IMG/VR virus record: IMGVR_UViG_3300028833_000081
Coordinates: 71,731 to 135,730 of that record
Source of the DNA: a virus
Taxonomy: Duplodnaviria > Heunggongvirae > Uroviricota > Caudoviricetes
Strand: one strand, 5' to 3'
Length of the DNA stretch: 64,000 nt
Position numbers and translations under genes: made by a program
The notes under the pieces: model-generated
Database searches by the model: none
Seen by the model: only the letters and a program-made list of their open reading frames with translations
Told to the model about the DNA's origin: nothing
Part shown: positions 1-64,000 of the stretch, in pieces
How the letters are laid out: each line of letters opens with the position of its first letter
How positions within the stretch are numbered: position 1 is the first letter of the stretch

Positions 1-289
1 CAGCGCCAGCAGACGATTTATCGCCAGTAATATCACCCAATACGTCGATCTTACCATTGAAACCATCATCAATGAACGATCTGATATTGGTGATATATAG
101 ACGAATGAACGAGCCAACGATGTATTCCATCTTGCGCTGAGCTTTGAAGATGCCCGATTCCGAAATACTAGCTGATGTCATGAGTGGGAACTTGGCAATA
201 CTCTGTTTTGCGGCAATAGAAATATTAACGGAAGTCTTATGCAACTTTCCGGTAGCCACGCCATTTATTCCTCTCGTGATGTTACTCAT
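1..289 (-). CDS. hypothetical protein, 5' part only (gene continues beyond window start). Start uncertain: Met at 289, 181 or 130
   Basis: Minus-strand frame open from 352 to position 1 with no stop, so it is absent from the ORF track. Lies downstream of the terminator hairpin at 381-414. Confidence 0.3.
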   Translation of the reverse strand, partial: MSNITRGINGVATGKLHKTSVNISIAAKQSIAKFPLMTSASISESGIFKAQRKMEYIVGSFIRLYITNIRSFIDDGFNGKIDVLGDITGDKSSAGA

Positions 290-380
290 TGCCGAAGTAG
301 CAACACCGTACAGAAAATCGATAATCAAGGTATACCCCCGATGTGTTAAAAGTTTATTCAATCTTTAGTTTTGTTATAAA

Positions 381-414
381 ATATAGAGAGAACTATGGGT
401 TCTCTCTATATAAT
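381..414 (-). terminator. rho-independent terminator after the 1529-aa gene
   Basis: Perfect 13-bp inverted repeat atatagagagaac/gttctctctatat, followed on the minus strand by a T-rich run. Confidence 0.6.
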
Positions 415-418
415 TGTG

Positions 419-3400
419 CTATTTACCATTCCAGATTTCTTCAACACGTTCCTTTAGACCAACCAACGCCTTGTTAGTGTATCCGAGGAAGAACACATCC
501 GGCACCTTACGGTTTACAACACCATAGGGGCTAGTACATGCATCAATCGGCTTATCAGGTCTATATTCAGAAATCGGAGTCTCGTTCTGAGGCAGAATAC
601 GGCTAACGATACTCTTCAGTGCCACGTCATACGTGAGCTTGTCACCGCAAGAATAATCGAGCAAGTGTGAGATGTAGAAGTTAATCATAACTCCTTCAAA
701 CGGAACACCCTTAGCCTTACTGTATTTGGCAATCTCGGTATCCTTACGCCTTACGAGCTGATCCTGTCTAACGTCAGCACAGACCTTGTTCACTGTTTCA
801 ACACTCTTGATATAAGCATTGATCAGCTTCTGCAAGCTCTCGCTGTATTCTTCGATGGGCTTATCATAGAACACTTCGATGTCTACAATAGTACCTTCGT
901 ACTTAGAAAGCTTAGAGTTTCTTGCATTAGCTTCAAGAGCTTCAGCCGTATCTTCATCCAGCTTGGAAAGCAACGAAGAGATTTCCTTACTTTCAAGGCT
1001 ACTTTCGAATACTGCCAAAGGTTCGCCTACCTTGATCTTGTCACCAACTTTCTTGATAGAAATCAAGTTAGAATCAGCAGTTAGACCAAGAGAAGTCTGT
1101 TCGATGACTTCGGAAGCCAGCTTTTCGGACAAGTTTTGACCAATTACGGAAGCATCTTCGTATGTCTGGTCTAGGCCACAGATTGCAACCTTAGCCAAGA
1201 CACCCTTAGACATTTCAATACCGTCTGCAGCATCTTCTGTGAAGAAGTGTTTATCAAAAGCCAGAACTTCATTCTCCTTGAACTTGTATCCAGCCTTGAC
1301 ACCCTTCTTCAATTCGTATTCAATATGAACAAAGAATCCAGAAGGAGTTCTACAGTACTTAGGACTCATATCGATAATGCCCTTAGTGCCATCATTGTAT
1401 TCGAGCTTCAGCAGGTATTTAACCTTGGAGTCAAATCCCTTAACTACGCCATCGCACGGAGCCTTAAAACAGTAGTCCTGAGACACAATGTTAGGAATAG
1501 CCTTGTACACGCCATTAGAGACAAGAGCCTTCGTCATGCCGACAGACGGAATCATATGACCAGTCTGAAGCACGCACATCATAGATCTTGCCGGGTCTGC
1601 ATGGTTCGGAGTAAAGGAAGCCGTAAGCTCGCCAGTACTATAGCACGATGTAGCGGAGATCTTGTTAGGATCTACCTGCTTCAAATATCCTCTCTTAGAT
1701 ACGACAGAGGAGTTCATGGACAATTTCTTGTTCATGCCAGCATTTCCATCGTAGGAAGAAGAGTAGCCATAGATACCAATCATACTCTTATCGAAGAAAC
1801 GGTGTTCTTCAGTACCCTGAGCATGTTGATAGTCAGGAGCACCGGGGCCTTTGAAGATGGCTTTAGCCATGTTTTCGCAGTCCTTGACCGGGTTAATCAA
1901 AGTGGAATCTTCGAAATTAGCAGTATCATTGATTTCTTCCATCAATGCATTACGCTTGATCTTGAAAGCTCCACCAGTACCAGTACCAGTTCTTCTATAA
2001 GATTCGATTTCTCTAGCCACGATCTTGTAAAGCATGGCGTTGATACATTCGGTATTACGGACACGATAGATTTCAGTATCAAAGCGTCTGTGGAACATGG
2101 AGTCGATCAACAGATCGTTACAATACAGGAAGCTACCAACGAGATCATTAGGAATGCCCTTATCTCTCAAGATATCCTTGGTAATAGGATCAATGAAGAG
2201 CACATAGAAGTTATCAAGGGCTCTGCCATATCTCGGAGTCAACTTGTCGGCAAAGTAATCAACGAAGCCTTGTCCGCTTGCGCCGTATTCTTCAACATTG
2301 TGCTTAGATGTTTCAAGCTGATGAAGACCGTTATAGAGCAAGTTATGGACAGGGTTAGTGTCCTTGAATACCAAGTAACCATTCTTAAACTTGATAGCTT
2401 CGGGGTATTCTTCAGATGCAGCAGGTCTATCCATACCCTTTTCAATAGGTAAGAACTTATAGTCTACGCCATAAGTATCAAAGATCTTTTCAATGCCTTC
2501 TTTATATCCCAAGAATACAATAAGCGGAATGTAAGCATTAGCCACTTCAAGCTTGGTAAACATCAGGCTAGATCCGGTATACTTACTGTTCTCAAGGATA
2601 TCGCTAATAGTCTTAGAGGATTCCTTGGCAGCAGCACTTATAAGTCCACACACAGATGGAGCAACTTCAGTCGGAGTATCTTTTTCAAGCATCATGACTT
2701 CACCGCTGATAGCAGCAAAGAGCATGTTACCCTTGTAGGTTCCGATATAGTTGTACTTATCTTCAGGGAAGAATTCTGCAATCTTTTCTTTATCCACAGA
2801 AGGTTTCTCAAGAGCTTCAACGCACTTCTTAGGATCAAAGTCAATTATAAGACTACCGATCTTGAGATACACAAGGAATTTGCTAATTTCTTCATATTCA
2901 AGGTTAAGAGCCTTACCGAATTTCTTTCTGTAACCTCTTCCTTGGACAATAAGAGCACCATCAGCAGTAGTCTTTCTTTCCTCATAGAGCTTTGCAATGC
3001 CTTTCTTCAAGGATGCAACCTTGCGGTTCAAGCTCTGTGTAGATCTAGAGATAAAGATCTTGTTATAGGAAGTAGAGTACTGTACAACCGGATCACCAGA
3101 TTGCCATACCTTAACGATAGGCATCAGAGTAATCTGTGTAGTGATCTGCTTTCTGTTACCTTGCAGATAAAGAAATCCGTCTTGGTCAACCTTCGGGATA
3201 TCCACGATAAGAGACTTCGGAGCGCCACCAGCAATGTTGAATTTGACATTGATGGTTTCCTTAGCATTGTAGGCATCAGAAGAGTCTTCCTTAGAGATAG
3301 AACTTACAAAGATCGGGAATTCGGAAGATTCAGAGAAGCTTGTAAAGATTCTGTACTGGTCATAATCATACAGATCCCTTTTATAAGCCTTTCTCAATGC

Positions 3401-5008
3401 CGGAACAATGGCTTTGTTCATTTCTTCATTGACGGCAGTAGTCTTGAACTCTTCGGGTTCCAGATTAGTATCTTCTAGTTCTTTAAGCTTTTCCTTAAGC
3501 GGAATGGTCTTACCATTGATGGTAAGAACAGCCTCTTCTTGTTTCTCTTCAAGCTGAGTAACGGCTTCAGCCTTCCTAATGTTCTGAACTTCCTGCAGTC
3601 TGTTAGCTTTAAGTTCAGTCTTGAGATCATTGACTCTAGTATCGTCATTGATCATTTTCATCAATTCATCAAAGGTCTTGCCCTTAGCTTCAGCACTGAT
3701 TTCATCAACACGATCCTTGATGGTATAAACGAGTTCCTTCTGTTCACTGGTCAAAGGAACGCTATTATTCATACCGGGAACACTCTTGATAATCTCTTCT
3801 TTCTTTTCAGCCAGAATGGGATTCTCTTCGGATCTGTCAATGAAAATCTTTACACCATTGACAGTATCACCGCTCTTCTTGATACCGATAATCTTGAACT
3901 GTTCAAGCTGAACAGAACCTTTGGATTTGTAGAAATTCTTGTTTTTCTCAAGAGTCTTAAAGGAATCATCTGTAGCTTTCAATCTATACAAGGCAATGGT
4001 CTTATTCATCATAGCCTTGATAGCATCGGCAGACTGGTCGTCGCCAGTGAAGATAATAGAATCTTCTACAGGATTACAAGCGGCATTGGGGTAAGTAGAA
4101 TTGATATAACTAGTAATAGCATCGACAGTAGAAGTATAAAGCTTAGTTCTAGAAGGAAATGTTTGGCTCTTTCCAGAGACAGCTCTTTCAACCATGAACA
4201 GATCAGTGGTAGTCTTTGTCTTTTCGACAGGAGCTTCTCCTTCAAGTTCTTCATTGAGATCCTCCTCCGTAATCTTCTGGTCGGTAGTTCCCTTGTAGCA
4301 CAGATTGACCATCCATCTGAATCTAGCAAAGGTCAGCTTATTAATATCCGGAGGGATGACAAACGTAAATCCAGACTTGGGTTCGTACAAGATGCACTTC
4401 CTGCCATAGAAAGGCCAGAAAGTCGGATCATCTTTAATAAAGGCATTCTTTGCAGCAAGATAGAACAAGGATCCAATGCAAAGACCTCTGATTCTCTGGG
4501 ATTCATTATCGCTGAAGTCTTTTCCGAAGATACTACCATCAATGACAACGTACTTGTCTTTATAAATATCTTCCTTACCACGCTTCATAATTACACTTTG
4601 CACTGCTGCAAAGTTTCTAATGAAGGCCATCTTATTCTTAGCGCCTGGGATTTCGAACAATCTGTTCAATTCCTGATACGTAGAGAAATAGGTATTCTTC
4701 AATCTGAGCTGGCCTTGGTTAAGCGGTGTCAGAGAGATACCAGTCTTTTCCTTGACCTGTTCATAGACAGCAAGTCTTTCTGTCTGAATGGTTCTCTTGA
4801 AGACAGACTTATCAAAGAATTTATCCAAATAGAAACAGCGAATATGCTGAGGATCGAACAGTCTGCTGTTCATGATTTGAATCATGTTTTCCAAACTTTC
4901 GGAAAAAATAAGAACGCTATTTTCATACTGCTTACGTTTAGTCGTAAAGACTATCGTAAGATTCTTAAATAGCTTGTACGGCTTTAGGAATTCAAATTTA
5001 GCTCTCAT
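419..5008 (-). CDS. giant virion-associated protein (about 1529 aa), function unknown
   Basis: 4.7-kb uninterrupted ORF. Start moved to Met58 (MRAKFEF) because AGGA lies 8 nt upstream; the first 57 aa of the track ORF look like run-on. Position beside the fibre-like gene suggests a structural role. No polymerase motifs found. Confidence 0.6.
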   Translation of the reverse strand: MRAKFEFLKPYKLFKNLTIVFTTKRKQYENSVLIFSESLENMIQIMNSRLFDPQHIRCFYLDKFFDKSVFKRTIQTERLAVYEQVKEKTGISLTPLNQGQLRLKNTYFSTYQELNRLFEIPGAKNKMAFIRNFAAVQSVIMKRGKEDIYKDKYVVIDGSIFGKDFSDNESQRIRGLCIGSLFYLAAKNAFIKDDPTFWPFYGRKCILYEPKSGFTFVIPPDINKLTFARFRWMVNLCYKGTTDQKITEEDLNEELEGEAPVEKTKTTTDLFMVERAVSGKSQTFPSRTKLYTSTVDAITSYINSTYPNAACNPVEDSIIFTGDDQSADAIKAMMNKTIALYRLKATDDSFKTLEKNKNFYKSKGSVQLEQFKIIGIKKSGDTVNGVKIFIDRSEENPILAEKKEEIIKSVPGMNNSVPLTSEQKELVYTIKDRVDEISAEAKGKTFDELMKMINDDTRVNDLKTELKANRLQEVQNIRKAEAVTQLEEKQEEAVLTINGKTIPLKEKLKELEDTNLEPEEFKTTAVNEEMNKAIVPALRKAYKRDLYDYDQYRIFTSFSESSEFPIFVSSISKEDSSDAYNAKETINVKFNIAGGAPKSLIVDIPKVDQDGFLYLQGNRKQITTQITLMPIVKVWQSGDPVVQYSTSYNKIFISRSTQSLNRKVASLKKGIAKLYEERKTTADGALIVQGRGYRKKFGKALNLEYEEISKFLVYLKIGSLIIDFDPKKCVEALEKPSVDKEKIAEFFPEDKYNYIGTYKGNMLFAAISGEVMMLEKDTPTEVAPSVCGLISAAAKESSKTISDILENSKYTGSSLMFTKLEVANAYIPLIVFLGYKEGIEKIFDTYGVDYKFLPIEKGMDRPAASEEYPEAIKFKNGYLVFKDTNPVHNLLYNGLHQLETSKHNVEEYGASGQGFVDYFADKLTPRYGRALDNFYVLFIDPITKDILRDKGIPNDLVGSFLYCNDLLIDSMFHRRFDTEIYRVRNTECINAMLYKIVAREIESYRRTGTGTGGAFKIKRNALMEEINDTANFEDSTLINPVKDCENMAKAIFKGPGAPDYQHAQGTEEHRFFDKSMIGIYGYSSSYDGNAGMNKKLSMNSSVVSKRGYLKQVDPNKISATSCYSTGELTASFTPNHADPARSMMCVLQTGHMIPSVGMTKALVSNGVYKAIPNIVSQDYCFKAPCDGVVKGFDSKVKYLLKLEYNDGTKGIIDMSPKYCRTPSGFFVHIEYELKKGVKAGYKFKENEVLAFDKHFFTEDAADGIEMSKGVLAKVAICGLDQTYEDASVIGQNLSEKLASEVIEQTSLGLTADSNLISIKKVGDKIKVGEPLAVFESSLESKEISSLLSKLDEDTAEALEANARNSKLSKYEGTIVDIEVFYDKPIEEYSESLQKLINAYIKSVETVNKVCADVRQDQLVRRKDTEIAKYSKAKGVPFEGVMINFYISHLLDYSCGDKLTYDVALKSIVSRILPQNETPISEYRPDKPIDACTSPYGVVNRKVPDVFFLGYTNKALVGLKERVEEIWNGK

Positions 5009-5096
5009 GAGGAATCCTTGTTTAGTTCTAATATGGAGTTCCATACAAAAAAGAAAGCCCGTCCTTGGATAAATCCTTAGATGAGCCGGGAAAACC

Positions 5097-5402
5097 CTAG
5101 TGAATGTTCTTCTTGCACTCGTTCCAGATGTTTGCAGCGATCTTGCTGTGCTTGGAAGCATCTTCGGCATGAACCGCAAGACGGAACACAGTCCAACCGA
5201 CCTTCACTTCGTCACGAGCGCTGATGGAGCTCTCGAAATCGGAGATGTCATCAATGAGACGACGAATGTCGGTTGCCTTGCTGCTTTCCGGATCGGGATC
5301 AACTTCAGACCAGCCGAGGAGCTTGAGCTCCTTCCCGAGTTCGACCTTGCTAGCCTTCAAGTCTTCCAAAAGGGTAGTTACCTGTTCTTTGTCCATCTTC
5401 AT
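5097..5402 (-). CDS. small acidic coiled-coil protein with GC3-rich codon usage (possible moron)
   Basis: 101-aa ORF. RBS aaagga sits 8 nt upstream of the ATG. Codons are G/C-ending, unlike neighbouring genes. Lies between the two giant genes, same strand. Confidence 0.45.
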   Translation of the reverse strand: MKMDKEQVTTLLEDLKASKVELGKELKLLGWSEVDPDPESSKATDIRRLIDDISDFESSISARDEVKVGWTVFRLAVHAEDASKHSKIAANIWNECKKNIH

Positions 5403-5474
5403 GGTTTTGTCCTTTGTGACTCGTCATTAGGATCAAGAGCAATCACTCGATATACTCAGGAATGACATTTGAAT

Positions 5475-5501
5475 CACCCTAATTATTAAATAATTAGGGT
5501 G
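5475..5501 (-). terminator. hairpin after the fibre-like gene
   Basis: 12-bp inverted repeat caccctaattat/ataattagggtg with a 3-nt loop. Confidence 0.45.
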
Positions 5502-5514
5502 TTCAAATTTACGG

Positions 5515-8500
5515 TTAAGATTGGAGACCGTCGAAACCGCCGCCGCAGATAACAAGTCTATCGAAGTTCTTATTATTAAACTGGAAGAATGTTGATCCGG
5601 TCTGGAATAATGCGCGAGTGTTCTTAGTCATCAGAGTCATATTGCTCAGGGCATTGAGTAAATAGTTATCTGATGCTGAATAGGTCATGATACCTAGACC
5701 GTTAGTCCAAGATTCAACCTCATAGCGAAGAGCCGTGTTATTGGGTGTTGAAATTATCTTTGTTGGTATCAGCAGAATATCTCTGTATTTTGCTTCAATC
5801 CCATATCCAATAACACGTATCCTATAATACGACGGAGATTTGGAAAAGATCATTTGCGCTATGGCGAGCGGGGATAGATCTCCGATGTCACTTGAAGCAT
5901 AGTAATTTCCACTGCTGACTTTGTATTTGTAATAAGAAAATACACTGCCAGCACTGTCGTTACTGGTTGAGTTAAACAGCCGTTTGACACGCATATTTTC
6001 GATATGGCTGTTAAGTAAACTCTCGGTTTCTATATTTAACATCGGCGCTAAGAAAGAATACTTGGGTACTCCGTTTATCGATATCGTAACCGGAACATAT
6101 CTTCCGAGATTCATTTCAGAGGCACTTTCGGAATGTTCGCCAGTGATTTGCGGATAATTTGACGAATTACCGCCACCAACAGTATACTCAATCTCGTCTA
6201 TTGGTGCCGAGAGAGCCTTTATTTCGCCATTATCAATATATACACCGTTACCAGCATCACCAATGTTTGCCGTGCATGCAAGAACCTGTCCGGACTGAAC
6301 GTATACAAACTTGTTGTTAGCGCCCTTACTTCCAGTGATACCAGAATTTGTTGCAGCTATAATACTAGCCCAAGAAGCTCTGCTCACTTCCTCGAATTTG
6401 TCAGCATTATTTTTGAAGGAAAATCCCTGTCCAGTACAATCTGTAGCTCTACGGTCACTATTGGCGGTGCCTTTGTTGTAGACAGCCAATGCTCCCGGAG
6501 TTAGTTTAGTACGGGCTGAACCGACGCCGCTACCTCCTGTCAGCCATATACCGTCACCGCCTTGTATAGCAACTTCGCATTCTGCTGTACCATTCTTTAG
6601 TCTATTATTAGCCCAACACGATAGTCCTTCTTCGCCAATGATAGTATGACCATCATAGTACAGTTCGGGATCGCCGTATCCTGAATAAAGCTCGTAATTC
6701 CTTGTTCCAACGAAGACACCATTTTTTTGGCCAGCACGCATCTCTCTAGTGCTTCCCTCGAATGTTCCAGTTTCAATACCAGGAATCTTAATAAAATTAC
6801 GATCCACATCCTTAGCGTCTATCACAATCTTGTAATAGTTTCTGTACGGGCCGCTTGTAATGGCCCAGAACATGCCCTTGCCTGGTGTAAGCTCACTAGC
6901 AGCAAAGGTGAAATCAGATGCAGTCCGGTTAGAGAATTCTGTCAGGATACGCTGGTTAAATATATACGAGCCTGTTGGAGACCAAGATGTAGTAGACGGG
7001 CCAAATGCGTCGCCAATCCCAATATGGTCAGCAAAGATTTCAGTATAATCGTTCTTAAGATTAGTCGAACTCTGTTTTTCATATCTTCTAAGGATAATAG
7101 ATGCTTGTGCCTCAAACGGATCACCATCCCTATAGGAATGTGCATCTATATCTATAGAAGAGTAAGCATAACCAGAGTTATAATTGGAAGCAATACTAAT
7201 AGATCCTCTATTTCTGTTATCGCTATCCGAAGATGTAGATTTTATTGTAATAGAACCATTAGTGTTCTTATACTCAGAACGAGCTCCTTTAGAATCGACA
7301 TTGTTATAGAGAGAATTGTAGAAGTCATATGCTATACCATGCATAGCTCCAGAGCTATTAACAGATCCTTCTATAACCTGTACCATAGTGTCATTGTAGC
7401 CAATTCTATAGACAGTATCGATATTAGAAGACGTAAGTTTAATAGTATTGCCGTAATCATAGATAGATGAGAAATTTCTATCAAGAGTAAATTCGAACGT
7501 ACCATAATCACTACTAGTGCTCATAGTAGCACGTAGCACTTTTTCTACATTGGATTCTTGATAGGTAGACTTAAGAATCAAAGCGCTCTTAGTATCTCTG
7601 TAGTATTCGCCGACATCCTCTCCTGCCATGAGCTTAGCAATATCAGCACCATTCTTAGACGAAAGAGTCTCGTTAACACTGTTCGCCTGAACAGTTGTTT
7701 GTGCATAATCGTTAGAACTGAATTCAAGAAGATCGCTAACTTGCACCTTAGAAGCGGTACGAACAGTTTGAGCAATACTTCCGTCATCATCAACACTTTG
7801 CGTGATTGTATTATTATTAGCGTCGCTCTTAGCTTCGAACGATGTCTGGTAATTACCACTACCAGATACAACATCACTCTTGGCAAAGATTCTGCTATAG
7901 CTACTGGAGGCATCAAGCTGAATGGAATGGTCATCGCTATCAGTGTTACTTTCAGCTACACGCAGAGTAGCACTACCGCCACTAGCACTCTGGAAATCTA
8001 CGCTAACATTATTGCCGTTAGACTGGATATACGAATGGTTATTCGTAGCCTTATCCATCTTAAAGCTATAGTCACCATTTTTAGCTACAGACATGTTAGC
8101 GGAAGATGTTCCGTTAACATTGCTAATAGTATTCGTTCTTACGCCATTGTCTATTGTGCTCTTCGCTTCAATAGAGCTGGAAGAATCATAACAGAGCGTT
8201 TCGTATACCTTCTCGTTAGAAGAATCAGTCTTATCGACAACACGATCGATATAAGAGCCGTTGGATTCCAACTTCTCTTCAGCTTTCTTGTTAGAAAGCT
8301 TCATTGTCTCTTTTTCATTTCCTCTATCGTAGGAAACTTCGATAGTGTCATTAGCACTAGCTCCTGCAATGATCTTTTTATCAGTGATACGATATGCAGA
8401 ATCATCTTTATAGAGCTTTTCTTCTGTCTTTAGCTTGTCACCATTGTTATAGGTTCCGTAAGTCTTTACTTCGGATGCCTTGTCAACATCAACAGTATCA

Positions 8501-10608
8501 GTAATCGTAGAATTAGAAGAAGTATTCTTAATTCCTTCGGTAACATAACCAGCACCGGATGCACCGTTGCTTACAAGTTTAACTTCGTGGATCTGTCCAT
8601 TATTATCGTTAGCACCACTGGTATGAATATGTTCCTTCGTATCAATGGTATGTGTAATGCCATTTCCTGTATTTGCTACAATGTCCTTAGATTCATTAAT
8701 AGTATAATTGTTACCGCTTCCAGAAACTTCGGTAACGCTAGAGGACTTTCTCTTCAGTTCCTTTGTTTCAGTAATACTATCAACAGAATTTTCACGAGAG
8801 ATTACACTCTTCTGTTCAATATCAGAAGTGACATTACTAGTTTCTGTAATTTTCTGCGTAGACCATTCTTCTACAGTTTGGCTATTAATACCATCATAGG
8901 AATCCGTTTTTCTAACTTGATCCTTGGTAATCTCAAGCTTATCAGAACCAGTTTTAGCATTAACACTCTTAGACTCTACAGTAACCTTATGATTTTCAGC
9001 AGTAGATCCGTCGATATCAATCTTTGTGCCAGCCTTTTCCGTAGAGCTATCTTTTTCGGAAATATGTACGTAAGACTTAGTCTGGGATTCTACATTAACA
9101 CCAGAACTATTCTGCGTAGTGTCTGCACTAATTTCTACTTTTTCGTTGTTGGACTGTACATTAGTAGATGCCTTAGCGCCACTTACTGTTTCTGTGATAT
9201 TACTGTTGTTGTTTTTGATTACGGTTTCACTAGGCTTTACAGAGGTATAAATCTCCTTATCATTACTAGTGATCTGAGCTTCGGACATGGACATTTCTGC
9301 CGCTGTCATGTGCATTGCGTCATCAACAAAAGCTACATTATATAGGAGAATGGAGCCACTCTTGATGGATGCAACATATCCTTCCCCAAGATAATAAATC
9401 TTGGAGAAATCTGCTTCGGAATAGTATGCAGCGTTCTCAAAAAGCTTAGAGAACAAGGTGTTATCAAGGTGTTCGTGGACAGAAACTAGATACCATTTAT
9501 TACCAAAGTTTCTAATAGCGAAAGCCTTGGAATTTCTAAGTTCCTCGTCATTCTTTTTGTATGCCTGATAGTCAATATCATCAATGAAACCAGTAGAGGC
9601 GCTACTTCCTAGATTAATACCAACCTGCTTGCCGTCAACAGAGACAGCTTGATCCTGTGTAACAGATACAAGAGAATTAATACCAAGGGAATGTGCTCTA
9701 GAAAGATTCGGGATCGTTGCAATAGTATAAGAATAGTAAGAACCATTGTAAGAAATGGTCGCTACATTATTTCCGCTAAAGGCATGATAAGTAGTGCTCT
9801 TACCTTCGATTCCATTAATAACAGGACAGAACTCCTGAACAGCCTTTGGAATAGAATGCTCGAAAGAGTATCCAGAAAGAGAGGCACCTGATATCGAAAC
9901 TTTAGTCTTAATATCTTCGTGAAGGTTGATAAGGCTCAATGCGCCATTATCAATCACTAGAAATACACCTTCTTCAGAAATCTGAAGAATAGAGTTTGCT
10001 TTTCTACCTAGAACGTGAAACTCTTCCGATCTAGTAAACATGTCTTCGTCTTCTTCAGATTCAGGAGTATCAGTCTTAAGAACAAAAAGCTCGAGAGTGT
10101 TGTCACTATACTTAACAAGGAAACCCATGCCAGCCGCAGTACGACACATAAAGATTCTTTCGGCGTTAGACCCGGCATTGAAAGCAAAGTTGAGCCGGAG
10201 TTCGGACTTTCTCAGTACACCGTTAAAGTCCTTGTACTCTACTCTACCAGTATTTCCTGTTTTAAGGATGGCTACGTACAGTTCATCCAAAGAAGTAATA
10301 TCTTTGATGTCCGTAGCTCTTCCGAGAATTTTATCATAAGACTCAAGAGTGCCTCTAGCCTTCAGATATTCGCCATTTTCGGTAAGAACATCGTAGTCAG
10401 AGTCATCGCCCATACAAACATACTTATGTACACCATTGTCGATAATGTGTGTATACACATTACCGAGCTTGTCAATAAAGATCTCTCCAACTCTAGGAAG
10501 ATCCGGATCCATAATTCTAGGTACATTACTATGTACAGGAGGATCGTAAGGCGTTCCAACGGAATTAGTCCAAGTCCATTTCAAAGGCTTAATAATAAAG
10601 CGACTCAT
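5515..10608 (-). CDS. tail fibre or receptor-binding-like giant structural protein (about 1697 aa)
   Basis: 5.1-kb ORF. Start at MSRFII has AAGGAG 6 nt upstream. Central 900 aa is extremely Ser/Thr/Asn/Asp-rich with short repeats, typical of fibres or adhesins. The C-terminal 400 aa is Gly/Tyr-rich and globular. Confidence 0.6.
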   Translation of the reverse strand: MSRFIIKPLKWTWTNSVGTPYDPPVHSNVPRIMDPDLPRVGEIFIDKLGNVYTHIIDNGVHKYVCMGDDSDYDVLTENGEYLKARGTLESYDKILGRATDIKDITSLDELYVAILKTGNTGRVEYKDFNGVLRKSELRLNFAFNAGSNAERIFMCRTAAGMGFLVKYSDNTLELFVLKTDTPESEEDEDMFTRSEEFHVLGRKANSILQISEEGVFLVIDNGALSLINLHEDIKTKVSISGASLSGYSFEHSIPKAVQEFCPVINGIEGKSTTYHAFSGNNVATISYNGSYYSYTIATIPNLSRAHSLGINSLVSVTQDQAVSVDGKQVGINLGSSASTGFIDDIDYQAYKKNDEELRNSKAFAIRNFGNKWYLVSVHEHLDNTLFSKLFENAAYYSEADFSKIYYLGEGYVASIKSGSILLYNVAFVDDAMHMTAAEMSMSEAQITSNDKEIYTSVKPSETVIKNNNSNITETVSGAKASTNVQSNNEKVEISADTTQNSSGVNVESQTKSYVHISEKDSSTEKAGTKIDIDGSTAENHKVTVESKSVNAKTGSDKLEITKDQVRKTDSYDGINSQTVEEWSTQKITETSNVTSDIEQKSVISRENSVDSITETKELKRKSSSVTEVSGSGNNYTINESKDIVANTGNGITHTIDTKEHIHTSGANDNNGQIHEVKLVSNGASGAGYVTEGIKNTSSNSTITDTVDVDKASEVKTYGTYNNGDKLKTEEKLYKDDSAYRITDKKIIAGASANDTIEVSYDRGNEKETMKLSNKKAEEKLESNGSYIDRVVDKTDSSNEKVYETLCYDSSSSIEAKSTIDNGVRTNTISNVNGTSSANMSVAKNGDYSFKMDKATNNHSYIQSNGNNVSVDFQSASGGSATLRVAESNTDSDDHSIQLDASSSYSRIFAKSDVVSGSGNYQTSFEAKSDANNNTITQSVDDDGSIAQTVRTASKVQVSDLLEFSSNDYAQTTVQANSVNETLSSKNGADIAKLMAGEDVGEYYRDTKSALILKSTYQESNVEKVLRATMSTSSDYGTFEFTLDRNFSSIYDYGNTIKLTSSNIDTVYRIGYNDTMVQVIEGSVNSSGAMHGIAYDFYNSLYNNVDSKGARSEYKNTNGSITIKSTSSDSDNRNRGSISIASNYNSGYAYSSIDIDAHSYRDGDPFEAQASIILRRYEKQSSTNLKNDYTEIFADHIGIGDAFGPSTTSWSPTGSYIFNQRILTEFSNRTASDFTFAASELTPGKGMFWAITSGPYRNYYKIVIDAKDVDRNFIKIPGIETGTFEGSTREMRAGQKNGVFVGTRNYELYSGYGDPELYYDGHTIIGEEGLSCWANNRLKNGTAECEVAIQGGDGIWLTGGSGVGSARTKLTPGALAVYNKGTANSDRRATDCTGQGFSFKNNADKFEEVSRASWASIIAATNSGITGSKGANNKFVYVQSGQVLACTANIGDAGNGVYIDNGEIKALSAPIDEIEYTVGGGNSSNYPQITGEHSESASEMNLGRYVPVTISINGVPKYSFLAPMLNIETESLLNSHIENMRVKRLFNSTSNDSAGSVFSYYKYKVSSGNYYASSDIGDLSPLAIAQMIFSKSPSYYRIRVIGYGIEAKYRDILLIPTKIISTPNNTALRYEVESWTNGLGIMTYSASDNYLLNALSNMTLMTKNTRALFQTGSTFFQFNNKNFDRLVICGGGFDGLQS

Positions 10609-10686
10609 AAAGTCTCCTTGCATTTGATTATCAATGATAAAGTTTTTGTAAAAAATTCCAGTATGGAAATACCATACTGGATAATT

Positions 10687-11343
10687 TTATTCGGCAATCT
10701 CAAGAACTCGTTTCTCAATTAGTTCAGGATAAATGTCCACTAGCTTACATTCTGCAATGAAGAATGCTAGATAGTGACCGTATGGTACTTCTATTCTAGA
10801 AAGTACAGACGGTTCAAGAGATGCTTCGGCAATCGGAGAATAGGCTTTAGCTGTGTAAGAGTCATTCTGATACTCTTCAAGTAGCTCAAGCATACCCATC
10901 TGATTTACCTTGAATTTCTTTTTGTCATTCTCGTCTACAATTCTTATGATCTTACATCTGTAGATAAAGCCCATTTCACATTCAGCTATAATTCTGACTA
11001 CGGCTCCACTCTGTTCGAGGATAGCATTAACAGCATTAACAAACCTCGGAACATAGAACTTGTTGAGCTTCTTTCTATCATTTGCAATACATTTGATAGC
11101 CAAGAAATCCGGAATTACAGTAGGAGTATCTCCAGAGGAATCTCCAGAACCGGAAGAATCTCCAATAGCTGTTTCTATTGGTTCGACGTTATACGGAGCC
11201 TGTCCATAGAAGAATATTTGCTTAACAGGATCTTGAGGAAGTCTCTCGTAAGGAAATACGTCTTTCTGCACTGTATACTGAATACGTCTATCAGTATCTA
11301 CTAATCCGGCTGATCTGCGTTCTCCAAGCATAAGAATCTCCAT
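10687..11343 (-). CDS. hypothetical protein (218 aa), possibly virion or tail-associated
   Basis: ORF directly upstream of the fibre gene on the same strand. Has an SGSGDSSGDT linker. Confidence 0.5.
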   Translation of the reverse strand: MEILMLGERRSAGLVDTDRRIQYTVQKDVFPYERLPQDPVKQIFFYGQAPYNVEPIETAIGDSSGSGDSSGDTPTVIPDFLAIKCIANDRKKLNKFYVPRFVNAVNAILEQSGAVVRIIAECEMGFIYRCKIIRIVDENDKKKFKVNQMGMLELLEEYQNDSYTAKAYSPIAEASLEPSVLSRIEVPYGHYLAFFIAECKLVDIYPELIEKRVLEIAE

Positions 11344-11430
11344 TATTTAATTTCACAATATCGAGTTTTGAATTTTTTTCTTAAGTATTAAATAGAAAAA
11401 AAAAATAATAGGAAACAAGTTCCTATTATT

Positions 11431-11574
11431 TGTTGATGGCGAGGAGTCTGAGGCGTTTTTTGTGGCATTTTTCGCAGATGCCGCCGCAGAATTTGTCTTT
11501 CGGTGGTTTGAATCTGTTGCCGCATTTGATGCAGTTTTTGTATTTGCTAGTGAGGATTTGTGGTACCATAATGA
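11431..11574 (-). CDS. zinc-ribbon mini-protein (47 aa)
   Basis: Translation MVPQILTSKYKNCIKCGNRFKPPKDKFCGGICEKCHKKRLRLLAINK. RBS aggaga precedes the ATG. Two CxxC-like pairs. Not in the ORF track (under 60 aa). Confidence 0.4.
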
Positions 11575-11661
11575 TCTCCTTGGTTAAAGACCTCTAATAA
11601 TATGCAATAGAGTATAATAAAATTACGCAAAACTCGAAAATGAATAATCATTGGAGGATTT

Positions 11662-12525
11662 ATGAATACAGCTCTATGCTTGTCTGTATCTGGTGGCGGT
11701 ATCCTTGGTGTAGGCCCTGCCCACTATCTTGCCCGTCTTGAAGGAGACCTTGGGTATTCTCTTCATAAGAAACTTGCAGCTCAAGGTGGAACCTCTACCG
11801 GGTCTATCATTGCTGCTGCTATGGCAGAAGAAATTCCGGCAATAGAAATTGAGGAACTCTACCGTTCGAAAGGTTCTAGAATCTTTACTAAATATCCTTG
11901 GTATAAGAGACTCACTCCGACCTGTCCTACGTACGACAATTCTAACCTTAAAAAGATTCTGAAAGACAAGTTCAAGGGTAAACTCTGCGACTGGGGTGAA
12001 CCGACTTTCATCACCACTACATACATGAACGGAAGATCTGTCGAGAAGATTTGGGATGAAAAAGATGTTGAAGAAAAGTGGTTTGCTATTCTTACATCTT
12101 GTGCTGCTCCGACATACTTTGACGTGATTATCGACAACCTCGCAAGAAGCTTTTGTGATGGCGGTATGTGGGCTAATTCCTGTCCTCAGCTTGTGATGGC
12201 TGGAATGTTCCGTAGAGGTCATCGTGATATTCGTATTCTGAACCTTGAAACTGGTATGGATGTTCCAAACAATGATAGCGGAAATAAGACTTTGATAGGA
12301 TGGGCTACATACATCTTTAAGAAGTGGGTAGCCAGAGCTTCTAAAGCTAACGCATATATTTGCTCTTCTGTTCTTGGCGACGAGAACTTCTTCAACGTGA
12401 TGCCTGTATCTCATAAGACTCATGAAATGGACGATATGAGAGAGATTGATATTGTAACTGATATCTGGGATAAGAAGTACGACCAAGATCGTGAAAAGCT
12501 CTTAAGATTTGTGGATCCGAGGTAA
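11662..12525 (+). CDS. patatin-like phospholipase (PNPLA family)
   Basis: Oxyanion box SGGGILGVG, nucleophile elbow G-T-S-T-G (GxSxG), and catalytic Asp in DGGMWANSCP (DGGxxxNxP). RBS ggagga upstream. Confidence 0.8.
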   Translation: MNTALCLSVSGGGILGVGPAHYLARLEGDLGYSLHKKLAAQGGTSTGSIIAAAMAEEIPAIEIEELYRSKGSRIFTKYPWYKRLTPTCPTYDNSNLKKILKDKFKGKLCDWGEPTFITTTYMNGRSVEKIWDEKDVEEKWFAILTSCAAPTYFDVIIDNLARSFCDGGMWANSCPQLVMAGMFRRGHRDIRILNLETGMDVPNNDSGNKTLIGWATYIFKKWVARASKANAYICSSVLGDENFFNVMPVSHKTHEMDDMREIDIVTDIWDKKYDQDREKLLRFVDPR

Positions 12526-12527
12526 CT

Positions 12528-12965
12528 ATGTTGTATCACTCTAGAATGATTAATGCTAGACGTGGCCCATTCGATCAGGTTGATGCTGAGCTCTATAACT
12601 TTTTCAAGCAGGGTGATACATTAGCCGTAAGATACACATCCAAGAATTTTGCCTTGTTTGTCAATGATAAGCAGTACAGCTCTAGGATCGATATCACTCC
12701 AGACGAAGGTGGATACTATCTTATCGATACAATTAAAGGCAGATTCTTCTTGGAGAGAAACGAAGAAGATTACTTCATCATGCCAGCTAGAACCTATAAG
12801 GATGTAAATGGCGAAACCCAGTTTTGTCCTGACGATTCTAATAAGCTCCGACTGAAGAAAATTAGAAAGCCCTTTATCGGTGGCAAGAATTGCGCCTGTT
12901 CTATCCCCTATGGAAAAAGGTGTAATCGGAAGATGGGCCAACGACCTCTCAATGCTGGTATATAG
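12528..12965 (+). CDS. hypothetical protein (145 aa), inside the patatin/protease module
   Basis: Tightly packed between the phospholipase and ATPase-protease genes. C-terminal Cys/Lys-rich tail (GGKNCACSIPYGKRCNRK). Confidence 0.5.
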   Translation: MLYHSRMINARRGPFDQVDAELYNFFKQGDTLAVRYTSKNFALFVNDKQYSSRIDITPDEGGYYLIDTIKGRFFLERNEEDYFIMPARTYKDVNGETQFCPDDSNKLRLKKIRKPFIGGKNCACSIPYGKRCNRKMGQRPLNAGI

Positions 12966-12997
12966 GGGAACTTTAGAATGAAACAAAAGGATCTTTT

Positions 12998-14974
12998 ATG
13001 AACAAAGAATCGATGAAAAAATATGACGAGCTCATGGAAGCCGCTACTAAGATCAAGGGTATGCTCCTTGATTGTGACAAGCAAGTTGACCAGTTTGCAC
13101 AGCTGTTGGCTCCTTGGTACTGCGCTCCTGAGCTGCTCACGAAACCTCTGGTTATCAATATGGTCGGTATGACTGGTATTGGTAAGACTCAGATGTTCCG
13201 TCTGTTCTGCTCCGAACTTGGGCTGAACAATATGGCTGAAACCATGACTTGTGCTAACAATTCTTCTGTATCCCCCGGTAGAACGGCTTTCAGAATGAAG
13301 GAAGAACAGGGTCTTGAGAAAGGTATTATCTTCATCGATGAATTCCAGAACTTCTCTTGCAAGGGAATGATGGGTACTAGAACAAACAATCCTAGTACAC
13401 AGGAATTCTGGGATATCTTGTCTGATGGAAAGATCAAGATTAATTTCTCCAAAGATGAACTTGAGAACCTGATGTTTAGAGCTCAGGGTCAGATGAATGA
13501 AATAGCTAAGGCTGCTGCCAGCGGAGAAAAGTCTCTCGAAAGAAACTTTCCGACATTCTTCGGTTCTACTGCCTATAAGCTGTTCATCCTTTGTAAGAAG
13601 AAAGTTCCTCTGGAAAAAATTAAGAAGATGTCTGGTAAGGAATCCTTTGAATTTATTAAGGGTCTTTACGACAACTACGACAATAAGCCGATCTACTCTG
13701 ACTTTACGAAGTTCCTGTTTGTCACTGCTTGCAATCTTGACTGTGTATTTGCTGATGCTGAAGACGTAGCTTCCTGTGAAATCGATGCAGATGAAGTATA
13801 CGAGTCTTCTAAGGAAGTAAATATCTTCGATGTTAAGGAAGGACTTGGCATGTACTTCTTCCCTGAACAAGTAGCAAGACTTGGCAATAACTTTGTCATC
13901 TTCCACTCTCTGTCCAAGAGCACATTTGAAAAGCTCATTGATAATGCTCTTGACGAAATTGTCAAGAACACTAAGGAATCTATCGGAACAGAGATTACCT
14001 TTGATAAGTCTGTCAAGGAAATGATCTACCGCAACGGTGTATTCCCGACTCAAGGTGCTAGACCTTTGATTTCTACTATCAATGGTGTGATCGCTTCTTC
14101 TATCCCTATGCTTGTCTTCAAACAAAAGGAAGCAGATAAGAAGATTACGATTAAGTACAATGATGAGACCATGGAGCTTGAAGCAAATGGCGTTAAGACC
14201 AGTTGCATTGGGCCATATGACGAGAGCGCAAGAAGAATCAAAGTCAGAATAAACGAAAGACGTTGTACGTCTGTTCATGAATCTGGCCATGCTATTGTCT
14301 ATGCCGAATCTTTTGGAGCAATTCCTAGAAAGATGGTTAGTATTGTAGCTGACTCTAGAGTTGCTGCCGGGTTTATTTCTACACATCTTATCCGTCACAC
14401 CTGTGTTACAATGAAGGCATACATCTGTGTGGCACTGGCTGGAATGGTCGCCGAAGAGGTCGTCTTTGGTAAGGACTTCAGAACTGTCGGTTGCTCTTCT
14501 GACTTGGCTAAGGCTACTGCAATGGCTGCTGCTTATGTTAGAAAGTTTGCATTCACTGATAAGGTCAAGGCAGTTGTCGGCACTAATGAAGCTACATATA
14601 ATAAGATGTCTGAAACGTCTGAAGTTATCAACGACATTATCAAAGAATGCATCAAGACAACTAAGGAAATCATTACAAAGAATATTGATCTCCTTAAGGA
14701 AGTCTCTGAAGTAATGTTTGATAAGACCAGATGTACTCCGGAAGAATTCAAGGCTATTGCCGATAAACACAACAAAAAATACACGATTGTCAGTGCCTCC
14801 AAGAAGATTACTCCTAACTTTGAAGAACGCTACAAGATGTTCGATGAATCCAAAGTCAAGAGTATGGAGGAGGTATCTAATGCTAAGGAATGTATGTCAT
14901 TCTTCGATGATGCATACGTCGGAGCAGATGGCACTATGTCTCTAGCATCTGATGATCCTTTCCTGCTGTTCTAA
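12998..14974 (+). CDS. P-loop ATPase fused to FtsH-like (M41) zinc metalloprotease, soluble (no TM segments)
   Basis: Walker A GMTGIGKT and Walker B IIFIDEF. HESGHAIV (HExxH) is followed by a region collinear with the FtsH protease domain (PRKMVSIV..., AEEVVFG..., SSDLAKATAMAAAYV). No N-terminal hydrophobic helices. Confidence 0.75.
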   Translation: MNKESMKKYDELMEAATKIKGMLLDCDKQVDQFAQLLAPWYCAPELLTKPLVINMVGMTGIGKTQMFRLFCSELGLNNMAETMTCANNSSVSPGRTAFRMKEEQGLEKGIIFIDEFQNFSCKGMMGTRTNNPSTQEFWDILSDGKIKINFSKDELENLMFRAQGQMNEIAKAAASGEKSLERNFPTFFGSTAYKLFILCKKKVPLEKIKKMSGKESFEFIKGLYDNYDNKPIYSDFTKFLFVTACNLDCVFADAEDVASCEIDADEVYESSKEVNIFDVKEGLGMYFFPEQVARLGNNFVIFHSLSKSTFEKLIDNALDEIVKNTKESIGTEITFDKSVKEMIYRNGVFPTQGARPLISTINGVIASSIPMLVFKQKEADKKITIKYNDETMELEANGVKTSCIGPYDESARRIKVRINERRCTSVHESGHAIVYAESFGAIPRKMVSIVADSRVAAGFISTHLIRHTCVTMKAYICVALAGMVAEEVVFGKDFRTVGCSSDLAKATAMAAAYVRKFAFTDKVKAVVGTNEATYNKMSETSEVINDIIKECIKTTKEIITKNIDLLKEVSEVMFDKTRCTPEEFKAIADKHNKKYTIVSASKKITPNFEERYKMFDESKVKSMEEVSNAKECMSFFDDAYVGADGTMSLASDDPFLLF

Positions 14975-14975
14975 T

Positions 14976-15254
14976 ATGGAAACTGCTGAATTCGCACTGT
15001 ACAAATTTAAGACTATCGAAGGTGTTGATATCCACTGGAAATCAGGAGATTTCACACATTCGAAGTATTGTCATAATGGTAAGAGTGCCGAGATAGAGTA
15101 TTTTCCTGCAACTGACAGAGCTATGGTCACCTTTAAAGGTGAGCTAAAGCCAGCTGTTAAGTTCGACAAGCTGCGAGAGTATCTCGAAACATTAGGTATC
15201 TTCAAAGAGTCACCTAAGGAAGAGAGACATTCAAGCTCTTATGCACCCTTATAG
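14976..15254 (+). CDS. hypothetical protein (92 aa)
   Basis: ATG 2 nt after the protease stop. Last gene of the plus-strand block before a bidirectional terminator. Confidence 0.4.
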   Translation: METAEFALYKFKTIEGVDIHWKSGDFTHSKYCHNGKSAEIEYFPATDRAMVTFKGELKPAVKFDKLREYLETLGIFKESPKEERHSSSYAPL

Positions 15255-15303
15255 AAAAAAAAAAGAAGCTCCCTATACAGACAAGTATAGGGCGCTTATT
15301 TTC
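15251..15303. terminator. bidirectional terminator between convergent genes
   Basis: A10 run, hairpin agctccctatac/gtatagggcgct, then a T-rich run. Confidence 0.6.
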
Positions 15304-15313
15304 TGCCGGAGCA

Positions 15314-15868
15314 CTAAGCCGCTTTCTTTGAAATAGCCTTTTGAGCCATTTCTCTGACACAAGCCCAGTCTTCCGGTCGTATTATCGTATTGATGTCAGT
15401 ATTCTTGTCGAGCGAACCACCTACCGTGGCGAAGATGATGTTATAACCGCCATGACCAAATTCGCACTGCGCATTAAATCTGGTAAGTTCAAGCGGAGAT
15501 TCTGCTTCTGCAATTTCTTTCAGGAAACCCTTTTTGTAGATAGCGAAGAAAATGTTTTTTCCCTTGAGCATAGTCCTACTGTTGTAGGCATGATCGGTGA
15601 CCATTCCTTCTTTCATAACTCTGTTGTATTCATTGATAGCTGCACGAATCACCTGGTTTGCCTTTGGTGTGACCTTAAGGAAGTCCTTGATGCTATCCAG
15701 AGACAGGTTGCTTACGAGGGTTCTACCATTCTGGAAAACAGTGAGAGTCTTGTAGTCTACATTAAAATTTGCAGAGAAGTTTGCATCGTCTGTTGCGATA
15801 ATATTGGAGTAGTATTTTCCACCAATGTCATTATAGGAAAGTTTGATTTTAGTCTTTTTCTTAGCCAT
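15314..15868 (-). CDS. hypothetical protein (about 184 aa)
   Basis: Start moved to MAKKKTK. The upstream part of the track ORF overlaps the neighbouring promoter region. Confidence 0.5.
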   Translation of the reverse strand: MAKKKTKIKLSYNDIGGKYYSNIIATDDANFSANFNVDYKTLTVFQNGRTLVSNLSLDSIKDFLKVTPKANQVIRAAINEYNRVMKEGMVTDHAYNSRTMLKGKNIFFAIYKKGFLKEIAEAESPLELTRFNAQCEFGHGGYNIIFATVGGSLDKNTDINTIIRPEDWACVREMAQKAISKKAA

Positions 15869-15980
15869 ATGAGTCCTCATGGATAAATGACATGAATTTA
15901 TATGTAGTCTAAAAAGACATAAAATGACTATATATGAAGAATAGCGTTTGGATAAGTTGTTCAGACGCAAAGGATAAAAT

Positions 15981-16772
15981 ATGAAAATCGTTCGCAAGTT
16001 GTCTACTGGCGCTGAATCTGTAGAAGAGACCAAAGTGGCCCCTGCCGAAGAAGCAAAAGTAGAAGAAGAAGCTGTTATTGAAGTTCATAGTGGTGCTGAA
16101 GAGGCTAAGGAGGCACCCGTAGAAAAAGTCGAAGTAAAGGCTGAACCGAAATCGGAAGATGCAGAACCGGTGAAGACCGCTGAAGCTCCGAAGGAAGTAG
16201 GCACAGCTGAAGGTAAAGCAGCAGCTCCTAAGAAAAAGAAAGCGAAGGCTGTCGTAGCGGATGCGCTAGCAGCAAAGGCCAATAAGCCCGTGATCAAGAA
16301 GGTCTGGGATGAAGCCGAAACCGATGAATATTTGACCAAGAAACTGTCTGCAGACATCGAAGAAGGTGCTGCCGACGTTATCGCACTCGTCAAGAAAGCA
16401 TTTGAAGAAAGAATCAGTGAACTTAAGTCCGAAGAAAGCTTTGTATTCTGCGGTATCAAATTTACTAAGACCCGCGTCAACGCTAAGTTCAATTCTTTCA
16501 ATCGTCCTAACAACCTTGTGTACTATACGACCGCATACGAAATGATCGATGCCAAGCGTAATGGTGAACGTCAGACTATCTCTGCTGTTGGTGATAAGGC
16601 AAACAAGAAGCTCCTGCCGCCGTTCTGCATCAAGAACGAAAAGGACGAATGGGTTAATTACGAAGGTGATTTGTGCAAGGAAGCAAGCGAAGCCTATCCG
16701 GACTTCTTGGCTCGCTCCGAAGCAGTCAACCAAAAGAACGCTGCCGATGCTCAGAGGAGACTCGGCAAGTAG
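15981..16772 (+). CDS. protein with Ala/Lys/Pro/Glu-rich histone-H1-like N-terminus and globular C-terminal domain
   Basis: N-terminal 90 aa is low complexity (AEEAK, PVEKVEVKAEPK, KAAAPKKKKAKA). Relatively GC-rich gene. RBS aaggat upstream. Confidence 0.55.
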   Translation: MKIVRKLSTGAESVEETKVAPAEEAKVEEEAVIEVHSGAEEAKEAPVEKVEVKAEPKSEDAEPVKTAEAPKEVGTAEGKAAAPKKKKAKAVVADALAAKANKPVIKKVWDEAETDEYLTKKLSADIEEGAADVIALVKKAFEERISELKSEESFVFCGIKFTKTRVNAKFNSFNRPNNLVYYTTAYEMIDAKRNGERQTISAVGDKANKKLLPPFCIKNEKDEWVNYEGDLCKEASEAYPDFLARSEAVNQKNAADAQRRLGK

Positions 16773-16807
16773 ATGGGCCTATGTCAAAGTAGGGTGTTGT
16801 TGAGATA

Positions 16808-16851
16808 GAAAAAGATATCCCAAGACCAAACGTCTTGGGATATTCTTTTTA
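16808..16851. terminator. bidirectional terminator
   Basis: Hairpin gatatcccaagac/gtcttgggatat flanked by A-run and T-run, between convergent genes. Confidence 0.6.
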
Positions 16852-17295
16852 CTGTTGCACCTTGTCGGGATGATGTTTGACCTCGGCGGCCACCAAAGAA
16901 GCTTCCTTGATCCTCTGATGAGGTCTCGAAGTGAAGTTCGATTCTGCACGTTCCTGTACAACACGCTTTTCGTATTCTTTGCGATACTCAGTCTTGCCAA
17001 GAGCGAAGAATTGCATATTATTTATGTCAGCCAAGGAGACATAAGTGTGAAGCCAGTAACGTTGCGTATACGTATCATCAGCAGGTTCAAACGCTAAAGT
17101 TTCAGAAGCCTCATCATAGTCGAAACAATGCAGGACATGACCGACAGACTTATCTTCCTGATAGTTGAAATCAACATTGATTTCCAGCTGGTTTGTTTTA
17201 TTAAGGAACGAGACACCGTACTTATTAATAAACTCAGGAACAGATCCCGAAAAACCATATTTTGACATTATATACTTCAAAGCAGCATCTGTCAT
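16849..17295 (-). CDS. hypothetical protein (148 aa)
   Basis: ORF with upstream RBS-like aagagg. Confidence 0.5.
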   Translation of the reverse strand: MTDAALKYIMSKYGFSGSVPEFINKYGVSFLNKTNQLEINVDFNYQEDKSVGHVLHCFDYDEASETLAFEPADDTYTQRYWLHTYVSLADINNMQFFALGKTEYRKEYEKRVVQERAESNFTSRPHQRIKEASLVAAEVKHHPDKVQQ

Positions 17296-17340
17296 AAATC
17301 TTACCTCTTAGTTCATTATTAAGTTAGAATAGAGGATAGT

Positions 17341-17814
17341 GTGATTAATAATCGTAAAAGGCTTTGTATAGCATCTGATACTGGAGTTTGCGAATCTATA
17401 CTGGTAGAGGCTAATGACGCAAAACAGACTTTTATAGATGCTATTGATGACAAGACAGTTGACACGATTCTGTTCAGAAGACCCTTTGTAACGATCTTCA
17501 GTGGTAAAACACGAAAGAACGTTAATTTCTCTTCTCTAAAGATTAAGCACATGGCTATATCCAAGGAAAAGGCTAATGGCTTCCTTGTGATGTACGGAAT
17601 GGAAAATGGCCTGAAAGTACTAGATGCTTTAAAAGAAGAAAAGAGAATTTCAATAAGCGTTATAAGAAAATTAAATCCAAATTCACTATTCGACAATCAA
17701 AATGAGTGGGAGATGTCGTCCGTAGATGAAGGAGAGGATTTCAACGTAACGACTTTAAGAAATGTAATTTCTGGCGAAGTCGAAATAGTTGTTCATACAA
17801 TGAAGGGCGAGTGA
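17341..17814 (+). CDS. hypothetical protein (157 aa), GTG start
   Basis: ORF follows aggatagt. Start codon is GTG. Confidence 0.4.
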   Translation: MINNRKRLCIASDTGVCESILVEANDAKQTFIDAIDDKTVDTILFRRPFVTIFSGKTRKNVNFSSLKIKHMAISKEKANGFLVMYGMENGLKVLDALKEEKRISISVIRKLNPNSLFDNQNEWEMSSVDEGEDFNVTTLRNVISGEVEIVVHTMKGE

Positions 17815-17857
17815 GAAATCATTCTCCCTTTTATTTTTTCATTGGTGGAACTTTTGA

Positions 17858-20446
17858 TTGAAATTTTCAAAAGGGCTATTTATGAATGATACAAATTTAG
17901 ATGCCTCGCTGAAGAAGGCGAATGACAAGATTGAACGCAACTTGTATGGGTTCAATCTGTCCGATTTTTCGGCGAACCTTGATTCCATTAATGAGCTCGC
18001 ACAGAAATCTTTGAAGACTATCAATAGCCTCAAGGTTACTGGAGACCAGCCCGATCTCATCGAGTTTATTGATCGTGAATTCTACAATAGCAAGGCTAAT
18101 AGACGAGGAAAGGGTTTTGGTCTTAACAATATCCAGAATGGTACTGTTAGAGCCAAAAACTATGACAATACCTTGTTGACCGACCTTGAGTCTGGTAAGA
18201 TTGACCTTGCCGGAGAAGACGCTAATTCTGTTAGCAGACAAGCCAGATATAGATCTATCGATAGCGTATGCTCCTTGATTCCTCAGCTCATGAGAATCTT
18301 GCACATCTATCGTGATTCTATCATGTCTCCTAATGCTTTCTCTGAACTCTCCGAGACTGATGGTTTGACCTTTGATGTTAAGCAGACTGGTGAAAAGGAA
18401 ACGGATAACTTCCAAGTTCTTGACACATTACTGTCTCTCAATAAGGAATACAAGGTCTCCGATGATGTTGCACCGAAAGCTTGTTCTGACCTATTGAAGT
18501 ATGGTGATGGCTATGTCTGTGTTCTGGACTACGAAAAAGAAATAGACCGTCTCCTTCATATGACTGATGATGCACCAGGAACTTTTGCTCATGAAGCATT
18601 CAAAGATAGGTCTGACCAAGGTCTTATTGCTGCTAGCGAAGCTACCTCACTTAACAATATCGTCAAGTCTTTGATTGATGAAGAGTATGATGTCTTTAAA
18701 TCTTTGAATCCGACTTCTAAAGAAAAGAAGCCTGAATTTAAGGATCTGACTCCTGAAGAATGGGCAAGTGAAATCGACAAGTACCTCAATGTTGAGTACA
18801 CTACTAGCCTGATGAGCCTGTTCCCTGAGGAAAAAGAAATCATTGACTATCTTATTGATAACGGCTCCATCAAGAATAGCAAGGATATCATGCTTGCTGC
18901 TAGAGAAGCCTTCAGTAATGAAGAAAACTCCGGTCTTGTGATTGACGGTTCTATCGTTAAGGTTCTCGATCCTAAGAAGGTGGTCATTGTTGAAGTGGCT
19001 GGAAAAGAACTCGGCTTCTATTTTTTGTCTGCTGAATTTGATGATGCTCGTATTGATGCCCTTGATTATAATCCTCAGGGATGTCCAGCTTGCGATCTGA
19101 CGTATACCAGTGACCGTATGTATTCCTTTATCACTCACATGGGTAATAGCCCGGTGAACAAGGAAACGAGAGCTAGCATTATTGCAGATCTTTGTCTTAA
19201 GAGACTATCCAAGAAGATTGACAAGAAGTTTATCGCAAAGAACAAGGAATTCAAGGACTTTATCTTCTCTATCCTTAGAGCTAGAAAGAGACTTAACAAG
19301 GTCACTGTGACCTTCATTCCTGCATCCAACATGGTTCACTTCAAGAGAGGTAATGGAACCTACGGTGAATCTGTTCTTGATAGCGTATTGTACTTTGCCA
19401 AACTCTATGTTCTTTCCATGCTCTCCGCTCTTATGCAGCAGATTATCATGGGTAAGGATAAGCAGATATTCTATGTTGATACAGGCCTTGATGAAGACTC
19501 CGAAGGAGCTATTCAGAAATTCATCATGGACTTCCGTTCTAAGGAAGTGACTGTAGACGACTTCTCCGATGTTACCAACATCATGAACCGTGTTACGAAG
19601 AGTAACTCCATGTTCATCCCTATGGTAGACGGAAAGAAGGCTGTAGAATTCGATAACTATGCTGGTCAGCAAGCTGAATTCAATAATGACTTCTTGCAGG
19701 ACTTATTGAAGTCTATCATTAGTGGTACTGGTATTCCTACTGCTTGGCTTGATAGCGGTATGAGTGACGTTGAGTTTGCCACTCAGCTTGTTCAACAGAA
19801 CGGTAACGTCCTTAGAACTGTGACCATGTATCAGCGTATTATGAACAATGGTATTACCAGATTGTTCCAGTTGCTGTATAAACATCAGAAGATCACTAAG
19901 GATCAGAATGTACCAGATTTCTTTATTCACTATCCTGAACCTGTAACCCTCGATAGTAAGGTTGCTGAAGAGTCTATATCCAAGGCTCAGTCTATCGCTG
20001 ATTTCATTATCAATACTCTCATTGGCGAAAATCCGAATGAAAGAGATACTCTTGCCAAGGAAGTTCTTAAGAGAGAACTCACCAAGAAGTACTCTGCAGG
20101 TATTGACTGGGAAGAAGCCGAAGAACTGCTTAAGGAAGCCAGAGAAGAGACTCAGGAAACTGCTCTCCGTGATGAAGCTCTCGATAAGAAGGCTGATGAA
20201 ACTCATGAAGAGGAAGCTGAAAAGCATCCTGAAGAAGCTAAGAAGCAGGAAGAAGAAAAGCTGGAAGAACAGGGTGGAAATCCTGAGAATCCGGAGGGAG
20301 AAAATCCCGAAGAAGAAGGCAACGAGCCTGAAGAGGGTGGCGAACCTGAAGAAGAGGGAAAGAATCCTAAGAAAAAAGAAAATGAAGAAGAGGAAGAAGA
20401 GTCTGAGGGTGGAAGTTCCCCTGAAGATGATTTCTTCAACTCCTAA
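17858..20446 (+). CDS. putative portal protein
   Basis: 862-aa ORF. Contains a GTGIPTAWLD segment like the portal GIP..LL stem motif. Extremely acidic Glu-rich C-terminal tail as in many portals. Terminator follows. Assignment by architecture only. Confidence 0.5.
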   Translation: MKFSKGLFMNDTNLDASLKKANDKIERNLYGFNLSDFSANLDSINELAQKSLKTINSLKVTGDQPDLIEFIDREFYNSKANRRGKGFGLNNIQNGTVRAKNYDNTLLTDLESGKIDLAGEDANSVSRQARYRSIDSVCSLIPQLMRILHIYRDSIMSPNAFSELSETDGLTFDVKQTGEKETDNFQVLDTLLSLNKEYKVSDDVAPKACSDLLKYGDGYVCVLDYEKEIDRLLHMTDDAPGTFAHEAFKDRSDQGLIAASEATSLNNIVKSLIDEEYDVFKSLNPTSKEKKPEFKDLTPEEWASEIDKYLNVEYTTSLMSLFPEEKEIIDYLIDNGSIKNSKDIMLAAREAFSNEENSGLVIDGSIVKVLDPKKVVIVEVAGKELGFYFLSAEFDDARIDALDYNPQGCPACDLTYTSDRMYSFITHMGNSPVNKETRASIIADLCLKRLSKKIDKKFIAKNKEFKDFIFSILRARKRLNKVTVTFIPASNMVHFKRGNGTYGESVLDSVLYFAKLYVLSMLSALMQQIIMGKDKQIFYVDTGLDEDSEGAIQKFIMDFRSKEVTVDDFSDVTNIMNRVTKSNSMFIPMVDGKKAVEFDNYAGQQAEFNNDFLQDLLKSIISGTGIPTAWLDSGMSDVEFATQLVQQNGNVLRTVTMYQRIMNNGITRLFQLLYKHQKITKDQNVPDFFIHYPEPVTLDSKVAEESISKAQSIADFIINTLIGENPNERDTLAKEVLKRELTKKYSAGIDWEEAEELLKEAREETQETALRDEALDKKADETHEEEAEKHPEEAKKQEEEKLEEQGGNPENPEGENPEEEGNEPEEGGEPEEEGKNPKKKENEEEEEESEGGSSPEDDFFNS

Positions 20447-20451
20447 AACCA

Positions 20452-20485
20452 AATATGGAAAGCTTCGGCTTTCCATATTTTTTCT
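20452..20485 (+). terminator. rho-independent terminator after the portal gene
   Basis: Hairpin aaatatggaaagc ttcg gctttccatattt, then TTTTT. Confidence 0.65.
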
Positions 20486-21048
20486 ATGATCCGAAAAAAG
20501 GAACGAGGAGGTAGCTAATCTCCTCGTTCCAACAACCTCGCGGTTGTAACCGTCTCACAGACTGTTTTTGGTGGGTGTCACTCGCTGTCTTCGCTTCACA
20601 AGCAACTTAATGCTCGTGCTATCGGATCCTCCAGCCGTAGCTTGTCGGGGTATCACTGTATCCGAAGATCTAGCTCGATCTCTGACGTCAGAGCTGATTG
20701 ACCACTTTTTAGAGGCGACCCATATCCCAGAGTCACGTCTACCTCACCGTGAGACAACTGATGTACTCTTCTTTCAGGAGACGTTATACCTTACTTTGAA
20801 GAGAGATTCGGGTCATGGCGTGTCAATGCTCACCGAATCCTGTTGAGAGCTAACCACCACAGATAGCTTTTTCTGTGAAGGCTTCTTGCTTCATTTTACG
20901 GCGACAATCCCAACAGCGAAAGTCGCACAACCTAATGGCGTACTCTTGGTATCCATCAGGCAACCTAGGCAGATATTGATCACTATATCGCTAGATCTAG
21001 ACATTGATTTATATACTATTGTCTTTTTAGTTATTACGAAACTCAATA
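20485..21048. other. GC-rich non-coding island rich in hairpins and palindromes (candidate structured RNA, origin or packaging site)
   Basis: About 560 nt with visibly higher GC than its flanks. Track ORFs here lack RBS and have odd composition. Hairpins ggaacgaggagg...cctcctcgttcc and ctcaccgtgag. Perfect palindrome tctgacgtcaga. Repeated agatctag boxes. Confidence 0.4.
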
Positions 21049-21066
21049 ATGAACATGAGAGGATTT

Positions 21067-21522
21067 ATGAAAGCTACGGATATTATGGTCTTAGAAGACA
21101 GACTAAGTTCGTTAGTTTCTATGCTCCCGGCTGATGAAGTTGCTAGCGCTAATGGTGTAATCGATAGGCTACTGTACATGGATTATGGAAAGATGGCTAA
21201 GCACTTCAAAAGTAGAATGGAAGTAGCTAACGATAAGAAAGCCTTGAATAATCTTAAGGAAGACATTCAAGACATTATTAGCAATATGAAAGATATTGTT
21301 GATGGTAAGAGTAACAAGTCTACCGCTATCAGAAATGTCATTACGGCATTAGTAAGCGCAGGGCTGTTTGCCATACCGTTTGTTGGAATTGCCTCCATGA
21401 CAGCATTCCTGGTAAAGCGTTCTAAGGATATGGATGCAATCAAAAAGAAATTGTCTGCTCAGATTCCAACATTACAGCAGATTCTTACGAGTGTTAAACA
21501 TAAACTTGAGGTGATCAAATGA
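21067..21522 (+). CDS. hypothetical protein with C-terminal transmembrane segment
   Basis: Start moved to MKATDIM, with gagagga 5 nt upstream. C-terminal hydrophobic stretch AGLFAIPFVGIASMTAFLV. Confidence 0.5.
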   Translation: MKATDIMVLEDRLSSLVSMLPADEVASANGVIDRLLYMDYGKMAKHFKSRMEVANDKKALNNLKEDIQDIISNMKDIVDGKSNKSTAIRNVITALVSAGLFAIPFVGIASMTAFLVKRSKDMDAIKKKLSAQIPTLQQILTSVKHKLEVIK

Positions 21523-22064
21523 TCCAAGATTACTATGCCAACAAAGATTTTTATAGCGGAATCTTCGCCTCCGACAACCGAGAAATCAATACGGAAACTG
21601 TCAATGACAAATCTGATGATCCGGAAGATGTCGTGAAGGAGAAGGAAGGCACTACTAAGAAAGCAGTGCCGAAGCTTGACGTTCGCTACAGAATCGAAAA
21701 CTATGAAAAGATGATTGCGTCTGCAAATTCTGAAAGCACCTTGAAGAAGGTCATCTATAGTCTTGAGAAAGACATCAAGAGCCTTCAAAAGACCTCTGAC
21801 GAGCTTGGTGAAGATGCATCTAACGATTCTAATAACAACTGGAAGAAGAACGAGGAAGAACAAGCCAAGAGCTTCTGGCCTAAGACCACTGAGAAGACTA
21901 AGATCAAGAATCTTATGCCGGACTCTGTCAAGGGTGGTCATACGGTTGAAAAGGAAGATTCCGAGAATAAAGACGAGAAGTCTTTCAAGACGTTTGATTA
22001 TCTTCCCGAATACCAAGCCTTGCTCGCAAAGGCCAAAGAGAAGCTCAAAAAGTTCATTTCCTAA
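21519..22064 (+). CDS. hypothetical charged protein (181 aa)
   Basis: ATGA overlap with the previous gene. Lys/Glu-rich. Confidence 0.5.
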   Translation: MIQDYYANKDFYSGIFASDNREINTETVNDKSDDPEDVVKEKEGTTKKAVPKLDVRYRIENYEKMIASANSESTLKKVIYSLEKDIKSLQKTSDELGEDASNDSNNNWKKNEEEQAKSFWPKTTEKTKIKNLMPDSVKGGHTVEKEDSENKDEKSFKTFDYLPEYQALLAKAKEKLKKFIS

Positions 22065-22070
22065 ATCAAC

Positions 22071-22099
22071 ATTCTGTACCTTCGGGTACAGAATTTTTT
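22071..22099 (+). terminator. rho-independent terminator
   Basis: Hairpin attctgtacc ttcg ggtacagaat, then TTTTT. Confidence 0.6.
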
Positions 22100-22302
22100 A
22101 TAAACTTTGTATTGTGGAGAGTTTCACACATGAATCTTCTAATATTAAAGTCGTTGTTACGCTAATACGAAGACTCAGTTGAATTTTCAGATGAGTTATA
22201 GTATTAGCCATTACTATCCCATCTGATCCCACAATCATTCGAACTTTACTTTGGAAACAGACAGTAACTGTCGCATAGTAAAATTTAAAATGGAGACCCA
22301 CG

Positions 22303-24588
22303 ATGATCACAGAGATCGAAAAAAGAGATGGAAGAGTCGTACCGTTCAGCGAACAGAAAGTGTTCAATGCGGTATATAAGTCATTTGCTGAAGTAGCTGC
22401 AAAGAAAGGTACTGAAGTAGATGAAAACAATGTCAAGTCTGTTGTAGATGAAGTCGTTAGCGACATTCAGGATCTTCAGGCTGACCGTCTGCAGATTGAT
22501 GAGATGCAATCTATCGTCATCTGCGCTATTAAGGATAAGGGATTTACCGAAGAGTTTGAGGCTTATCGTAACTTCCGTAACCGTCGTAATCGTGCTAGAA
22601 ATCGTAAGATGCCGTTGTACTCTAAGCTCGCCGATATTACTTTCAGCGATCTTGAAGATTCTAACATCAAGCGTGAAAATGGTAACATCGATGGAAATTC
22701 CGCTATGGGTAAGATGCTTCGCTATGGTTCTGAAGCCGCCAAGGAATTCTTCCTCGATCGTGTTATCAATGAGAAATTTTCTAATGCTCACCGTGAAGGC
22801 TTCTGCCATATTCACGACATGGATTTTTATGGTATTACTACCACTTGCACCCAGATCGACTTGGTGCAGATGCTAGAAACTGGTTTTAATACTGGTCATG
22901 GATTTGTCCGTCCTCCGCATTCTATTCGTTCTGCTGCTGCCCAAGCCGCTATTCTTATTCAGTCTAACCAGAACGACCAGCATGGTGGCCAGTCTATCCC
23001 CAACTTCGACTTGGCTCTTGCTAAGTATGTAAGATTGTCTTTCAACAAGATGCTCCGTCATGAACTCGAAGATGCATTGTTCCTTGCCGATATGCGAGAA
23101 GATCTTGCTAAGGCTATGATCAAGGATCTTTTCGGTGACAATGAACTTAAGTATACTATGGAAGATGAGGAAATCTTCGCCAAGGATGCTAAGGGTGTTG
23201 GTCTTGAAGAAGCCGAAGGACACAAGCTTTGGAAGCTGTCCATGAAGCGTACTGAAGGGAAAACCTATCAGGCTATGGAAGCTTTGTTGTTCAACCTTAA
23301 TACCATGCATAGTCGTGCAGGTGCTCAGGTTCCGTTCTCTTCTATCAACTATGGTACCGAGACTTCTAAGGAGGCTCGTATGGTGATCAAGTGTATGCTT
23401 GAAGCCACTGATGCAGGTCTCGGTCATGGTGAAACTCCGATTTTCCCGATTCAGATCTTCCGTGTGATGGAAGGCGTGAATTACAATCCGGGCGATCCCA
23501 ACTATGATCTCTTCAAGCTTGCTATGAAGGTATCTGCGCACAGATTCTTCCCGAACTGGGAATTCCAGGATTCTCCGTTCAATATGCAGTACTATGTGCC
23601 GGGTAAGCCTGAAACAATGATTTCTACCATGGGTTGTCGTACTCGTGTTGTGGCTGACGTTAATGCCGATGTTCCGCAGGTATGGCGTAGAGGCAATCTC
23701 TCGTTCACCACTATCAACCTGCCGAGACTTGCAATCATCAACCGTGGTAACTGGGCTGGATTCTATGCAGACCTTGACAAGTACATGGAACTTTGCAGGG
23801 ATCAGTTGCTTGAACGTTATGCTCTTCAGTGCAAGCAGAAAGTTAAGAACTTCAAGTTCCTTATGGGTCAGCATGTATGGCTCGGTTCTGAAAACCTGAA
23901 GCCCAATGATACTCTTGAATCCGTATTGAAGCACGGTTCGCTCTCTATCGGTTTCATTGGCCTTGCTGAAGCATTGATTCTTATGACTGGCCACCATCAT
24001 GGCGAGTCTGAAGAATCCCAGAAAGAAGGTCTTGCAATCGTCAAGCATATGAGAGATTACTGTGACAGGATGACTGAAAAGTACAACCTCAACTTTACTC
24101 TTCTCGCAACTCCAGCTGAAGGACTTTCTGGTCGTTTCACTAAGATTGACAGAGCAAAGTTCGGTGACATTCCGGGAATTACCGATAAGGGATTCTACAC
24201 TAACTCCTGTCACATTCCTGTGGACTATAAGTGCTCTGCTTTCCACAAGATCAAGGTTGAAGCTCCATATCATGCATTGTGCAATGCTGGTCATATCCTC
24301 TATGTCAAGATGGATGGCGATGCTACCCAGAATCTTGAAGCATACGAGAAGATTGTCCGTTGTATGCATGACAACAATGTTGGCTATGGCGCTATTAATA
24401 TTGATGTGGATTACTGCCCTAACTGCCATAAGTCTGGTATCTTCAATGAAGACAAGTGTCCGTTCTGTGGTTATGATCATATCGACCGTATCAGACGTAT
24501 TACTGGGTATCTTGTTGGCACATTGGATAACTGGAACAATGGCAAGCTGGCAGAATACAGAAAGAGACTTATCGGTAAGAATGTCTAA
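22303..24588 (+). CDS. nrdD: anaerobic ribonucleoside-triphosphate reductase (class III RNR, NrdD)
   Basis: 761 aa. N-terminal ATP-cone-like MITEIEKRDGRVVPFSEQKV. C-terminal zinc ribbon CPNCHKSG...CPFCG. Glycyl-radical motif RRITGYLVG. Confidence 0.9.
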   Translation: MITEIEKRDGRVVPFSEQKVFNAVYKSFAEVAAKKGTEVDENNVKSVVDEVVSDIQDLQADRLQIDEMQSIVICAIKDKGFTEEFEAYRNFRNRRNRARNRKMPLYSKLADITFSDLEDSNIKRENGNIDGNSAMGKMLRYGSEAAKEFFLDRVINEKFSNAHREGFCHIHDMDFYGITTTCTQIDLVQMLETGFNTGHGFVRPPHSIRSAAAQAAILIQSNQNDQHGGQSIPNFDLALAKYVRLSFNKMLRHELEDALFLADMREDLAKAMIKDLFGDNELKYTMEDEEIFAKDAKGVGLEEAEGHKLWKLSMKRTEGKTYQAMEALLFNLNTMHSRAGAQVPFSSINYGTETSKEARMVIKCMLEATDAGLGHGETPIFPIQIFRVMEGVNYNPGDPNYDLFKLAMKVSAHRFFPNWEFQDSPFNMQYYVPGKPETMISTMGCRTRVVADVNADVPQVWRRGNLSFTTINLPRLAIINRGNWAGFYADLDKYMELCRDQLLERYALQCKQKVKNFKFLMGQHVWLGSENLKPNDTLESVLKHGSLSIGFIGLAEALILMTGHHHGESEESQKEGLAIVKHMRDYCDRMTEKYNLNFTLLATPAEGLSGRFTKIDRAKFGDIPGITDKGFYTNSCHIPVDYKCSAFHKIKVEAPYHALCNAGHILYVKMDGDATQNLEAYEKIVRCMHDNNVGYGAINIDVDYCPNCHKSGIFNEDKCPFCGYDHIDRIRRITGYLVGTLDNWNNGKLAEYRKRLIGKNV

Positions 24589-24631
24589 ATAAAAAAAATG
24601 AACGCTGACGAAGCGTTCATTTTTTTTTTAT
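24589..24631. terminator. bidirectional terminator
   Basis: A8 run, hairpin aatgaacgct/agcgttcatt, then T10 run. Confidence 0.65.
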
Positions 24632-24819
24632 CCATTATTTCTTATAGGTGCTCTAGACGCAGTACATGCTTTTCTGGCACAATCCTGGCACAGCCATTGT
24701 CTGATTACCATAGCTTTAGGGAACTGGAGAGTGAGAAAGCACTTATTACTCTTCGTTAAGGGTGTAAGACAATGATCGCAAATGGGCTTTACAGATTTCT
24801 TCATTAGAACTTTCTCCCT

Positions 24820-25587
24820 TTAGCTTCTGTTTCTCTTATTTGGCGTAACAGGATTGCCCATTGAGCATACTTCCTTATGGCAAAGAGGACATTTTGACAC
24901 CTCGATAGTAACACTAATAGCCTTATCTTCGCTGTCGCAATCGAGTCCTTCTGATTCATAATACGCGTTCGAATCACTCTGATAATGAGCACTTGAAGTT
25001 ATCGTAAGTTTGTTTCCATTGAGTTCAAAGACACCATCAAGCGACAACCCACAGCGTTGACCGCAGCATTCATGGCCTTCTTTTTCAGCGAAGGTAACTG
25101 CTTGATGAAGATCGCATAATCTACACTTGTCTATTCCAGTCAGAATTTCCTTTACGCTGGTGACTTTAATTTTCTGCTTTCCAAAGTCGCATCCGCAAAG
25201 CTCACTGCAGATCTCATTCAGACGTTTCTTTATGTACTCATAGCGTTTAATTCGTACGCCTTCCTGATAGATCCAATGATCATAGTAATTAGGTTTACCT
25301 TCTAGGTTGGTAAAACTTTTAAGAGCGTACAAGGCAGCCAAAGCTCTCTTTTTGTCAGACATGAATTGTTCAAAGTAGCGTAAGTCCCAATTTTGATATG
25401 TATCATCTTTTCGAATCTCAGCTTCAGAATTACAGAAACCATCAAAGATCAGTATATGGTCGAGATAATCCTGAGCCTTATCACCAAAGGCCTTCAGCCA
25501 GCGCTTAATATTCTTTTCCATCGTTTCTTCTGATGGATACTTTCCAGTCAATTCGAATTCTTTAATTTGTTTTTCCGTAAGTTTCAT
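24820..25587 (-). CDS. Cys-rich hypothetical protein (255 aa), probable metal-binding
   Basis: C-terminal half has CGC, CRLC, ECCGQRC, CPLCHKEVC clusters. No radical-SAM CxxxCxxC motif. Confidence 0.5.
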   Translation of the reverse strand: MKLTEKQIKEFELTGKYPSEETMEKNIKRWLKAFGDKAQDYLDHILIFDGFCNSEAEIRKDDTYQNWDLRYFEQFMSDKKRALAALYALKSFTNLEGKPNYYDHWIYQEGVRIKRYEYIKKRLNEICSELCGCDFGKQKIKVTSVKEILTGIDKCRLCDLHQAVTFAEKEGHECCGQRCGLSLDGVFELNGNKLTITSSAHYQSDSNAYYESEGLDCDSEDKAISVTIEVSKCPLCHKEVCSMGNPVTPNKRNRS

Positions 25588-25652
25588 AGTCTTTCCTATG
25601 GTTAAAAATAAAAGATGGTATCCGGAGATACCATCTTTTAATGTGATTTTGT

Positions 25653-26159
25653 CTAGAATCTTTTGCCAACAGAGTGAGCGAAATCCTTGAAGAACTTTGC
25701 GTTAGCATCCTTATGCTGATCAATCACAGCAAAGTCACGGAGCTGGTTGTACAGCTTCTTGGGCTGACGGAGCATCCACTTCTTAAGGTTGCGAATAGTG
25801 TCTTCAGTCTTACCAACACGCTTGATGTTAAACTTGGCGTAATTCTGTTCCGGCTGTTCTTCAGTCTTCCTAGTCCAGACTTCGACATAGTAATAGTCGA
25901 ACTTTTTCTTAGTATCCGGATCTTCTTCGGTATTATGTACAAAAGCGAAATCAACAGTACTACGAAGGAAAGGATGAGTAGATTCAACCTTCATAGCTTC
26001 TTCAACTGCCTTCATGTCAACCATAGGCAGGGTCTTCTTCTTGAAGGGCTTCTTTTCGCCATTAGCCTTAGGCGGGAGTGCGGTCTTCTTGAAAGAATAT
26101 TTCTTAGCCTTACTGACTTCTTTGATGATCGGTTCCTGAGTCTTGACTTCTTCGGTCAT
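25653..26159 (-). CDS. hypothetical basic protein (168 aa)
   Basis: ORF with ggagat RBS. Lys-rich N-terminus. Confidence 0.5.
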   Translation of the reverse strand: MTEEVKTQEPIIKEVSKAKKYSFKKTALPPKANGEKKPFKKKTLPMVDMKAVEEAMKVESTHPFLRSTVDFAFVHNTEEDPDTKKKFDYYYVEVWTRKTEEQPEQNYAKFNIKRVGKTEDTIRNLKKWMLRQPKKLYNQLRDFAVIDQHKDANAKFFKDFAHSVGKRF

Positions 26160-26228
26160 GTTTATCTCCTAATTGGGTTAGAAAGTCTCTAATTTATATA
26201 TAGTTCTGTTTCAAATAACTATATATAA

Positions 26229-26258
26229 ATTTCTATGATCCGTTGAACAATATATCTA
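26229..26258 (+). promoter_or_regulatory. promoter-like box (ttctatgatcc ... aatatatct)
   Basis: Shares the TTCTATGATCC element and AT-rich -10/-7-like box seen in other intergenic regions. Confidence 0.4.
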
Positions 26259-26268
26259 AGGAGAGAAA

Positions 26269-26793
26269 ATGTCATACCCCTGTTTTCCGCAAAACATTAC
26301 AAAGATCTTTAGACACCCTACTCACAAGAAGGTTCACAGGCCTGTGAAGTTGTTTATCATTCGTGGAATCCCCGGTAGCGGAAAGTCTACCTTCGCCAAG
26401 AAGCTTTCTAACACCAATGGTCACATGAGGATTGTCGAAAATGACGATTTCTTTACCGATCATTCCGGTAAGTATCGTTATGACAAGGAAATCTATGACT
26501 ACGCTAAGCAGTATACTATGTCTGCTATTGTTCATGAGCTGATGATTGAAAAGAAGGCTTGCATTGTCACTGGTGTATTCTATCATGCTGATGAAGCCAG
26601 CGATCTCTTGAATATTATTAACTTCTGTAAGACTCACAATATCCCTTTCGAAGTACATAGGATGACTGGAAACTTCCAGAATATTCACAACGTTCCGGAG
26701 GAAGTCCTTGAGGAAATGAAAGAGAATTTTGAACCTTATGATGGCGAGATTATGAACACGAGTCATATCTCTAGAATAGAAGGAAAGTATTAA
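26269..26793 (+). CDS. P-loop kinase (polynucleotide-kinase or AAA_33-like)
   Basis: Walker A GIPGSGKST directly after the N-terminus, as in T4 Pnk kinase domain. Size 174 aa. Confidence 0.6.
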   Translation: MSYPCFPQNITKIFRHPTHKKVHRPVKLFIIRGIPGSGKSTFAKKLSNTNGHMRIVENDDFFTDHSGKYRYDKEIYDYAKQYTMSAIVHELMIEKKACIVTGVFYHADEASDLLNIINFCKTHNIPFEVHRMTGNFQNIHNVPEEVLEEMKENFEPYDGEIMNTSHISRIEGKY

Positions 26794-27275
26794 TGCCACT
26801 TGGTTATATACCTCTCTTGAAGGCTCTTTCGAGGAACTTTGGACTAGGAGACTATTTTCATCTAGAAAATTTATTTAGAGAATTTACATTCTACGATTCT
26901 AGAATACTAATGTATTGCCAGAGTGATTCCGCAAGGAAGGGTTATGTTAGCCTTTATCTTAGGACATTCTCTCTTCATAGAGTCGAAAGAGACGGTCGGC
27001 TTTCAACTGTCAATACTCCAGTAGACATCAAATATAATGACGACGATATTTTTACGCTCAACTTCGCATGTGCCAATAGACTTCCCGGTAAATATAATAT
27101 GTTCTTGCCAATCATTATTGGGAATCTTGAGAAGATGACCGTAGCCAAAAATCTTAAAGATGATATTGCGGAATTCCACAAATATGTCTATGAAGATACT
27201 GACGAATCGCTTTATGAGATTACGGAGGAACCAGTCATCGCCGTAGAAAATGTAACAGAAGGGTTACCAATATGA
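26793..27275 (+). CDS. hypothetical protein (160 aa)
   Basis: Start overlaps the previous stop (TAATG). Confidence 0.45.
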   Translation: MPLGYIPLLKALSRNFGLGDYFHLENLFREFTFYDSRILMYCQSDSARKGYVSLYLRTFSLHRVERDGRLSTVNTPVDIKYNDDDIFTLNFACANRLPGKYNMFLPIIIGNLEKMTVAKNLKDDIAEFHKYVYEDTDESLYEITEEPVIAVENVTEGLPI

Positions 27276-27766
27276 TGATAAACTTAGGAGAGTTGAGTAT
27301 AGCCGAAGAGACTAGTTTTGTTCAGTCGATGATGTTTTTCACAGGTATACTGGACGGAAGTCGAAGTTTCGGAATCGACACCAGTGGAACACGATTGGAT
27401 AATCCAACCATGTTCAGACCGATAATAAAACTGACTAATATCTTTTCCGATGGAACTTTTGGAACAGAGATTTCAGTAATCAGTTGTTATTCATTCTTAA
27501 CGGAAAATGTACGCTTTGAATGTCCACCTGTTAAAGTAAGTCCAGTGTATGATCACATTATGCTGAAATTCATGATAGGATCTTTAGAAAGAAAAGTAGA
27601 AACAATAAACCTTCTTACTGAAGCAAAAAACATTTCTATTGAGAATAGTTTCTCCGAATCCAGAGGTCAAAATGGACAAGTACCCCGGACTGAATTACGT
27701 CATAGCGATAACTATTATCGCTCTAGTCGCAGCAATAGTGATTCCCCCAATGGTGGAATCAACTAA
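27272..27766 (+). CDS. hypothetical protein (164 aa); 3' end overlaps the next gene in another frame
   Basis: ATGA overlap with the upstream gene. The C-terminal 35 aa look low-complexity. Confidence 0.35.
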   Translation: MMINLGELSIAEETSFVQSMMFFTGILDGSRSFGIDTSGTRLDNPTMFRPIIKLTNIFSDGTFGTEISVISCYSFLTENVRFECPPVKVSPVYDHIMLKFMIGSLERKVETINLLTEAKNISIENSFSESRGQNGQVPRTELRHSDNYYRSSRSNSDSPNGGIN

Positions 27767-27962
27767 GAATCTCTACTACGGATTTATCACTAGTAGGTTC
27801 AAGCCAAATAATTTCCAGTCTGTCATCAGACGTAAGAAGAAAAATGTACTGGTGTATGACAGATACATGCATACCTTTGTAGTGTATCAATATTATAATA
27901 AGACTTGGAACAAGGTAGCTTCTGCATTCCATGAGAGAGGAGTTGAAGGATTTATGCGGTAG
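27672..27962 (+). CDS. small membrane protein
   Basis: Start MDKYPGLNYV has agaggt 6 nt upstream. Hydrophobic helix VIAITIIALVAAIVI. Confidence 0.4.
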   Translation: MDKYPGLNYVIAITIIALVAAIVIPPMVESTKNLYYGFITSRFKPNNFQSVIRRKKKNVLVYDRYMHTFVVYQYYNKTWNKVASAFHERGVEGFMR

Positions 27963-28001
27963 CCAAGAACTATATAGTGAAACCTAACCCGGAGTAGCTA
28001 T

Positions 28002-28220
28002 ATGTTTCATGCAATAATCACTTTTAAACCTGATTCTCATGGACTCAGAGCTAAAACTCGTAAATTCGATTTGGAATATGACCCACAGCTCAACGAAAAC
28101 TACGATCGGCTGTGCAAGACTCTAGACATAGCCTATTGGGAAGGAACTCCTGCTCCCATTAAGGCTTCGTTTGGAGAAAATCTTCCAATGACTATTACAA
28201 GTTTGATAGCACTCTCGTAG
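28002..28220 (+). CDS. hypothetical protein (72 aa)
   Basis: ORF with ggagta upstream. Confidence 0.35.
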   Translation: MFHAIITFKPDSHGLRAKTRKFDLEYDPQLNENYDRLCKTLDIAYWEGTPAPIKASFGENLPMTITSLIALS

Positions 28221-28260
28221 TGTTATTTTTTCTATAACTAGAAATTGAAGGAGGCCTACT

Positions 28261-28407
28261 ATGGCTGAACAAACTGATTTATTTGGCTATACTGCTTCTA
28301 ATGAGGCTATCACCGCCGCTACAAACTTGGAAGCAGAAAAGCCTAAGAAACAAGAGAAGAAAGAAGAATCTTTCAAACCTTGCAAAGATCAAATTTCTTT
28401 TTTGTAA
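28261..28407 (+). CDS. small hypothetical protein (48 aa)
   Basis: Strong RBS gaaggagg 7 nt upstream of the ATG. Not in the ORF track (under 60 aa). Confidence 0.4.
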   Translation: MAEQTDLFGYTASNEAITAATNLEAEKPKKQEKKEESFKPCKDQISFL

Positions 28408-28467
28408 TCCTAACACAATGCTCCCATAGATGTTCTATGGGAGATTTTTAACCTCAAAGGAATAATT

Positions 28468-30261
28468 ATGGAACACCCAGAATGGAAAAACTCTATTCCG
28501 ATTGATCTTGTTGTACCCTATGTTGATTCATCTGATCCAGAATGGAAGAAGAATTTTAGAGAGACCATACGTCACTTTATTGGAGGTAACTCCCCATCAC
28601 GTTATAGACCGCTAGGCCTATTTAAGTATTTCTTCCGTGGCGTAGAAGCTAATATGCCATGGATTAGAAAGATTCATCTCATTGTTGCTTCTGAATCTCA
28701 GATACCATCTTGGATTGAACGAAAAAATCCAAGGCTCAATGTAGTTCTTCATAGGGATTATATACCTGCAGAGTTCCTGCCTACATTCAATAGCAATGTT
28801 ATTGAAATGTTCTATCATAGAATTAAGGATCTCTCCGAAAATTTCATTATTGCAAATGATGATATCATCGCAGCAAGTTATCATTCTGAGTATGATTATT
28901 TCAGAAATGATACTCCTGTTGATGTTAAGAATACAGCCTCGTTGAGAAAGAAGCTCGGAATTTATGATTTTAATACTACACTTGTGCACGATGCTGAAGT
29001 CTTACGCAAAGTAATGAATAACAAGAACATTCTTCCATTTTCTATCTATCACAAGTTTAATCCAATGAAGAAGAGCACAATGGTGGAACTCTGGTCTAAA
29101 GCTGGTGCTGATTTTAACAAAAGTCTAACAAGATCACCATTTAGACTGTCAAGGAACGTTACCTGGCATATATTCAGGTTTTATAGACTTCTTAAAGGAG
29201 AATTCATTCTCGACAATTCTATTCTTGATGGTTACAAGTTCATATCCGTAAAAAATCAGTTGAGCCTCAAGTCCGTGTCCATAAAAAGGTTTAAGACCGT
29301 TTGTCTCAATGACGATATTAAGGTTAATACACCGAAAGTAGAGCAAGAACTTAATCATCATCTAATTGAAGCTGTTGGCAACGCTGAATCCTCATTCGAG
29401 AAAGGTGCTGATCCTAGAAAACTCGCATTTGCTAGCCTGACAGTCAATAGACTAGAAGAGATGTCGATAGACGAACTGAAAAAGCACATTGTTCCAGTAC
29501 AGGATCCAGAGTTCATTATTTCGGTTACTTCATTCGGCAAACGCATTGCGAATATGGGCAGGATGGTTCACTCTGTCTTAGTACAAGGAAGAAGAGACGT
29601 TAAATTGTATCTATCGTTATATAAGGACGATGTTCCTAATATAACCCCGTTTATCAAACGGCTAATTGATGCTGATATAATCGGTCTTCTTGTTTCCGAT
29701 ACTGACTACGGGCCACATCTTAAATATATTCCAGCTATGGAAAAATTCAGAGATAAAGCCATCATTACTTTTGATGATGATCGTATTTACAGTACATTTT
29801 CACTTGACCGTCTGATTCAAAAGTATAAAGAAGTCAAGTATAAAAGTGTTATAGCTAATATCGCTATAGAAGTACAGCGACAGGGCGAAAAGGTTCTCCC
29901 AATGGTGAAATGGCGAAGCCATAGGATTCCCAGCCACGCTAAGTCTATGAAGGCTATGGCAGAGGGATTCGGAGGAGTCCTGTATCCGCCTAGTATTTTC
30001 CCTGATATGAATACCATAAAGAAAGAAGCTCTCGAAATAAAGTATGACGACGATCTATTCTTAAGGATTATGGAAAGTAGGCTTGGAATTCCTGTTACGA
30101 ATACAGATAAAAATGGCGTAAAGGAATTCTCCGCACAGATTAATGAGTCTCTTCCTTGGAATCTTCATGTTAATATCAACTCTATTACAAGTTCCGGTGG
30201 AAACCGTGATAGAATGATTAACAAATATTCTGCGGAGCTTCTTAAGATCGCAAAGTCTTAA
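28468..30261 (+). CDS. Stealth-family hexose-1-phosphotransferase fused to a second glycosyltransferase-like domain
   Basis: Stealth conserved regions in order: IDLVVPYVDSSDPEW (CR1), MPWIRKIHLIVASESQIPSWI (CR2), LPTFNSNVIEMFYHRI (CR3), IIANDDII (CR4). C-terminal 270 aa has GT-like SVTSFGKRI and DDD motifs. Confidence 0.75.
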   Translation: MEHPEWKNSIPIDLVVPYVDSSDPEWKKNFRETIRHFIGGNSPSRYRPLGLFKYFFRGVEANMPWIRKIHLIVASESQIPSWIERKNPRLNVVLHRDYIPAEFLPTFNSNVIEMFYHRIKDLSENFIIANDDIIAASYHSEYDYFRNDTPVDVKNTASLRKKLGIYDFNTTLVHDAEVLRKVMNNKNILPFSIYHKFNPMKKSTMVELWSKAGADFNKSLTRSPFRLSRNVTWHIFRFYRLLKGEFILDNSILDGYKFISVKNQLSLKSVSIKRFKTVCLNDDIKVNTPKVEQELNHHLIEAVGNAESSFEKGADPRKLAFASLTVNRLEEMSIDELKKHIVPVQDPEFIISVTSFGKRIANMGRMVHSVLVQGRRDVKLYLSLYKDDVPNITPFIKRLIDADIIGLLVSDTDYGPHLKYIPAMEKFRDKAIITFDDDRIYSTFSLDRLIQKYKEVKYKSVIANIAIEVQRQGEKVLPMVKWRSHRIPSHAKSMKAMAEGFGGVLYPPSIFPDMNTIKKEALEIKYDDDLFLRIMESRLGIPVTNTDKNGVKEFSAQINESLPWNLHVNINSITSSGGNRDRMINKYSAELLKIAKS

Positions 30262-30262
30262 C

Positions 30263-30302
30263 AAAAATAAATATCTCTAGGATTATCCTAGAGATATTTT
30301 AT
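30263..30302. terminator. bidirectional terminator between convergent genes
   Basis: Hairpin aaatatctctagg atta tcctagagatattt with flanking A-run and T-run. Confidence 0.6.
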
Positions 30303-32461
30303 TATCTTACAGGGCCAAGAGTAGTCATAGACCAAGATGCTTTGCTAGCCATATTCTCAATAGAGTTTTTAACAGCAGAAGGCATCATCTTAGAGAACTG
30401 AGCCATAGTCTTCAGCTTGGCAGACATGCTACCGCCAGAGTAGATTTCCTGATAGCCAACCCCGCATAAGGAGTCCAACCAAGCAGCCATATTGATATTT
30501 GCAGCATATCCGGCAGGGCCAGTAGGTAGAGCTAGGTATGGATCAATGTCAGTGATAGACATGTTCACTTCAATAGCCGAAGCCAAACCATTAGCGGTGT
30601 ATGTATTCTGGTCAGGAGCTCTTCTAAAGTCTAGAGAAGAGACGTATCCTTCACTGATAGAGAACATACCCGGACAATCACATCTGATTACGAACGGCGT
30701 TGTAGCACCATAAAAAGATGTCTGAATAGGCAACGAACAAGCTAGTAAAGCTAAGAAGGGCTTATACACATACTCAATCAGAGACTGATAGTTACCATAC
30801 GGTGACTCAAGTCTGAAAGAGAGCGTATAGGATCTGGACATGTCGGAGCTATTCCAGAATTTAGGCCAGTGCATGGTAGAATTACCTACGACAGCAGCGA
30901 TCGGGCTATCCGCACCAAACATTCTTGAAGCTCTCTTTTTCCACTTATCAGAGAAGGCTGTACCAATCATAGAAGAAAACTGATTGAATTTCTCACCAAT
31001 TTGGCTCTTCAAACCTTCAACAGTGGACTCAAGCATACCACCTTCAAAGTTATTGCTAGCATTTTCGGTGATAGTACAGTTAGGCCCAAGGGCGATTGCT
31101 AGATGACCCCAGCCACCCATATTCAGTTCACCTAGACCGTCACCGTCCTTCATCAGATCATCGATAACCATCGTAACGGCAGGTTTATTACTGATTCTTG
31201 CTAGTACTTTAGCCATCAGAGAAGAATAAACCATCTGATACTTCATAGGCGTAGGTTCAAACCAACCAAGGCGTTTATTATGATCCGCAGAGTATTTGAT
31301 CATCTTATAGATAGCCGAGTCAGTATCAAACACGAACATTCCGGTATCACCTTTCTCGAAGGCTTCTAGCTCTTTTTCAAGCTGATACGAAGATGCCTTA
31401 GCTTCCCTAGCTTTGAAACCGCCATACCAGAGATTACCCGGAATGATGTTCAACACATGAGTAGTGGCAATCACATGGTTGTTATACAACCTGTGCATAG
31501 GGTCAATAACAAAACTAGCAGTCGGAGGGGTATTCATCACATAGGACTTATACATGGCTGTCGGAGATTTGTTAGCAACATCATGTGCATTGATATCAAA
31601 AACACGCCTGAACAAAGATACAGCATTAGTGAGCATTGATCCAGTATGCTGGATCATCTCATCCAGAACTTTTTTACCAAGATTGGCGAAACCAGTGATA
31701 GAAAAGCCCTCTTCAATAGCGGCGCCAATCTGGGAAGCTGCATCTACAGATTTATCAAATATTTCTTTGAATTTTCCAGAGAGGAAAGAAGCGATTGAGT
31801 TGATTTTCTTATTGACAGTATCCTCAAGATGCGAAGCATCACTAAAGATGCCTTCAAGCATACTTTCGCCAGCATTGATCAAAGAATCAGCATCCTTAAA
31901 GTTTGCAAGAATCTGATCATCAGTCGTTTCGCCAGTAAGCAAACCAGCTAAAACCTTGCCTGTTTTGGTTTTAGCAATCTTATTGCCAAGAGCCTGAGCT
32001 TCAGCCATAAGACCGCCGCCAATACCAGAAGCACCAACCATTCGAGCTAGCACATAACCAAGACCACTTTGGGTACCATAACCGTGCTGGTCGAGTTTCA
32101 TTTCCTTAAGTACTTGCTTAAATACTTCATGATTAGCCATCTGGCCATATCCGGCATTCACGAATGCATAGAACTGCCAGTTATCGTCAGCCCTAATATT
32201 CGCAGCAAAATCACCAATACCCTGATGGGTATCGGCTGTCCACTGAAGACGCTGATGGAAATTGGCCTTTCCTAGAGCACTACGATCATCTTTGATTGAT
32301 TTACGGCCGGAAAGATATTCAGCCATACTTCTGTATGGACTGGAACCAAACATTGCCGTTTCCTCTCCTTCAAGATAAAGCTTCTGATCTTCGTCAGGTG
32401 AAAGGTCAACATTTCCTTTGATAGAGCTTAGGCTAGCCCAAGTATTGTCTGTAACAGCCAT
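30302..32461 (-). CDS. large structural protein (719 aa), capsid or tail, unassigned
   Basis: Long minus-strand ORF standing alone between terminators. No enzymatic motifs recognised. Gly/Ala/Ser-rich. Confidence 0.5.
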   Translation of the reverse strand: MAVTDNTWASLSSIKGNVDLSPDEDQKLYLEGEETAMFGSSPYRSMAEYLSGRKSIKDDRSALGKANFHQRLQWTADTHQGIGDFAANIRADDNWQFYAFVNAGYGQMANHEVFKQVLKEMKLDQHGYGTQSGLGYVLARMVGASGIGGGLMAEAQALGNKIAKTKTGKVLAGLLTGETTDDQILANFKDADSLINAGESMLEGIFSDASHLEDTVNKKINSIASFLSGKFKEIFDKSVDAASQIGAAIEEGFSITGFANLGKKVLDEMIQHTGSMLTNAVSLFRRVFDINAHDVANKSPTAMYKSYVMNTPPTASFVIDPMHRLYNNHVIATTHVLNIIPGNLWYGGFKAREAKASSYQLEKELEAFEKGDTGMFVFDTDSAIYKMIKYSADHNKRLGWFEPTPMKYQMVYSSLMAKVLARISNKPAVTMVIDDLMKDGDGLGELNMGGWGHLAIALGPNCTITENASNNFEGGMLESTVEGLKSQIGEKFNQFSSMIGTAFSDKWKKRASRMFGADSPIAAVVGNSTMHWPKFWNSSDMSRSYTLSFRLESPYGNYQSLIEYVYKPFLALLACSLPIQTSFYGATTPFVIRCDCPGMFSISEGYVSSLDFRRAPDQNTYTANGLASAIEVNMSITDIDPYLALPTGPAGYAANINMAAWLDSLCGVGYQEIYSGGSMSAKLKTMAQFSKMMPSAVKNSIENMASKASWSMTTLGPVR

Positions 32462-32539
32462 AAGAACCTCATTATTTCATTCAAAAGTTTCCATACAAAA
32501 AATAGCATATTATATGATAGTCTTACATAAGGAGTTCGT

Positions 32540-32755
32540 ATGACTGACGAAAGAAGAAAGTTTGTGGACATGATTGTCGAATTGCTTAACAATGAATCTG
32601 GAGCGGAGCTTCAGGTGATCACCCAATTCAACAGCATTGGCGTTGCAAGGGTAGATGGCTTCGGAAATATCCGTGGTGAATGGTATAATCTCGAAGGATA
32701 CAACACTCTTGGAATCCTAAGGCAGATCATGGCATGTACGCAGGATATTCAATAG
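32540..32755 (+). CDS. hypothetical protein (71 aa)
   Basis: RBS aaggag 8 nt upstream. Confidence 0.45.
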   Translation: MTDERRKFVDMIVELLNNESGAELQVITQFNSIGVARVDGFGNIRGEWYNLEGYNTLGILRQIMACTQDIQ

Positions 32756-32769
32756 CAGGAGCATGACTA

Positions 32770-33213
32770 ATGCTGTTTTGTGACTTAGTAACTTATAAAG
32801 CCTTGGATAAGGCAATTACCTACGACAAATTCAAAGAAGTTCTTGAAAGTATTCCAGAAGATCCTAAGATCACTGACATATTTGTCGATAACTTTGGTAA
32901 CTATGCGAGGACTACCAAAAATAAAATCTTCGCCTATGCAGACAGAGGTAAGGGTACTTTCAGGATCGAGGTTATGCCCAAGGTTGACCAAGGCATTAGT
33001 CTGTACCATTTTGAATGTGGCGGGTTCGATAATAAGCAAATAGAGTTCGTTGTAGTGGACTATGCAGCTGCTATTATCAAGCCGGAACACTTTGATAACA
33101 AGAGATTGTTCTTGGCCTATGCAAAAAAGTTATACCAATACTTCTGTGTATTCTTCTCTAACGAAGACTGCAAAAGACTACAAGAAGACTATGAAACAAT
33201 AGGTGTCACCTAA
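32770..33213 (+). CDS. hypothetical protein (147 aa)
   Basis: ORF with aggagc upstream. Confidence 0.5.
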   Translation: MLFCDLVTYKALDKAITYDKFKEVLESIPEDPKITDIFVDNFGNYARTTKNKIFAYADRGKGTFRIEVMPKVDQGISLYHFECGGFDNKQIEFVVVDYAAAIIKPEHFDNKRLFLAYAKKLYQYFCVFFSNEDCKRLQEDYETIGVT

Positions 33214-33253
33214 TCCTGAAAACTCTCTATCGAATTCAATAAAGGAGGAATCT

Positions 33254-33754
33254 ATGAAGTTTGATCTTAGAGCTTATAGAGATCTCGGGAAGTGTTCTAC
33301 TGGAACTCTTCTAGATTTCTGGGATACTGACAAAGACAAGATCTTTCTGAGTGGCAAGGAAGTCGAGATCAAAAAGGTCGAAGACTTGTTTCCGTTCCTT
33401 TGGAGAAGTGCAGGATGCTCGACAGGTTCCAATGATGGATTCCAACAGTACTTCTTTGAAACTCCAATAGGATACTGGTGGGATCGCTATGAAGAAGATC
33501 GTATTCAGAGAATCGCTGGAAAGTGCAAAAGCTGGATCCGAAGAAAAGGCAAAGATATTGACGCATACCTTGAATCTGATGATGTTAAGTTTGAGGATGC
33601 CGAACTAATCAAACAGATCTTTCCGATTATTGCCGAAGCTCCATATTCCAAGAAGACACCAGAGATTCCTAAAACTGTGAAATCTCAAATGTACAAGAAT
33701 TACATGAGATGGCTAGCTGAGAATCAGAAAGCCATACTCGAAGCAAATAAATAA
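33254..33754 (+). CDS. hypothetical protein (about 166 aa)
   Basis: Start moved to MKFDLRAY, with aaaggagg 6 nt upstream. Confidence 0.5.
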   Translation: MKFDLRAYRDLGKCSTGTLLDFWDTDKDKIFLSGKEVEIKKVEDLFPFLWRSAGCSTGSNDGFQQYFFETPIGYWWDRYEEDRIQRIAGKCKSWIRRKGKDIDAYLESDDVKFEDAELIKQIFPIIAEAPYSKKTPEIPKTVKSQMYKNYMRWLAENQKAILEANK

Positions 33755-33758
33755 AATG

Positions 33759-33788
33759 ATTCGTGGTGACCCCACGAATTATTTTTTA
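33759..33788 (+). terminator. rho-independent terminator
   Basis: Hairpin attcgtgg tgacc ccacgaat, then a T-run. Confidence 0.55.
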
Positions 33789-33823
33789 TCTTGTATATAA
33801 TAATGTGAACAAAGGAGTTTGAA

Positions 33824-34222
33824 ATGAGCGGACTTAGTAGAGACGAGGTTATGCGATATGCCATCAAGGAGAAAAATCGATATGTGTTATTTCCGACCTT
33901 GTTGGAAGCCATGTGTATGAATATGACTCAGGATGAAGGCAATGATTCTCTTGTTTCTTATTCTCCCGGAATAGGAATGATTGGGTTTAGATGGATAACG
34001 CCTCCCATGTATGTAAACTTCAACGGAAGAGAAGAGAACCACCGTTTGTTGCCAGTGATAATCACGCATGTTGGTTCAGTTATTCATGATAAGACTATTA
34101 CGGAGGTAGACTTATCTGACGTGGTCGCATTTTGCATAGGAACACTTGAAGAAGCTGCTATTCGTGAACAGCTGCGTAGGATATACGAAAACACTCCGAA
34201 ATCTCTAGAGCAGGAGAATTAG
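33824..34222 (+). CDS. hypothetical protein (132 aa)
   Basis: RBS aaggag upstream. Confidence 0.5.
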   Translation: MSGLSRDEVMRYAIKEKNRYVLFPTLLEAMCMNMTQDEGNDSLVSYSPGIGMIGFRWITPPMYVNFNGREENHRLLPVIITHVGSVIHDKTITEVDLSDVVAFCIGTLEEAAIREQLRRIYENTPKSLEQEN

Positions 34223-34223
34223 T

Positions 34224-34973
34224 ATGGTAGTAAACGATGCCTTTCGTCTTTTCAGGGCGAATGGATTTGTATCTCAACGACATGAGGTAAGACTATATTT
34301 CACTGGAAGGAGTTTTTCCAGTATAGCATTTTGTTGTGACGGATCGAATTTTCAACAGACATCATTCATGGATGTTCTTCCAAAAGGTGATTGGAGACTT
34401 TCTACAAATCAAGTTAAAGAGATGAGCTTGTATGACATGATGTCTTCTATAATCGGAATGACTGAATGTTTTCTTACAGAAGGTCTTCATAATAAAACAT
34501 GGGAATCTATGGGATTATCAGATCTGGAAGAACTTAGAGGGATCCGTTCTGATGCCACCGTTCTCACGAATACCTTAGAAGAGGGTATAGATCGCATGGA
34601 CGATGTACGAGCAACTTTCAGGAGTAGACTTGCAAGAGCTGTAGGAGTTCCTGAGAGCTTGATATTTGGTGATGCATCAGTCAGAGTTGGAGCTAGCGCA
34701 CAATCTGCTATTCAGGCTGCACGAAGAACGGCAAGGATCAATTCGGTAACGATCAATTCTACTCGCAATGGAAGAACCTATGATCTGGCATCGCTATTTG
34801 AGCATCTTGAACTTGAGCCTAATATCGATCTGACTGGAATAATCTCCCACCCTGCACAACAAACCATAGCTACAGCTGATACTGCTGATGTAGTCGCACA
34901 ATCAGTACTAGCTGAACAATTATTGACGGAGGATATCCTTGCGCAACCGGGAACAGACAGAAGCAGAGACTAA
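34224..34973 (+). CDS. hypothetical protein (249 aa)
   Basis: Contiguous with the upstream gene. Confidence 0.5.
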   Translation: MVVNDAFRLFRANGFVSQRHEVRLYFTGRSFSSIAFCCDGSNFQQTSFMDVLPKGDWRLSTNQVKEMSLYDMMSSIIGMTECFLTEGLHNKTWESMGLSDLEELRGIRSDATVLTNTLEEGIDRMDDVRATFRSRLARAVGVPESLIFGDASVRVGASAQSAIQAARRTARINSVTINSTRNGRTYDLASLFEHLELEPNIDLTGIISHPAQQTIATADTADVVAQSVLAEQLLTEDILAQPGTDRSRD

Positions 34974-35373
34974 GAATAAAACATTGGACTTATACAAAGC
35001 CTATCATTTGTTAACAGCGTTATACTTGGTTAGTCCGGGGAATGTTATAGAGCCTCCAATGCTATTCTTTGCACCAGATCCATTTGGGAATCCTTGGCAT
35101 GGCATAGCGAGAATAGACTCTGAGCTTGGCTTTGACTATATGCTCTCAACATTTACGTCTATAAGCGAGAATGGCGCTTTTAGTATAGACAGGAGTATTG
35201 CCGATTATGACAAGACATTCCTTGAGGAAACCGATGTTCATCAGATTATGATAAACATTATAGGCATGTATGAGAAATCCATTGAGCTAATCTTGGCTGA
35301 TAAGTATCTGCCCAATTTAGTTAACAAGGAAGCCTTTACTGTGCCTATTTACAGATCTACACGAACATTTTAA
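34939..35373 (+). CDS. hypothetical protein (144 aa), start uncertain
   Basis: Overlaps the previous gene by 35 nt. An internal Met is possible. Confidence 0.4.
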   Translation: MRNREQTEAETKNKTLDLYKAYHLLTALYLVSPGNVIEPPMLFFAPDPFGNPWHGIARIDSELGFDYMLSTFTSISENGAFSIDRSIADYDKTFLEETDVHQIMINIIGMYEKSIELILADKYLPNLVNKEAFTVPIYRSTRTF

Positions 35374-35382
35374 GGACAAACT

Positions 35383-35721
35383 ATGGAAATCGCAGAACTA
35401 TCAAAAATACTGATCTCAACAGGTCATGACGATATTGCAGCTGGGCCAGTGTCTGAGAGAGACTTTTGGGTTCTATCACCGACATTTAAGTATGGTAGTA
35501 CCATATACGGCAGTATTGTTATAGACTACGAAGGATCCAAAATTAGTACTTACACAAAAATTGTCGATAACAGAGTCACCGCTGGGCGTGGTGATATATT
35601 TGAAGATGTTAAAAGTATAACAGCAGACATAATTTTAAAGCAAGTAATAGGCTTCGCTGAGAAGGCTTTAAGTCTTGTTCTCAGCGGTGAATATATACCT
35701 GCAAGGAGAGAAGATGCCTGA
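35383..35721 (+). CDS. hypothetical protein (112 aa)
   Basis: RBS aaggacaaactatg. Confidence 0.5.
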   Translation: MEIAELSKILISTGHDDIAAGPVSERDFWVLSPTFKYGSTIYGSIVIDYEGSKISTYTKIVDNRVTAGRGDIFEDVKSITADIILKQVIGFAEKALSLVLSGEYIPARREDA

Positions 35722-36337
35722 GAATGATGGCAGATGGAGTGACGAACGAGCGACCCATGCGGCTCAAATCAGGGCAGCAGTAAACCCTTGGGGAACTCCA
35801 TTCGGAAACACAGACGTAAGAACAGGTCGGAGGATTTTTCCTACGACAGTTGAACAAATGTTTGATCGTGGTGTCTGGAGAACGGAATTTATCAGTGGCA
35901 GTAAGAGACTAGCAGTCTACAAAGAAATAGTAGGCATGTTATTCGCGAATGGATATCTGATTACTAGAATTGCTCCGATGACTTTAGTCACTGAAGGTGG
36001 GCATCCTCCGGGAAGAGCTATACTATTCACACCGGAAACGGATTTTCCAAATCCAATGTTGATAGATATTCATGAACAGATTATCGAGCCTTATACCCAC
36101 TACAGTAGAATAGACCTGCTACAGATAAACATCTGCAGAAAACTTAATCAGGAAAGAACATGGGCTTCATACATTGTTGGTAATGAAGCTCCCATAAATT
36201 TTCTGATGAAGGCTATCACTGGAAACTGCGAATTCATCAAACAGTGGAAGAATGCTAGGGAAGTTAGCCCTACAGCAGACTACTGGGTAGAGCTCGAAAA
36301 TGGCTCTAGACAATACAATGGCTTTTATCCCGTATAG
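35714..36337 (+). CDS. hypothetical protein (about 207 aa)
   Basis: Start moved to MPENDGRW, with aaggagagaag upstream. Confidence 0.5.
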   Translation: MPENDGRWSDERATHAAQIRAAVNPWGTPFGNTDVRTGRRIFPTTVEQMFDRGVWRTEFISGSKRLAVYKEIVGMLFANGYLITRIAPMTLVTEGGHPPGRAILFTPETDFPNPMLIDIHEQIIEPYTHYSRIDLLQINICRKLNQERTWASYIVGNEAPINFLMKAITGNCEFIKQWKNAREVSPTADYWVELENGSRQYNGFYPV

Positions 36338-36345
36338 GAGGGTTT

Positions 36346-36828
36346 ATGTCTGAGCCGTGTGAAGATCATGGACTATTTAACAGAGCTATAAAAATGACTC
36401 TAGCACTTGGATATTCAAGAATCGAACATCCAGGAGATACATTCAATGGACGGTTCGCATTCATCTTTGACAGAGAGACTATTGCTAGAGTAATGCTAGA
36501 CTTATCCACTAGACTAGATGTGATGATCCATACCATAACGTATACAAAAATTAAACTTGATGGTGTTTTGTTCATGACTATTCTTAGACGAGAAGATATA
36601 AGAGATGAAGACCTTACACAACCGGGAGTCTTCGAACGTTATGGTGATGTTATGATTGGCTATCTCGAAAAATTCCTTGTAGAATTCAGAGACGATATGG
36701 AGGCAGGATGTTTTCAGGAGGTTAAGAAAACCCCGTTCGGATTCGTCTATGATCTTTGTATTCCTGAAGAAGCAATGGAAGCTATTATCGAGAATCGTAA
36801 GAAAAATAAAAAGTATATAAAGATATGA
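36346..36828 (+). CDS. hypothetical protein (160 aa)
   Basis: RBS ggaggg upstream. Confidence 0.5.
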   Translation: MSEPCEDHGLFNRAIKMTLALGYSRIEHPGDTFNGRFAFIFDRETIARVMLDLSTRLDVMIHTITYTKIKLDGVLFMTILRREDIRDEDLTQPGVFERYGDVMIGYLEKFLVEFRDDMEAGCFQEVKKTPFGFVYDLCIPEEAMEAIIENRKKNKKYIKI

Positions 36829-36847
36829 TAACAATAGGAAAAAGACT

Positions 36848-37270
36848 ATGGATGATTCTAGCATTACACCATATGTGACTAAATTTGCAAGATGCTTTAT
36901 GATGGCAAAGAACTTTGAAACCGAAGATAGCGGCATTGAGTATAGCTTCACTTTTGACATGGATGCTACTGCTGGAATGGGCGCAGATTACCCAATGCAG
37001 ATTAATTTCGAAGAAGAGTATATCATTGTCTATCGTGAAGTGAAGCCTAACAGCAATTATCCCGGATTAGCTTTCTGCTATGATGACAGCGCAAAGTGCC
37101 GTGTCTATTATGGGGATTGCCCATATTCTGAACGCAAGAAGGTCATTAATGAACTTTCTGACCTTTTAATCGGTCTCATGGAGGAATGCATGAAATGGTT
37201 CAATGATGGGCTAATGAAAAAGGACTACTATGGATATTACTATCCTAAGACTATCCCAGCGAGGCCATAA
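36848..37270 (+). CDS. hypothetical protein (140 aa)
   Basis: RBS aggaaaaagactatg. Confidence 0.5.
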   Translation: MDDSSITPYVTKFARCFMMAKNFETEDSGIEYSFTFDMDATAGMGADYPMQINFEEEYIIVYREVKPNSNYPGLAFCYDDSAKCRVYYGDCPYSERKKVINELSDLLIGLMEECMKWFNDGLMKKDYYGYYYPKTIPARP

Positions 37271-37677
37271 TGGACGCTAGAGACTCTATCACTAATGAAG
37301 ATATTCGAGATATATTATTGTCTCTTGGATACTCGATCAAGTATGAAGTTGACGATGATGACATAGAAGATGATGAAAACTTCTGTGCCTTCTTAGAAAG
37401 ATCAGTACCAAACGGTAATGGAGAACACCGTTTTATAGACTCAATCTTTGATGTCGAATACGGTGTTGATTTCTATGCGATACTTGAAACGAAGATAGAC
37501 GCAGATGGTTACATACTTCATACCACAGACAGAGATAATTGTTTGAATATCGATGATATGACGTGTAATGATCTTTTGTGTCAAGGAATTGGAGCTTTGG
37601 AAGAATTTCGTTGGTTGCATACTTTAGAGCATGTACGGATGGGAGCCAACAATTTACGATTCATTCCAGAGAACTAA
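37270..37677 (+). CDS. hypothetical acidic protein (135 aa)
   Basis: TAATG overlap with the upstream gene. Confidence 0.5.
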   Translation: MDARDSITNEDIRDILLSLGYSIKYEVDDDDIEDDENFCAFLERSVPNGNGEHRFIDSIFDVEYGVDFYAILETKIDADGYILHTTDRDNCLNIDDMTCNDLLCQGIGALEEFRWLHTLEHVRMGANNLRFIPEN

Positions 37678-37722
37678 TAATAAATAGATTGGGCCTATGA
37701 CTAAAAGCCCATTATACACCCT

Positions 37723-37747
37723 TTGTCAAGAGTAGCTATTTGACAAA
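37723..37747. promoter_or_regulatory. operator-like palindrome tttgtcaa-N9-ttgacaaa overlapping a TTGACA box
   Basis: 8-bp perfect inverted arms upstream of the 37790 gene. Confidence 0.35.
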
Positions 37748-37789
37748 CTGTTACTTAGACAAAGATATAAAACAAAGGAAGGTATAATT

Positions 37790-37939
37790 ATGCCTATTAA
37801 TTTCATCGGAATTGGATCTAACCACACCCTGGGTCTGACCGTAAAATTCGACAAAACAAAGTATGAATCCGAGAATACTACGGATTCCAAAACAGAAACT
37901 GCTGAAGAGGAAGTTGGAGAGTCTCCTGACGCAGAATAA
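37790..37939 (+). CDS. small acidic protein (49 aa)
   Basis: RBS aaaggaagg 8 nt upstream. Not in the ORF track (under 60 aa). Confidence 0.4.
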   Translation: MPINFIGIGSNHTLGLTVKFDKTKYESENTTDSKTETAEEEVGESPDAE

Positions 37940-37953
37940 CACTCGGAGAAACC

Positions 37954-38340
37954 ATGATTACTACCCCGAAACAACTACTAGACGCACTGAATCGAAGAGA
38001 TCCAGAAACCCCGATTAAGATCTCTCCAGTCGTCATTGACAAGACAGGGGAGTATTTCTGTACCGCAGTGTATACCGCAAACTTTGGTGTAGTTCTATCT
38101 ATCGATGTCAATGAGGACGGTGAGTTCATCAAAGACACAGTAGGTAGTTTGGCAGCAGCTATCTCACGAAACATTAAAGAAAAACTTATAGCTGATGGAT
38201 CGATTCAACTTGCATATTGTGCTGTGAATGGTGCATTAAGAATCCTTCCCGTCAGAGCTATTTTAAACCGAGGAAAGCTGAAACTCGTCAAACTAACTGA
38301 AACACACTCTGGTTGTGCTGACACAGAGAAAGATGGATGA
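37954..38340 (+). CDS. hypothetical protein (128 aa)
   Basis: RBS ggagaaaccatg. Confidence 0.5.
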   Translation: MITTPKQLLDALNRRDPETPIKISPVVIDKTGEYFCTAVYTANFGVVLSIDVNEDGEFIKDTVGSLAAAISRNIKEKLIADGSIQLAYCAVNGALRILPVRAILNRGKLKLVKLTETHSGCADTEKDG

Positions 38341-38343
38341 ACT

Positions 38344-38433
38344 ATGGAAAATATGATTGAAGGAGCTATGGCTCTTTTACTCGCTGTCGGAATAATCGTT
38401 GTCCTTGTGACTGATATTCGGCGAAATAAATAA
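38344..38433 (+). CDS. membrane mini-protein (29 aa)
   Basis: ATG 4 nt after the upstream stop. Single hydrophobic helix AMALLLAVGIIVVLV. Terminator follows. Confidence 0.3.
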   Translation: MENMIEGAMALLLAVGIIVVLVTDIRRNK

Positions 38434-38465
38434 GGAAAGGTGCTTCAGCACCTTTCTTTTTTTCT
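38433..38465 (+). terminator. rho-independent terminator
   Basis: Hairpin gaaaggtgc ttca gcacctttc, then a T-run. Confidence 0.6.
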
Positions 38466-38541
38466 TGGTTATAATAAATAAAAAATAAAAAAGTATATAA
38501 AAGTTTAGTGTAACATGGTGTTATACTAGCCAAGGACTACT

Positions 38542-38718
38542 ATGCTAAAAATTTTTATTATTTGGACTATTATTGCAGTCGCCATTATGTGCGTCTATTT
38601 CGCAAGGATTAAGTGCAAAGAACTTAAAGCAAGCGATATCATAATCTGCGCATTAGGCATCTACTTTGCTCCGCCTCTTGCAATATTCGCACTCTTCCTC
38701 GCACTCTCTAAAAGGTAA
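38542..38718 (+). CDS. two-helix membrane mini-protein (58 aa)
   Basis: Two hydrophobic stretches (IIWTIIAVAIMCVYF and IYFAPPLAIFALFLAL). Not in the ORF track. Confidence 0.35.
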   Translation: MLKIFIIWTIIAVAIMCVYFARIKCKELKASDIIICALGIYFAPPLAIFALFLALSKR

Positions 38719-38730
38719 TGGAGATTACTG

Positions 38731-38991
38731 ATGCAGATTACGAAAGTTACGATTAGGAAAGAAACTCATAACATGGGCAAGACTCTCGGAAAGGCTGATA
38801 TCATCTTTGATGATCAGCTTCTTATTAGAGGGATCAAGATAAAAGATGGTGTGAATGGGATGTATCTTTCTATGCCTACCGATCTTACATCTGATAAAGA
38901 GTACAAGAGTATTGTGTTTCCGATCACGAGAGAACTTCGTGAGCATATGGAGACCAAAGTATTGGAAGCTTACCAAAACGCAGGTGACTAA
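38731..38991 (+). CDS. spoVG: SpoVG-like nucleic-acid-binding regulator
   Basis: Translation MQITKVTIRKE...KADIIFDDQLLIRGIKIKDGVNGMYLSMP...EYKSIVFPITRELRE is collinear with bacterial SpoVG (MxITDVR...FVVHDIRVI.G..GLFVAMP...FRDIAHPI). RBS ggagat upstream. Confidence 0.65.
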   Translation: MQITKVTIRKETHNMGKTLGKADIIFDDQLLIRGIKIKDGVNGMYLSMPTDLTSDKEYKSIVFPITRELREHMETKVLEAYQNAGD

Positions 38992-39752
38992 TGAAAACTA
39001 TAACAGATTATGATGTAGCGGCTAGAGAAATAGTTGCATGGACTAAAGGAGCATTTGAGAATCACGGGTTCAAGAATGCCATAGTCTGTGTTGACGGTGA
39101 GAAAGACTCAACTGTCGTAGCTAAGATTCTCATAGATGCTCTCGGAAAAGACAAAGTTTACGGAGTGGTTACTCCCACGACGCGAGATACCGATCAAAGT
39201 ACCGAGTACACTATACTCAGGGATCTTGTTATCACTAACATTAAAGAGGCTAACTTAGGTTTGCTTATTGATGCAGCATACGATACCTCAATGATTGCAT
39301 TAGAACAGACATCTATCGGCTCCCATACGAAGAGTAGGGCAATGGTAGACGTTAAGAATCTTGTTCTGAATATGCTTCATAGTGAAATTCCTGACTCTAC
39401 AGTCGTCTGTACTAAGAATCTTTCTGATCTTACCATTGGAAATTATGAGTTTCCATCTGACATTGGATTGATCGCTCCGGTTGCCGGAATGACTAATACT
39501 GAAGTCAAGGAACTTGGAATTACCATCGGACTAAGAAAGGAACTGATGTACAAGAAGCCTTATATAGCTATGGAAAATTGTCCATTGGAAATGAGGCTAG
39601 GCTTTAAGGATGAGCAGATAGATGCATATGTTCGTGGCGATCTTGAAGCACTTACTGATGGTGTCAGAATGGCTATTGAAAGTAGAGTCATGAAGAGTGC
39701 CATATACAAGAATGCTTTTAAGATGAATTTCTATCATCCGATTATCAATTAA
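38991..39752 (+). CDS. NAD+ synthetase (NadE)-like PP-loop family protein with degenerate PP-loop
   Basis: Collinear with NadE by motif reading. VCVDGEKDSTVVAKIL sits where NadE has the PP-loop GISGGQDST..A.KL (SGG replaced by DGE). C-terminal KKPYIAMENCPLEMRLGFKDEQIDAYVRG matches the NadE KK.P.ADLE...DE..G..ID.YL.G region. Confidence 0.55.
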   Translation: MKTITDYDVAAREIVAWTKGAFENHGFKNAIVCVDGEKDSTVVAKILIDALGKDKVYGVVTPTTRDTDQSTEYTILRDLVITNIKEANLGLLIDAAYDTSMIALEQTSIGSHTKSRAMVDVKNLVLNMLHSEIPDSTVVCTKNLSDLTIGNYEFPSDIGLIAPVAGMTNTEVKELGITIGLRKELMYKKPYIAMENCPLEMRLGFKDEQIDAYVRGDLEALTDGVRMAIESRVMKSAIYKNAFKMNFYHPIIN

Positions 39753-39769
39753 ACTAGAATGGGGAAAAT

Positions 39770-40033
39770 ATGGACTCAAGTAAGAACAGCAGATATCTTA
39801 TTGGATTCGAAGTAGCCTACAAGAAGGATATTCCCTGTAATCCTATTGCCTTTACGAATGAAAGGCATAAAATGGATCTTGAAGTATCTTGGAATGGTTA
39901 TGATGTTCCAGGTCTGAGACACATCTTGGAGAAATACGCCCGCGATAGGCTTTCTATCAGGGAATATACTGATGTTGCTGTCGTTATCACTTTTGCGCTT
40001 GAATTAAAGGAGAATCCTAATGCAGAGACATAA
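39770..40033 (+). CDS. hypothetical protein (87 aa)
   Basis: RBS ggggaaaatatg. Confidence 0.5.
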   Translation: MDSSKNSRYLIGFEVAYKKDIPCNPIAFTNERHKMDLEVSWNGYDVPGLRHILEKYARDRLSIREYTDVAVVITFALELKENPNAET

Positions 40034-40361
40034 TCCTTACCAAGATATGCGCTGGCAGACTATTGATAAGATTCTTAAGGGGAAACTCAAGAGGTGTATT
40101 GTCAATATCGATAAACGCGCTATCTGTTGGTATAGGGAAGATAATCATTTCGACTACGGAGAATTCTACCATACTTTTGGTGTACCGGGAATTTGGTTTC
40201 AAGGGTTCTTACCAACTGAAGAGTTCGCTAAGGAACCTAATGGAGCTAAGTACTCCTACTTCGAGTTCGAAATTAAGAACATGGAACACTTCTACGATGT
40301 GCTTGAGGGACTACTGTCAATTAAAAAACAGGAGTTAATCGATGCCCTTGAAGAAAGCTGA
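40020..40361 (+). CDS. hypothetical protein (113 aa)
   Basis: Overlapping start (aggagaatcctaatg). Confidence 0.5.
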   Translation: MQRHNPYQDMRWQTIDKILKGKLKRCIVNIDKRAICWYREDNHFDYGEFYHTFGVPGIWFQGFLPTEEFAKEPNGAKYSYFEFEIKNMEHFYDVLEGLLSIKKQELIDALEES

Positions 40362-40521
40362 AGACAGACCGTTTAGCGAGTCTGAACTCAAGGAGTTTAT
40401 CAAGATATTGGAAGATGGGCCTTCGTATGTTAGAGAGAATGTGATGTGCTACTACTATTACAATAACTCTAACTGTACAAAGTGTCCTAAGGCTGATTTC
40501 TGTAAGCTTCGCATAAAATGA
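40342..40521 (+). CDS. small Cys-containing protein (59 aa)
   Basis: RBS ggag 7 nt upstream of the ATG. C...CxxC...C cluster near the C-terminus. Terminator follows. Confidence 0.35.
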   Translation: MPLKKAEDRPFSESELKEFIKILEDGPSYVRENVMCYYYYNNSNCTKCPKADFCKLRIK

Positions 40522-40533
40522 TAGCAGTGCGAT

Positions 40534-40569
40534 GGGAGCATGGTGTAACAGCCATGCTCCCTATTTTTA
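40534..40569 (+). terminator. rho-independent terminator
   Basis: Hairpin gggagcatgg tgtaacag ccatgctccc, then a T-run. Confidence 0.6.
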
Positions 40570-40581
40570 TTAGGAGTATAC

Positions 40582-40785
40582 ATGGCAGAAGGAACACTAC
40601 CTGAAAGAAAGTGCGGACGCTGTAGAGAAACTATTCGCAATCTCGGCGATGCTACAATTCTTAAACTTGAATCGTTGGGCAGTAATGATAATAGATCATG
40701 GTTTATTTGTGAAAAGTGCAAATGCGGAGTGTTGGAATGGTTCCTGTCAGGAGATCCTATCCAACAGAAGTGTGATAAGGGATAA
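40582..40785 (+). CDS. zinc-ribbon mini-protein (67 aa)
   Basis: CGRC...CEKCKC motif pairs. RBS aggagt upstream. Confidence 0.5.
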   Translation: MAEGTLPERKCGRCRETIRNLGDATILKLESLGSNDNRSWFICEKCKCGVLEWFLSGDPIQQKCDKG

Positions 40786-40810
40786 GCTAAGGCTTGTTCC
40801 TTTTTTGTAA

Positions 40811-40840
40811 TTTTTAGTCATCGGGTTGTATATTAAAAAG
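40811..40840 (+). promoter_or_regulatory. promoter-like box (ttttttgtaatt ... ttgtatattaaaaag)
   Basis: Member of the repeated TTTG ... TATATTA(A/T)A motif family. Confidence 0.45.
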
Positions 40841-40866
40841 TAGCCAAATTTAACAAAGGAGTTATT

Positions 40867-41103
40867 ATGATTTGCAAGATAATAAAGGCGAAAAACTGGA
40901 AACCACAAGCTGCTAAAGAAATAACCTTCCCAAAGAAGGTTAGAGTATCCTATCCGAATGATAATACCACTGAAGAAAAGGTGGTCAATTCTCAAGAAGA
41001 ACTTGATGCTCTTAGCAGCTGGGCTGGCAACATGTGTTTTGCGTACTATCAATCCCACGGTCTTATGGGGATGAACGTAAGTGTCAGAACCTTGGAGGAC
41101 TAA
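40867..41103 (+). CDS. hypothetical protein (78 aa)
   Basis: RBS aaaggag upstream. Confidence 0.5.
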   Translation: MICKIIKAKNWKPQAAKEITFPKKVRVSYPNDNTTEEKVVNSQEELDALSSWAGNMCFAYYQSHGLMGMNVSVRTLED

Positions 41104-41105
41104 CG

Positions 41106-41606
41106 ATGGAACCACATGAACGCAAATTCTTGATTACGGAGCTGCAGAGAATTGAGCTAACTAACCGCTCCGTCTTTATCAAAGACATCGAGATCGAACA
41201 ATTCCATAAGGATGAATATAAATATCGTCATGCGGAAGAGTGGTGGCTCGATGAAAACCGGAAACCAGTGACAAAGGAATACAGGGTTCGTTACAATCGT
41301 ATCGGGAATAATCTCTACAAGCATGAGATTACCGAAGACGAATGGAAAGAACTCTCGGCAGGACATGCCCTTATCAATAAAGACAGAAGTTGCCGCAAGG
41401 ATGACGAATGGGATTATGATATTGATGTATTCTACGAACCTAAGAATTTCATTATGGTTGAAGTCTCTCGTGAAGGCAAAAACTGTATGGATTTCAAGGC
41501 TCCGCTGGGGTGGAAGGAAGTGACAGAAGACCCGAAATACAAAAATTCAAATATCGAGAAAGGGTCTCTCGATTATGAGGATCTTGATCCTTATTCACAG
41601 ACATAG
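41106..41606 (+). CDS. hypothetical protein (about 166 aa)
   Basis: Start moved to MEPHERK, with ggagga upstream. Confidence 0.5.
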   Translation: MEPHERKFLITELQRIELTNRSVFIKDIEIEQFHKDEYKYRHAEEWWLDENRKPVTKEYRVRYNRIGNNLYKHEITEDEWKELSAGHALINKDRSCRKDDEWDYDIDVFYEPKNFIMVEVSREGKNCMDFKAPLGWKEVTEDPKYKNSNIEKGSLDYEDLDPYSQT

Positions 41607-41627
41607 AAGGCTCTGCCTTCTTTTTTG
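41605..41627 (+). terminator. rho-independent terminator
   Basis: Hairpin agaaggc tct gccttct, then TTTTTT. Confidence 0.55.
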
Positions 41628-41659
41628 TATTTTCTATGATCCTAAATGTATATTAAAAG
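41627..41659 (+). promoter_or_regulatory. promoter-like box (tttctatgatcc ... tgtatattaaaag)
   Basis: Same motif family; TTTG about 24 nt upstream of TATATTAA. Confidence 0.45.
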
Positions 41660-41688
41660 ATAGTCAAACATCAACAAAGGAGAATTCT

Positions 41689-42159
41689 ATGACTAACACA
41701 AATAACATCACCACACCCGTTGACCGTGTCTTGTTAACGGAGCATGCCGACGAAAGATGCCTTGAGAGAGGTATTAATCCATATGTATGTGACTTGTCAA
41801 GGAAATATGGTAAACATATAACCCATCGAGGGGCGTACATTCTGCATTATGCGGATCTCCCAGAGAAGGTTATAAAAACCCTTCCAGAAAAGGTAAGATC
41901 TAGACTCGAAAAGGTCTTGCCTATTTGTTCCATTTGGACTACGGTAGTAGAACCGGATGGAATCTCTAAAAGGATTCTGTGCTTAACGGCATGGAGGATA
42001 TTCGAGAATTCGTCATACAAACGGTTAAACTGGCGTAGGGGCAAGTTAGGGCATGAGAAACACAAGAAAAACCGATCGGAAGCAGGTATTTACAAGCGAA
42101 AGACTCCACTTGATATGGAGGCTATCCTTGAATACCAACGCCGACAAGAGGAGAGCTAG
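41689..42159 (+). CDS. hypothetical protein (156 aa)
   Basis: Start moved to MTNTNN, with aaaggagaa upstream. Confidence 0.5.
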   Translation: MTNTNNITTPVDRVLLTEHADERCLERGINPYVCDLSRKYGKHITHRGAYILHYADLPEKVIKTLPEKVRSRLEKVLPICSIWTTVVEPDGISKRILCLTAWRIFENSSYKRLNWRRGKLGHEKHKKNRSEAGIYKRKTPLDMEAILEYQRRQEES

Positions 42160-42173
42160 TCTCTCCTTTTTTT
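42148..42173 (+). terminator. rho-independent terminator
   Basis: Hairpin aggagag ctag tctctcct, then T7. Confidence 0.6.
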
Positions 42174-42354
42174 GAAAAAAAAAATGATGGTGCAAGATTG
42201 CTCTCACACCACCACTACAGCTTATGAAACTGCGACTTACAGATTGCAACTATAATCAAGACCCAGAACAAAAACCAGACCGTCAGCAAAAGCGAAAACA
42301 GTAAGAAAACTCACAAAAGTTTTAATACCAATATGAGATTTCGACGGCCTGTAA

Positions 42355-42431
42355 TGGTAGCAAAGGCTGGGATCGAACCAGCGACCCTCGGACTAGTTGT
42401 CCGATGCTCTAACCAACTGAGCTACTTAGCT
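42355..42431 (-). tRNA. tRNA (77 nt) with atypical anticodon loop CAACUAG; identity undetermined
   Basis: Cloverleaf read by hand. Acceptor AGCUAAG/CUUUGCU has one U-U mismatch. U8 present. D-arm GCUC-AGUUGGUUA-GAGC with G18/G19. Anticodon stem UCGGA/UCCGA. 5-nt variable loop. T-arm GCUGG-UUCGAUC-CCAGC. Discriminator A, then CCA. Position 33 is A rather than the near-universal U, so canonical 34-36 reads ACU. Confidence 0.7.
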
Positions 42432-42596
42432 AACGAGGGCTTTCGTAAAAGCCTTTTGGCTTTGGAGGCCAAATCAAGATAGATAGATTACAGATCTATT
42501 CCACACGAACCCGTGTGGGGGTGTAAATCACAGTCTCGCAATGAGTCCAAAAAGGCGAGCAAGCCGCCTCCCCGGATTACTGTAAAACCAACCTGC

Positions 42597-43526
42597 CTAG
42601 CTATTCTTCACAGAAGCGTAGATCTCCTGAAGAGCTTCAGGAATCACAATCTTCAGTTCGGCAATGCGCTGAACTTCAGACTTACGCCACTGTTCGAATT
42701 CAAGGTTTATCGCTTGCATAGCGGTAATGTATTCGCTGTACAACCTGCGGTATTCGTCCTGCTTGATCCTGAAGGCTTCATTGAGTTCATTAGCCTTCTT
42801 GATGTTTTCCGACTCACGACGGGTCTTTTCAAGCTTGATCTTGTGCTTGAGTCCGTTCAATTCGGCTTGTGCAGAACGATAGGCTTCCTGAACCTCCATA
42901 TAGACCTTGTCAACTTCGGCGACATCAATCGACGGAGTATAGGTCGTAACAGTCAGTTCAGAACCAACGCCTTGAACGTCAGTATGACCAGCGAGCTTGT
43001 GCAGAGTCTTACGAGCATCTTCGAACGGTTCGCCCTTGTGGACAAACTGACCGAGAGCCGCAGCCTTTGCTTCAAGGCGCAGATACTTCTGACGCTCGTG
43101 AGCATCCAGATCGCTGAGGATCGTAGATTCTTCGACATTGAGAAGACCAGAAAGATCAGGGTTTTCAGGCGCTTCAGGAGGCTTTGGAAGAGTCTTGCCA
43201 TTGGCTTCGGCCCATTCCTTGATGAGCATACCACGCAGACGAGAAGTTTCCTTGTCCTTTTCCTTGATGGCTTCCCTGAACCAAGCGTTGAGGGCAGCGA
43301 GATCGCCAACACGATTGATGCCTTCAATGGCCTTCTTCAGCCAGTCCATGTTCTTACCAGCATCGGCAGTAACAGGTTCACAGCCAACGACAGTATACCT
43401 CTTGTTGATGAAGGTGATACCACGAGTTTCAGCAAGGATACCTTCAATGATTTCCTTGCTCTTGTTGGCTACATAGTTAGCCGAGGTGGAACTAAGTCCG
43501 TCTTTTCCGAAATAAACTTCGTTCAT
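42597..43526 (-). CDS. hypothetical protein (309 aa), coiled-coil-rich
   Basis: Minus-strand ORF with aggaga RBS. No recombinase motifs. Confidence 0.55.
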   Translation of the reverse strand: MNEVYFGKDGLSSTSANYVANKSKEIIEGILAETRGITFINKRYTVVGCEPVTADAGKNMDWLKKAIEGINRVGDLAALNAWFREAIKEKDKETSRLRGMLIKEWAEANGKTLPKPPEAPENPDLSGLLNVEESTILSDLDAHERQKYLRLEAKAAALGQFVHKGEPFEDARKTLHKLAGHTDVQGVGSELTVTTYTPSIDVAEVDKVYMEVQEAYRSAQAELNGLKHKIKLEKTRRESENIKKANELNEAFRIKQDEYRRLYSEYITAMQAINLEFEQWRKSEVQRIAELKIVIPEALQEIYASVKNS

Positions 43527-43574
43527 TTCATTCTCCTATTGAGTGTTTTATGGTTAATACTGCATTATTATATG

Positions 43575-43612
43575 GCGTTATCTATGTTCCTTTTGAACGG
43601 TATATTAAAAAG
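43575..43612 (+). promoter_or_regulatory. promoter-like box (ttatctatgttcc ... ggtatattaaaaag)
   Basis: Same motif family. Confidence 0.4.
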
Positions 43613-43634
43613 CAGACTTCACAAGGAGAATGAT

Positions 43635-43856
43635 ATGAGCCAAGTACATATCATAGTAGACGAATACCAAAATGCTCTGGGGGAATCACCTTGGTACATT
43701 CCGAGATACGGTTATACTAAAAAAGACCGTGCTAACGAAGAACTTGTAAAACATCGCAAGATCAAGAAACGCAACAAAAAGAAATCTACTGGGGATGACC
43801 AGAGTATCCAATCATATGTGGATTCTCATATTGTTAGCGTTGAGATCATTGAATAG
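43635..43856 (+). CDS. small basic protein (73 aa)
   Basis: Start MSQVHII has aaggagaa upstream. The long track ORF upstream is antisense shadow of the 309-aa gene. Confidence 0.5.
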   Translation: MSQVHIIVDEYQNALGESPWYIPRYGYTKKDRANEELVKHRKIKKRNKKKSTGDDQSIQSYVDSHIVSVEIIE

Positions 43857-44019
43857 GAGAATTATAATAGGAATATGAGTCTATTTGATCTTCTAAACAT
43901 GGATGTCGGAGAATTTCTTCGGCATCCTTTTGATTGTAATATTTTCGAAGAAGAGGAAGATGAAGATACCTTCTATGGTCATCTTTACTGCTTCGGAGCT
44001 ACACCTAAGAAGGAAGACA

Positions 44020-44340
44020 ATGAACGCAATAACATTCATAAATAAAGTGGCTGAACACTATGCTGATTTAGATGTCAGCCTTGTGAAACATAACCTTAAG
44101 CAGATCCCAGACAATATCACCCGGATGGATATTGACTTTGCCCAAGACATCAACTCGAACAAGGGCTATATGGTTATGAATAGGCTGACGTTCAACAGTG
44201 AAGAGAAACAGTGCTGGTTCTGTACGCTGGAAGACTCTAGGGTAATCCAGACAGAGGATGAACTTGACAAGACCCTTGAAGCCCTAAAACGGCTGACTTT
44301 TAAGATGGTAAATACCATTCATGTAGAAATCAAACTATAA
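44020..44340 (+). CDS. hypothetical protein (about 106 aa), start uncertain
   Basis: Met (MNAITF) with aaggaag upstream. An overlapping 56-aa alternative frame at 43876-44046 is also possible. Confidence 0.4.
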   Translation: MNAITFINKVAEHYADLDVSLVKHNLKQIPDNITRMDIDFAQDINSNKGYMVMNRLTFNSEEKQCWFCTLEDSRVIQTEDELDKTLEALKRLTFKMVNTIHVEIKL

Positions 44341-44353
44341 GGAAGACTAGACT

Positions 44354-44560
44354 ATGATCAGAATTTTCCCTAAGAAAACGGCATTCTATCTGTCAGAGCC
44401 GGATAACGAAATCGATCGTAAAATCTATAGATACTACGAAGTGTACAAGCGCATCTTCTGGCGGATCTATAAGAAGGTCGGAGTCATCTCGATGGACGAG
44501 ATTTCCAAAAGCCAAGATTTATCTGGGCTTCTCATGTCCAAGTTTTGTAGTAGAGGATAA
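44354..44560 (+). CDS. hypothetical protein (68 aa)
   Basis: RBS aaggaagactagactatg. Confidence 0.45.
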   Translation: MIRIFPKKTAFYLSEPDNEIDRKIYRYYEVYKRIFWRIYKKVGVISMDEISKSQDLSGLLMSKFCSRG

Positions 44561-44564
44561 GACA

Positions 44565-44822
44565 ATGGAAGTAAAAACAAGAAGACGTTCAGCTTCAAAG
44601 TCACGTAAGAGCAGGTTCCTAGTCAGCTTTGAAGGTTTCTATGCCAATGATCCATCATTCTACGATCTCACTGTAGAATGGAATGAAGAGGATCCAGAAG
44701 AGTTGCGAGATATGCTGAAAGAATACATCCGGGGAAGATATTGCAATGGACGAAAAGATATTAACATATATGTTACAATTCTTTCAGTATTCAAACTCAA
44801 ACATAAAAAGGTATCACGATAA
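44565..44822 (+). CDS. hypothetical basic protein (85 aa)
   Basis: RBS gaggataagacaatg. Confidence 0.45.
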   Translation: MEVKTRRRSASKSRKSRFLVSFEGFYANDPSFYDLTVEWNEEDPEELRDMLKEYIRGRYCNGRKDINIYVTILSVFKLKHKKVSR

Positions 44823-44986
44823 ATACTCTATTCTTTAGTGCGCAGGAGACACACCACCTTCGGGAGGTGGAGAAGTTACGGCGAGGAAGGCTTTTATCGG
44901 TTCGCCGGATGGTGGAATTGCGTAGGTACGAGGGGCTAGGAGCCGTGTTCCCTCGTACCATGAATATCTAAAGAAAGGAAACACAA
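44823..44986 (+). other. GC-rich intergenic element with three consecutive hairpins (candidate small RNA or regulatory leader)
   Basis: Hairpins ccacc ttcgg gaggtgg, ggcga...tcgcc, and 10-bp ggtacgaggg...ccctcgtacc. GC well above surroundings. No ORF. Confidence 0.35.
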
Positions 44987-45313
44987 ATGGATAAACTTCT
45001 AATCATTTATAATATCGAGAATATGACATTTCCGTTATGCGGATTTGTTACAGAACAAAATAGAAACATCCTGTTAAGAAAATTCGAAGAATGTAATAGA
45101 GATAAATTTGTATTCTATAATAATGACAATATGGTCGAAGTTGATTGCTCTGAAATCATAGAGGCATTAAAGAATCCGTTTACGATAGACATGACGAAAG
45201 TACCTCAAGAGATTGTGAGCTATGATCCGGCCACTTACATCGCCGAAAGAGAAATGTTCTTTGAAGTTCAAGAAGACGGATCTCTTCGTGAGCTTCCGCC
45301 TGATAATGGCTAA
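44987..45313 (+). CDS. hypothetical protein (108 aa)
   Basis: RBS aaaggaaacacaaatg. Confidence 0.5.
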   Translation: MDKLLIIYNIENMTFPLCGFVTEQNRNILLRKFEECNRDKFVFYNNDNMVEVDCSEIIEALKNPFTIDMTKVPQEIVSYDPATYIAEREMFFEVQEDGSLRELPPDNG

Positions 45314-45320
45314 GAGTTTA

Positions 45321-45350
45321 GGTCTACCTTCGGGTAGACCTTTTATTTTT
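45321..45350 (+). terminator. rho-independent terminator (ggtctaccttcgggtagacc family)
   Basis: 8-bp stem with ttcg loop plus a T-run. The same element recurs at 46483 and 50306. Confidence 0.65.
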
Positions 45351-45389
45351 TGATTTGTATATTATACAATAGAAACTTTTAGAGGTAAT
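45347..45389 (+). promoter_or_regulatory. promoter plus leader cassette (tttgatttgtatattatacaatagaaacttttagaggtaat)
   Basis: About 42-nt unit repeated exactly at 47961-48002. Confidence 0.5.
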
Positions 45390-45391
45390 CT

Positions 45392-45577
45392 ATGGACGAA
45401 TTAACCTTAAATCAACAAGGAAACGAGGAAATAAATATGTCTACATGCAAAAAATGTAAAGAAAAAGTAAATTTGCTTAATGCCTTTGTATATCTTGGGC
45501 TAGGCTGGACTAGATGGGTGTGCCCAAAATGTAATTACGAGCTGAATTATGAAAGAACAAACAAAATAGGAGAATAA
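45392..45577 (+). CDS. zinc-ribbon mini-protein (61 aa)
   Basis: CKKCKEK...CPKCNY. RBS agaggt upstream. Confidence 0.45.
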   Translation: MDELTLNQQGNEEINMSTCKKCKEKVNLLNAFVYLGLGWTRWVCPKCNYELNYERTNKIGE

Positions 45578-45579
45578 CC

Positions 45580-45807
45580 ATGAGCAATGAACTGAAAGCT
45601 TATACACAAGATGAAATCGTTGATTCTTCTATTGGCGATGACGTTTATCTTAAGCCAGATGTAGATAAGGTCATTGATGAACTCAAACGCAAGGACGGTA
45701 TTCTTTGCTCAACCATAAAGTGTATTCTGTATAGAGATCTTATGAAAGATTGTCCTGAAAAGGAATCTTTAAAGAAACTCGCAGCAGAAACAGGATGGTT
45801 CGAGTAA
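45580..45807 (+). CDS. hypothetical protein (75 aa)
   Basis: RBS aggagaataaccatg. Confidence 0.45.
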   Translation: MSNELKAYTQDEIVDSSIGDDVYLKPDVDKVIDELKRKDGILCSTIKCILYRDLMKDCPEKESLKKLAAETGWFE

Positions 45808-45808
45808 T

Positions 45809-46015
45809 ATGTTAATACTTCTCCTAGCATTGGCATTAATATTCTGGACTATACTTTTAGTCTGGTCGATGCGAAGGTACTATGTCAAATACTATCGAAA
45901 TATGTCACTAGAAATCTTTCATGAGGCTGTTATCTATGGTATGTATCTGGCGCTTGTGATAGGTGTTGAAGGCTATGGCTTCATCGCCTTATTTTCTCTC
46001 CTAGGCATCATATGA
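45809..46015 (+). CDS. two-helix membrane mini-protein (68 aa)
   Basis: Hydrophobic stretches ILLLALALIFWTILLVW and GMYLALVIGVEGYGFIALFSLLGII. Confidence 0.45.
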   Translation: MLILLLALALIFWTILLVWSMRRYYVKYYRNMSLEIFHEAVIYGMYLALVIGVEGYGFIALFSLLGII

Positions 46016-46035
46016 TGCCTTTTATTTTTCGTAGA

Positions 46036-46084
46036 TTTCTATGATCCAGCGTTATATTAAATAGAGAATCTTAACCATCAACAA
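46036..46084 (+). promoter_or_regulatory. promoter plus leader cassette (atttctatgatcc ... tatattaaatagagaatcttaaccatcaacaa)
   Basis: 32-nt segment 46053-46084 is identical to 56088-56119. Upstream TTCTATGATCC box. Confidence 0.5.
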
Positions 46085-46115
46085 CTTTGGTCTAATCTTT
46101 ATCAAGGAGGTAAAA

Positions 46116-46478
46116 ATGGCCAATAGGAGCGTTACAATAAAGGAGGTAGAAATGCTCAAAGCTTATAAAAAGCTCATGAAGGCACACCCGTCGAAAAAAT
46201 TGTTCTGTCATAACCTTAAACCCAAGGAAGTGACAGAAACAGTAGTAGACTGGCGTGACATTGATAGCTTAGAAGACCTGTGGAATGCAGGAACGGCTAT
46301 CGGTTTTATTCCTTGGGATCCAGCACCAGTGCTCATAAGTAGTGAACTGATGGAGCAAATCAGGGAATTGATTTCTGTGGGCAAAGCAGATATGGATAAG
46401 GAAGCTCTCAAGAATGATCCTATCCACCAGTTCTGCGAAAGTCTTCTGAAACCCACCAAATCTAAAGGAGGTAAATAA
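46116..46478 (+). CDS. hypothetical protein (120 aa)
   Basis: RBS aaggaggt upstream. Confidence 0.5.
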   Translation: MANRSVTIKEVEMLKAYKKLMKAHPSKKLFCHNLKPKEVTETVVDWRDIDSLEDLWNAGTAIGFIPWDPAPVLISSELMEQIRELISVGKADMDKEALKNDPIHQFCESLLKPTKSKGGK

Positions 46479-46482
46479 TATC

Positions 46483-46511
46483 AGGTCTACCTTCGGGTAG
46501 ACCTTTTATTT
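46483..46511 (+). terminator. rho-independent terminator (ggtctaccttcgggtagacc family)
   Basis: Identical stem-loop to 45321, followed by a T-run. Confidence 0.65.
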
Positions 46512-46577
46512 TTCACCAGTATATTAATCACTGAACATTAATCAGGGAGACTAATTGTGCGAAAGAAGGAAACACCA

Positions 46578-47279
46578 ATGTGGTACAGTCCGGAAAAGAC
46601 ATCCGTAGAGATGGCAAAAGAGACCGGAATAAAGCAGACCACTATTATTTCACTATTAACTAGGCATAAACTACCGTTTAAGCGAATGAAGTCTAAATGT
46701 GTACATAGGGATCCAATAAGAGACGGATGGTACGATGAAAGCAAAACAATTGCTGAGATGGCAACCATTTCAGGTATCCCTAAGTCTATGGTACGTGATA
46801 CTCTTATACGAAAAGGACTGACATACAAAGCAGAGAAACCTACTACTCCGGAGTGGTACAGCGCAGATAAAACAGTAAGGGATATGATGCGAGATTCTAA
46901 GAAAGCTGAAGGTACAATCCGGAGCTTTTTAAGTAGAACCAAGCTTCCGTATATAAAGGATCCTCGCAAGACTTTTGTATCAGAATGTACTTATGAGGAA
47001 TTCCTGAGATTCTACTATGAAGGTTTAACAGTAAATGAAATGCACTTAATATCCGGAATCAAGAAATCGTCTATAAAATCGTATTTATCGAAACATAAGC
47101 TTCCGTATACCAAGGTAGTTAATTCCTATACTGTAGGATCATGGTATAATCAGGAAAAGACAATAAAGGAAATGGAATACGATAGCGGATTATCCTTTGA
47201 CACTATTATGTCTATCATTAGGTCAAGGAAGCTTCCATACAAGAAAGTGAAGCCGGAACTTAAGTACGCCATAAAGTAA
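46578..47279 (+). CDS. five-fold tandem helix-turn-helix repeat protein (putative multivalent DNA-binding)
   Basis: Five units of about 45 aa, each WY..KT..EMA..GI....I...L.R.KLPYKK. ATG has gaagga upstream; the track shows an alternative upstream GTG at 46557. Confidence 0.55.
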   Translation: MWYSPEKTSVEMAKETGIKQTTIISLLTRHKLPFKRMKSKCVHRDPIRDGWYDESKTIAEMATISGIPKSMVRDTLIRKGLTYKAEKPTTPEWYSADKTVRDMMRDSKKAEGTIRSFLSRTKLPYIKDPRKTFVSECTYEEFLRFYYEGLTVNEMHLISGIKKSSIKSYLSKHKLPYTKVVNSYTVGSWYNQEKTIKEMEYDSGLSFDTIMSIIRSRKLPYKKVKPELKYAIK

Positions 47280-47280
47280 C

Positions 47281-47305
47281 AAGCCCTTCGGGGCTTTCTT
47301 TTTTG
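47281..47305 (+). terminator. rho-independent terminator
   Basis: Hairpin aagccc ttcg gggctt, then a T-run. Confidence 0.6.
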
Positions 47306-47350
47306 TATTGTATATTATACTGTGATTCATTTAACCAATAAAGGAGAATC

Positions 47351-47938
47351 ATGTCTAATTTCGACAATGAATGCCAAGCAGTAAAGAACATCCTAGTCAA
47401 GTTCTTTACATTCCTAAATGATGAAGAAGCCTGTAAGAACGCCGGATTTACTTTCTATAAGAAGTACTCATGGCACTATGATGGAGATAGCGTAAAGACT
47501 TACATACTCGCTAATGAGAAGCCTAAGAAAGAGTTTCTTCAGATGAACTTCGGTAGAGATACACGATATAATGACATCTATGACGTTCAAGGACAGATAC
47601 AAGGAAAGAGGTATATGCCATTTATTCTGGAATTTCTAAAGCAGAATGCTGCAGCATCAGATCTTACAAGCGGCTATATGCGAGACCGATTTAGTGGAAA
47701 ATATGACGATATTTTCCTTTCGCATACACAAATTAGAACGATTGACACAAAAGTAATTAAGCCAATGAATCCGCTTAAGACTTTGAATAAAATGAAGCCG
47801 GATGTTTCATTCATTAATCTCTTCCCCGGAGTCCATTGTCATGGCGGAAGGAATGAATTTAATAAATTCACTATGGAACGAATAGCAGTAGCTGAAAAAT
47901 TCTTTGATGCAATTATTGCAGGTGCCCTCAATAAATAG
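47351..47938 (+). CDS. hypothetical protein (195 aa)
   Basis: RBS aaaggagaatcatg. Confidence 0.5.
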   Translation: MSNFDNECQAVKNILVKFFTFLNDEEACKNAGFTFYKKYSWHYDGDSVKTYILANEKPKKEFLQMNFGRDTRYNDIYDVQGQIQGKRYMPFILEFLKQNAAASDLTSGYMRDRFSGKYDDIFLSHTQIRTIDTKVIKPMNPLKTLNKMKPDVSFINLFPGVHCHGGRNEFNKFTMERIAVAEKFFDAIIAGALNK

Positions 47939-47940
47939 AT

Positions 47941-47964
47941 AAAGCCCTTCGTGGCTTTCTTTTT
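47941..47964 (+). terminator. rho-independent terminator
   Basis: Hairpin aaagcc cttcgt ggcttt, then a T-run. Confidence 0.55.
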
Positions 47965-48002
47965 GATTTGTATATTATACAATAGAAACTTTTAGAGGTA
48001 AT
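47961..48002 (+). promoter_or_regulatory. promoter plus leader cassette, exact copy of 45348-45389
   Basis: Identical about 42-nt sequence including tgtatattatac and the agaggtaat RBS region. Confidence 0.5.
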
Positions 48003-48003
48003 T

Positions 48004-48318
48004 ATGGATGATGAATTTAAATTCAAACCAGAACTTCTTGGCTTATTCTTCTCGCAGAGATATCTCTTTGAGAAACATATAAAGGGCTATAAGGAAGAAA
48101 ACTATGGGTGGTACCAAGAAGGTGACAAGAAAGGTCTAAGAGGACGCATCACCGCTGATGGTGTGGAATTAGAATTCGATACCTTGGCATTTGAAAAGGA
48201 TCCAAGAAATATGGATCACAACTTTATCATGTTTGGAGGAGTTGCCCACAGCTTTAATGATTACTGTGATCAAGGCGAGATTGAGCAACTATTCTTAGAT
48301 ATGTCTGAATGGATTTAA
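48004..48318 (+). CDS. hypothetical protein (104 aa)
   Basis: Driven by the repeated cassette. Confidence 0.5.
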   Translation: MDDEFKFKPELLGLFFSQRYLFEKHIKGYKEENYGWYQEGDKKGLRGRITADGVELEFDTLAFEKDPRNMDHNFIMFGGVAHSFNDYCDQGEIEQLFLDMSEWI

Positions 48319-48345
48319 CTTTAAATCAAAAGAAGGGTATTAACG

Positions 48346-48486
48346 ATGCTTAAATTCGGCGGATTACTATTAGCCCTATCTGGTGCTGTTATGCCGTATG
48401 AGAATGCTTTTCAATATGCAGTCGGAGGTGTTATGATTTTTGTAGGAACAATTATTTTCTTAAATACCAAGGATAAACGTATATGA
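48346..48486 (+). CDS. membrane mini-protein (46 aa)
   Basis: Hydrophobic stretches GGLLLALSGAV and VGGVMIFVGTIIFL. RBS aagaagggtattaacgatg. Confidence 0.35.
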   Translation: MLKFGGLLLALSGAVMPYENAFQYAVGGVMIFVGTIIFLNTKDKRI

Positions 48487-48791
48487 TGAATAATTTGAAA
48501 GTATTTGATGTTGACAAGATGGCAGATGTGAGGTCATTGAGTGGCCGATTTTATCGAAAGTCCGATGTGGATGATGTCATTGCTGCGATGGACACCGAAA
48601 TTGAGAAGTTAGAAGCGGACTATAAGGAAGCCTGTGACCGCTTGAAGACTGCAAACCTCATTAAGGATGAGCAGAAAGCGAAAGCAGACAAACTACTTTC
48701 TTGTTTGAAGAGTCTAGTGATGCGCGACCTTATCAAGGATTGCCCGGATAAGACCTCTGCCATTGAAATCATAAAGGAGTATGACAAATGA
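48483..48791 (+). CDS. hypothetical protein (102 aa)
   Basis: ATGA overlap with the upstream mini-protein. Confidence 0.5.
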   Translation: MMNNLKVFDVDKMADVRSLSGRFYRKSDVDDVIAAMDTEIEKLEADYKEACDRLKTANLIKDEQKAKADKLLSCLKSLVMRDLIKDCPDKTSAIEIIKEYDK

Positions 48792-48988
48792 TAACTTGCG
48801 TAATTTTAGTGATTTTATGGGTAGCATATACAGTTGCCATTGGCAAATTCTTCTTTTACATATGCGATCTACCACCTGCACCACTGTTTGATGATAATTC
48901 TATAGGTATCTGCGCAGGATTTGTCCTTGCATTGGCTGGATGGATAGGATTCTCCATTTTTGTGTGGTGGTATCTATTTGGATGCTAA
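48788..48988 (+). CDS. two-helix membrane mini-protein (66 aa)
   Basis: ATGA overlap with the upstream gene. Hydrophobic helices. Confidence 0.45.
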   Translation: MITCVILVILWVAYTVAIGKFFFYICDLPPAPLFDDNSIGICAGFVLALAGWIGFSIFVWWYLFGC

Positions 48989-49037
48989 GAGGTATTTGAA
49001 TTATGGTGACAAATATACAACTGACTATGGAGATTAG

Positions 49038-49415
49038 ATGATAGATAAATCTAAATTTTATACTATTAGCGACATAGAGAGCGAATTTTCTGCAACAGTA
49101 ATTACTGCCATTAGACAACGAGACGAATATATTAAAGAATTGGAACGAATCAAATTCAAGTATGAATTTGGAAAGCACTTTGACCAGATTCATTCTTTCC
49201 TCTTTGAACTGGATTTCTGGGAAATTACTGAACTAATTGGCGAAGAATTTGACAGGAGATTCTCGTTTAAGAGCAAGAATGGCTGTTTTATTCTAAATTG
49301 TAAATTGGACGGTAATACTGAAAATTACAGAATCAAGAGAATTAGTGAAACTGAATATTTTGTAGAATGCGGGCTTGACAAGATTTTCAGTGAACTGGAA
49401 AAATTGGAGAAGTAA
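49038..49415 (+). CDS. hypothetical protein (125 aa)
   Basis: RBS ggagattagatg. Confidence 0.5.
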   Translation: MIDKSKFYTISDIESEFSATVITAIRQRDEYIKELERIKFKYEFGKHFDQIHSFLFELDFWEITELIGEEFDRRFSFKSKNGCFILNCKLDGNTENYRIKRISETEYFVECGLDKIFSELEKLEK

Positions 49416-49416
49416 A

Positions 49417-49893
49417 ATGAGCGATAAAGAACAACAGCTTCTTGATTTGTTTGAAAAACACAAGAAAGACTTAGACGGTGGTAGACTGGAAGCTCTTTTT
49501 GAATTTACTGAAGAGCTTGAAAAAGAATTAAAGCAAAGCCCTAAGTATGGAAAAATTACTACTGCAATTATGCACTCTTATATCATGAGTGCTTATCAGG
49601 TAGGACGTAAGCGAGCAGAGGACTACTATAAAGCACTAAGGAAAGATGAAGAAGAACACAGATTCCATTTGACTTGTGAAGAAACACCTCCAGATGGCGA
49701 ATTGGTTTACTGTGTTGGTAAAGATCACTGTACACAGAAGGAATTGTCCGGTATCTATTTCTATCATAGCGGATATTGGTGGACTGACGAACAACGCAAA
49801 TCTGACGAATGTTGGTTTGATGGATCTGGCATAAACGATTATGTATTCTATAAATGGATGAAACTTCCAAAGGATGAATCAAATGAAGATTAG
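49417..49893 (+). CDS. hypothetical protein (about 158 aa)
   Basis: Start moved to MSDKEQQ, with ggagaagtaaaatg upstream. Confidence 0.5.
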   Translation: MSDKEQQLLDLFEKHKKDLDGGRLEALFEFTEELEKELKQSPKYGKITTAIMHSYIMSAYQVGRKRAEDYYKALRKDEEEHRFHLTCEETPPDGELVYCVGKDHCTQKELSGIYFYHSGYWWTDEQRKSDECWFDGSGINDYVFYKWMKLPKDESNED

Positions 49894-50089
49894 TAAAATA
49901 ATTGAAGAACTCACCGAGCTAAAAGAAATCATTGGCGACAGGGAAGTAGAAGGATGCATGGCAAATAGCGCTGTGACATCTGTCAATATCTTGTACCTGA
50001 ATGATGAAGGTGGCTATACCAGTACATGTCTGGAAGGTGAGAAGCTGAAGGCAAAGACATTGGGCAATATGGCTAAAGAGCAAAATTAG
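49874..50089 (+). CDS. hypothetical protein (71 aa)
   Basis: Overlapping start, RBS aaggatgaatcaaatg. Confidence 0.4.
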   Translation: MNQMKISKIIEELTELKEIIGDREVEGCMANSAVTSVNILYLNDEGGYTSTCLEGEKLKAKTLGNMAKEQN

Positions 50090-50304
50090 CCTAATTTGAC
50101 TATACACAGAACTAATAAATGGCGATGTTACTGGATGCTTGCCAGTAAGCTCAACTAAGATAGAATGGTTCGCTCCTCCACGGAAAGAAGGTCGTTACGT
50201 GAGAGGAATCAGCGGGGCCGCAAGGGATCCACATGGCCTTCTTAGTGGAAACCCAGAATCTCAAGATATGCGCCTTGAGACTATTTTATCTTTGTTTTAA
50301 TTTT
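50090..50304 (+). other. GC-rich structured intergenic element (candidate small RNA)
   Basis: About 215 nt with no ORF and elevated GC. Nested pairings ccacggaaagaagg...ccttcttagtgg and gcgg-ggccgc. Ends at a family terminator. Confidence 0.3.
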
Positions 50305-50305
50305 A

Positions 50306-50336
50306 GGTCTACCCGAAGGTAGGCCTTTTATTTTTG
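50306..50336 (+). terminator. rho-independent terminator (ggtctacccgaaggtaggcc variant)
   Basis: Variant of the 45321 and 46483 hairpin, followed by a T-run. Confidence 0.6.
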
Positions 50337-50372
50337 ATTTGTATATTATAGAATAGACAATCTTAACCATGG
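50330..50372 (+). promoter_or_regulatory. promoter plus leader cassette (tttgatttgtatattatagaatagacaatcttaaccatgg)
   Basis: Hybrid of the two repeated cassette types. Confidence 0.45.
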
Positions 50373-50376
50373 AGTA

Positions 50377-50871
50377 ATGATGGACTACAAAAAGACTGAG
50401 GAATGCTATAAAGATATAAATGAGAGAATTAGTAGCCTGACAAGACTGATAGAAGCTAAAAATGACGAGCTAGCAGAATTAAAACAAGTTCTGAAGATGG
50501 AACTAAACAAAGAAAAACTGAAAGAATACCAAGACTGGAAGTTTGACAATAGATGGTTTGCCGAACTCGATCTTATTAACAAAGACCAAGAGACAGGTAA
50601 GATTTACTTCTATCATATAGAAAAAGCTTCAAAACCTGTGGTAGACGAGCGTGGAAATCCATTTGTTGATGCTAAAATTGATATAGAAATTGTCATAGAA
50701 ACATATCCGAATAGAGACAAGACTATCCGAGAAATGTTCAATGACAGTAAGCGGTTAAAATTGCGGCGTATAAAAGAAATTCCGGGAATGGTTGTGAGGG
50801 CCAAGGTAGAAGCTGCTCTTAATACTCTAGCAACACGACTTAATATGTTCTTAGGCCCAGATGAGGGATAA
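50377..50871 (+). CDS. hypothetical coiled-coil protein (164 aa)
   Basis: RBS ggagtaatgatgg. Confidence 0.5.
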   Translation: MMDYKKTEECYKDINERISSLTRLIEAKNDELAELKQVLKMELNKEKLKEYQDWKFDNRWFAELDLINKDQETGKIYFYHIEKASKPVVDERGNPFVDAKIDIEIVIETYPNRDKTIREMFNDSKRLKLRRIKEIPGMVVRAKVEAALNTLATRLNMFLGPDEG

Positions 50872-50880
50872 CCAAACTAT

Positions 50881-50910
50881 AAGGCATTTCTATAATGCCT
50901 TTCTTTTTTG
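50881..50910 (+). terminator. rho-independent terminator
   Basis: Hairpin aaggcat ttctat aatgcctt, then a T-run. Confidence 0.55.
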
Positions 50911-50952
50911 GTTAGTATATTATAGTATGTACATTAAACCTTAAGGAGACCT

Positions 50953-51495
50953 ATGTACACTATTAGTAGATTTATCGACGACATAGAAAAAGCTCTCTAT
51001 CCCTATCATCTCGGAGAGTTCAAAGTACATGAAGAAAAGAACAGCTGCGGATACCTAGAAGGATCTACAGATCTTAAGAAAGTTTCGTATATATGGTATG
51101 GCAAAGAGATTGCCAATATTATCCTTGACACTGACTTAGGTACGACTATCGTACATGCTAGAAAAAGTCTCGTTAAAGACGATTTGCATATTATTCATCC
51201 TTTCTTCTTGAAGAGATATGTAAGAAAGTGCATGAAGTATGAACTCAAGTGGATCAAAGGTAGAAACAAGATCTGGGATATCTTTGATGACATCCACAGA
51301 CCAAGACTAGACATGAATATTCCCTATAAAGAGAATAAGGAGATTGTGCTATCTCGAATTGCAGAGAAGTGCTTTGAAGAATATGCACAAAATGGTGAGC
51401 AACTAGGAATCTTCCTGAAAAAGATTGCGAAATATGTTGCCCCGAATTGGACAGTAGACATCAATGTTACAACTAACCCTAAAGAGGATCAATAG
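50953..51495 (+). CDS. hypothetical protein (180 aa)
   Basis: RBS aaggagacctatg. Promoter box tagtatattatag at 50914-50926. Confidence 0.5.
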   Translation: MYTISRFIDDIEKALYPYHLGEFKVHEEKNSCGYLEGSTDLKKVSYIWYGKEIANIILDTDLGTTIVHARKSLVKDDLHIIHPFFLKRYVRKCMKYELKWIKGRNKIWDIFDDIHRPRLDMNIPYKENKEIVLSRIAEKCFEEYAQNGEQLGIFLKKIAKYVAPNWTVDINVTTNPKEDQ

Positions 51496-52218
51496 ATGCT
51501 TAAAGCAATTAAGAAATTTTTGACTAAATTGTTCGGTGTTGATAATCACATTGACACCACCTTGGCAAATAGCCTAAAGCCTACACGTACTCCGTTAGAA
51601 AATCGTCTTTCTATCGAGGCTGAAGAGCTTGGAATTCTCATAGATTACCTTGTAAAAGTTCGTGAATCGCTCAATTACGAGAGTGTTATCAATGCAGCTG
51701 ATATCAAGATAACTTCTCAAGAAGTCCTTAGAGCTGCAGAACATGCCAAAACATTAGCGTATCTTGTTAAGGCTACCAAAGACAAAGGCTTTGACGAGAT
51801 CAAAGAACGTTTTATCAGGGCAATAGAGAATGCCGGAAAGAACGGTTACTACAGTGCAGTAGTATTCTTTAATTGTTGTATCGGCGTCATAGACAAGGAA
51901 TTTTATCTGCATAATAGTATTTTTAATGTAAATGATTACTATACGAATCTCATTCAAGCCGTTAATATATACGTTACCATTAAAGACCTACAGAAAAAAG
52001 GTTTCAAATTTAGAAGAACTGGATATGACTTTATTATCTCTACTGATGAAACAGTAGTAGATGAGCTTAAGATAGAGCCTAAGCTTCTTCATGTCTATAA
52101 GTCTTCAGAAGACATTGAGCCTTTACTGAAGGATTATGAAGTAAACGCAAAGAAGCTCTACGATGAATTCCCTGAGCTCTTTGGCCCCGAGCTTAAACAA
52201 ATATTCAATTTTAACTAA
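51496..52218 (+). CDS. hypothetical protein (240 aa)
   Basis: Start immediately after the upstream stop. Confidence 0.5.
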   Translation: MLKAIKKFLTKLFGVDNHIDTTLANSLKPTRTPLENRLSIEAEELGILIDYLVKVRESLNYESVINAADIKITSQEVLRAAEHAKTLAYLVKATKDKGFDEIKERFIRAIENAGKNGYYSAVVFFNCCIGVIDKEFYLHNSIFNVNDYYTNLIQAVNIYVTIKDLQKKGFKFRRTGYDFIISTDETVVDELKIEPKLLHVYKSSEDIEPLLKDYEVNAKKLYDEFPELFGPELKQIFNFN

Positions 52219-52227
52219 GGATTTTCT

Positions 52228-52665
52228 ATGACAAAAACAAAAATAAAAGAATTAGCCGATGAGACTGCATACTTGATTCTAGATACTCTTATTGCATATC
52301 CACTTAGCAGTGAAAGTCAAAGATGCGATGGAGAAGGATACCCATATTACGGCAGAGGAACTCCAATAGTGCTATCTGATGCTGATGAATTGGAAAAATT
52401 TAAGAGCGAATGTTTTTCCGTTATTGGGGAGAACGTATTTAATTCTCTTACTGTCGCTAAGCCTGGTAGCCAAAGTATTTATAATGGTTGCATTGAAGAT
52501 TATTGTAGTAAACAACTCAACAAAGCATTATACAATATTTTAAAGGATAGACCTAAGGATATTTACCAATTACTTAGAAATAATCTAGATGCAGCTGATT
52601 ATTCTGGATTTGACTTTATGGAAATTTTAGATGATCTTAAGAAGACATTCAGTATAGAACCTTAG
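52228..52665 (+). CDS. hypothetical protein (145 aa)
   Basis: RBS aaggattttctatg. Confidence 0.5.
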   Translation: MTKTKIKELADETAYLILDTLIAYPLSSESQRCDGEGYPYYGRGTPIVLSDADELEKFKSECFSVIGENVFNSLTVAKPGSQSIYNGCIEDYCSKQLNKALYNILKDRPKDIYQLLRNNLDAADYSGFDFMEILDDLKKTFSIEP

Positions 52666-52692
52666 GCTAAAATTCGATTTTGAATAGGAGAA

Positions 52693-53193
52693 ATGATGCC
52701 GAATTTCTTTAAATTAGTGCTCGACGTATACTCAGAATGTTTGAGGCATGTTTGGGCATGGACAAAAATACTACTGATCGGGCTTGCAGTTCTGCTGCCC
52801 GGTCTTATTTGCCTAATATACATGTTCGCTACTAATACTCCAGATATAGGGATCATCCCAAGTATTATAGTGATCTGGCTGATAGTTCTATGGGCTCCGA
52901 TCCCATTAAGGCCCTTCTTTTACAAAGACAAGGCGTTATTAGAAATGTACACTCAATACTTGATTCATGTAGCTGCAGCCATTTGTTTGGTTATCGCAGT
53001 CATCATCTATTTAGGGTGGATGTTTCTTCCAATACTCATAGAAGTAGCCATATGCACTATAGGAGATCGAAATCCTATGCCTCTTGAGGGGCTATTGATC
53101 TTGATAGGGAACCTTATATGGGGGCCAGTAGCTTACTGTATGTTTAACATGCTTTTAGAGAAGATATACAAGAATGACAAAAAGGAGTCATAA
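52693..53193 (+). CDS. polytopic membrane protein (166 aa, about 4 TM)
   Basis: Four hydrophobic segments. RBS aggagaaatgatg. Confidence 0.5.
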   Translation: MMPNFFKLVLDVYSECLRHVWAWTKILLIGLAVLLPGLICLIYMFATNTPDIGIIPSIIVIWLIVLWAPIPLRPFFYKDKALLEMYTQYLIHVAAAICLVIAVIIYLGWMFLPILIEVAICTIGDRNPMPLEGLLILIGNLIWGPVAYCMFNMLLEKIYKNDKKES

Positions 53194-53639
53194 TGAAAGA
53201 CCTCTATATGTTCGGTGTGAACATTGCAAAAGCCGACAGCCATAATAAAGTCTATTGCGAAGTACTCAAAGCTATAAAAGCAGGTATACAATCTGGAAAG
53301 AAGAGCCTTAGGATCGTCTGTACAGCTATATCTGATTCTAGAATAGCTACTGGGCCTTGGCCTATTCCTATTAAGATTGGAGACCACCCTGATGACCAAA
53401 GCGTCGGAGTGGTTTTCAATACAGGTTTCTATGATCTTTCTACTGTAACCGTTGAAGAACGAATGTCGTTCATGAAGGGCGCAATGGAAAAATTTGGGAA
53501 ATTAGCCTTATACTATCTATACAACATAGTCTTTCAAGTTATGTGTGAAGCCAATCATTATTATATCATCGCAGACCTAAACTACAAGTTCAGACTAAAA
53601 TTCGATTTCGAAAGGAGAAACAAAAATGAACCCATCTGA
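53193..53639 (+). CDS. hypothetical protein (148 aa)
   Basis: TAATG overlap with the upstream gene. Confidence 0.5.
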   Translation: MKDLYMFGVNIAKADSHNKVYCEVLKAIKAGIQSGKKSLRIVCTAISDSRIATGPWPIPIKIGDHPDDQSVGVVFNTGFYDLSTVTVEERMSFMKGAMEKFGKLALYYLYNIVFQVMCEANHYYIIADLNYKFRLKFDFERRNKNEPI

Positions 53640-54066
53640 AGAAATCTATGAAGGCATGATTGCATGTGATGAGAATGGCGAGTATGTCAAGCTTCAGAAG
53701 CTCGAAAATGAAACAAAGCTCGGAGATATGCCCAGAGGATTCGGAGATGTACTTATTGAGACATGGAAAACCGACGGGCAATGGAACAAGGATTTAGTTC
53801 CAAGCGAGTTCTTTTACTTTATCGAGCACAAAGATTATGACAATGAAGACTGCGAGACTATGTATTATGAAAGTGTGTCATCATTGATCGATGATTTTGA
53901 AAATTGGATGCTCGACGAAGATGAAGACAAATATGGCTATAAATATTTCTTGGACATGGAATCTCACGACTGTCCAAAAGAGTTTACCGTAGCCAAATTT
54001 GATCAGCTCATGAACTGGGCTTTCTCACTTAAACACAAGGTTGCTCTTGTAGCTGCCGAACACTAA
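53626..54066 (+). CDS. hypothetical acidic protein (146 aa)
   Basis: RBS aaggagaaacaaaaatg. Confidence 0.5.
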   Translation: MNPSEEIYEGMIACDENGEYVKLQKLENETKLGDMPRGFGDVLIETWKTDGQWNKDLVPSEFFYFIEHKDYDNEDCETMYYESVSSLIDDFENWMLDEDEDKYGYKYFLDMESHDCPKEFTVAKFDQLMNWAFSLKHKVALVAAEH

Positions 54067-54081
54067 CAAGGGAAATTCACA

Positions 54082-54675
54082 ATGGACAATAAAATCAAAG
54101 AACAGATTGACGCAATCTTTGCCAAGCATCCCGGCAATATGATTTGTCTTGAGATGTATGGTGATCAAGACTATGATGGAATCGCCACCCAACGTGAATG
54201 GGATGAATGGATGGAAAGATTCGACAATGAAATAGAGCTTGAACAAGCTCCTAAAGGTTTTCCGATTAAGAAAGCTGCGTTTGCCAATCTTGGATTCGAC
54301 TATGATAGTTTTCCGGCTGATGATATTCCAATCATCAACGATCTTTCTGGTCTTATCTGCAGTGTTCTGCCTTGGGAAATGGAAGATTTCAATGGCGAGG
54401 TAAACCATTACTGGTATGGTCTGGTAGTTGTCACGAGAGACTACAAAGTCCTTCGTGTTACTTCCGATGGTACTAGTCTTCTCTACAGATCTGAAATTGG
54501 TGATCTTTCCAAAATGGGATCCCAAGAAGAAGAAATCGAGAAGCTTGCTCTGGCTTCAATCAAAGAATCTGTCGGAAACATTCTTAGCAAGTTTAAGAGC
54601 GTAGTATCTGACAAAGGAAAGTCTCAGGTCTTTGGTATGGTTGAAGACTTGGATCGAGCAATCACGAAAGGCTAA
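54082..54675 (+). CDS. hypothetical protein (197 aa)
   Basis: RBS aagggaaattcacaatg. Confidence 0.5.
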   Translation: MDNKIKEQIDAIFAKHPGNMICLEMYGDQDYDGIATQREWDEWMERFDNEIELEQAPKGFPIKKAAFANLGFDYDSFPADDIPIINDLSGLICSVLPWEMEDFNGEVNHYWYGLVVVTRDYKVLRVTSDGTSLLYRSEIGDLSKMGSQEEEIEKLALASIKESVGNILSKFKSVVSDKGKSQVFGMVEDLDRAITKG

Positions 54676-54676
54676 A

Positions 54677-54952
54677 ATGAGTGGACTGAGATCGTATTTC
54701 TACTACGAAGATACTGTTATAACTCCGGCTACTCGTCGATATCGAGTATATCATGCAGACGAAGCCGATAAGTATATTGTGGAACAGAAAGAGCAGCTAC
54801 AAACAGAGCTTGATAAAAGTAACCGTCGTGTAGCTGCATTGGCAGAACTGCACTCTGCGTTGAAGCGTCTCGTTGTTAGCGGCTTTTTCAGCGGAATAAC
54901 CAAACAGACAATAGAAGGCTTGCTAAAAGATACAGACATCGATAATATATAA
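54677..54952 (+). CDS. hypothetical protein (about 91 aa)
   Basis: Start moved to MSGLRSYF, right after the upstream stop. Confidence 0.45.
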   Translation: MSGLRSYFYYEDTVITPATRRYRVYHADEADKYIVEQKEQLQTELDKSNRRVAALAELHSALKRLVVSGFFSGITKQTIEGLLKDTDIDNI

Positions 54953-54978
54953 GACTATGACTATTTAGGAGACAATCG

Positions 54979-56010
54979 ATGCATACATACCGCATTACAA
55001 CATCAGATTCTCTGCTAGAAATAGGAGAATATCGAGACATCGGTCACGATGAACTTGTAGACTACGATAGAGTAAGATGCCTCAATGAAAGTGTAGCTAA
55101 AAACTGCGCTAATGCCATTTCAGACTTTTGTAAAAAACATAAGGGAATTCAATTCAAACCTGCAGATATCACAAAAGTTATTAGGGAAAATAGTGGCATA
55201 CAATGCACAAGCCTAATGCGTTTTCTCGGAACACTCGAACAGTCGTCCGAGCAAAAAGAACTTTTGGGCAAGTTCACCAAAAAATGTCCTAAGAACGTTA
55301 CCTCTGAAAAAGGAGATACAATGTCAGAAGCATACAAGATCCAAAAAGTCGATGAAAGCGACATCAAGATCGAGCATCTTGAAGATAACGAAGTCATTGG
55401 CGAATGGACTCTTACTATCCCTACGGCATCTGTGCGCAACAAGTGCTTCGATTTGCTGATGGATATCTATGTGAATCACGAAAATTCGCTTGATATCGTC
55501 TGTCTCGAAGCGCTCGAAACTGCGGTCAACAATGCAGATGTTCGAAAGGAATATGACGTAATGGTAAAAGAACTCATTGACCAAGGAGTTCTCCCCGCAT
55601 GCTTTGATATCAAGAAGAAAATCAAGGCTCGTAACAAACTCACAACAACAACCTTAAAGGAAGAATCCACCATGGATATCAAAGAAATAATTAAACTAAA
55701 GATGATGACCAAGATCCTCAACAAGAAGGGTGAAATTGATGTCAAGCAACTGATGATGATTCAGATGCTCTCCAACGACGAAGGCTTTGAAATTACCGAT
55801 GTCATCAAGACAAAGCTCATGGCAAGCCTCTTCGACGGTAAGGCCGATCTTGACAACATGACCACTGAACAGCTCATGGTCTATGGTATGCTTCAGAACG
55901 GTGAATTCGATATCCAGAAGCTCATCGAAATCAAGTTCATGAGCAAGATTCTCGACGAAGACGACGAAGAAGTTGAAGACGACAAGGACAAGGCAGCTGA
56001 ACGTAAGTAA
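54979..56010 (+). CDS. protein with internal about 30-aa Met/Lys/Leu-rich repeats and acidic tail (343 aa)
   Basis: C-terminal half has repeated KLKMMTKIL, QLMMIQML, TKLMASLF, EQLMVYGML, IKFMSKIL units, ending in a DEDDEEVEDDKDK tail. Confidence 0.5.
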   Translation: MHTYRITTSDSLLEIGEYRDIGHDELVDYDRVRCLNESVAKNCANAISDFCKKHKGIQFKPADITKVIRENSGIQCTSLMRFLGTLEQSSEQKELLGKFTKKCPKNVTSEKGDTMSEAYKIQKVDESDIKIEHLEDNEVIGEWTLTIPTASVRNKCFDLLMDIYVNHENSLDIVCLEALETAVNNADVRKEYDVMVKELIDQGVLPACFDIKKKIKARNKLTTTTLKEESTMDIKEIIKLKMMTKILNKKGEIDVKQLMMIQMLSNDEGFEITDVIKTKLMASLFDGKADLDNMTTEQLMVYGMLQNGEFDIQKLIEIKFMSKILDEDDEEVEDDKDKAAERK

Positions 56011-56035
56011 GCTGTAGTGATCCGTGTACATTGAG

Positions 56036-56066
56036 AGTGGCGCTAGCAGTGCCACTTTCTTTTTTG
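56036..56066 (+). terminator. rho-independent terminator
   Basis: Hairpin agtggc gctagca gtgccact, then a T-run. Confidence 0.6.
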
Positions 56067-56070
56067 TAAA

Positions 56071-56119
56071 TTTCTGTGTTCCGGCGGTATATTAAATAGA
56101 GAATCTTAACCATCAACAA
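56071..56119 (+). promoter_or_regulatory. promoter plus leader cassette, near copy of 46036-46084
   Basis: 32-nt exact repeat tatattaaatagagaatcttaaccatcaacaa at 56088-56119. Upstream box atttctgtgttcc is a variant of atttctatgatcc. Confidence 0.5.
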
Positions 56120-56129
56120 GGAGTAAGCC

Positions 56130-56231
56130 ATGAAAAAGATTCTTACCGCAATCGCTGTACAGTGGGCGATTCTTATAACTTTGGACACTGTAGAAAGAGC
56201 ATACCACATCTGGAGGAAGAAAAATGTCTAA
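56130..56231 (+). CDS. mini-protein (33 aa)
   Basis: RBS aaggagtaagccatg. Overlaps the next gene start. Confidence 0.3.
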   Translation: MKKILTAIAVQWAILITLDTVERAYHIWRKKNV

Positions 56232-56595
56232 TACCAGCAGCTCTACTCGCCAGCTTATCGACGAAAATGCAAATATCGTTAATGATCTCAGGGTAAAGAC
56301 TGAGAACAAGCGTTTCGTCAGGTTTGTCAAGGGTAAGTCCTATTCTATTAGGGTCGTCGAAAAAGTTTTCGTGAAAGATACTACGACAGTTCTGTTCCTG
56401 ATCAGAGAGACTACTGTAACGAAACATGGAGCTGCCTTCGGGCAGATTTATCGTAAGTGTCTTTTCGAAGATCTGAAGAATGATCTAAAACAGACTCTGT
56501 ATAAAGTCATCGGAAGAATCTGTAATAACGAAACATCATTCCAGAAGTATCTACGCCAAGCCAAGAAGAAATTTGAAGAGGCTGAGGTGGCCTAG
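56224..56595 (+). CDS. hypothetical protein (123 aa)
   Basis: RBS ggaggaagaaaaatg. Confidence 0.5.
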   Translation: MSNTSSSTRQLIDENANIVNDLRVKTENKRFVRFVKGKSYSIRVVEKVFVKDTTTVLFLIRETTVTKHGAAFGQIYRKCLFEDLKNDLKQTLYKVIGRICNNETSFQKYLRQAKKKFEEAEVA

Positions 56596-56599
56596 AGAC

Positions 56600-56626
56600 A
56601 AGCGGTTAATAGCCGCTTTCTTTTTT
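56600..56626 (+). terminator. rho-independent terminator
   Basis: Hairpin aagcgg ttaatag ccgctt, then a T-run. Followed by promoter box tgtatataatttaat. Confidence 0.55.
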
Positions 56627-56669
56627 GTATATAATTTAATAGACTAACTTAACCAAACTCAGGAGACTT

Positions 56670-57176
56670 ATGAAAAACAAAAAAGTCATAACGGAAGATA
56701 TGGGCGTTGACGAAGAGCTCATTAAATACGGAAAGCAGGTTCTTGCAGATGCACTGAAACGCGAAGAGCATCATGTGATGACACAAGAACCGTCTGACGA
56801 AGATGCTTCGAAGTACGTAGAACAGAGTAGGTACGTCTTTAGTAGGGCGTACGAAATGTTCTGCAATTTCATCGATAATACAATCATCGATGTTACTAAG
56901 ACTACAGAAGCCGAATTTGACAAGGCTGTATACAAGTTTGCCATGGTGCTAGTCCCGGCACTTGAAAAAGAATTCCCGGAGGTGTTCAATGCGTTTATTG
57001 CGCCATTGATGCCTGAAGACAAGAAAGAGGCTATCGTTGTGAGAAACTCCATTCTTAGCTACTGCGGAAATCTCTTAGTTCAACCATTAGTATTGGCTAT
57101 CGCAACCAGATTCCTTGAACATCGAGACATCGAGTTTAAGACTTCCGGTAAAGCTAATAAGGTTGTAATGAATTAG
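56670..57176 (+). CDS. hypothetical protein (168 aa)
   Basis: RBS aggagacttatg. Confidence 0.5.
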   Translation: MKNKKVITEDMGVDEELIKYGKQVLADALKREEHHVMTQEPSDEDASKYVEQSRYVFSRAYEMFCNFIDNTIIDVTKTTEAEFDKAVYKFAMVLVPALEKEFPEVFNAFIAPLMPEDKKEAIVVRNSILSYCGNLLVQPLVLAIATRFLEHRDIEFKTSGKANKVVMN

Positions 57177-57197
57177 ACAAACCATGAGGTAAATTGT

Positions 57198-57341
57198 ATG
57201 AGAAGATTCGTGCTTAACATGATCTACTTCTTAATATTCTTGGTAATAATCACAGCTCTACTGAAGTTCTTAGCCATTGGCTTTTGGACTTTCGTAGGTA
57301 TAGCTTTGCTGTTCTTCATTTTCAAAGGACTCATAAAATGA
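57198..57341 (+). CDS. membrane mini-protein (47 aa)
   Basis: Two hydrophobic helices. RBS gaggtaaattgtatg. Confidence 0.35.
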   Translation: MRRFVLNMIYFLIFLVIITALLKFLAIGFWTFVGIALLFFIFKGLIK

Positions 57342-58090
57342 TCATCAAAGACGGAATATTTGTTCTGATTATGACGCTTGCGTCTATAATAGGATTACGC
57401 TTTCTACCAGTAACACCAGCTGTTAGCTTACTTGTAATCTTCACTGTCCTAGAGATTCTGATATCTATCTACTACAGGAAATCAAGATGCTTTAAGAATT
57501 CCTTCGGAGGAAACAGAAGGGAAATTGGAACACTTGGATCTTTCTTCTTGTCATTCTGGATGTTCCTATTTGTTATTCCAACAATCCCATTTGATAAGTA
57601 TGATGGCAAAATGCTATATATTGGTACACTCGTAGCTATACAGCTACTAATCACTATTGGAATAGTGCTATCGCTTATCGTTGGATATGCTGAAGGCGTC
57701 TTCGAAGAAGAAGCAAAAGCTAAAAAGGCAGAAAAATTATTGTCTGGAAAAGTCGTAGAGACCTATGTGAATGCTCAATTTAAGGATGGGATCATCTATC
57801 TTGCGAAGAGCATGAAAATAGGCGGAGATCCGTTGAGCACGTATCATCAGGATTTCCCTTCAGACAATGTATCCGCAATAGTCAAGACGACGAAAGATTC
57901 TGTAAGTTGGCGTACAGATGTCTATCGGGAAGCGAAGAAACTTTGCCCGATTGTGAACAACGACCTGCTGTATGTGAGGTTTGCAAATCAAACATACACA
58001 GAAGCCTCAACAGGCAGATTGATAATAACTGGAAGGCCTGATTATGTGAATAAGGTTCTTCTAAGCCTTAATCTCTCAACCTTAACCTAA
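57338..58090 (+). CDS. polytopic membrane protein (about 250 aa)
   Basis: Start moved to MIIKDGIF (ATGA overlap with the mini-protein). N-terminal half has 4 hydrophobic helices. C-terminal soluble domain. Confidence 0.5.
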   Translation: MIIKDGIFVLIMTLASIIGLRFLPVTPAVSLLVIFTVLEILISIYYRKSRCFKNSFGGNRREIGTLGSFFLSFWMFLFVIPTIPFDKYDGKMLYIGTLVAIQLLITIGIVLSLIVGYAEGVFEEEAKAKKAEKLLSGKVVETYVNAQFKDGIIYLAKSMKIGGDPLSTYHQDFPSDNVSAIVKTTKDSVSWRTDVYREAKKLCPIVNNDLLYVRFANQTYTEASTGRLIITGRPDYVNKVLLSLNLSTLT

Positions 58091-58113
58091 CAAACTCAAA
58101 GGAAAAACAAACA

Positions 58114-58779
58114 ATGAACATCTTCAAATTCTTCAAAATCAAGACAAAGACTGTTGGCGAAAAACTCGACAACCTCGTAACATTCGATGAAAAACTCCGC
58201 AACGCAAAGGAAGAGCTGCAGAAGTCTAAGGCAGCCGTTGTGGAAGATGCTGTGAACATTCATGAATCCGAAAAGATCGCAAAGAAGGCTCTTGAGCTGA
58301 ATAATACGCAGATCGAAATCGTCAAGGGCAAGCTTGCCAAGGCTATCAAGAGCGGCGAAGATAACAAGGCAGAAGCCCTGTTCTCCAATCTTGAATCCTT
58401 GCAGACTGCCAACAAGATTCACGAAAAGTCTTACAATGACATTCAGAAGAGCCGTGAAAAGATCGATAAGAAGGTCGTAAGTATCGATAACAAGATCTTC
58501 AAGGTCTCTGCTAAGCTCGATGGTCTGAAGCAGGTTCGTGCAGCACAGGAAATGGTTGCAAAGCTTGCTGGTGTTTCCACTAACAACGCTGTCGGAAATG
58601 TTCTCAAGGACATCGAAGACTTCGTTGAACATGAAGAATGGAAACTCGAATCTAAGCAGGAAGTTCAGGATCTTCTCGACAAGAATGCCTCTACAGAAGA
58701 CACTGAAGAAGAAGTTGAATCCAGCGCCCATGAACGCTTTGAAGCTTACAAGGCTAGCATTCTGAGCGAATCCAAGTAA
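58114..58779 (+). CDS. PspA/IM30 (Vipp1/LiaH) family-like protein
   Basis: N-terminus MNIFKFFK matches the characteristic M.IF.RF start of PspA. About 220-aa all-helical coiled-coil profile. Acidic C-terminus. Size typical of PspA. Confidence 0.55.
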   Translation: MNIFKFFKIKTKTVGEKLDNLVTFDEKLRNAKEELQKSKAAVVEDAVNIHESEKIAKKALELNNTQIEIVKGKLAKAIKSGEDNKAEALFSNLESLQTANKIHEKSYNDIQKSREKIDKKVVSIDNKIFKVSAKLDGLKQVRAAQEMVAKLAGVSTNNAVGNVLKDIEDFVEHEEWKLESKQEVQDLLDKNASTEDTEEEVESSAHERFEAYKASILSESK

Positions 58780-58792
58780 TCCCTAAACATAC

Positions 58793-58828
58793 GGGGTGGG
58801 TCGAATGACTCACCCCATTTTTATTTTC
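58793..58828 (+). terminator. rho-independent terminator
   Basis: 10-bp stem ggggtgggtc gaat gactcacccc, then a T-run. Confidence 0.6.
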
Positions 58829-58830
58829 CT

Positions 58831-59292
58831 ATGAATGAAAAGAGCAACTTCGAAAGAAATATTGTCATCGGAATCTTTATGCTTGTTCTTACTATCGTCG
58901 GAGTCATCTATTTGAATCTGTCGCAGAACTATAAGAACTCTCATGAAGAAGAGATGAAAAGACTAGAAATAGAGGCTATGAAGAAGCCAACAAAGGAAGC
59001 TATCAAGGCTGCTATCTTGGATTCAATCAAGATCAACCAAAGATACTTCATACAGACGGACAGCTTCACTCCACCGCCTCCTCCGCCACCATCAAAGAAT
59101 GAAAAACCTAAAAAGCTTGTCTTGGAGTATGAGCAGAATCTCAAAGACGGAACAAGGAATCTAATCAGGTTTACAGCCGATAATCCTACTCCGGAAGAAA
59201 GAGTAGCTCTATACACGATGTTCGATACAGAAGTATCGAAAGTCATAAACATCAAAGGACAAGACTTTAGCGTTAATCTGATGAGGGAATAA
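58831..59292 (+). CDS. membrane-anchored protein with Pro-rich linker (153 aa)
   Basis: N-terminal TM IVIGIFMLVLTIVGVIYL. Linker TPPPPPPPSK. Confidence 0.5.
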   Translation: MNEKSNFERNIVIGIFMLVLTIVGVIYLNLSQNYKNSHEEEMKRLEIEAMKKPTKEAIKAAILDSIKINQRYFIQTDSFTPPPPPPPSKNEKPKKLVLEYEQNLKDGTRNLIRFTADNPTPEERVALYTMFDTEVSKVINIKGQDFSVNLMRE

Positions 59293-59849
59293 TGAAACTA
59301 ATGCCTTCTTTTTGCATGGAAGAAAAACATGGTCTAACACTTGGATTCTGTCTTCTTATATTGTTCATCATTGTGCCATGTATCGCTGCTAGCTGTGCCT
59401 GTGAATCATGCCAAGATGAATACCATAAGAAGAAATCTGTAGAAGATAATTCCAGTGGTGTGACTGCTAGCAAGGTCAGCAAGATGACTAGATATGTGCA
59501 TATTGGAGACATTGCAGTAATGTGCATCAATGGAAGAAGTGATGTCAATGTGTTAAATATTAAGACAGGAGATTACGTGCTAATCTCAGATACTAAGATA
59601 GACGTCTATCGCACTATTGGCACTGCGGTGAAGAAGCTATTTCCGGAAAGAAACATGGAAGACTACTACATCAAGGACGAATGTCTATCAAGCCTCAGAA
59701 AATCATGCCATCCTGTGAGTAATTGTATTAACGGAAATTTGTCTAGAGCAGATTGTCAAACAACCTGTAACCTGTACGATATCCCAGTACCATCTGACCG
59801 AGGAAACAAGGATGAACTAGTAGGAATGTACGGTATAACCATAAGGTAG
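59292..59849 (+). CDS. secreted Cys-rich protein (185 aa)
   Basis: Signal-peptide-like N-terminus (LGFCLLILFIIVPCIAASCA). About 12 Cys in the mature part. Confidence 0.5.
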   Translation: MKLMPSFCMEEKHGLTLGFCLLILFIIVPCIAASCACESCQDEYHKKKSVEDNSSGVTASKVSKMTRYVHIGDIAVMCINGRSDVNVLNIKTGDYVLISDTKIDVYRTIGTAVKKLFPERNMEDYYIKDECLSSLRKSCHPVSNCINGNLSRADCQTTCNLYDIPVPSDRGNKDELVGMYGITIR

Positions 59850-59853
59850 AAAT

Positions 59854-60348
59854 ATGCCACAAATATTTGCTGGTTTCTTTATATTATTCTTGTTATCCGT
59901 AACTATCGCCTTTGGTGTGCCAAGCGGCGAAGAGTTTCGTGAAAAACACGCTCATGGAGAATTTCTAATGAGCGATAGCTTTACGAGCATTGGAAAAGCT
60001 GAACTGCGATATAACGATGACAATGAGCCTACTATGAAATTCTATTCAAATGATTTTTCATACAAGTTCTCTGTCACCGATGGGAGTGCCAAGAGCACCA
60101 TTGAACTGATGGACAAGTTGGTATTCCAGTTGTATCACAAGAATCAGCCTTACTATCTTTCATATGAGTGCACGAGATTTCTAAGATCCGTTGAAGGAAA
60201 GAAGTCGTACTGTAAAACAGACAACTCTTTACCGATGTGCAGAGCCGAGTGTGAGATCTATCAAGGCGATGGAATTCCTGACAAAGCTAAGTATATCGTG
60301 GAAAAACGAATAGCAAAGGATATAACGAATGAAAATCAAGTACTTTGA
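59854..60348 (+). CDS. secreted protein (164 aa)
   Basis: Signal-peptide-like N-terminus (MPQIFAGFFILFLLSVTIAFG). Confidence 0.5.
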   Translation: MPQIFAGFFILFLLSVTIAFGVPSGEEFREKHAHGEFLMSDSFTSIGKAELRYNDDNEPTMKFYSNDFSYKFSVTDGSAKSTIELMDKLVFQLYHKNQPYYLSYECTRFLRSVEGKKSYCKTDNSLPMCRAECEIYQGDGIPDKAKYIVEKRIAKDITNENQVL

Positions 60349-60607
60349 TACAGAAATCGAATGTACAGTCGATGAATTTGAGGATATGATCGCTAGAGGG
60401 ATTTTCAAGTCCAAAGTGAAACCCGAAGAATTCATCCATGACCTAATCCGCAAGGATCCGCCGCAAGCACCGTCATGGCCTGAAACCGTGGCGTTGTATG
60501 GCTGTCAAGTACCTGCTGATCAGATCAAGTTTGAACAACCTTTATTTTATAAAGGTACTACAGCCTTACATGCAGATGAAACAGATGACAATAAAAACAA
60601 ATCATGA
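60329..60607 (+). CDS. hypothetical protein (92 aa)
   Basis: Overlapping start. Confidence 0.45.
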   Translation: MKIKYFDTEIECTVDEFEDMIARGIFKSKVKPEEFIHDLIRKDPPQAPSWPETVALYGCQVPADQIKFEQPLFYKGTTALHADETDDNKNKS

Positions 60608-60641
60608 CGTCTGAAAAGTAAAGTCTCATCTACCAAACAAG

Positions 60642-60672
60642 GAACCGTTGCGAATGCAGCGGTTTCTTTTTT
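60642..60672 (+). terminator. rho-independent terminator
   Basis: Hairpin aaccgttgcgaatgcagcggtt, then a T-run. Confidence 0.5.
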
Positions 60673-60725
60673 ATATTAAGAAACGATCATGTAATTAAAC
60701 GTGATAATCTTCTTATGAGAACAGC

Positions 60726-61067
60726 ATGAAACCTTTAAAGTTCATTAGACTACAAAGAGTACTCATAAATAACTTTGACAAGTTCATTCCTGTCATCGAA
60801 ATACAAGAAGGTGGATGCGCTTGGGACTTTCCTCCTCCGTACTTTTTAGCATACCCTAAACACATGGAATTATACTGCGGTGTAGGAATGAAACCTGCTC
60901 TGAAGTGTATTTCGGCAGAACAAACATGTGTTCAGGGCTACATTGAGTATTGGAGAACAGAATATCTCGATAAGATTCCCTTTATGAATAGTATCGACGA
61001 ATTCGTTAGGCGTTTCCCAGATTCATACCGCAAGTATGTTGAATTTCCCGGAGAAAAAGATGGCTGA
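60726..61067 (+). CDS. hypothetical protein (113 aa)
   Basis: ORF after a promoter-like AT-rich box. Confidence 0.5.
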   Translation: MKPLKFIRLQRVLINNFDKFIPVIEIQEGGCAWDFPPPYFLAYPKHMELYCGVGMKPALKCISAEQTCVQGYIEYWRTEYLDKIPFMNSIDEFVRRFPDSYRKYVEFPGEKDG

Positions 61068-61446
61068 TAGTGGAATGACAGAAGACAAAAAAGAGGAGCC
61101 TTTCAAAGCTCCTCATCTCGATACAGACATTGAAGAAATCGAGGAAGTCTGTAAATATAAGGACTTCCGTGGCAGCGAACAGGAATGCAAGATTATCTTT
61201 AAGCCTAACGATTGCGAAATGGCATCAAGAAATCTGGCAACACTAGTGCAGCCTATTACCGGTATCTATATATCTGATAAGGAAAAAGTCAGAAGTATGA
61301 TCAACAGAATGCTTGGCGAAGAACACAAATGTTGCTTTGGAATAAGCGTAGAGCCAAGATGTGATTTAAGATTTACTGACTGTGAAGCTGTAATTGGAAA
61401 AATGATTACCGAATTCTTGGAGGCATTGCATGAAAGTAAGAGTTAA
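61060..61446 (+). CDS. hypothetical protein (about 128 aa)
   Basis: Start moved to MADSGMT, with ggagaaaaagatg upstream. Confidence 0.5.
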   Translation: MADSGMTEDKKEEPFKAPHLDTDIEEIEEVCKYKDFRGSEQECKIIFKPNDCEMASRNLATLVQPITGIYISDKEKVRSMINRMLGEEHKCCFGISVEPRCDLRFTDCEAVIGKMITEFLEALHESKS

Positions 61447-61681
61447 AAAAAGTACGGATACAATAGTATCAAAACTTGAAGGTGTCGGAATAGACGATAA
61501 TTCTGTATGTATCTTCATCAGATGGTATAATGAAAATTTTATTCCAGTAAGTGACGTAGACAAATTAGAGTATTTGTGCAACGGAAAATGGAAAGAAATA
61601 GAACTCTGGGAGAATGAAGACACTCCACGTAAACCAGAAGAAATCTATAATGAACTCGAAAAACTCTTCCTAAAAGGATAA
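61430..61681 (+). CDS. hypothetical protein (83 aa)
   Basis: Overlapping start. Confidence 0.45.
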   Translation: MKVRVKKSTDTIVSKLEGVGIDDNSVCIFIRWYNENFIPVSDVDKLEYLCNGKWKEIELWENEDTPRKPEEIYNELEKLFLKG

Positions 61682-61685
61682 AACA

Positions 61686-62252
61686 ATGGTCAAAACAGCC
61701 GAACATAATAGAATGACATTTGAGGTCGTTCAATATACTGGAAAGAACTATGATGAATGTACTGCATTCATCGACAGTAATGGTATGTGGCCTCATATAG
61801 ACGAGGATGCATCTTTTAGAATTCCTCCTAATAAAGCCATCGCAACCATGCGAACCAATGTCTTCCCCGGTGATTTTATCATCAAGGATGTATCTGGCTT
61901 GTTCATGAAGGATTGCTTCTATGCTACCTCTAAAGGAGCGTTTGAACTGTTCTTCAGACTGAAAGAATCAGAAAATGAAGTCCATGACTTTGGTTGGGCT
62001 CTTCGTCAGCTCAAGGCTGGAGAAAAGGTTCAGCGCAAAGGTTGGAATAGTAAGGGTATGTTCATTACCCTTCAGCCTGGATCCACAGTGAAGGGTGAAC
62101 TCATGCGTAACGAACCTGCAAAGGAATTCTATAGCGGCAAACATTGTGTTATCATGTCTCATATAGATATGAAAGCGGCTGACGATTCCTACACAGTTGG
62201 TTGGAATGCAAGCCAAATTGACATGCTAGCAGAAGACTGGCAGTTAGCTTAA
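61686..62252 (+). CDS. hypothetical protein (188 aa)
   Basis: RBS aaggataaaacaatg. Confidence 0.5.
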   Translation: MVKTAEHNRMTFEVVQYTGKNYDECTAFIDSNGMWPHIDEDASFRIPPNKAIATMRTNVFPGDFIIKDVSGLFMKDCFYATSKGAFELFFRLKESENEVHDFGWALRQLKAGEKVQRKGWNSKGMFITLQPGSTVKGELMRNEPAKEFYSGKHCVIMSHIDMKAADDSYTVGWNASQIDMLAEDWQLA

Positions 62253-62268
62253 CCATAATAAGGAAACT

Positions 62269-62433
62269 ATGAAGGACGATCTTTATAAGGACATGCTTCC
62301 GAAATTAGATGGACTGGGAGATAATCGTATCTCCCAGAATTCTTTTCCCGGAAGTACGTTCCTGAACCTACATTTCGACTATCATTCAAAGCTAAAGGAG
62401 CTCAATGGAAACGGTAACACCAGAGAACATTGA
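62269..62433 (+). CDS. small protein (54 aa)
   Basis: RBS aaggaaactatg. Overlaps the next gene start. Confidence 0.3.
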   Translation: MKDDLYKDMLPKLDGLGDNRISQNSFPGSTFLNLHFDYHSKLKELNGNGNTREH

Positions 62434-62944
62434 CGACTTTGTTGATAAGGCTATCAATGCTTGTTACGATAGGGCGAATCGAGCATTAGTCGATATAGCC
62501 AACAGACCAAGAGAAGTTCCGAAACCAGAACCAAAACCGGAACCTAAACCAAAGCCTAAGCCAAAGCCTAAAGAATCTGAGGAGGATCCAGAAAGAATTC
62601 ACGATAAGGATTTTAGAATCCTAGCGAAGAAGTATGGATTCGATATTAGAACCGAAGGCCCAGATGATGATGATGCACTGTACGCATATGATGCAATACA
62701 TCCTACGGCTAATGACTGGTTCCTGAATGTAGCTATGCTTAAATCCAGTGGTGTAGCAATCGTTGGACGCAAGTATACTACAGAATCACGTAACAAAGGA
62801 ATGGTCTTCAATATAATCGGTACGACAGAATGTACTACTGTCAAAGAACTGGAAGAAGCCATCTGCACCATTGCCAAAAGTAGAGACGAATTCTTCAAAC
62901 CTAAATCTACTAAGCGTAGTCAGAACAGATCTCGTACTTGGTAA
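62405..62944 (+). CDS. protein with (PKPE)n linker (179 aa)
   Basis: PKPEPKPEPKPKPKPKPK repeat separates two domains. RBS aaggagctcaatg. Confidence 0.5.
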   Translation: METVTPENIDDFVDKAINACYDRANRALVDIANRPREVPKPEPKPEPKPKPKPKPKESEEDPERIHDKDFRILAKKYGFDIRTEGPDDDDALYAYDAIHPTANDWFLNVAMLKSSGVAIVGRKYTTESRNKGMVFNIIGTTECTTVKELEEAICTIAKSRDEFFKPKSTKRSQNRSRTW

Positions 62945-62975
62945 CTAACAAACACACACAACAAGGAAAAAACAC

Positions 62976-64000
62976 ATGGAAATCAATGCACTTACTATCA
63001 GTGCCATTGCAGTGGGAGCTCTCCTGCTGCTCCTCGCCTTCATTTTCATTATTGGATACGTTAAAGCTCCGCCTGATACCGCATATGTCATTTCCGGTAT
63101 CCGTAAACAGCCTCGCTTCCTCATTGGTCGAGCTGGTGTTCGTATTCCGTTCTTGGAACAGAAGGACGAGCTTGTACTCAAGGCTATTCAAGTCGATGTA
63201 AATACGTCCGATGAAATTCCCACAGCGGATTTCATCAATATTACTGTCGATGCAAACGTCAACGTACAAGTTGATACTGAACTAGAAAAGAAAGAAGAAG
63301 AACGTTCTGGATTGCTTCAGAAAGCCGCTAGAAACTTCCTCAATCTTAAGGAAAAAGACATCATGGCAATGGTTCGACCAGTTCTTGAAGGTAATGTTCG
63401 AGAAATCGTTGGCAAGATGAATCTCAAAGCTATGGTGAATGATCGCCAGAAATTCTCTACTCTGGTTTCTGAAAACGTGCAGCCTGACCTTGCTGCCATG
63501 GGCTTAAAGCTCGTGTCTTTTAATGTGCAGAACTTTAAGGACAAGGAAGGCACTATTAGGAACATGGGTATCGACAATATTGAAGCAATCCGTAAGGATG
63601 CTGAAATCGCAAAGTCAAATGCCCAGAGAGATATTCGCATTGCTAAGGCTGAAGCTGACAATGAAGCCAGCATTGCAGAAGTAAAGTCTAAAACTGCAGT
63701 CGCCGAACGTGAGACTGATCTTGCTATCAAGAAGGCAGACCTCAAGAAGAAGTCTGATATCCAAGAAGCAATCGCCGATGCTGCTAAGGGCATCGAAGCC
63801 GCTAATCAGCAGAAAACCTTGAATATCACGGAAGCCGAAGCTGAAACTGCAAAGCAGATGAAGCTCATCGAAGTCCGTCAGGAAGAAGCTAATGTTACCG
63901 AAAAGGAACTTGTTGCCAAGGTGATTCGTCCGGCTGAAGCTGCAAAGCAAGCCACTATCATTAAGGCTGAAGGTGAACAGAAGGCTAAGCTCATTGCTGC
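62976..64000 (+). CDS. SPFH/band-7 (flotillin/YqiK-like) membrane protein, 3' end beyond window
   Basis: N-terminal TM (ISAIAVGALLLLLAFIFIIGYV). Then VKAPPDTAYVISGIRKQPRFLIGRAGVRIPFLEQ, typical of the SPFH domain start. Long Ala/Glu/Lys coiled-coil flotillin-like region. RBS acaaggaaaaaacacatg. Absent from the track because no stop lies in the window. Confidence 0.7.
   Translation, partial: MEINALTISAIAVGALLLLLAFIFIIGYVKAPPDTAYVISGIRKQPRFLIGRAGVRIPFLEQKDELVLKAIQVDVNTSDEIPTADFINITVDANVNVQVDTELEKKEEERSGLLQKAARNFLNLKEKDIMAMVRPVLEGNVREIVGKMNLKAMVNDRQKFSTLVSENVQPDLAAMGLKLVSFNVQNFKDKEGTIRNMGIDNIEAIRKDAEIAKSNAQRDIRIAKAEADNEASIAEVKSKTAVAERETDLAIKKADLKKKSDIQEAIADAAKGIEAANQQKTLNITEAEAETAKQMKLIEVRQEEANVTEKELVAKVIRPAEAAKQATIIKAEGEQKAKLIA

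Follow-up and report, generated by a model that had tools for sequence, protein, structure and literature searches.

The described patatin-like proteins closest to the one considered here are CapV and CapE, which carry the GxSxG and DGG catalytic dyad and have a CD-NTase as partner. CapV (AbCapV, PDB 8zr9/9jeh; 9kh6) is a single-domain cytoplasmic patatin fold. The phospholipid-binding box has been defined as GGGx[K/R]G, and the cyclic-nucleotide pocket of AbCapV contains F147, K149, D159, E207, and R279 (PMC12480259). FtsH, Yme1, and AFG3L2 (MEROPS M41) carry an ATPase and a protease on one polypeptide, and the M41 domain of FtsH and Yme1 combines HExxH with a downstream GCSSDL motif that supplies an Asp ligand. 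FtsH-like proteins of unknown function have been annotated in the Pseudomonas jumbo phages MIJ3 (gp107) and PA5oct (gp342) (PMC6892783, PMC7318152).

The window, a 64,000-nucleotide stretch of phage DNA analysed as a whole, was scanned for open reading frames, and four closely spaced genes were found on the + strand. These were a patatin gene (11662-12525, 287 aa), a gene for a basic orphan protein of 145 aa, here called g145 (12528-12965), a protease gene (12998-14974, 658 aa), and a fourth gene (14976-15254, 92 aa, or 100 aa with an alternative ATG at 14952). The intergenic spacing was 2, 32, and 1 nt, and a ribosome-binding site (GGAGG/GAGG/AAGGA) was located before each gene. On the - strand upstream lay a zinc-ribbon mini-gene (11426-11569, 47 aa) whose product shows a CxxC...CxxxCxxC pattern and whose ribosome-binding site reads AAGGAG. 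Downstream, a bidirectional intrinsic terminator (15271-15292, both strands), consisting of a hairpin with an 8-bp stem that is preceded by an A-run and followed by a T-run, ended both the four-gene operon and a convergent - strand gene. The first-pass annotation had described four packed, co-directional genes between these two features, and the reading frames and the hairpin were found as it claimed. A jumbo-phage-type RNA polymerase beta-like protein was encoded among the neighbours of the operon, as was a virion protein, and a 235-kb contig carried an identical 658-aa protease.

The 287-aa protein matched the Pfam Patatin family (PF01734) with 49.8 bits (cut-off 27.7, E = 6e-13). The catalytic set claimed for it was present, comprising the glycine box S10-GGGILG16, the nucleophile elbow G43-TSTG47 with catalytic Ser45, and an Asp box; the last reads D166-GGMWANSCP and is therefore of the form DGGxxxNxxP, not DGGxxxNxP as first written. 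The Ser45/Asp166 dyad (GTSTG, DGG) was invariant in 32 homologues and across 24 loci. An AF2 model (pLDDT 89.5) was compared with solved structures using Foldseek, which gave TM scores of 0.74-0.83 to CapV, CapE, plant patatin, and iPLA2beta; the scores were 0.80-0.83 for CapV and plant patatin and 0.76-0.79 for CapE (9iom). Searching the proteins against profiles had been proposed as a check on the folds, and Pfam upheld both patatin and M41 while Foldseek upheld patatin. No hydrophobic segment was found in a hydropathy scan of the patatin, which is thus predicted to be cytoplasmic, and neither enzyme of the operon has a transmembrane segment or a signal peptide. From motifs and model together, the protein can be assigned with confidence as a predicted patatin-fold acyl hydrolase. 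Its glycine box has Leu15 where phospholipases carry Arg or Lys, so that GGGILG fails the GGGx[K/R]G pattern, and this loss could mean reduced or altered activity.

The nearest cellular relatives of the patatin were stand-alone chromosomal genes in Fibrobacter MAGs, with 38-42% identity over the full length. These rumen and hindgut proteins (RGIG6669, RUG12208, RGIG9772, and others) fall in the same length class as the phage protein and share its signatures (GGGALG, with Leu; NGxSVEKVWD; CDGGMWAN), but, unlike the phage patatin, they are cellular genes amid housekeeping neighbours, which included SecA, a cellulase, and thymidylate kinase. The glycine-box Leu was kept in all phage and Fibrobacter homologues, and Arg was found in more distant bacterial relatives. 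As judged from sequence, the clade unites genes on rumen Fibrobacter chromosomes with those of a sizeable set of jumbo phages; the gene would therefore be host-derived, and the source of the window is probably a jumbo phage of rumen Fibrobacter. The link to Fibrobacter offers a handle for assigning a host to many uncultured rumen jumbo phages. A lipase clade that has lost the phosphate-binding Arg points to a non-canonical lipid substrate, and also to an envelope step in which a lipase assists phages infecting a key rumen fibre degrader. The patatin was also present on about 75 other phage contigs, in at least five contexts besides the patatin-g145-protease triplet, and the patatin was the only gene family common to these contexts. 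In five loci it lay directly 3' of a same-strand 177-aa gene matching a PHROG endolysin family (5e-14) with M15-like SGxR, DHxxGxAxD, and H motifs; this adjacency, a hint of a role in lysis, was confined to one subclade, and no such gene was found near the patatin of the window.

The third protein had been described as a Walker A/B NTPase coupled to an HExxH M41-type domain and collinear with the FtsH core. Both parts were confirmed, with Walker A GMTGIGKT at residues 57-64, DEF at 114-116 (Walker B D114/E115), HESGH at 427-431, and a Pfam Peptidase_M41 match of 72.3 bits (cut-off 29.9, E = 6e-20). Its M41 domain aligns end to end with that of FtsH and Yme1, and the zinc site is complete, with H427, E428, H431, and D502 as third ligand. 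The ATPase, however, was not collinear with the FtsH core and is Clp-type. Pfam AAA and ClpB_D2-small (E = 5e-8) were matched in the protein and AAA_2 in its homologues, NCBIfam ClpB/ClpV models matched as well, and the NCBIfam FtsH model TIGR01241 gave 65.9 bits (cut-off 600), over the M41 part only. Among profiles of solved structures, residues 418-597 matched Yme1/FtsH, and residues 232-402 matched the D2 domains of ClpC/ClpE/Hsp104; the ATPase also matched ClpA, HslU, and ClpX, but not FtsH. The phage protein differs from the FtsH AAA module in its AAA_2 and ClpB_D2-small regions, its PExxxR Arg finger, and its GARP sensor-2, and assignment to the classical FtsH AAA module was rejected on the grounds that the ATPase matches Clp/Hsp100-D2 and that TIGR01241 covers M41 alone. 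Residues G57-T64, D114/E115, N246, R294, R355, H427, E428, H431, and D502 were invariant across 16 homologues; following the motifs of ClpB D2, we take N246 to be sensor-1, R294 (PEQVAR) the Arg finger, and R355 (GARP) sensor-2. Unlike FtsH, Yme1, and AFG3L2, the protein has no transmembrane helices: no N-terminal anchor was found, and the highest 19-residue hydropathy was 1.59, within the AAA lid region. From its motifs and profile matches, the 658-aa protein is predicted to be a soluble, ATP-dependent zinc protease that joins a Clp/Hsp100-D2-type AAA+ module to an M41 peptidase domain.

Over 50 huge-phage contigs carried homologues of the protease, as did several bacteria (Bacteroidota, Patescibacteria), in which the genes stand alone amid housekeeping genes. 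No gene family recurred beside the protease across 57 loci. Tblastn with the window protease, or with a central family member, gave no match to MIJ3 or PA5oct, whose FtsH-like proteins are therefore not demonstrably of the same family. No full-length homologue was found by tblastn in deposited phage genomes, and no published paper on a soluble Clp-type AAA+/M41 fusion was found. If the assignment is right, the fusion would be a fourth unfoldase-peptidase pairing after FtsH, Lon, and ClpXP-type systems, and it may offer a view of how huge phages remodel the proteome of their hosts.

The likeness to CapV patatins noted in the first-pass annotation stood as far as the best matches go, which were the PADLOC CBASS phospholipase (1e-37) and NCBIfam CBASS_lipase (5e-33); the top matches in a sequence search of solved structures were all CapV or CapE. 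Membership in CapV was rejected: the patatin scored 114.7 bits against the CapV model NF041079 (CBASS_lipase), under its 200-bit equivalog cut-off, has Leu in place of the phosphate-binding Arg (R21 of AbCapV), has no cyclase, and has stand-alone relatives in Fibrobacter. It is also 45-75 residues shorter than CapV and CapE, and the ligand-loop residues of CapV appear not to be kept. In profile alignments, EK[IV]WD replaces the 'KTPHNP' ligand-loop region of CapVs, and E207 of AbCapV falls within an insertion missing from the phage family; the equivalence of K149 differed between alignments to two CapV sequences. CapV and CapE have a CD-NTase partner, but none accompanies the phage patatin or its nearest cellular homologues. 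The earlier remark that no cyclase is visible held for the operon's neighbour proteins, among which neither a cyclase nor any other PADLOC match was found; none was found among ten neighbours scanned at other patatin loci or beside the Fibrobacter homologues. Nothing in the sequences indicates cyclic-nucleotide control. A CBASS-derived device for counter-defence or signal hijack, either a decoy soaking up or capping CapV filaments or a lipase switched on by a host alarm nucleotide, appears very unlikely. In its favour, CapV and CapE are the nearest characterised relatives by profile and structure, and the invariant D135 of the patatin aligns with the ligand-contacting D159 of AbCapV (PMC12480259). 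Besides the low score, the apparently altered ligand loop, and the Fibrobacter relatives, it has to contend with a catalytic dyad that is invariant although a mere sponge would not need one, and with plant patatin fitting the model almost as well as CapV.

The first-pass annotation had likened the neighbouring lipase and protease to the effector/regulator pairs of abortive-infection systems. Outside the window, the triplet was found in L001, L002, and L028-30 alone, relatives whose proteases show at least 61% identity and whose flanking genes are collinear too; because the whole region is collinear in these genomes, the linkage is no stronger than background. No patatin lay within 8 kb of protease homologues at 45-47% identity, and on contig 3300028832_000002 (259 kb) the two genes are about 150 kb apart. 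Among contigs of at least 200 kb, a pattern-seeded scan that may miss divergent copies found a protease match on 2 of about 18 that bear the patatin, and a patatin match on 2 of about 19 that bear the protease. The proposed four-gene order was likewise not conserved, with the triplet in a single sublineage and both the fourth gene and the zinc-ribbon gene varying even there, and the module reading is weak. One form of it is a protease-gated lipase cassette peculiar to this sublineage, in which g145 inhibits the lipase or acts as an adaptor and the protease removes it via its C-terminal tail at a set time, so that the lipase permeabilises the membrane as a timer for lysis or takeover. This is unlikely, although the gaps of 2 and 32 nt, the retention of the triplet at 58-61% identity, and the occurrence of g145 only where both enzymes adjoin are in keeping with it. 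So are the conserved C-terminal Cys4 motif (C100, C122, C124, C132; P-x-GKRC) of g145, a protein with a beta-rich core, and its tail, which is strongly conserved yet predicted to be disordered. Each enzyme, however, occurs in many phages that have neither the other enzyme nor g145, and profile and structure searches found no similarity of g145 to known adaptors or inhibitors. It is distinctly unlikely that patatin, Cys4 orphan, and Clp-type/M41 protease form a protease-timed membrane-lipase switch acting instead of or alongside a holin, with the g145 tail as degron, or, as a second possibility, that the lipase answers a host immune nucleotide. It is highly improbable that the operon serves the phage for exclusion or abortive infection of its competitors, with the lipase acting as suicide effector: patatin effectors are frequent in defence systems (PADLOC matches) and a variable cargo slot lies immediately upstream, but the neighbouring proteins include no sensor, cyclase, or defence-family match, and the patatin has core-type genes on either side (RNA polymerase beta and virion protein) and is widely and vertically retained across about 75 jumbo-phage contigs, not patchy like accessory defence genes.

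The explanation we favour, and consider probable, is that the patatin and the protease are two independent phage enzymes that became neighbours in one sublineage, and not a new defence or toxin-regulator system. The region would form one jumbo-phage operon that runs from a candidate promoter or leader (about 11600-11660) to the terminator at 15271-15292 and whose products would be four cytoplasmic proteins, two of them enzymes working independently. The patatin would be an active acyl hydrolase using the Ser45-Asp166 dyad, most likely on lipids of the host envelope in the course of infection; it would most probably aid envelope breakdown at or near lysis, with membrane remodelling as the alternative. 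The 658-aa protein would be a soluble, self-compartmentalising protease, presumably hexameric, whose Clp/Hsp100-D2 AAA+ ring would use ATP to unfold substrates and feed them into the fused M41 zinc site, analogous to FtsH and Lon but lacking a membrane anchor, and it would probably degrade host or phage proteins in the cytoplasm. The adjacency of patatin, g145, and protease would be a rearrangement fixed in this sublineage. Counter to independence, the tightly packed triplet was retained at 58-61% identity while g145 fell to 29%; the packed genes are probably translationally coupled, and a lineage-specific functional cassette would look alike. Tight packing of 'toxin-like' and 'regulator-like' genes counts as evidence for a system only where their linkage persists beyond general synteny.

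Several minor features of the locus were also recorded. The 15-mer CAAAACTCGAAAATG lies at 11628-11642 on the + strand, 20 nt upstream of the patatin start codon, and its inverted partner CAAAACTCGATATTG at 11356-11370 on the - strand, upstream of a divergent 218-aa gene. These were the only two exact copies in the window; both positions are kept in L001, and L002 and L028 have degenerate forms. Since the motif showed no window-wide enrichment, its function is proposed tentatively: the pair is possibly a shared promoter or 5'-UTR element, and the copy at 11628-11642 is a candidate promoter or leader element of the operon. At 11607-11596, by the zinc-ribbon mini-gene, there is a 12-mer that resembles an early promoter with 2 mismatches. 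L001 lacks the mini-gene, and in L002 and L028 its place is taken by other genes; the mini-gene is thus lineage-specific cargo of the divergent intergenic slot, outside the conserved gene set. The fourth gene had no family match in profile searches and is missing at the corresponding position in L002 and L028. A homologue was found in L001 (59% identity), and others in L005, L019, and L022 (32-36%) lie about 7 kb from the patatin; the gene is a separate small family, more widely scattered.

The window belongs to a jumbo phage. Among its products is an RNA polymerase beta-like protein of 1586 aa, with a match to the phage RNAP-beta PHROGs at E = 1e-141 and 28-31% identity to its counterparts in PBS1, Listeria LPJP1, Staphylococcus S6-like phages, and Yersinia phiR1-37. 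An anaerobic ribonucleotide reductase and a structural protein of the virion are also encoded. A 235-kb metagenomic contig carries a protein identical to the 658-aa protease of the window. The first-pass annotation had described four tightly packed, co-directional genes followed by a bidirectional terminator, and this layout was confirmed. The genes, all on the + strand, encode a patatin (287 aa, 11662-12525), a 145-aa protein (12528-12965), the 658-aa protease (12998-14974), and a 92-aa protein (14976-15254; 100 aa if read from the ATG at 14952). They are separated by gaps of 2, 32, and 1 nt, and a Shine-Dalgarno sequence precedes each of them. The operon is closed by a terminator hairpin at 15271-15292, scored on both strands, with an A-run on one side and a T-run on the other, and no terminator-like site was found on the + strand within it. 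Hydrophobic segments were found in none of the four proteins. A blastn search of the region against deposited phages gave no match, and searches of PADLOC, Pfam, PHROGs, and NCBIfam returned nothing usable for the 145-aa and 92-aa proteins, the 47-aa zinc-ribbon protein encoded upstream on the - strand, or the flanking genes.

The complete patatin catalytic set attributed to the first protein was upheld: Ser45 (GTSTG) and Asp166 (DGG) are invariant among homologues, and the protein matches Pfam Patatin (E = 6e-13). The PADLOC models for CBASS phospholipase effectors also matched it (E = 1e-37 and 1.5e-36), as did NCBIfam CBASS_lipase (E = 5e-33), the latter at 115 bits, below the equivalog cut-off of 200. 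All of its sequence matches to solved structures at E < 1e-6 were cyclic-nucleotide-activated lipases, and the family profile matched such structures at 1.5e-22 to 1e-14, versus 2e-10 for plant patatin. An AlphaFold model built with 32 homologues as input was confident (pLDDT 89.5); its superpositions gave TM 0.74-0.83, with plant patatin fitting almost as well as the CBASS phospholipases CapV and CapE. The glycine box reads GGGILG, with Leu at the Arg/Lys position in every phage homologue. ATGL-type PNPLAs have Leu at the same position and act on neutral lipids, so that by analogy the substitution is compatible with activity and suggests a different substrate. In CapV, by contrast, the residue at this position (R21) contacts the lipid phosphate (PMC12480259). 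No match to the patatin was obtained by tblastn against deposited phages. In three related loci (L023, L024, and L025, around 8016-8824) the homologue is broken into three tblastn segments in different frames, of which a 120-aa C-terminal ORF is all that remains; this shared break could reflect a pseudogene, an intervening element, or an assembly error.

Cellular patatins were scanned using one genome per prokaryotic species. The closest homologues, from sheep rumen, yak omasum, and horse faeces, lie on seven MAG contigs of Fibrobacter; over the full length they share 38-42% identity with the phage patatin, and they carry the phage-family signatures, including the Leu, while more distant bacterial relatives keep the canonical GGGxRG. 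The Fibrobacter homologues are surrounded by chromosomal genes (SecA, a GH5 cellulase, thymidylate kinase, lipid A acyltransferase, and NifU), with no cyclase found among these. Because the nearest cellular homologues are chromosomal Fibrobacter genes with the same signatures, the phage patatin gene is best seen as host-derived. In a related phage locus (L016, 6459-7919), a protein with the Fibrobacter-type 'Fib_succ_major' domain adjoins the patatin; from this protein and the chromosomal Fibrobacter patatins together, we infer that the host of the patatin-carrying jumbo-phage group is probably Fibrobacter. In two of the Fibrobacter loci, the patatin directly adjoins a barnase-like, secreted-type 'Ribonuclease' (PF00545; L165 5321-5974 and L170 7072-7758), which had no match among the scanned immediate neighbours in the other Fibrobacter patatin loci.

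The third protein had been read as an FtsH-like ATPase/metalloprotease. The protease half of that assignment stands: the M41 domain is complete (Pfam E = 6e-20), aligns lengthwise with Yme1 and FtsH, and has H427, E428, H431, and D502 invariant in 16 homologues. The ATPase half is instead of Clp type. It matched ClpB_D2-small (5e-8), with an AAA_2 match in homologues, and its solved-structure matches were the D2 rings of ClpC, ClpE, and Hsp104, plus ClpA, HslU, and ClpX; the FtsH ATPase was not found among them, and the protein scored 66 bits against the FtsH family model, whose cut-off is 600. The Walker A and B motifs, N246, R294 (PEQVAR), and R355 (GARP) are invariant among homologues, and the three residues are taken, by comparison with ClpB D2 motifs, to be sensor-1, the Arg finger, and sensor-2. 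Unlike FtsH, the protein has neither an FtsH-type ATPase nor a membrane anchor, and it is predicted to join a Clp-type unfoldase to an M41 peptidase in one soluble polypeptide.

The protease family has hundreds of members (819 matches). Over 50 contigs of huge phages, 100-550 kb long, carry it, and so do Bacteroidota and Patescibacteria chromosomes, where it stands amid unrelated housekeeping genes. No full-length copy was found in about 50,000 deposited phage genomes, in which tblastn, queried with the protease and with a central member of its family, gave only short M41-region matches, mostly to bacterial-type ftsH. FtsH-like genes have been reported in phages MIJ3 and PA5oct (PMC6892783, PMC7318152). 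Since neither phage was detected as a relative in the same tblastn searches, identity with the known jumbo-phage FtsH was dropped. In Chryseobacterium sp. BLS98 (L082, 565-3509), the protease gene directly follows a DUF4407 gene with a 14-nt gap, a partner absent from the other bacterial loci examined.

Both enzymes belong to known classes, and the proposal that patatin and protease form a functional module is unsupported. The window, L001, L002, and L028-L030 have the patatin, 145-aa, and protease genes together, with proteases that are 61-81% identical, and the flanks of these loci are also collinear (RNAP beta, the virion protein, and the genes of 218, 148, and 157 aa), so that the linkage is no stronger than background synteny. 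Nor is the four-gene order kept throughout this sublineage, as the 92-aa gene is missing from its position in L002 and L028 and is found elsewhere in other phages. No patatin was found within 8 kb of protease homologues at 45-47% identity. Patatins at 41-54% identity (about 75 contigs) occur in at least five other contexts; one 259-kb contig has the two genes about 150 kb apart, and in pattern-seeded scans most contigs of at least 200 kb with one gene had no match to the other. Across 57 protease loci, the only recurring neighbour 'families' were antisense ORFs inside the protease gene itself.

The operon thus probably encodes two autonomous enzymes: a host-derived lipid hydrolase, whose target would be the host envelope, and a soluble zinc protease, dependent on ATP, that would act on cytoplasmic proteins, their co-transcription being a historical accident. 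In five related loci the patatin lies immediately 3' of a 177-aa gene on the same strand, which has a PHROG endolysin family match (5e-14) and M15-peptidase-like motifs, and because of this endolysin-like neighbour a role of the patatin in envelope breakdown is modestly favoured. A lineage-specific cassette in which the protease gates the lipase is doubtful given the background synteny; the one feature that keeps it possible is the 145-aa protein, an orphan with six clusters worldwide, no recognisable fold, and a conserved Cys4 motif and C-terminal tail, which is restricted to loci with all three genes. A CBASS-related decoy or hijack is improbable as an account of the patatin, for all its matches to CBASS models. 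In profile alignments, with two CapV alignments disagreeing at one residue, AbCapV's contacts to cGAMP (PMC12480259) are not clearly kept: its KTPHNP loop is replaced by EK[IV]WD in the phage family and E207 sits in an insertion that the family lacks, whereas D159 aligns with the invariant D135. A phage-borne exclusion system is more improbable still. The literature searched (phage patatins, EPI-vesicle lipases, and soluble M41 proteases) held no description of either family; the new elements, both uncharacterised, are a fusion protease of Clp-type/M41 make-up, widespread in huge phages, and a phage/Fibrobacter patatin clade in which the phosphate-binding Arg is missing.

Between the patatin and the divergent 218-aa gene lies a slot with variable cargo. 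In the window (11344-11661) it holds the 47-aa zinc-ribbon gene, seen in none of L001, L002, and L028; it is empty in L001 (6571-6664), and holds unrelated - strand genes of about 160 aa in L002 (5984-6653) and about 207 aa in L028 (5860-6664). In all four it is flanked by inverted copies of a AAACTCGA-type motif. A conserved 15-mer common to the operon and the 218-aa gene showed no enrichment elsewhere in the window. The 12-mer TTGTATATTATA (33791-56636; for example at 45355, 47308, 47968, 50339, and 50913), which resembles the phiKZ early consensus TATATTAC, had 26 matches with at most two mismatches, versus 10.6 expected. It is characteristic of the small-gene block at 33-57 kb, where it lies directly after G+C-rich hairpin and T-run terminators, about 25-35 nt before many small + strand genes. 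This has the look of an early promoter class of the phage, of which the operon has no copy upstream. Palindromic TATATAGT/ACTATATA elements at 26197-26225 and 27971-27980 lie between divergent gene pairs (25653-26159 (-) and 26269-26793 (+); 27759-27932 (-) and 28002-28220 (+)) and are possible operators or promoters of a further class.

The N-terminal 450-590 aa or so of the RNAP beta-like protein (419-5179, -) are without a match. Next comes a protein of 1702 aa rich in Ser, Asn, and Thr (5515-10623, -) with no family match, whose conservation in close relatives is limited to the first 500 aa or so. A 597-aa protein (28468-30261, +) has the Stealth CR2/CR4 regions of capsule-type hexose-1-phosphoryltransferases and a weak match to GT2 glycosyltransferases; for a phage, such a surface-polysaccharide enzyme is unusual. 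The sole tRNA gene of the window, a tRNA-Ser with anticodon ACT (42355-42431, -), is placed in a 376-bp gap adjoining a stretch of locally higher G+C content.

What the first reader, a model, noticed from the sequence alone, without database searches (positions are those of the whole stretch)
12998..14974. FtsH-like M41 protease without membrane anchor and with an enlarged, divergent NTPase domain
Canonical FtsH has two N-terminal TM helices and a compact roughly 230-aa AAA module. This protein has no hydrophobic N-terminus. About 400 aa of P-loop domain (GMTGIGKT, IIFIDEF, sensor-like LFVTACN) precede HESGHAIV and the FtsH-like C-terminal helices. A cytosolic FtsH-like machine encoded by a phage would be expected to target specific soluble host or phage proteins, for example defence proteins or regulators. 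This is unusual enough to merit structural and substrate analysis.
Basis: partly seen in the sequence, partly recalled or inferred. Interest (0 to 1): 0.65.

Follow-up and report, generated by a model that had tools for sequence, protein, structure and literature searches.

The report
Soluble Clp-type ATPase fused to FtsH-type protease
A jumbo phage carries a membrane-free protein that joins a Clp/Hsp100-type ATPase motor to an FtsH-type (M41) zinc protease. This chimeric protease design is widespread in large phages and some bacteria, and I found no published description of it.

Summary
The ORF (12998-14974, +, 658 aa) is real, intact and under purifying selection (dN/dS about 0.10). It has no membrane anchor. 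An in-frame stop lies 7 codons upstream of the ATG, and no hydrophobic segment reaches TM level.

The ATPase is not an enlarged FtsH AAA module. It is a Clp/Hsp100 D2-type (HCLR-clade) module with a D2-small domain, a sensor-2 GAR motif and a Clp-type Arg-finger motif. A helical insertion of about 93 aa sits inside the pre-sensor-1 hairpin. The canonical aromatic pore-1 loop is missing.

This is therefore not an FtsH. It is a chimeric single-chain AAA+ protease family. The family has at least 512 clusters (50% identity). It occurs in many uncultivated large-phage contigs (up to 548 kb) and in at least 448 bacterial species, but in none of 50,697 deposited phage genomes. No curated family model covers it, and no paper found describes it. 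No partner gene is conserved.

The most likely function is a soluble hexameric ATP-dependent protease used for phage-controlled proteolysis. Its substrates are unknown.

The parts
12998..14974 (+). Whole gene, 658 aa: Clp-D2-type AAA+ module, then M41 zinc peptidase, then a clade-specific C-terminal tail
   Evidence: - ORF.
- Start fixed by an upstream in-frame stop.
- AF2 model: mean pLDDT 87.1, pTM 0.80.
- dN/dS 0.10 versus L004.
12998..13165 (+). N-terminal helices (residues 1-56) that precede the P-loop, equivalent to the helices that open a Clp D2 module. There is no TM segment.
   Evidence: - The profile aligns residues 6-97 to ClpE 426-516.
- Helices 3-22 and 27-42 in the model.
- KD maximum 0.95 in the first 120 aa.
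13166..13189 (+). Walker A, GMTGIGKT (residues 57-64)
   Evidence: G57, T59, G60, G62, K63 and T64 are invariant in 97 sequences.
13250..13276 (+). beta2-alpha2 connector (residues 85-93), the position of pore loop 1. It is short and has no Ar-Phi-Gly motif.
   Evidence: Column 93 is W in 51/97 and Y in 11/97 of the family, but P in the window clade.
13325..13345 (+). Walker B, IIFIDEF (residues 110-116)
   Evidence: D114 and E115 are invariant.
13346..13390 (+). Loop after Walker B (residues 117-131, the pore-loop-2 position), carrying K-G-M-M-G-T-R
   Evidence: - G126 is present in 92/97 sequences.
- The G-Phi-Phi-G-x-R motif occurs in 14 of the 17 window-clade sequences.
- It never occurs together with the pore-1-position aromatic residue.
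13433..13711 (+). Helical insertion (residues 146-238) between the two strands of the pre-sensor-1 beta-hairpin. It is the fastest-evolving part and a candidate substrate- or adaptor-recognition element.
   Evidence: - Model: strands 145-148 and 232-235 flank helices 152-175, 190-198, 205-210 and 213-226.
- The insertion is 78-134 aa across the alignment.
- The DGK-to-sensor-1 distance is 81-219 aa in 207 members.
- dN/dS is 0.16-0.31, against 0.06-0.08 in the cores.
13712..13735 (+). beta4 strand and sensor-1, FLFVTACN (residues 239-246)
   Evidence: N246 is invariant. It lies at the end of strand 239-246 in the model.
13862..13888 (+). PEQVARLGN (residues 289-297), the Clp-type Arg-finger motif (R294)
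   Evidence: - E290, R294, G296 and N297 are invariant.
- The motif aligns to ClpE/ClpC 'PEFLNR'.
13910..14212 (+). Clp D2-small domain (residues 305-405), including sensor-2 QGARP (352-356; 14051-14065) and the terminal beta-strands
   Evidence: - Pfam ClpB_D2-small: 33.2 bits against a 21.9 cut-off.
- Q352, G353 and R355 are invariant.
- Aligns to ClpC 691-811.
14240..14767 (+). M41 zinc-metallopeptidase domain (residues about 415-590). HESGH is at 427-431 (14276-14290) and the third zinc ligand D502 at 14501-14503.
   Evidence: - Pfam PF01434, E 6e-20.
- Yme1 1e-13, FtsH 1e-9.
- H427, E428, H431, E486 and D502 are invariant.
14768..14971 (+). Clade-specific C-terminal extension (residues 591-658): a conserved KITPNFEERYKMF...SFF block, a variable linker, and an acidic/aromatic tip (SDDPFLLF)
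   Evidence: - The tail is 58-94 aa in the 17 window-clade proteins, against a median of 27 elsewhere.
- pLDDT is below 50 for residues 638-658.
- dN/dS 0.22.
11662..12965 (+). Co-oriented upstream genes: a patatin-like phospholipase (11662-12525) and a 145-aa ORF (12528-12965). They may share a transcription unit with the gene but are not family-wide partners.
   Evidence: - Gaps of 3 and 33 bp.
- Syntenic only in the closest relatives L004 and L005.
- Patatin and PADLOC phospholipase-effector hits.
14952..15292 (+). Overlapping downstream 100-aa ORF (14952-15254), followed by a terminator-like hairpin (15271-15292)
   Evidence: - ORF.
- The ORF is conserved only in L004.
- Hairpin. This is a consensus match only.

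Best explanation
**What it is.** The gene encodes a soluble, single-chain ATP-dependent zinc metalloprotease of an uncharacterised chimeric family.

- One Clp/Hsp100-D2-type (HCLR-clade) AAA+ module is fused directly to an FtsH-type M41 peptidase domain.
- The AAA+ module has a large domain with Walker A, Walker B, sensor-1 and an Arg finger, and a D2-small domain with sensor-2 GAR.

**How it probably works (inferred).** By analogy with FtsH, Lon and Clp machines, six chains would form an ATPase ring stacked on a peptidase ring.

- ATP hydrolysis would remodel or unfold soluble substrates and feed them to the enclosed HEXXH sites.
- The ~93-aa helical insertion in the pre-sensor-1 hairpin evolves fastest, so it probably supplies substrate or adaptor recognition.
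- Substrate gripping cannot use a canonical GYVG/FVG pore-1 loop. In this clade it may use the G-M-M-G-x-R loop after Walker B.

**Role in the phage (inferred).** The jumbo phage would gain proteolysis under its own control, acting on host or phage cytosolic proteins independently of host Clp, Lon or FtsH.

**Shown here:** domain identities, intact catalytic residues, absence of a membrane anchor, family distribution, purifying selection.

**Inferred only:** hexamer formation, translocation, role of the insertion, substrates.
For: - **Catalytic residues.** All catalytic residues of both domains are invariant in 97 sequences that share only 24-81% identity with the query.
- **HEXXH retention.** 252 of 256 relatives with a Walker A keep HEXXH.
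- **Selection.** dN/dS is 0.10 overall, 0.06 in the M41 domain and 0.16-0.31 in the insertion.
- **No TM segment**.
- **Model quality.** Confident single-chain model, pLDDT 87.1 and pTM 0.80.
- **Stand-alone gene.** No partner is conserved across 80 viral and 80 bacterial loci beyond genus-level synteny. This fits a self-sufficient fused machine.
- **Setting in other phages.** In other large phages it sits among helicase, ligase and Thg1 genes rather than morphogenesis genes.
Against: - The canonical aromatic pore-1 loop needed for threading in FtsH and Clp is absent. In the window's clade even the family's Trp/Tyr at that position is replaced by Pro.
- The idea of a compensating G-Phi-Phi-G loop rests on one clade, which is effectively one evolutionary event.
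- Oligomeric state, pore geometry and the location of the insertion relative to the pore could not be examined. Only a monomer summary is available.
- The window protein itself misses the Pfam AAA threshold (20.6 against 21.2 bits) and gives no AAA_2 hit. The central part of its ATPase domain is very divergent.
- No substrate, adaptor or expression data exist.
- The biological role in the phage is pure inference.
Confidence: 0.6

Rival explanations
1. It is a true FtsH homologue that lost its transmembrane region and whose own AAA module drifted and expanded.
For: - The overall order, ATPase then M41, is the same as in FtsH.
- Full-length Foldseek top hits are FtsH, Yme1 and AFG3L2.
- Source pipelines name relatives 'cell division protease FtsH'.
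Against: - The ATPase-only profile finds Clp/Hsp100 D2 entries exclusively in its top 38 matches, and no FtsH chain among the 60 listed.
- An invariant sensor-2 Arg in a GAR motif, a Clp-type PEQVAR Arg-finger motif and a D2-small domain are all present.
- The FtsH equivalog score is 65.9 against a 600-bit cut-off, and it comes from the M41 part only.
- The full-length FtsH superpositions have rmsd of 10-12 Å.
Confidence: 0.04
2. It is a non-threading, ATP-regulated site-specific protease or remodeller. The Clp-like module binds and perhaps remodels a specific target through the helical insertion and switches the M41 site on, without processive translocation.
For: - There is no canonical pore-1 loop.
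- The insertion evolves fastest, as expected for a specificity element.
- Conserved upstream membrane proteins in two lineages (DUF4407 in Chryseobacterium; a 456-aa three-TM-segment protein in one viral clade) hint at dedicated partners or targets.
Against: - The Walker B, Arg finger, sensor-1 and sensor-2 are all invariant. This argues for a fully cycling ring ATPase.
- About two-thirds of the family keep an aromatic residue at the pore-1 position.
- In every studied case M41 peptidases work as enclosed hexameric chambers (established knowledge of FtsH and Yme1).
Confidence: 0.2
3. It is a conflict-system component. The bacterial homologues would be anti-phage defence or abortive-infection effectors, and the phage copy a counter-defence protease that destroys host immune proteins or acts as a decoy.
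For: - In the window it lies 2 genes downstream of a patatin phospholipase that matches the PADLOC CBASS effector model at 1e-37.
- In Pseudarcicella the homologue lies near AAA_15/AAA_21 and SF1 helicase genes.
- There are weak PADLOC hits to the ClpB-like DolB.
Against: - No PADLOC model matches beyond generic Clp similarity (E 8e-4).
- Bacterial copies are stably syntenic within genera, next to housekeeping genes such as IMPDH and RuvC-like genes. They are not in variable islands.
- No partner is conserved.
- Purifying selection is strong.
- The patatin linkage exists only in the two closest relatives.
Confidence: 0.1
4. It is a virion-associated or morphogenetic protease that processes or clears structural proteins during assembly.
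For: - In the window it lies between two giant unannotated ORFs and a virion structural protein gene, phrog_3004.
- The FtsH-like protein of phage PA5oct was annotated as structural (PMC6892783).
Against: - The PA5oct/MIJ3 protein is not detectably related. It is absent from the tblastn hits.
- In other large phages the gene sits in replication and repair neighbourhoods.
- Bacterial homologues exist outside prophage-like contexts.
- An ATP-dependent chambered protease is not a known prohead protease type (own knowledge).
Confidence: 0.05

Closest known systems
FtsH / Yme1 / AFG3L2 (M41 AAA proteases)
   Same: - Single chain with an ATPase N-terminal to an M41 peptidase.
- HEXXH plus a downstream Asp zinc ligand and the C-terminal helices.
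- The peptidase domain superposes at 1.7 Å rmsd with 29% identity.
   Different: - No transmembrane or periplasmic N-terminal region.
- The ATPase belongs to the HCLR/Clp clade rather than the classical clade.
- A sensor-2 Arg is present, and there is no FVG pore loop.
- It fails the FtsH equivalog model.
Clp/Hsp100 D2 modules and single-ring relatives (ClpA, ClpB, ClpC and ClpE D2; CLPB/Skd3; ClpX; HslU)
   Same: - Opening helices, Walker A and B, sensor-1, a PEF/QxxR Arg-finger motif, a D2-small domain with GAR(P) sensor-2, and terminal beta-strands.
   Different: - The peptidase is fused covalently and is a zinc M41 domain, instead of a separate ClpP or HslV.
- There is a single ring, with no N-domain or M-domain.
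- There is no GYVG loop.
- An 80-220-aa helical insertion lies inside the pre-sensor-1 hairpin.
- Scores are far below the ClpB and ClpV equivalog cut-offs.
Lon (LonA/LonB)
   Different: - The Lon peptidase is a Ser-Lys S16 domain, not a zinc M41 domain.
- Lon has a large N-terminal substrate-binding domain and canonical pore loops.
HslU I-domain / ClpB M-domain (inserted helical domains in Clp-type ATPases)
   Same: A helical domain is inserted into the AAA+ module and projects from the ring to handle substrates or partners (established knowledge). This resemblance is by analogy only.
   Different: - The insertion point differs. Here it lies between the strands of the pre-sensor-1 hairpin. 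The HslU I-domain lies between Walker A and B, and the ClpB M-domain lies in the D1 small domain.
- No sequence similarity was detected.
'FtsH-like' proteins reported in cultured phages (Pseudomonas phage MIJ3 gp107 / PA5oct gp342; Microcystis phage MaAM05 ftsH)
   Same: They are phage-encoded proteins with an M41-type annotation, of unknown role (PMC6892783).
   Different: - MIJ3 and PA5oct are not found by tblastn with either the window protein or a central family member.
- MaAM05 matches over the M41 part only, 26% of the query.
- No deposited phage genome holds a full-length member of this family.

Membership tests
FtsH family (TIGR01241; membrane-anchored M41 AAA protease) | Two N-terminal transmembrane helices flanking a periplasmic domain | tested here: not met
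   - Walker A starts at residue 57.
- KD-19 maximum is 0.95 in the first 120 aa and 1.59 overall.
- The ORF cannot extend upstream.
- The family as a whole has no N-terminal hydrophobic segment.
FtsH family (TIGR01241; membrane-anchored M41 AAA protease) | Classical-clade AAA module (PF00004 with a second region of homology and no sensor-2 Arg) | tested here: not met
   - PF00004 scores 20.6 bits against a 21.2 cut-off, and only over residues 55-123.
- The ATPase-only profile lists no FtsH chain among its 60 shown matches.
- An invariant GAR sensor-2 is present.
FtsH family (TIGR01241; membrane-anchored M41 AAA protease) | Aromatic-hydrophobic-Gly pore-1 loop (MFVG) | tested here: not met
   The beta2-alpha2 connector is 'CANNSSVSP', with no Ar-Phi-Gly motif.
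FtsH family (TIGR01241; membrane-anchored M41 AAA protease) | Curated equivalog score | tested here: not met
   65.9 bits against a 600-bit cut-off, matching the profile's positions 413-593 only.
Peptidase family M41 (Pfam PF01434 / MEROPS M41 peptidase unit) | Domain score above the gathering threshold | tested here: met
   72.3 bits against 29.9. Residues 419-586 cover profile positions 6-190 of 191.
Peptidase family M41 (Pfam PF01434 / MEROPS M41 peptidase unit) | HEXXH zinc site plus a third ligand Asp | tested here: met
   - H427, E428, H431 and D502 are invariant in 97 sequences.
- They align to the corresponding FtsH and Yme1 motifs.
Peptidase family M41 (Pfam PF01434 / MEROPS M41 peptidase unit) | M41 fold | tested here: met
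Clp/Hsp100 D2-type AAA+ module (Pfam AAA_2 PF07724 + ClpB_D2-small PF10431; HCLR clade) | D2-small domain with a sensor-2 Arg in a GAR motif | tested here: met
   - PF10431 scores 33.2 bits against 21.9.
- Q352, G353 and R355 are invariant.
- Aligns to ClpC 691-811.
Clp/Hsp100 D2-type AAA+ module (Pfam AAA_2 PF07724 + ClpB_D2-small PF10431; HCLR clade) | AAA_2-type large domain with Walker A and B, sensor-1, Arg finger and a pre-sensor-1 hairpin | tested here: met
   - The motifs are invariant.
- PF07724 is recorded for many relatives, though not for the window protein itself.
- Hairpin strands 145-148 and 232-235 are present in the model.
Clp/Hsp100 D2-type AAA+ module (Pfam AAA_2 PF07724 + ClpB_D2-small PF10431; HCLR clade) | GYVG-type pore-1 loop | tested here: not met
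   The connector is short and lacks the motif. The family has W or Y at one position in 62/97 sequences, and the window clade has P.
Clp/Hsp100 D2-type AAA+ module (Pfam AAA_2 PF07724 + ClpB_D2-small PF10431; HCLR clade) | Membership of a named Clp protein (ClpB, ClpV or ClpA equivalogs), or docking to a separate ClpP/HslV | tested here: not met
   - ClpB equivalog: 34 bits against 1232. ClpV: 21 against 885.
- The peptidase is fused, not separate.
- ClpP-docking loops were not searched for.
Known anti-phage defence systems (PADLOC-DB v2) | Match to a defence-protein model | tested here: not met
   There is only a marginal DolB (ClpB-like) hit, E 8e-4, with no stretch passing on its own.
Self-compartmentalising hexameric AAA+ protease (functional class) | Hexameric ring stack with an enclosed proteolytic chamber and ATP-dependent degradation | not testable with these tools
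   Only a monomer model summary is available. This needs multimer modelling, cryo-EM or biochemistry.

The most novel reading that the evidence does not exclude
This gene may represent an undescribed architectural class of ATP-dependent protease, alongside ClpXP, ClpAP/ClpCP, HslUV, Lon and FtsH.

- It would be a soluble machine in which a Clp-type (HCLR) unfoldase ring is covalently fused to an FtsH-type M41 zinc-protease ring.
- It would have re-engineered substrate-handling elements: no GYVG loop, and a helical recognition domain grown out of the pre-sensor-1 hairpin.
- Many deep lineages of huge phages would carry it as a stand-alone gene, to run proteolysis under viral control.
- The single bacterial clade may descend from, or have seeded, the viral pool.
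Probability: 0.4. Interest if true: 0.75.

Novelty: new variant of a known kind. Interest (0 to 1): 0.6.

Why it matters
Textbook bacterial AAA+ proteases pair each peptidase type with one ATPase lineage, and M41 is known only with the membrane-anchored classical-clade FtsH motor.

- **Modularity in nature.** A natural, widespread chimera of a Clp-type motor with the M41 chamber shows that unfoldase and peptidase modules have been recombined in nature. It also gives a soluble, anchor-free M41 machine, which should be much easier to study than FtsH.
- **Translocation mechanism.** It poses a mechanistic question: how does a ring without the canonical aromatic pore-1 loop deliver substrates?
- **Phage biology.** It marks a conserved but unstudied function of uncultivated huge phages, namely virus-encoded ATP-dependent proteolysis. 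Its substrates could include host regulators or defences.
- **A way in experimentally.** Homologues in cultured Chryseobacterium and Flectobacillus offer a tractable route to function.

Tried and rejected
- **Close phage relatives.** megablast of the locus and tblastn of the protein against 50,697 deposited phages found only partial hits (17-28% of the query), to the M41 part or, for two Listeria phage records, the Clp-like part. A second tblastn with a central family member (P0021) did no better.
- **Conserved partner genes.** I clustered ORFs all-vs-all around 80 viral and 80 bacterial loci. Only clade- or genus-level synteny appeared: patatin plus ORF145 in L004/L005, DUF4407 in Chryseobacterium, HflX in Spirosomaceae, and a three-TM-segment protein in one viral clade. 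I rejected all of these as family-wide partners.
- **Defence-system membership.** PADLOC gave nothing meaningful.
- **Curated family names.** NCBIfam has no dedicated model. PHROGs gives partial hits only: phrog_4871 over the Clp-like part and phrog_30773 over the M41 part.
- **Literature.** Eight searches covered FtsH with phage or jumbo phage, M41 with Clp, soluble or cytosolic FtsH, DUF4407, and novel AAA+ protease. I also read two papers. No description of this architecture turned up. The library does not cover most subscription journals.
- **AFDB50 fold search.** The library was not available. BFVD gave only distant giant-virus FtsH and phage ClpA matches.
- **Antisense ORF.** The 620-aa ORF inside the gene (12908-14770, minus strand) is broken up in L004 and L005, so I rejected it as a gene.
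- **Promoter scan.** It found no more sites than shuffled sequence.
- **Limits of the model.** I could not inspect model coordinates, so pore geometry and the orientation of the insertion remain unknown.
Full report
**Observation**

The ORF at 12998..14974 (+) is present exactly as reported and encodes 658 aa. An in-frame TAG lies seven codons upstream of the ATG. No alternative start lies between them, and an AAGGA-like ribosome-binding sequence sits upstream, so the N-terminus cannot be longer. The quoted motifs are at residues 57-64 (GMTGIGKT), 110-116 (IIFIDEF), 240-246 (LFVTACN) and 427-431 (HESGH).

No 19-residue window reaches the usual Kyte-Doolittle TM threshold. The maximum is 1.59 at residue 356, inside a globular domain, and the first 120 residues peak at 0.95.

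The surrounding DNA is consistent with a jumbo phage. It carries virion structural PHROGs, NrdD and NAD synthetase, and the identical protein occurs on a 235-kb contig.

**The C-terminal domain**

Residues about 415-590 are a genuine M41 peptidase.
- Pfam PF01434 scores 72.3 bits against a 29.9 cut-off.
- phmmer against PDB sequences gives Yme1 at 1e-13 and FtsH at 1e-9. HESGH aligns on HEAGH, and 'SSDL' aligns on the zinc-ligand Asp motif.
- H427, E428, H431, E486 and D502 are invariant in a 97-sequence family alignment.

**The ATPase**

The module is not a swollen FtsH AAA domain.
- Pfam finds ClpB_D2-small above its threshold at residues 305-377, and only a sub-threshold PF00004 match at 55-123.
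- Relatives carry PF07724 (AAA_2) plus PF10431.
- I cut residues 1-405 out of the family alignment and searched PDB sequences with that profile. The first 38 matches are all D2 rings of ClpE, ClpC, ClpB, Hsp101, Hsp104 and ClpA (1e-15 to 2e-7). No FtsH chain is among the 60 matches listed.
- The alignments show the Clp D2 opening helices ('...VGQD..V..V...I.......RP...FLF.GPTGVGKTEL'), the PEF/QxxR Arg-finger motif and the GARP sensor-2 motif.
- G57, K63, T64, D114, E115, N246, R294, G353 and R355 are invariant.
- The FtsH equivalog model scores 65.9 bits against a 600-bit cut-off, from the M41 part only.

**Why the ATPase part is about 400 aa**

Two features explain the size.
- The Clp-type small domain with its terminal beta-strands extends to about residue 405.
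- A helical insertion at residues 146-238 lies between two short strands (145-148 and 232-235). These strands occupy the position of the HCLR-clade pre-sensor-1 hairpin, just before the sensor-1 strand 239-246.

The insertion is universal in the family. There are 81-219 residues between the W..LSDGK motif and sensor-1 in 207 members. It is also the fastest-evolving region, with dN/dS of 0.16-0.31 against 0.06-0.08 in the catalytic cores.

**Pore loops**

The canonical aromatic pore-1 loop is absent.
- The beta2-alpha2 connector is short. It carries W or Y at one position in 62 of 97 sequences, but P in the window's clade.
- The window's clade instead has a G-Phi-Phi-G-x-R motif (KGMMGTR, RGFMGAR) in the loop after Walker B.
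- The two features never co-occur: 0 of 97 have both, 62 have only the first, and 14 have only the second.
- This is one clade, so I treat it as a hint and not as evidence.

**C-terminal tail**

The window's clade also has an extra C-terminal tail of 40-60 residues. It has a conserved KITPNFEERYKMF...SFF block and an acidic/aromatic tip.

**Distribution**

- *Family size.* The full protein finds more than 800 relatives in the 90%-cluster database, mostly about 620 aa. The ATPase module alone finds 512 clusters (50% identity) at E ≤ 1e-30 and 924 at E ≤ 1e-10, nearly all 600-720 aa long.
- *Uncultivated viruses.* IMG/VR holds at least 150 loci. Many of the 80 retrieved lie on contigs of 200-548 kb.
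They include many cultured Chryseobacterium, plus Flectobacillus, Pseudarcicella, Thiothrix and Thiofilum. MAGs of Saprospiraceae, cyanobacteria, Acidobacteriota and Actinomycetota also carry it.
- *Deposited phages.* None of the 50,697 deposited phage genomes has a full-length member, and BFVD has no close structural match.
- *Tree.* In an unbootstrapped NJ tree the 79 bacterial sequences form one clade without viral members. The viral sequences form several deep lineages, and the window's clade sits on a long branch. The viral copies are therefore not mis-binned bacterial DNA. The direction of transfer is unresolved.

**Genomic context**

No partner gene is conserved.
- The upstream patatin gene and the 145-aa ORF are syntenic only in the two closest relatives, at 74-81% identity.
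- Chryseobacterium pairs the gene with an upstream DUF4407 membrane/coiled-coil protein (21 loci).
- Spirosomaceae follow it with HflX (7 loci).
- One viral clade precedes it with a 456-aa protein with three hydrophobic, TM-like segments by eye.
- Other lineages have unrelated neighbours.
- In other large phages the gene sits among SF1 helicase, DNA ligase, RNA ligase and Thg1-like genes.
- PADLOC gives only a marginal ClpB-like (DolB) hit.

**Mechanism**

What is shown: two intact catalytic modules, no anchor, purifying selection (dN/dS 0.10), and stand-alone inheritance.

What is inferred by analogy with FtsH, Lon and Clp machines:
- a hexamer with a D2-type ATPase ring on an M41 disc;
- ATP-driven delivery of soluble substrates to enclosed zinc sites;
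- the hairpin insertion acting as a recognition element;
- a role in phage-controlled proteolysis of host or phage proteins.

The missing canonical pore loop is the main argument against processive threading. It keeps alive a rival in which the ATPase regulates a more specific cleavage. Defence or counter-defence and morphogenetic roles are possible but have little support.

**Comparison and novelty**

- The protein is a member of peptidase family M41 at the domain level.
- It is not a member of the FtsH family: the TM anchor, classical AAA module, pore loop and equivalog score were all tested and not met.
- It is not a member of any named Clp protein family.
- In design it most resembles Lon, which also fuses an HCLR ATPase to its peptidase in one soluble chain. 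Here the fused peptidase is the FtsH-type M41.
- No NCBIfam model, informative PHROG or PADLOC entry covers it.
- Eight literature searches and two papers read gave no description. The library is incomplete, so prior mention elsewhere cannot be excluded.
- I rate it a new variant of a known kind, the AAA+ protease, with moderate-to-high interest.

Noticed in passing
window 11662-12525 (+): A patatin-like phospholipase lies two genes upstream. It matches the PADLOC CBASS phospholipase-effector (CapV-like) models at E 1e-37 (Pfam Patatin 6e-13). The GxSxG and DGG motifs are visible by eye. No cyclase was seen nearby. A phage-borne CapV-like enzyme could act in lysis, exclusion or as a decoy.
   Followed up: partly
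window 12908-14770 (-): A 620-aa antisense ORF lies entirely inside the protease gene. It is broken into pieces of 123-225 aa in the 74-81% relatives L004 and L005, so it is most likely a codon-usage artefact and not a gene.
   Followed up: yes
window 419-5179 (-) and 5515-10623 (-): Two giant ORFs (1586 and 1702 aa) have no Pfam match at all. The first is conserved in L004 and L005. Their function is unknown.
   Followed up: no
window 42355-42431 (-): ARAGORN calls a tRNA-Ser with the unusual anticodon ACT. The nearest large ORFs (41575-42159, 42513-43856) are on the opposite strand. It may be a false positive or an odd tRNA.
   Followed up: no
window 14768-14971 (+); relatives P0002-P0017: The window's clade ends in an acidic/aromatic C-terminal tip (SDDPFLLF, VDDLFLDF, DIDLPF, DSLWDD) after a disordered linker. 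From my own knowledge, this is reminiscent of SSB-type docking tails. It could be an adaptor-docking or autoregulatory motif.
   Followed up: partly
L085-L133 (Chryseobacterium loci, upstream of the match); L016, L030, L033-L038, L067, L072 (viral): Membrane proteins sit directly upstream of the protease gene in two unrelated lineages. Chryseobacterium has DUF4407, with a gap of 15 bp or less. One viral clade has a 456-aa protein with three hydrophobic, TM-like segments (judged by eye), with a gap of 0-47 bp. This hints that the soluble protease may be recruited to the membrane in trans in some lineages.
   Followed up: partly
L001 9894-11150; L101, L146, L154, L155, L157: In Spirosomaceae (Pseudarcicella, Arcicella, Flectobacillus) the bacterial homologue is followed by an HflX-type GTPase gene. 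This echoes the E. coli hflX-hflKC link to FtsH (HflB), which I recall from my own knowledge. It may be coincidence.
   Followed up: no
window 10657-10681 and 15271-15292: Bidirectional terminator-like hairpins bracket the plus-strand block 11662-15254 (patatin, ORF145, protease, ORF100). This suggests one transcription unit. Promoter-like matches were no more frequent than in shuffled sequence.
   Followed up: partly
window 38991-39752 (+) and 22303-24588 (+): An NAD synthetase-like gene (phrog_11189) and an NrdD anaerobic ribonucleotide reductase are present. This fits an anaerobic, gut or rumen-type jumbo phage with its own NAD+ metabolism (compare PMC11662467, title and abstract only).
   Followed up: no

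Follow-up and report, generated by a model that had tools for sequence, protein, structure and literature searches.

The non-coding island that follows the portal-like gene in the window (the whole 64,000-nt stretch of phage DNA analyzed here) is probably a gene in its own right, whose product would be a non-coding RNA (ncRNA) of ∼510 nt with extensive structure. The gene would be read from the minus strand and so be antisense to both the portal-like gene and the gene downstream. Comparison of homologous islands shows a non-coding element with a conserved structure, in which the minus strand is the one that folds. Structured RNAs of at least 500 nt are rare in bacteria and phages (rRNA, group II introns, GOLLD, ROOL, and OLE), and each new RNA of this size class has exposed unexpected biology, with ROOL, GOLLD, and OLE recently shown to be RNA-only multimers. 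If our reading is correct, the island would encode a fourth unrelated RNA of the ROOL/GOLLD/OLE kind, phage-borne, in a gut/rumen jumbo phage that encodes its own RNA polymerase (RNAP), and such RNAs would not be confined to the tRNA-linked cassettes of Firmicutes phages. It would also offer a compact test case, as its palindromic loops can be mutated and sister phages lacking the RNA provide a natural "knock-out". Were the RNA reading wrong, the island would be a fast-evolving spacer of no wider interest.

The genome is that of a phiKZ-like, RNAP-encoding jumbo phage; it encodes a multisubunit RNAP beta-like protein. The portal-like gene (17858-20446) is followed by an intrinsic terminator (20451-20480, plus strand), composed of a 13-bp stem and a T-run, which is conserved in the related contigs L001, L002, L009, and L010. 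Because the homologue P0001 (151 aa) places the true start of the downstream gene at the ATG at 21067, the non-coding island spans 20447-21066, from the portal terminator to the real start of the next gene. An exact look-up of the window's own protein returned no record. The leader and start of the downstream gene (21040-21069, plus strand; AATAATGAAC..GAGAGGA..ATG) lie outside the proposed RNA and bound it. The initial annotation, made from the sequence of the window, had described a gene-free stretch after the portal gene, and indeed ∼600 nt without a credible gene separate the two genes. The sharp rise in GC that it reported, from a 38% context, is in fact modest: the island has 45.6% GC (48.0% in the sub-stretch 20485-20990) and the window averages 40.3% (S.D. 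2.9%), and ∼5% of equal-length stretches, e.g. inside nrdD, reach the GC content of the island. Elsewhere in the window, the 701-nt stretch at 34974-35674 is no true gap, being filled by ORFs of 144 and 112 aa.

As assessed by six-frame translation, the islands of the window and L002 share no ORF, and no Pfam families were found in island ORFs. An AUG at 20889-20887 on the minus strand (MKQEAFTEK...) is conserved together with the ∼10 codons that follow it, and has an A-rich context upstream, which could point to a small protein or peptide. The ORF that it opens is, however, 14, 23, 92, and 40 codons long in the four available copies of the island, and a 1-nt indel in the loop of helix P6 shifts its frame between copies, which leaves the conserved downstream nucleotides in different frames. 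The conservation of 20883-20902 is therefore at the nucleotide level. Moreover, the changes seen in the conserved stretch are compensatory stem changes of P6, and with Pfam matches also lacking, a peptide product is highly improbable.

Conserved structure on the minus strand

The folding energy of single sequences lies ∼3 S.D. below that of shuffled sequences on both strands, with z values of -3.06 and -3.13 for the window and -3.08 and -3.55 for L002, but the decisive evidence that the structure is not due to chance is comparative. The same hairpins occur in the same order in both lineages in which the island was found, with different stem sequences. In a curated 14-helix model with 80 aligned pairs, 43 pairs are unchanged, 34 differ in both partners, 2 differ in one partner, and 1 is broken. 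Since both sequences were known when this model was drawn, the counts carry a selection bias. The covariance model R1 (42 bp), for which only the window lineage was used, finds the full-length islands of L002 and L008 with 76.7 and 78.3 bits, whereas a sequence-only model of the same alignment (R2) yields 37.8 and 45.3 bits and partial matches only. Structure thus adds 33-39 bits over sequence alone. In the R1 alignment, 97% of the pair cells contain standard pairs versus 39-46% when partners are slid, and 16 of 42 pairs in the 5′ domain are changed on both sides versus 1-4 in the slid controls. None of 500 shuffles reached the values observed for this alignment. For the 3′ part, a model built from the window only (R3) missed L002 with default filters, and with the filters off it detected L002 in the correct position, on the minus strand, as a weak match (11.7 bits, E about 3e-4), in an alignment covering P10, P12, P14, and the terminator.

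Because MAFFT mis-registers variable stems, and our own alignment weighted by pairing profiles was no better, we used a manually curated alignment, verified by script, together with covariance-model alignment. The covariation comes from four copies in two independent diverged lineages, in which events are poorly counted, and the terminal pairs of P4 and P10 are broken in L007. Besides P4, there are several candidate long-range helices between which two lineages cannot choose, including GGUUGUGC with the region before P12, UCGC/GCGA, and GACC/GGUC. The comparison of related phages that had been proposed as a check for covariation thus favors a large structured ncRNA, one of the options originally listed: homologous islands maintain their hairpins through compensatory changes across two lineages and share no ORF.

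Several asymmetries assign the fold to the minus strand. Read in this orientation, the two lineages have 7 and 8 G-U pairs versus 0 and 1 A-C pairs (15 versus 1 in total), and among the single substitutions in L008 five yield G-U and one yields C-A. The loops GCGA and GUAA are of the GNRA type on the minus strand only. At the portal-proximal end, a hairpin followed by U6 or U7 is present on this strand only, in both lineages, with no T-run following the hairpin on the plus strand. The energies of the curated structures are -103.1 versus -95.7 and -102.3 versus -89.3 kcal/mol (minus versus plus), and the best plus-strand match of R3 scores 3.2 bits. The initial annotation had overlooked the strand: the one that folds and ends in a terminator runs antisense to the genes on both sides.

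Architecture of the predicted RNA

The proposed transcript of ∼510 nt (20494-21002, minus strand) is delimited by a candidate promoter, from which its 5′ end is placed, and by a terminator, which defines its 3′ end. Transcription would start a few nt downstream of a TATATAA box (gTATATAAa; 21009-21015, minus strand), which lies ∼7-12 nt upstream of P2, and would stop at a strong hairpin with a U6 tail (20530-20494), which adjoins the oppositely oriented plus-strand terminator of the portal-like gene. The window, L002, and L008 all have the conserved gTATATAA box, despite divergence of the sequences on either side of it. In the window, the TATATAA heptamer occurs 23-45 nt upstream of several start codons, and 8 of its 18 copies are intergenic. 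A sigma-70 scan found a promoter on neither strand. In RNAP-encoding jumbo phages, early promoters are AT-rich motifs of ∼10 nt centered near -10 (PMC7598289). Because its TATATA core is nearly palindromic, the box could instead serve the downstream gene on the plus strand. As expected for a stand-alone ncRNA, the folded strand ends in a 3′ intrinsic terminator with an 11-bp hairpin. This was missed in both lineages by a consensus terminator scanner since the loops, 9 and 12 nt long, exceed its 8-nt limit. In the window, the terminator (20494-20530, minus strand) is predicted to consist of GGAACGAGGAG-AUUAGCUAC-CUCCUCGUUCC (20530-20500, -19.8 kcal/mol) and U6 (20499-20494), whereas L002 has a different stem at the same place (AAGACGGG/CCCGUCUU, -15.2 kcal/mol) followed by U7. 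This element had been listed as a 12-bp stem-loop; it is present at 20500-20530, with 11 perfect pairs (GGAACGAGGAG/CTCCTCGTTCC) plus a G-T instead of 12 perfect pairs.

The predicted fold opens with a well conserved 5′ domain, composed of P2, P3, and a core closed by P4 that encloses a ∼20-nt unpaired stretch and P6. P2 (20962-20997, minus strand) has an outer and an inner helix (helices 1 and 2) and a conserved loop, (A)GUGAUCA, holding the tetramer GAUC. Its outer stems are of three kinds: AUCUAG/CUAGGU, AUCUCCU/AGGAGGU, and ACCAUA/UGUGGU. P2 includes the second of two AGATCTAG (agatctag) boxes. Both of these boxes exist, at 20666 and 20993 rather than at 20655 and 20986 as first reported, and as an octamer the box shows no enrichment, the window having 5 copies versus 4.5 expected. 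P3 (helix 3; 20930-20961, minus strand), a 9+3-bp hairpin, has 6 pairs changed on both sides and is shortened to CCU-GUAAUA-AGG in L008. The conserved core (20840-20916, minus strand) is closed by P4 (helix 4), in which CUGUUGGG (20916-20909) pairs with CUCAACAG (20847-20840), with a U-A to C-G covariation, a U-G in L008, and one conserved G-U. Inside the core, the most conserved segment of the RNA (20883-20902, minus strand; GCCGUAAAAUG(A/G)AGC(A/G)AGAA) is modeled as unpaired. Next to it, P6 (helix 5; 20853-20882, minus strand) forms a hairpin of 10 pairs in which a U-U mismatch and two wobbles are conserved, and its loop AAAAGCUA holds AGCU. Four of its pairs are changed on both sides, including an A-U to G-C change between the window and L007.

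The middle region (20683-20839, minus strand) is variable, with candidate helices P7, P8, and P9, and contains lineage-specific hairpins and insertions, including CUCUG-ACGU-CAGAG. The latter is the perfect palindrome noted previously (CTCTGACGTCAGAG), which is indeed present at 20680-20693 and is 14 nt long. In L002 this region has ∼30-45 extra nt, and in L008 two hairpins of the L002 lineage are kept via G-C to G-U changes and P7 is broken. A "ctcaccgtgag" hairpin had also been proposed here (20743-20753), but it cannot form, as its spacer is just 1 nt. The 3′ part follows with P10, P12, P14, and the terminator. P10 (20665-20682, minus strand; GAGAUC-GAGCUA-GAUCUU), directly 5′ of a conserved CGGAU, is the agatctagctcgatct of the initial annotation, in which the near-palindrome AGATCTAGCTCGATCT was correctly reported (20666-20681). 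Its counterpart in L002 is GGACA-CUCAAA-UGUCC, where 3 of 5 pairs are compensatory. P12 (20597-20618, minus strand), an 8-bp hairpin, has a conserved loop UUAAGU (UUAACU in L002) with a self-complementary UUAA, and in L002 four of its pairs differ in both partners while one pair is broken. P14 (20532-20547, minus strand; ACAACC-GCGA-GGUUGU) is capped by a GNRA tetraloop, as is AACUCCG-GUAA-CGGGGUU in L002, which has a different stem and is aligned with it by R3.

Because stem sequences are free to change while pairing is kept, the helices would serve as a scaffold, and the invariant unpaired stretch and the apical loops with GAUC, AGCU, and UUAA would be working surfaces for contacts with RNA, possibly with the RNA itself, or with protein. 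We infer that the RNA is transcribed, with the promoter and exact ends given above, and that it has a function that it exerts in trans. All three apical-loop tetramers are self-complementary, conserved, and exposed, which hints at self-association of the RNA. By analogy with known multimeric RNAs, one could speculate, at rather long odds, that this is the founding example of a new ornate phage RNA class that builds a homo-oligomeric, RNA-only particle in infected cells. The GAUC, AGCU, and UUAA loops would then be symmetric intermolecular kissing loops, helped by the conserved GNRA loop and by a pseudoknot that the terminator loop would form with the junction UAGCU (20852-20848).

Distribution and competing explanations

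We found four copies of the island, two of them partial, in two lineages (the window and L007; L002 and L008) that share ∼50-55% identity in the island. Their portal proteins are 91% identical, yet the islands align at just 294 of 620 columns. L007 to L010 were obtained through homologues of the downstream protein, and L144 and L145 through homologues of the portal C terminus; these protein-anchored searches added the two partial copies and no more. The island is missing from L001, L009, L010, and L144 despite the same gene order, and more distant relatives have an unrelated 130-nt spacer at this position. Relatives thus have either the island or a short non-coding spacer here, and not the protein-coding gene that was considered at the outset as evidence against an RNA. 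Since close relatives lack the element, it is dispensable, and the RNA would be an accessory found in a single small subclade of the phiKZ-like jumbo phages that encode an RNAP. So far, it is known from no more than a few gut or rumen phage contigs. Neither the island nor its 4.2-kb neighborhood has a match in the GenBank phage collection. Among pattern searches of IMG/VR, CATTTTACGGC..TCCCAAC detected L002 only, plus a coding chance match (L005), GCTTCTnGCTnCATTTTnCGGC detected L002 only, and GATAGCTT..AGGCTTCT gave at least 118 chance matches, with none related as assessed by nhmmer. In JGI metagenomes, ACCAC..GATAGCTT..AGGCTTCT yielded no contigs other than that of L002 and its identical duplicate (L133), whereas the 10 matches of GCTTCTnGCTnCATTTTnCGGC in GTDB genomes are due to chance, those inspected lying inside genes. 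In L010, a GIY-YIG insertion in nrdD reveals homing endonuclease activity in this phage group.

To a first approximation, the helices would form equally on either strand, and the plus strand also has a fold z of ∼-3, which raises the question whether the RNA could be made from that strand, as a structured 5′ leader regulating the 151-aa gene in cis or as a processed read-through RNA. The island lies directly upstream of this gene with no plus-strand terminator in between, and the promoter-like box, read on the plus strand as TATATAC/TATATAT, sits 45-50 nt upstream of the ATG. However, this box differs from the TATATAA consensus at its last base, and the portal terminator just upstream means that read-through would be needed. 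On the plus strand, the fifteen G-U pairs become A-C or C-A mismatches, the GNRA loops become UCGC and UUAC, and the strong portal-proximal hairpin loses its U-run. With energies preferring the minus strand by about 7-15 kcal/mol, and R3 scoring 3.2 bits at best on the plus strand versus 11.7 bits on the minus strand, a plus-strand RNA appears quite improbable.

We consider it similarly doubtful, and very unlikely, that the island acts as DNA, i.e. as a replication origin, a pac/cos site, or a cluster of palindromic protein-binding sites, maybe via single-stranded hairpins, in which G-T wobbles are also stabilizing. The window copy does contain perfect palindromes (CTCTGACGTCAGAG, CTAGATCTAG, and TAGCTA) and adjoins the portal gene, and both an origin and a packaging site had been proposed on first inspection alongside the ncRNA. 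Of these three readings the ncRNA is the one supported. L002 keeps the hairpin potential of the palindromes but not their sequences; iterons are absent, with only short two-copy repeats; the island coincides with no turn in cumulative GC skew; and it is GC-richer than average where an AT-rich unwinding element was looked for. Neither the origin nor the pac/cos proposal finds support. In addition, a promoter-like box and a terminator frame a transcription unit, GNRA loops and strand-specific wobbles are hallmarks of RNA, and close relatives of the same gene order lack the element, which would be unexpected for an essential origin or pac site. A functionless relic, i.e. a decayed gene or mobile insertion with incidental or left-over hairpins, would fit the patchy distribution in one subclade (with an unrelated 130-nt spacer in other phages), the fast divergence compared with the flanks, the poorly conserved middle region, and the homing endonuclease activity in this group. 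Yet neutral decay would not leave 34 of 37 changed pairs canonical, nor loops and a 20-nt stretch invariant while stems turn over; protein similarity is seen in no frame, and the searched collections contain no related sequence elsewhere that could be the source element. We therefore regard a relic as unlikely, and retain a minus-strand ncRNA gene as the best explanation.

Relation to known structured RNAs

As judged from model searches, the island RNA matches no known RNA family. Scanning of the whole window by cmscan with Rfam 15 at gathering thresholds identified only a tRNA, the single one in the 64-kb window (42355-42431), which is 21 kb away from the island. When the islands of the window and L002 were scanned permissively against Rfam (E ≤ 10), no ROOL, GOLLD, OLE, HEARO, raiA, group I/II intron, tmRNA, RNase P, 6S, phi29 pRNA, or self-cleaving ribozyme was detected, and ARAGORN found no tmRNA. 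None of the classes suggested in the initial annotation (GOLLD, ROOL, HEARO, group I/II introns, tmRNA, and RNase P) is thus matched even at E ≤ 10. Weak Rfam matches to the rpsL leader, wcaG, and SdsR cover terminators only and were rejected.

The phage-encoded phi29 pRNA (RF00044) is a structured packaging RNA of ∼120-174 nt that binds the portal and multimerises by loop-loop pairing, and its gene is not known to lie beside the portal gene. The sole link with the island RNA is that the gene of the latter adjoins the portal gene. The phi29 model finds no match in the island, and relatives without the island package their DNA without this RNA. The DNAVirus_N catalogue contains comparative predictions of structured intergenic RNAs from uncultured IMG/VR phages, many of which end in intrinsic terminators (PMC10690425). 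Its motifs are 29-151 nt long and had to occur in at least three unique IMG/VR regions (PMC10690425). By this description the island RNA is set apart, because at ∼510 nt and with a single IMG/VR contig it would not be reported there. Surveys of this type, with limits of ≤ 151 nt and at least three IMG/VR copies, miss long rare RNAs.

OLE (RF01071) resembles the island RNA in its size (∼600 nt), intricate fold, and highly conserved unpaired stretches, and its dimer forms through a symmetric kissing loop whose tetramer switches between GGCC, GAUC, and AGCU (PMC12286853). However, OLE is encoded on the chromosomes of extremophilic Bacillota and has its own protein partners (PMC9723947), whereas the island RNA is phage-borne and is not matched by the OLE model. 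GOLLD (RF01998), in which palindromic apical-loop tetramers mark symmetric intermolecular kissing loops (PMC12286853), is likewise large, ornate, and associated with phages or prophages, with one part conserved and a second half that is less conserved. In GOLLD it is the 3′ part that is conserved, and in the island RNA the 5′ domain; GOLLD is often > 800 nt long, and its covariance model finds no match in the island. ROOL (RF03087), first identified in rumen metagenomes, is a large structured RNA (average 581 nt) encoded by phages and prophages, with few strongly conserved nucleotides outside loops and junctions (PMC5737381), and it forms RNA-only multimers via kissing loops and A-minor contacts (PMC12286853). 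Its covariance model is unmatched at E ≤ 10 in either lineage; ROOL is spread over three phyla and the island RNA over two lineages, and for the latter, multimers like those seen for ROOL are a conjecture. Both ROOL and GOLLD occur in the context of tRNA genes, unlike the island, whose nearest tRNA in the window is the one 21 kb away. The island RNA is best read as closest in kind to ROOL and GOLLD.

The non-coding island and its phage

The island follows a gene for an 862-aa portal-like protein with an acidic tail at its end (17858-20446, plus strand) and that gene's clean terminator (20451-20480, plus strand). The next gene (21067-21522, plus strand) encodes a 151-aa protein and has GAGAGGA just 5' of its ATG; the homologue P0001 is also 151 aa long. 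Because the true start of this gene is ATG 21067, the non-coding stretch is 20447-21066. The label "portal", given to the upstream gene in the initial annotation, is reasonable because its product matches PHROG 3004 (virion structural protein, E 6e-40) and a chain of dodecameric phiKZ gp129 (PDB 9xpe, 9xpe_M, E 1.2e-6). The window also encodes NrdD and a 1586-aa multisubunit RNAP beta-like protein of jumbo-phage type (419-5179, minus strand; phrog_14872, E 1e-141), and a relative (L001) was found on a contig of 242 kb. The genome belongs to a phiKZ-like jumbo phage that encodes an RNAP. Its sole tRNA gene in the window (42355-42431, minus strand), 21 kb from the island, is called by ARAGORN as an unusual tRNA-Ser with anticodon ACU. 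No Pfam or PHROG family was found for the 151-aa protein, which has only four homologous clusters among 5.8 billion proteins; its hydrophobic stretch AIRNVITALVSAGLFAIPFVGIASMTAFLV suggests a membrane anchor. A near-identical leader, AATAATGAAC-n-GAGG-n-ATTTATG, precedes two genes (21045-21069, plus strand; 17320-17293, minus strand) and could be a shared translation-initiation signal or promoter element.

The GC rise that drew attention to the island is real but modest (45.6% versus 40.3% for the window), placing it within the top 5% of windows, and the hairpins and palindromes described there are present, although their details needed small corrections. Fold energies are ∼3 sd better than those of shuffled sequences on both strands. 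Rfam 15 scans of both lineages carrying the island found no known RNA family, whether the gathering thresholds or a limit of E ≤ 10 applied. No ORF is common to the two lineages when their islands are translated in six frames, and the island ORFs match no Pfam family. The island is neither coding nor a known RNA.

Only four copies were found. Those of the window (the reference) and of L002 (identical to L133 and L130; portal protein identity 91%) are full length, and those of L007 (15 differences from the window in 402 nt) and L008 (42 differences from L002) are partial. More distant relatives share the gene order and carry just an unrelated spacer, of 130 nt (L001, L009, L010, and L144) or 73 nt (L145). 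No additional copy came from exact-pattern scans, which covered IMG/VR, JGI metagenomes and GTDB genomes, or from nhmmer over all fetched sequences, and nothing resembling the island was found among GenBank phages. The element is rare and lineage-specific. At its place, island-less relatives have a plus-strand hairpin followed by AAATTTT (L001 6626-6690, L009 3925-3990, L010 3928-3995), with a 33-37-nt CA-rich loop containing CCAAAC repeats and a 9-10-bp stem whose sequence differs between L001 and L010 while pairing is kept; it might be another small RNA or an atypical terminator. In L010 (5217-8431), nrdD is broken into two ORFs of 482 and 588 aa, the second with a GIY-YIG endonuclease domain, suggesting that a homing endonuclease has inserted into this gene, the second one downstream from where the island would be.

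Pairing maintained between two lineages

The flanks of the two lineages are ∼90% identical, yet the islands align at just 294 of 620 columns, with identity clustered in few blocks. When the two full-length copies are folded independently, hairpins of different stem sequence fall at matching positions. A hand-curated, script-checked model, which carries selection bias, has 14 helices and 80 aligned pairs, 43 of them identical, 34 with two-sided changes that remain canonical, two with one-sided changes, and one broken. Sub-variants add further events: P6 goes from A-U to G-C between the window and L007, the P2 outer stem takes a third form in L008, where P3 is also cut to a 3-bp hairpin, and there are several steps from G-C or A-U to G-U. 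Contrary events are a broken P7 in L008 and broken end pairs of P4 and P10 in L007.

Covariance models offered a less subjective test, in which the covariation covers two independent lineages. R1, a 42-bp structure model of the 5' domain (20836-21004) built from the window and L007 only, recovered L002 (76.7 bits) and L008 (78.3 bits) at full length, whereas R2, a sequence-only model from the same alignment, matched them partially (37.8 and 45.3 bits). In the R1 alignment, standard pairs fill 97% of pair cells versus 39-46% when partners are slid by 1-3 columns, two-sided changes occur at 16 pairs versus 1-4 in these slid controls, and none of 500 shuffles attains any observed measure. Conservation is far weaker in the 3' domain. 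R3, built for this domain from the window only, recovered L002 only with filters off, at the correct place and with weak support (11.7 bits, E about 3e-4 in 1 kb); its alignment of P10, P12, P14, and the terminator is exactly that of the manual model.

From 5' to 3' on the minus strand, the proposed RNA comprises P2 (one outer and one inner helix; GAUC in the loop), P3, and a conserved junction, UUGUGC. P4 then closes a core that contains the invariant unpaired GCCGUAAAAUGrAGCrAGAA and hairpin P6, whose loop has AGCU. After a variable middle region with lineage-specific insertions, a third of the RNA for which the model gives candidate helices, come P10, adjoining a conserved CGGAU, a loop with the conserved motif CGACAArGC.ACGG, P12 with loop UUAAsU, the conserved motif ACCCAC, the GNRA hairpin P14, and the terminator. 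The three sequence-conserved loops are predicted to be unpaired (0.88-1.0) in both lineages, and each holds a self-complementary tetramer (GAUC, AGCU, and UUAA), with a chance of ∼0.013, judged post hoc. In both lineages, the 5-nt P6-P4 junction (20848-20852) is complementary to the terminator loop (20512-20516; UAGCU/AGCUA for the window, GAGCA/UGUUC for L002), with two-sided changes at both end pairs. This candidate pseudoknot would link the RNA's 3' end with the core. Two repeats are found in the window lineage, a 22-nt direct one (82% identical; 20652-20673 and 20979-21000) and a perfect 9-bp inverted one, AGATCTAGC/GCTAGATCT (20666-20674 and 20990-20998), which would allow the P2 5' strand to pair with P10 in an alternative long-range fold. 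At the RNA 5' end, CUAGAUCUAG is a 10-nt palindrome. Neither these repeats nor this palindrome is conserved in L002.

Strand and ends of the proposed RNA

All strand-sensitive features agree and point to the minus strand as the folded one. On this strand the helices of the two lineages contain 7 and 8 G-U pairs versus 0 and 1 A-C pairs, and single substitutions in L008 give G-U five times and C-A once. The P14 cap (window GCGA, L002 GUAA) is GNRA on the minus strand only. The portal-proximal hairpin, whose stem sequences are unrelated in the two lineages (−19.8 kcal/mol in the window and −15.2 in L002), has a U6 or U7 run after it on the minus strand and no T-run on the plus strand. Both the curated structure and the MFE favor the minus strand by 7-15 kcal/mol, and the best plus-strand match of R3 scores 3.2 bits. 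Because the RNA's terminator is on the minus strand, it and the portal terminator are convergent, back to back.

At the 5' end, the window, L002, and L008 all retain a TATATAA heptamer with a G or A before it; in the 25 nt upstream of it, 13 positions differ even between L002 and L008. The same box, mostly following an A/T run as gTATATAA, occurs 23-45 nt 5' of several start codons in the window, with copies recurring at 33794, 36814, 38494, 54946, 56628, and 26222 (plus strand) and at 26200 and 21015 (minus strand). Eight of the 18 copies are intergenic, although intergenic DNA makes up only 13% of the window (87% ORF). Early promoters in jumbo phages that encode an RNAP are phage-specific AT-rich motifs of ∼10 nt centered near −10 (PMC7598289). 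TATATAA is a candidate phage promoter motif, possibly an early one read by the virion RNAP. Since the box is conserved, promoter-like, and a poorer match on the plus strand (TATATAC or TATATAT), the transcript is inferred to run for about 510 nt from a start near 21002 that precedes P2 by 5-7 nt.

Interpretation and comparison with known structured RNAs

The island is probably a stand-alone minus-strand ncRNA. That it is a functionless relic seems doubtful, given the pairing maintained across lineages. A plus-strand leader is improbable and fails on the strand asymmetry; slightly more so is a DNA element, an origin or pac site, since the palindromes are not conserved and the island is absent from relatives. 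A small peptide gene is the least credible. An AUG does lie within the most conserved stretch, but the ORF from it has 14, 23, 92, and 40 codons across the four copies, and a 1-nt indel shifts conserved downstream bases into different frames.

For the minus-strand ncRNA, a simple antisense role is unlikely because, with a start at about 21002, it overlaps no gene. The stems would act as a scaffold, as their sequence turns over freely while pairing is kept, and the unpaired core stretch and apical loops would be interaction surfaces, since sequence selection falls there. The best-supported reading is that of a trans-acting, accessory structured phage RNA. It would have escaped a published survey across IMG/VR, whose reported motifs spanned 29-151 nt and had to occur in three unique regions (PMC10690425).

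The proposed RNA is similar in kind to ROOL and GOLLD, large, phage-borne structured RNAs of about 580-800 nt whose function is not known (PMC5737381). In OLE and GOLLD, palindromic loop tetramers (GGCC, GAUC, and AGCU) mark symmetric intermolecular kissing loops (PMC12286853). The GAUC, AGCU, and UUAA loops found here show this pattern too and might mediate self-association, for which they are a lead. The RNA lies outside every described family, and its kind, the large ornate phage ncRNA, is already known.
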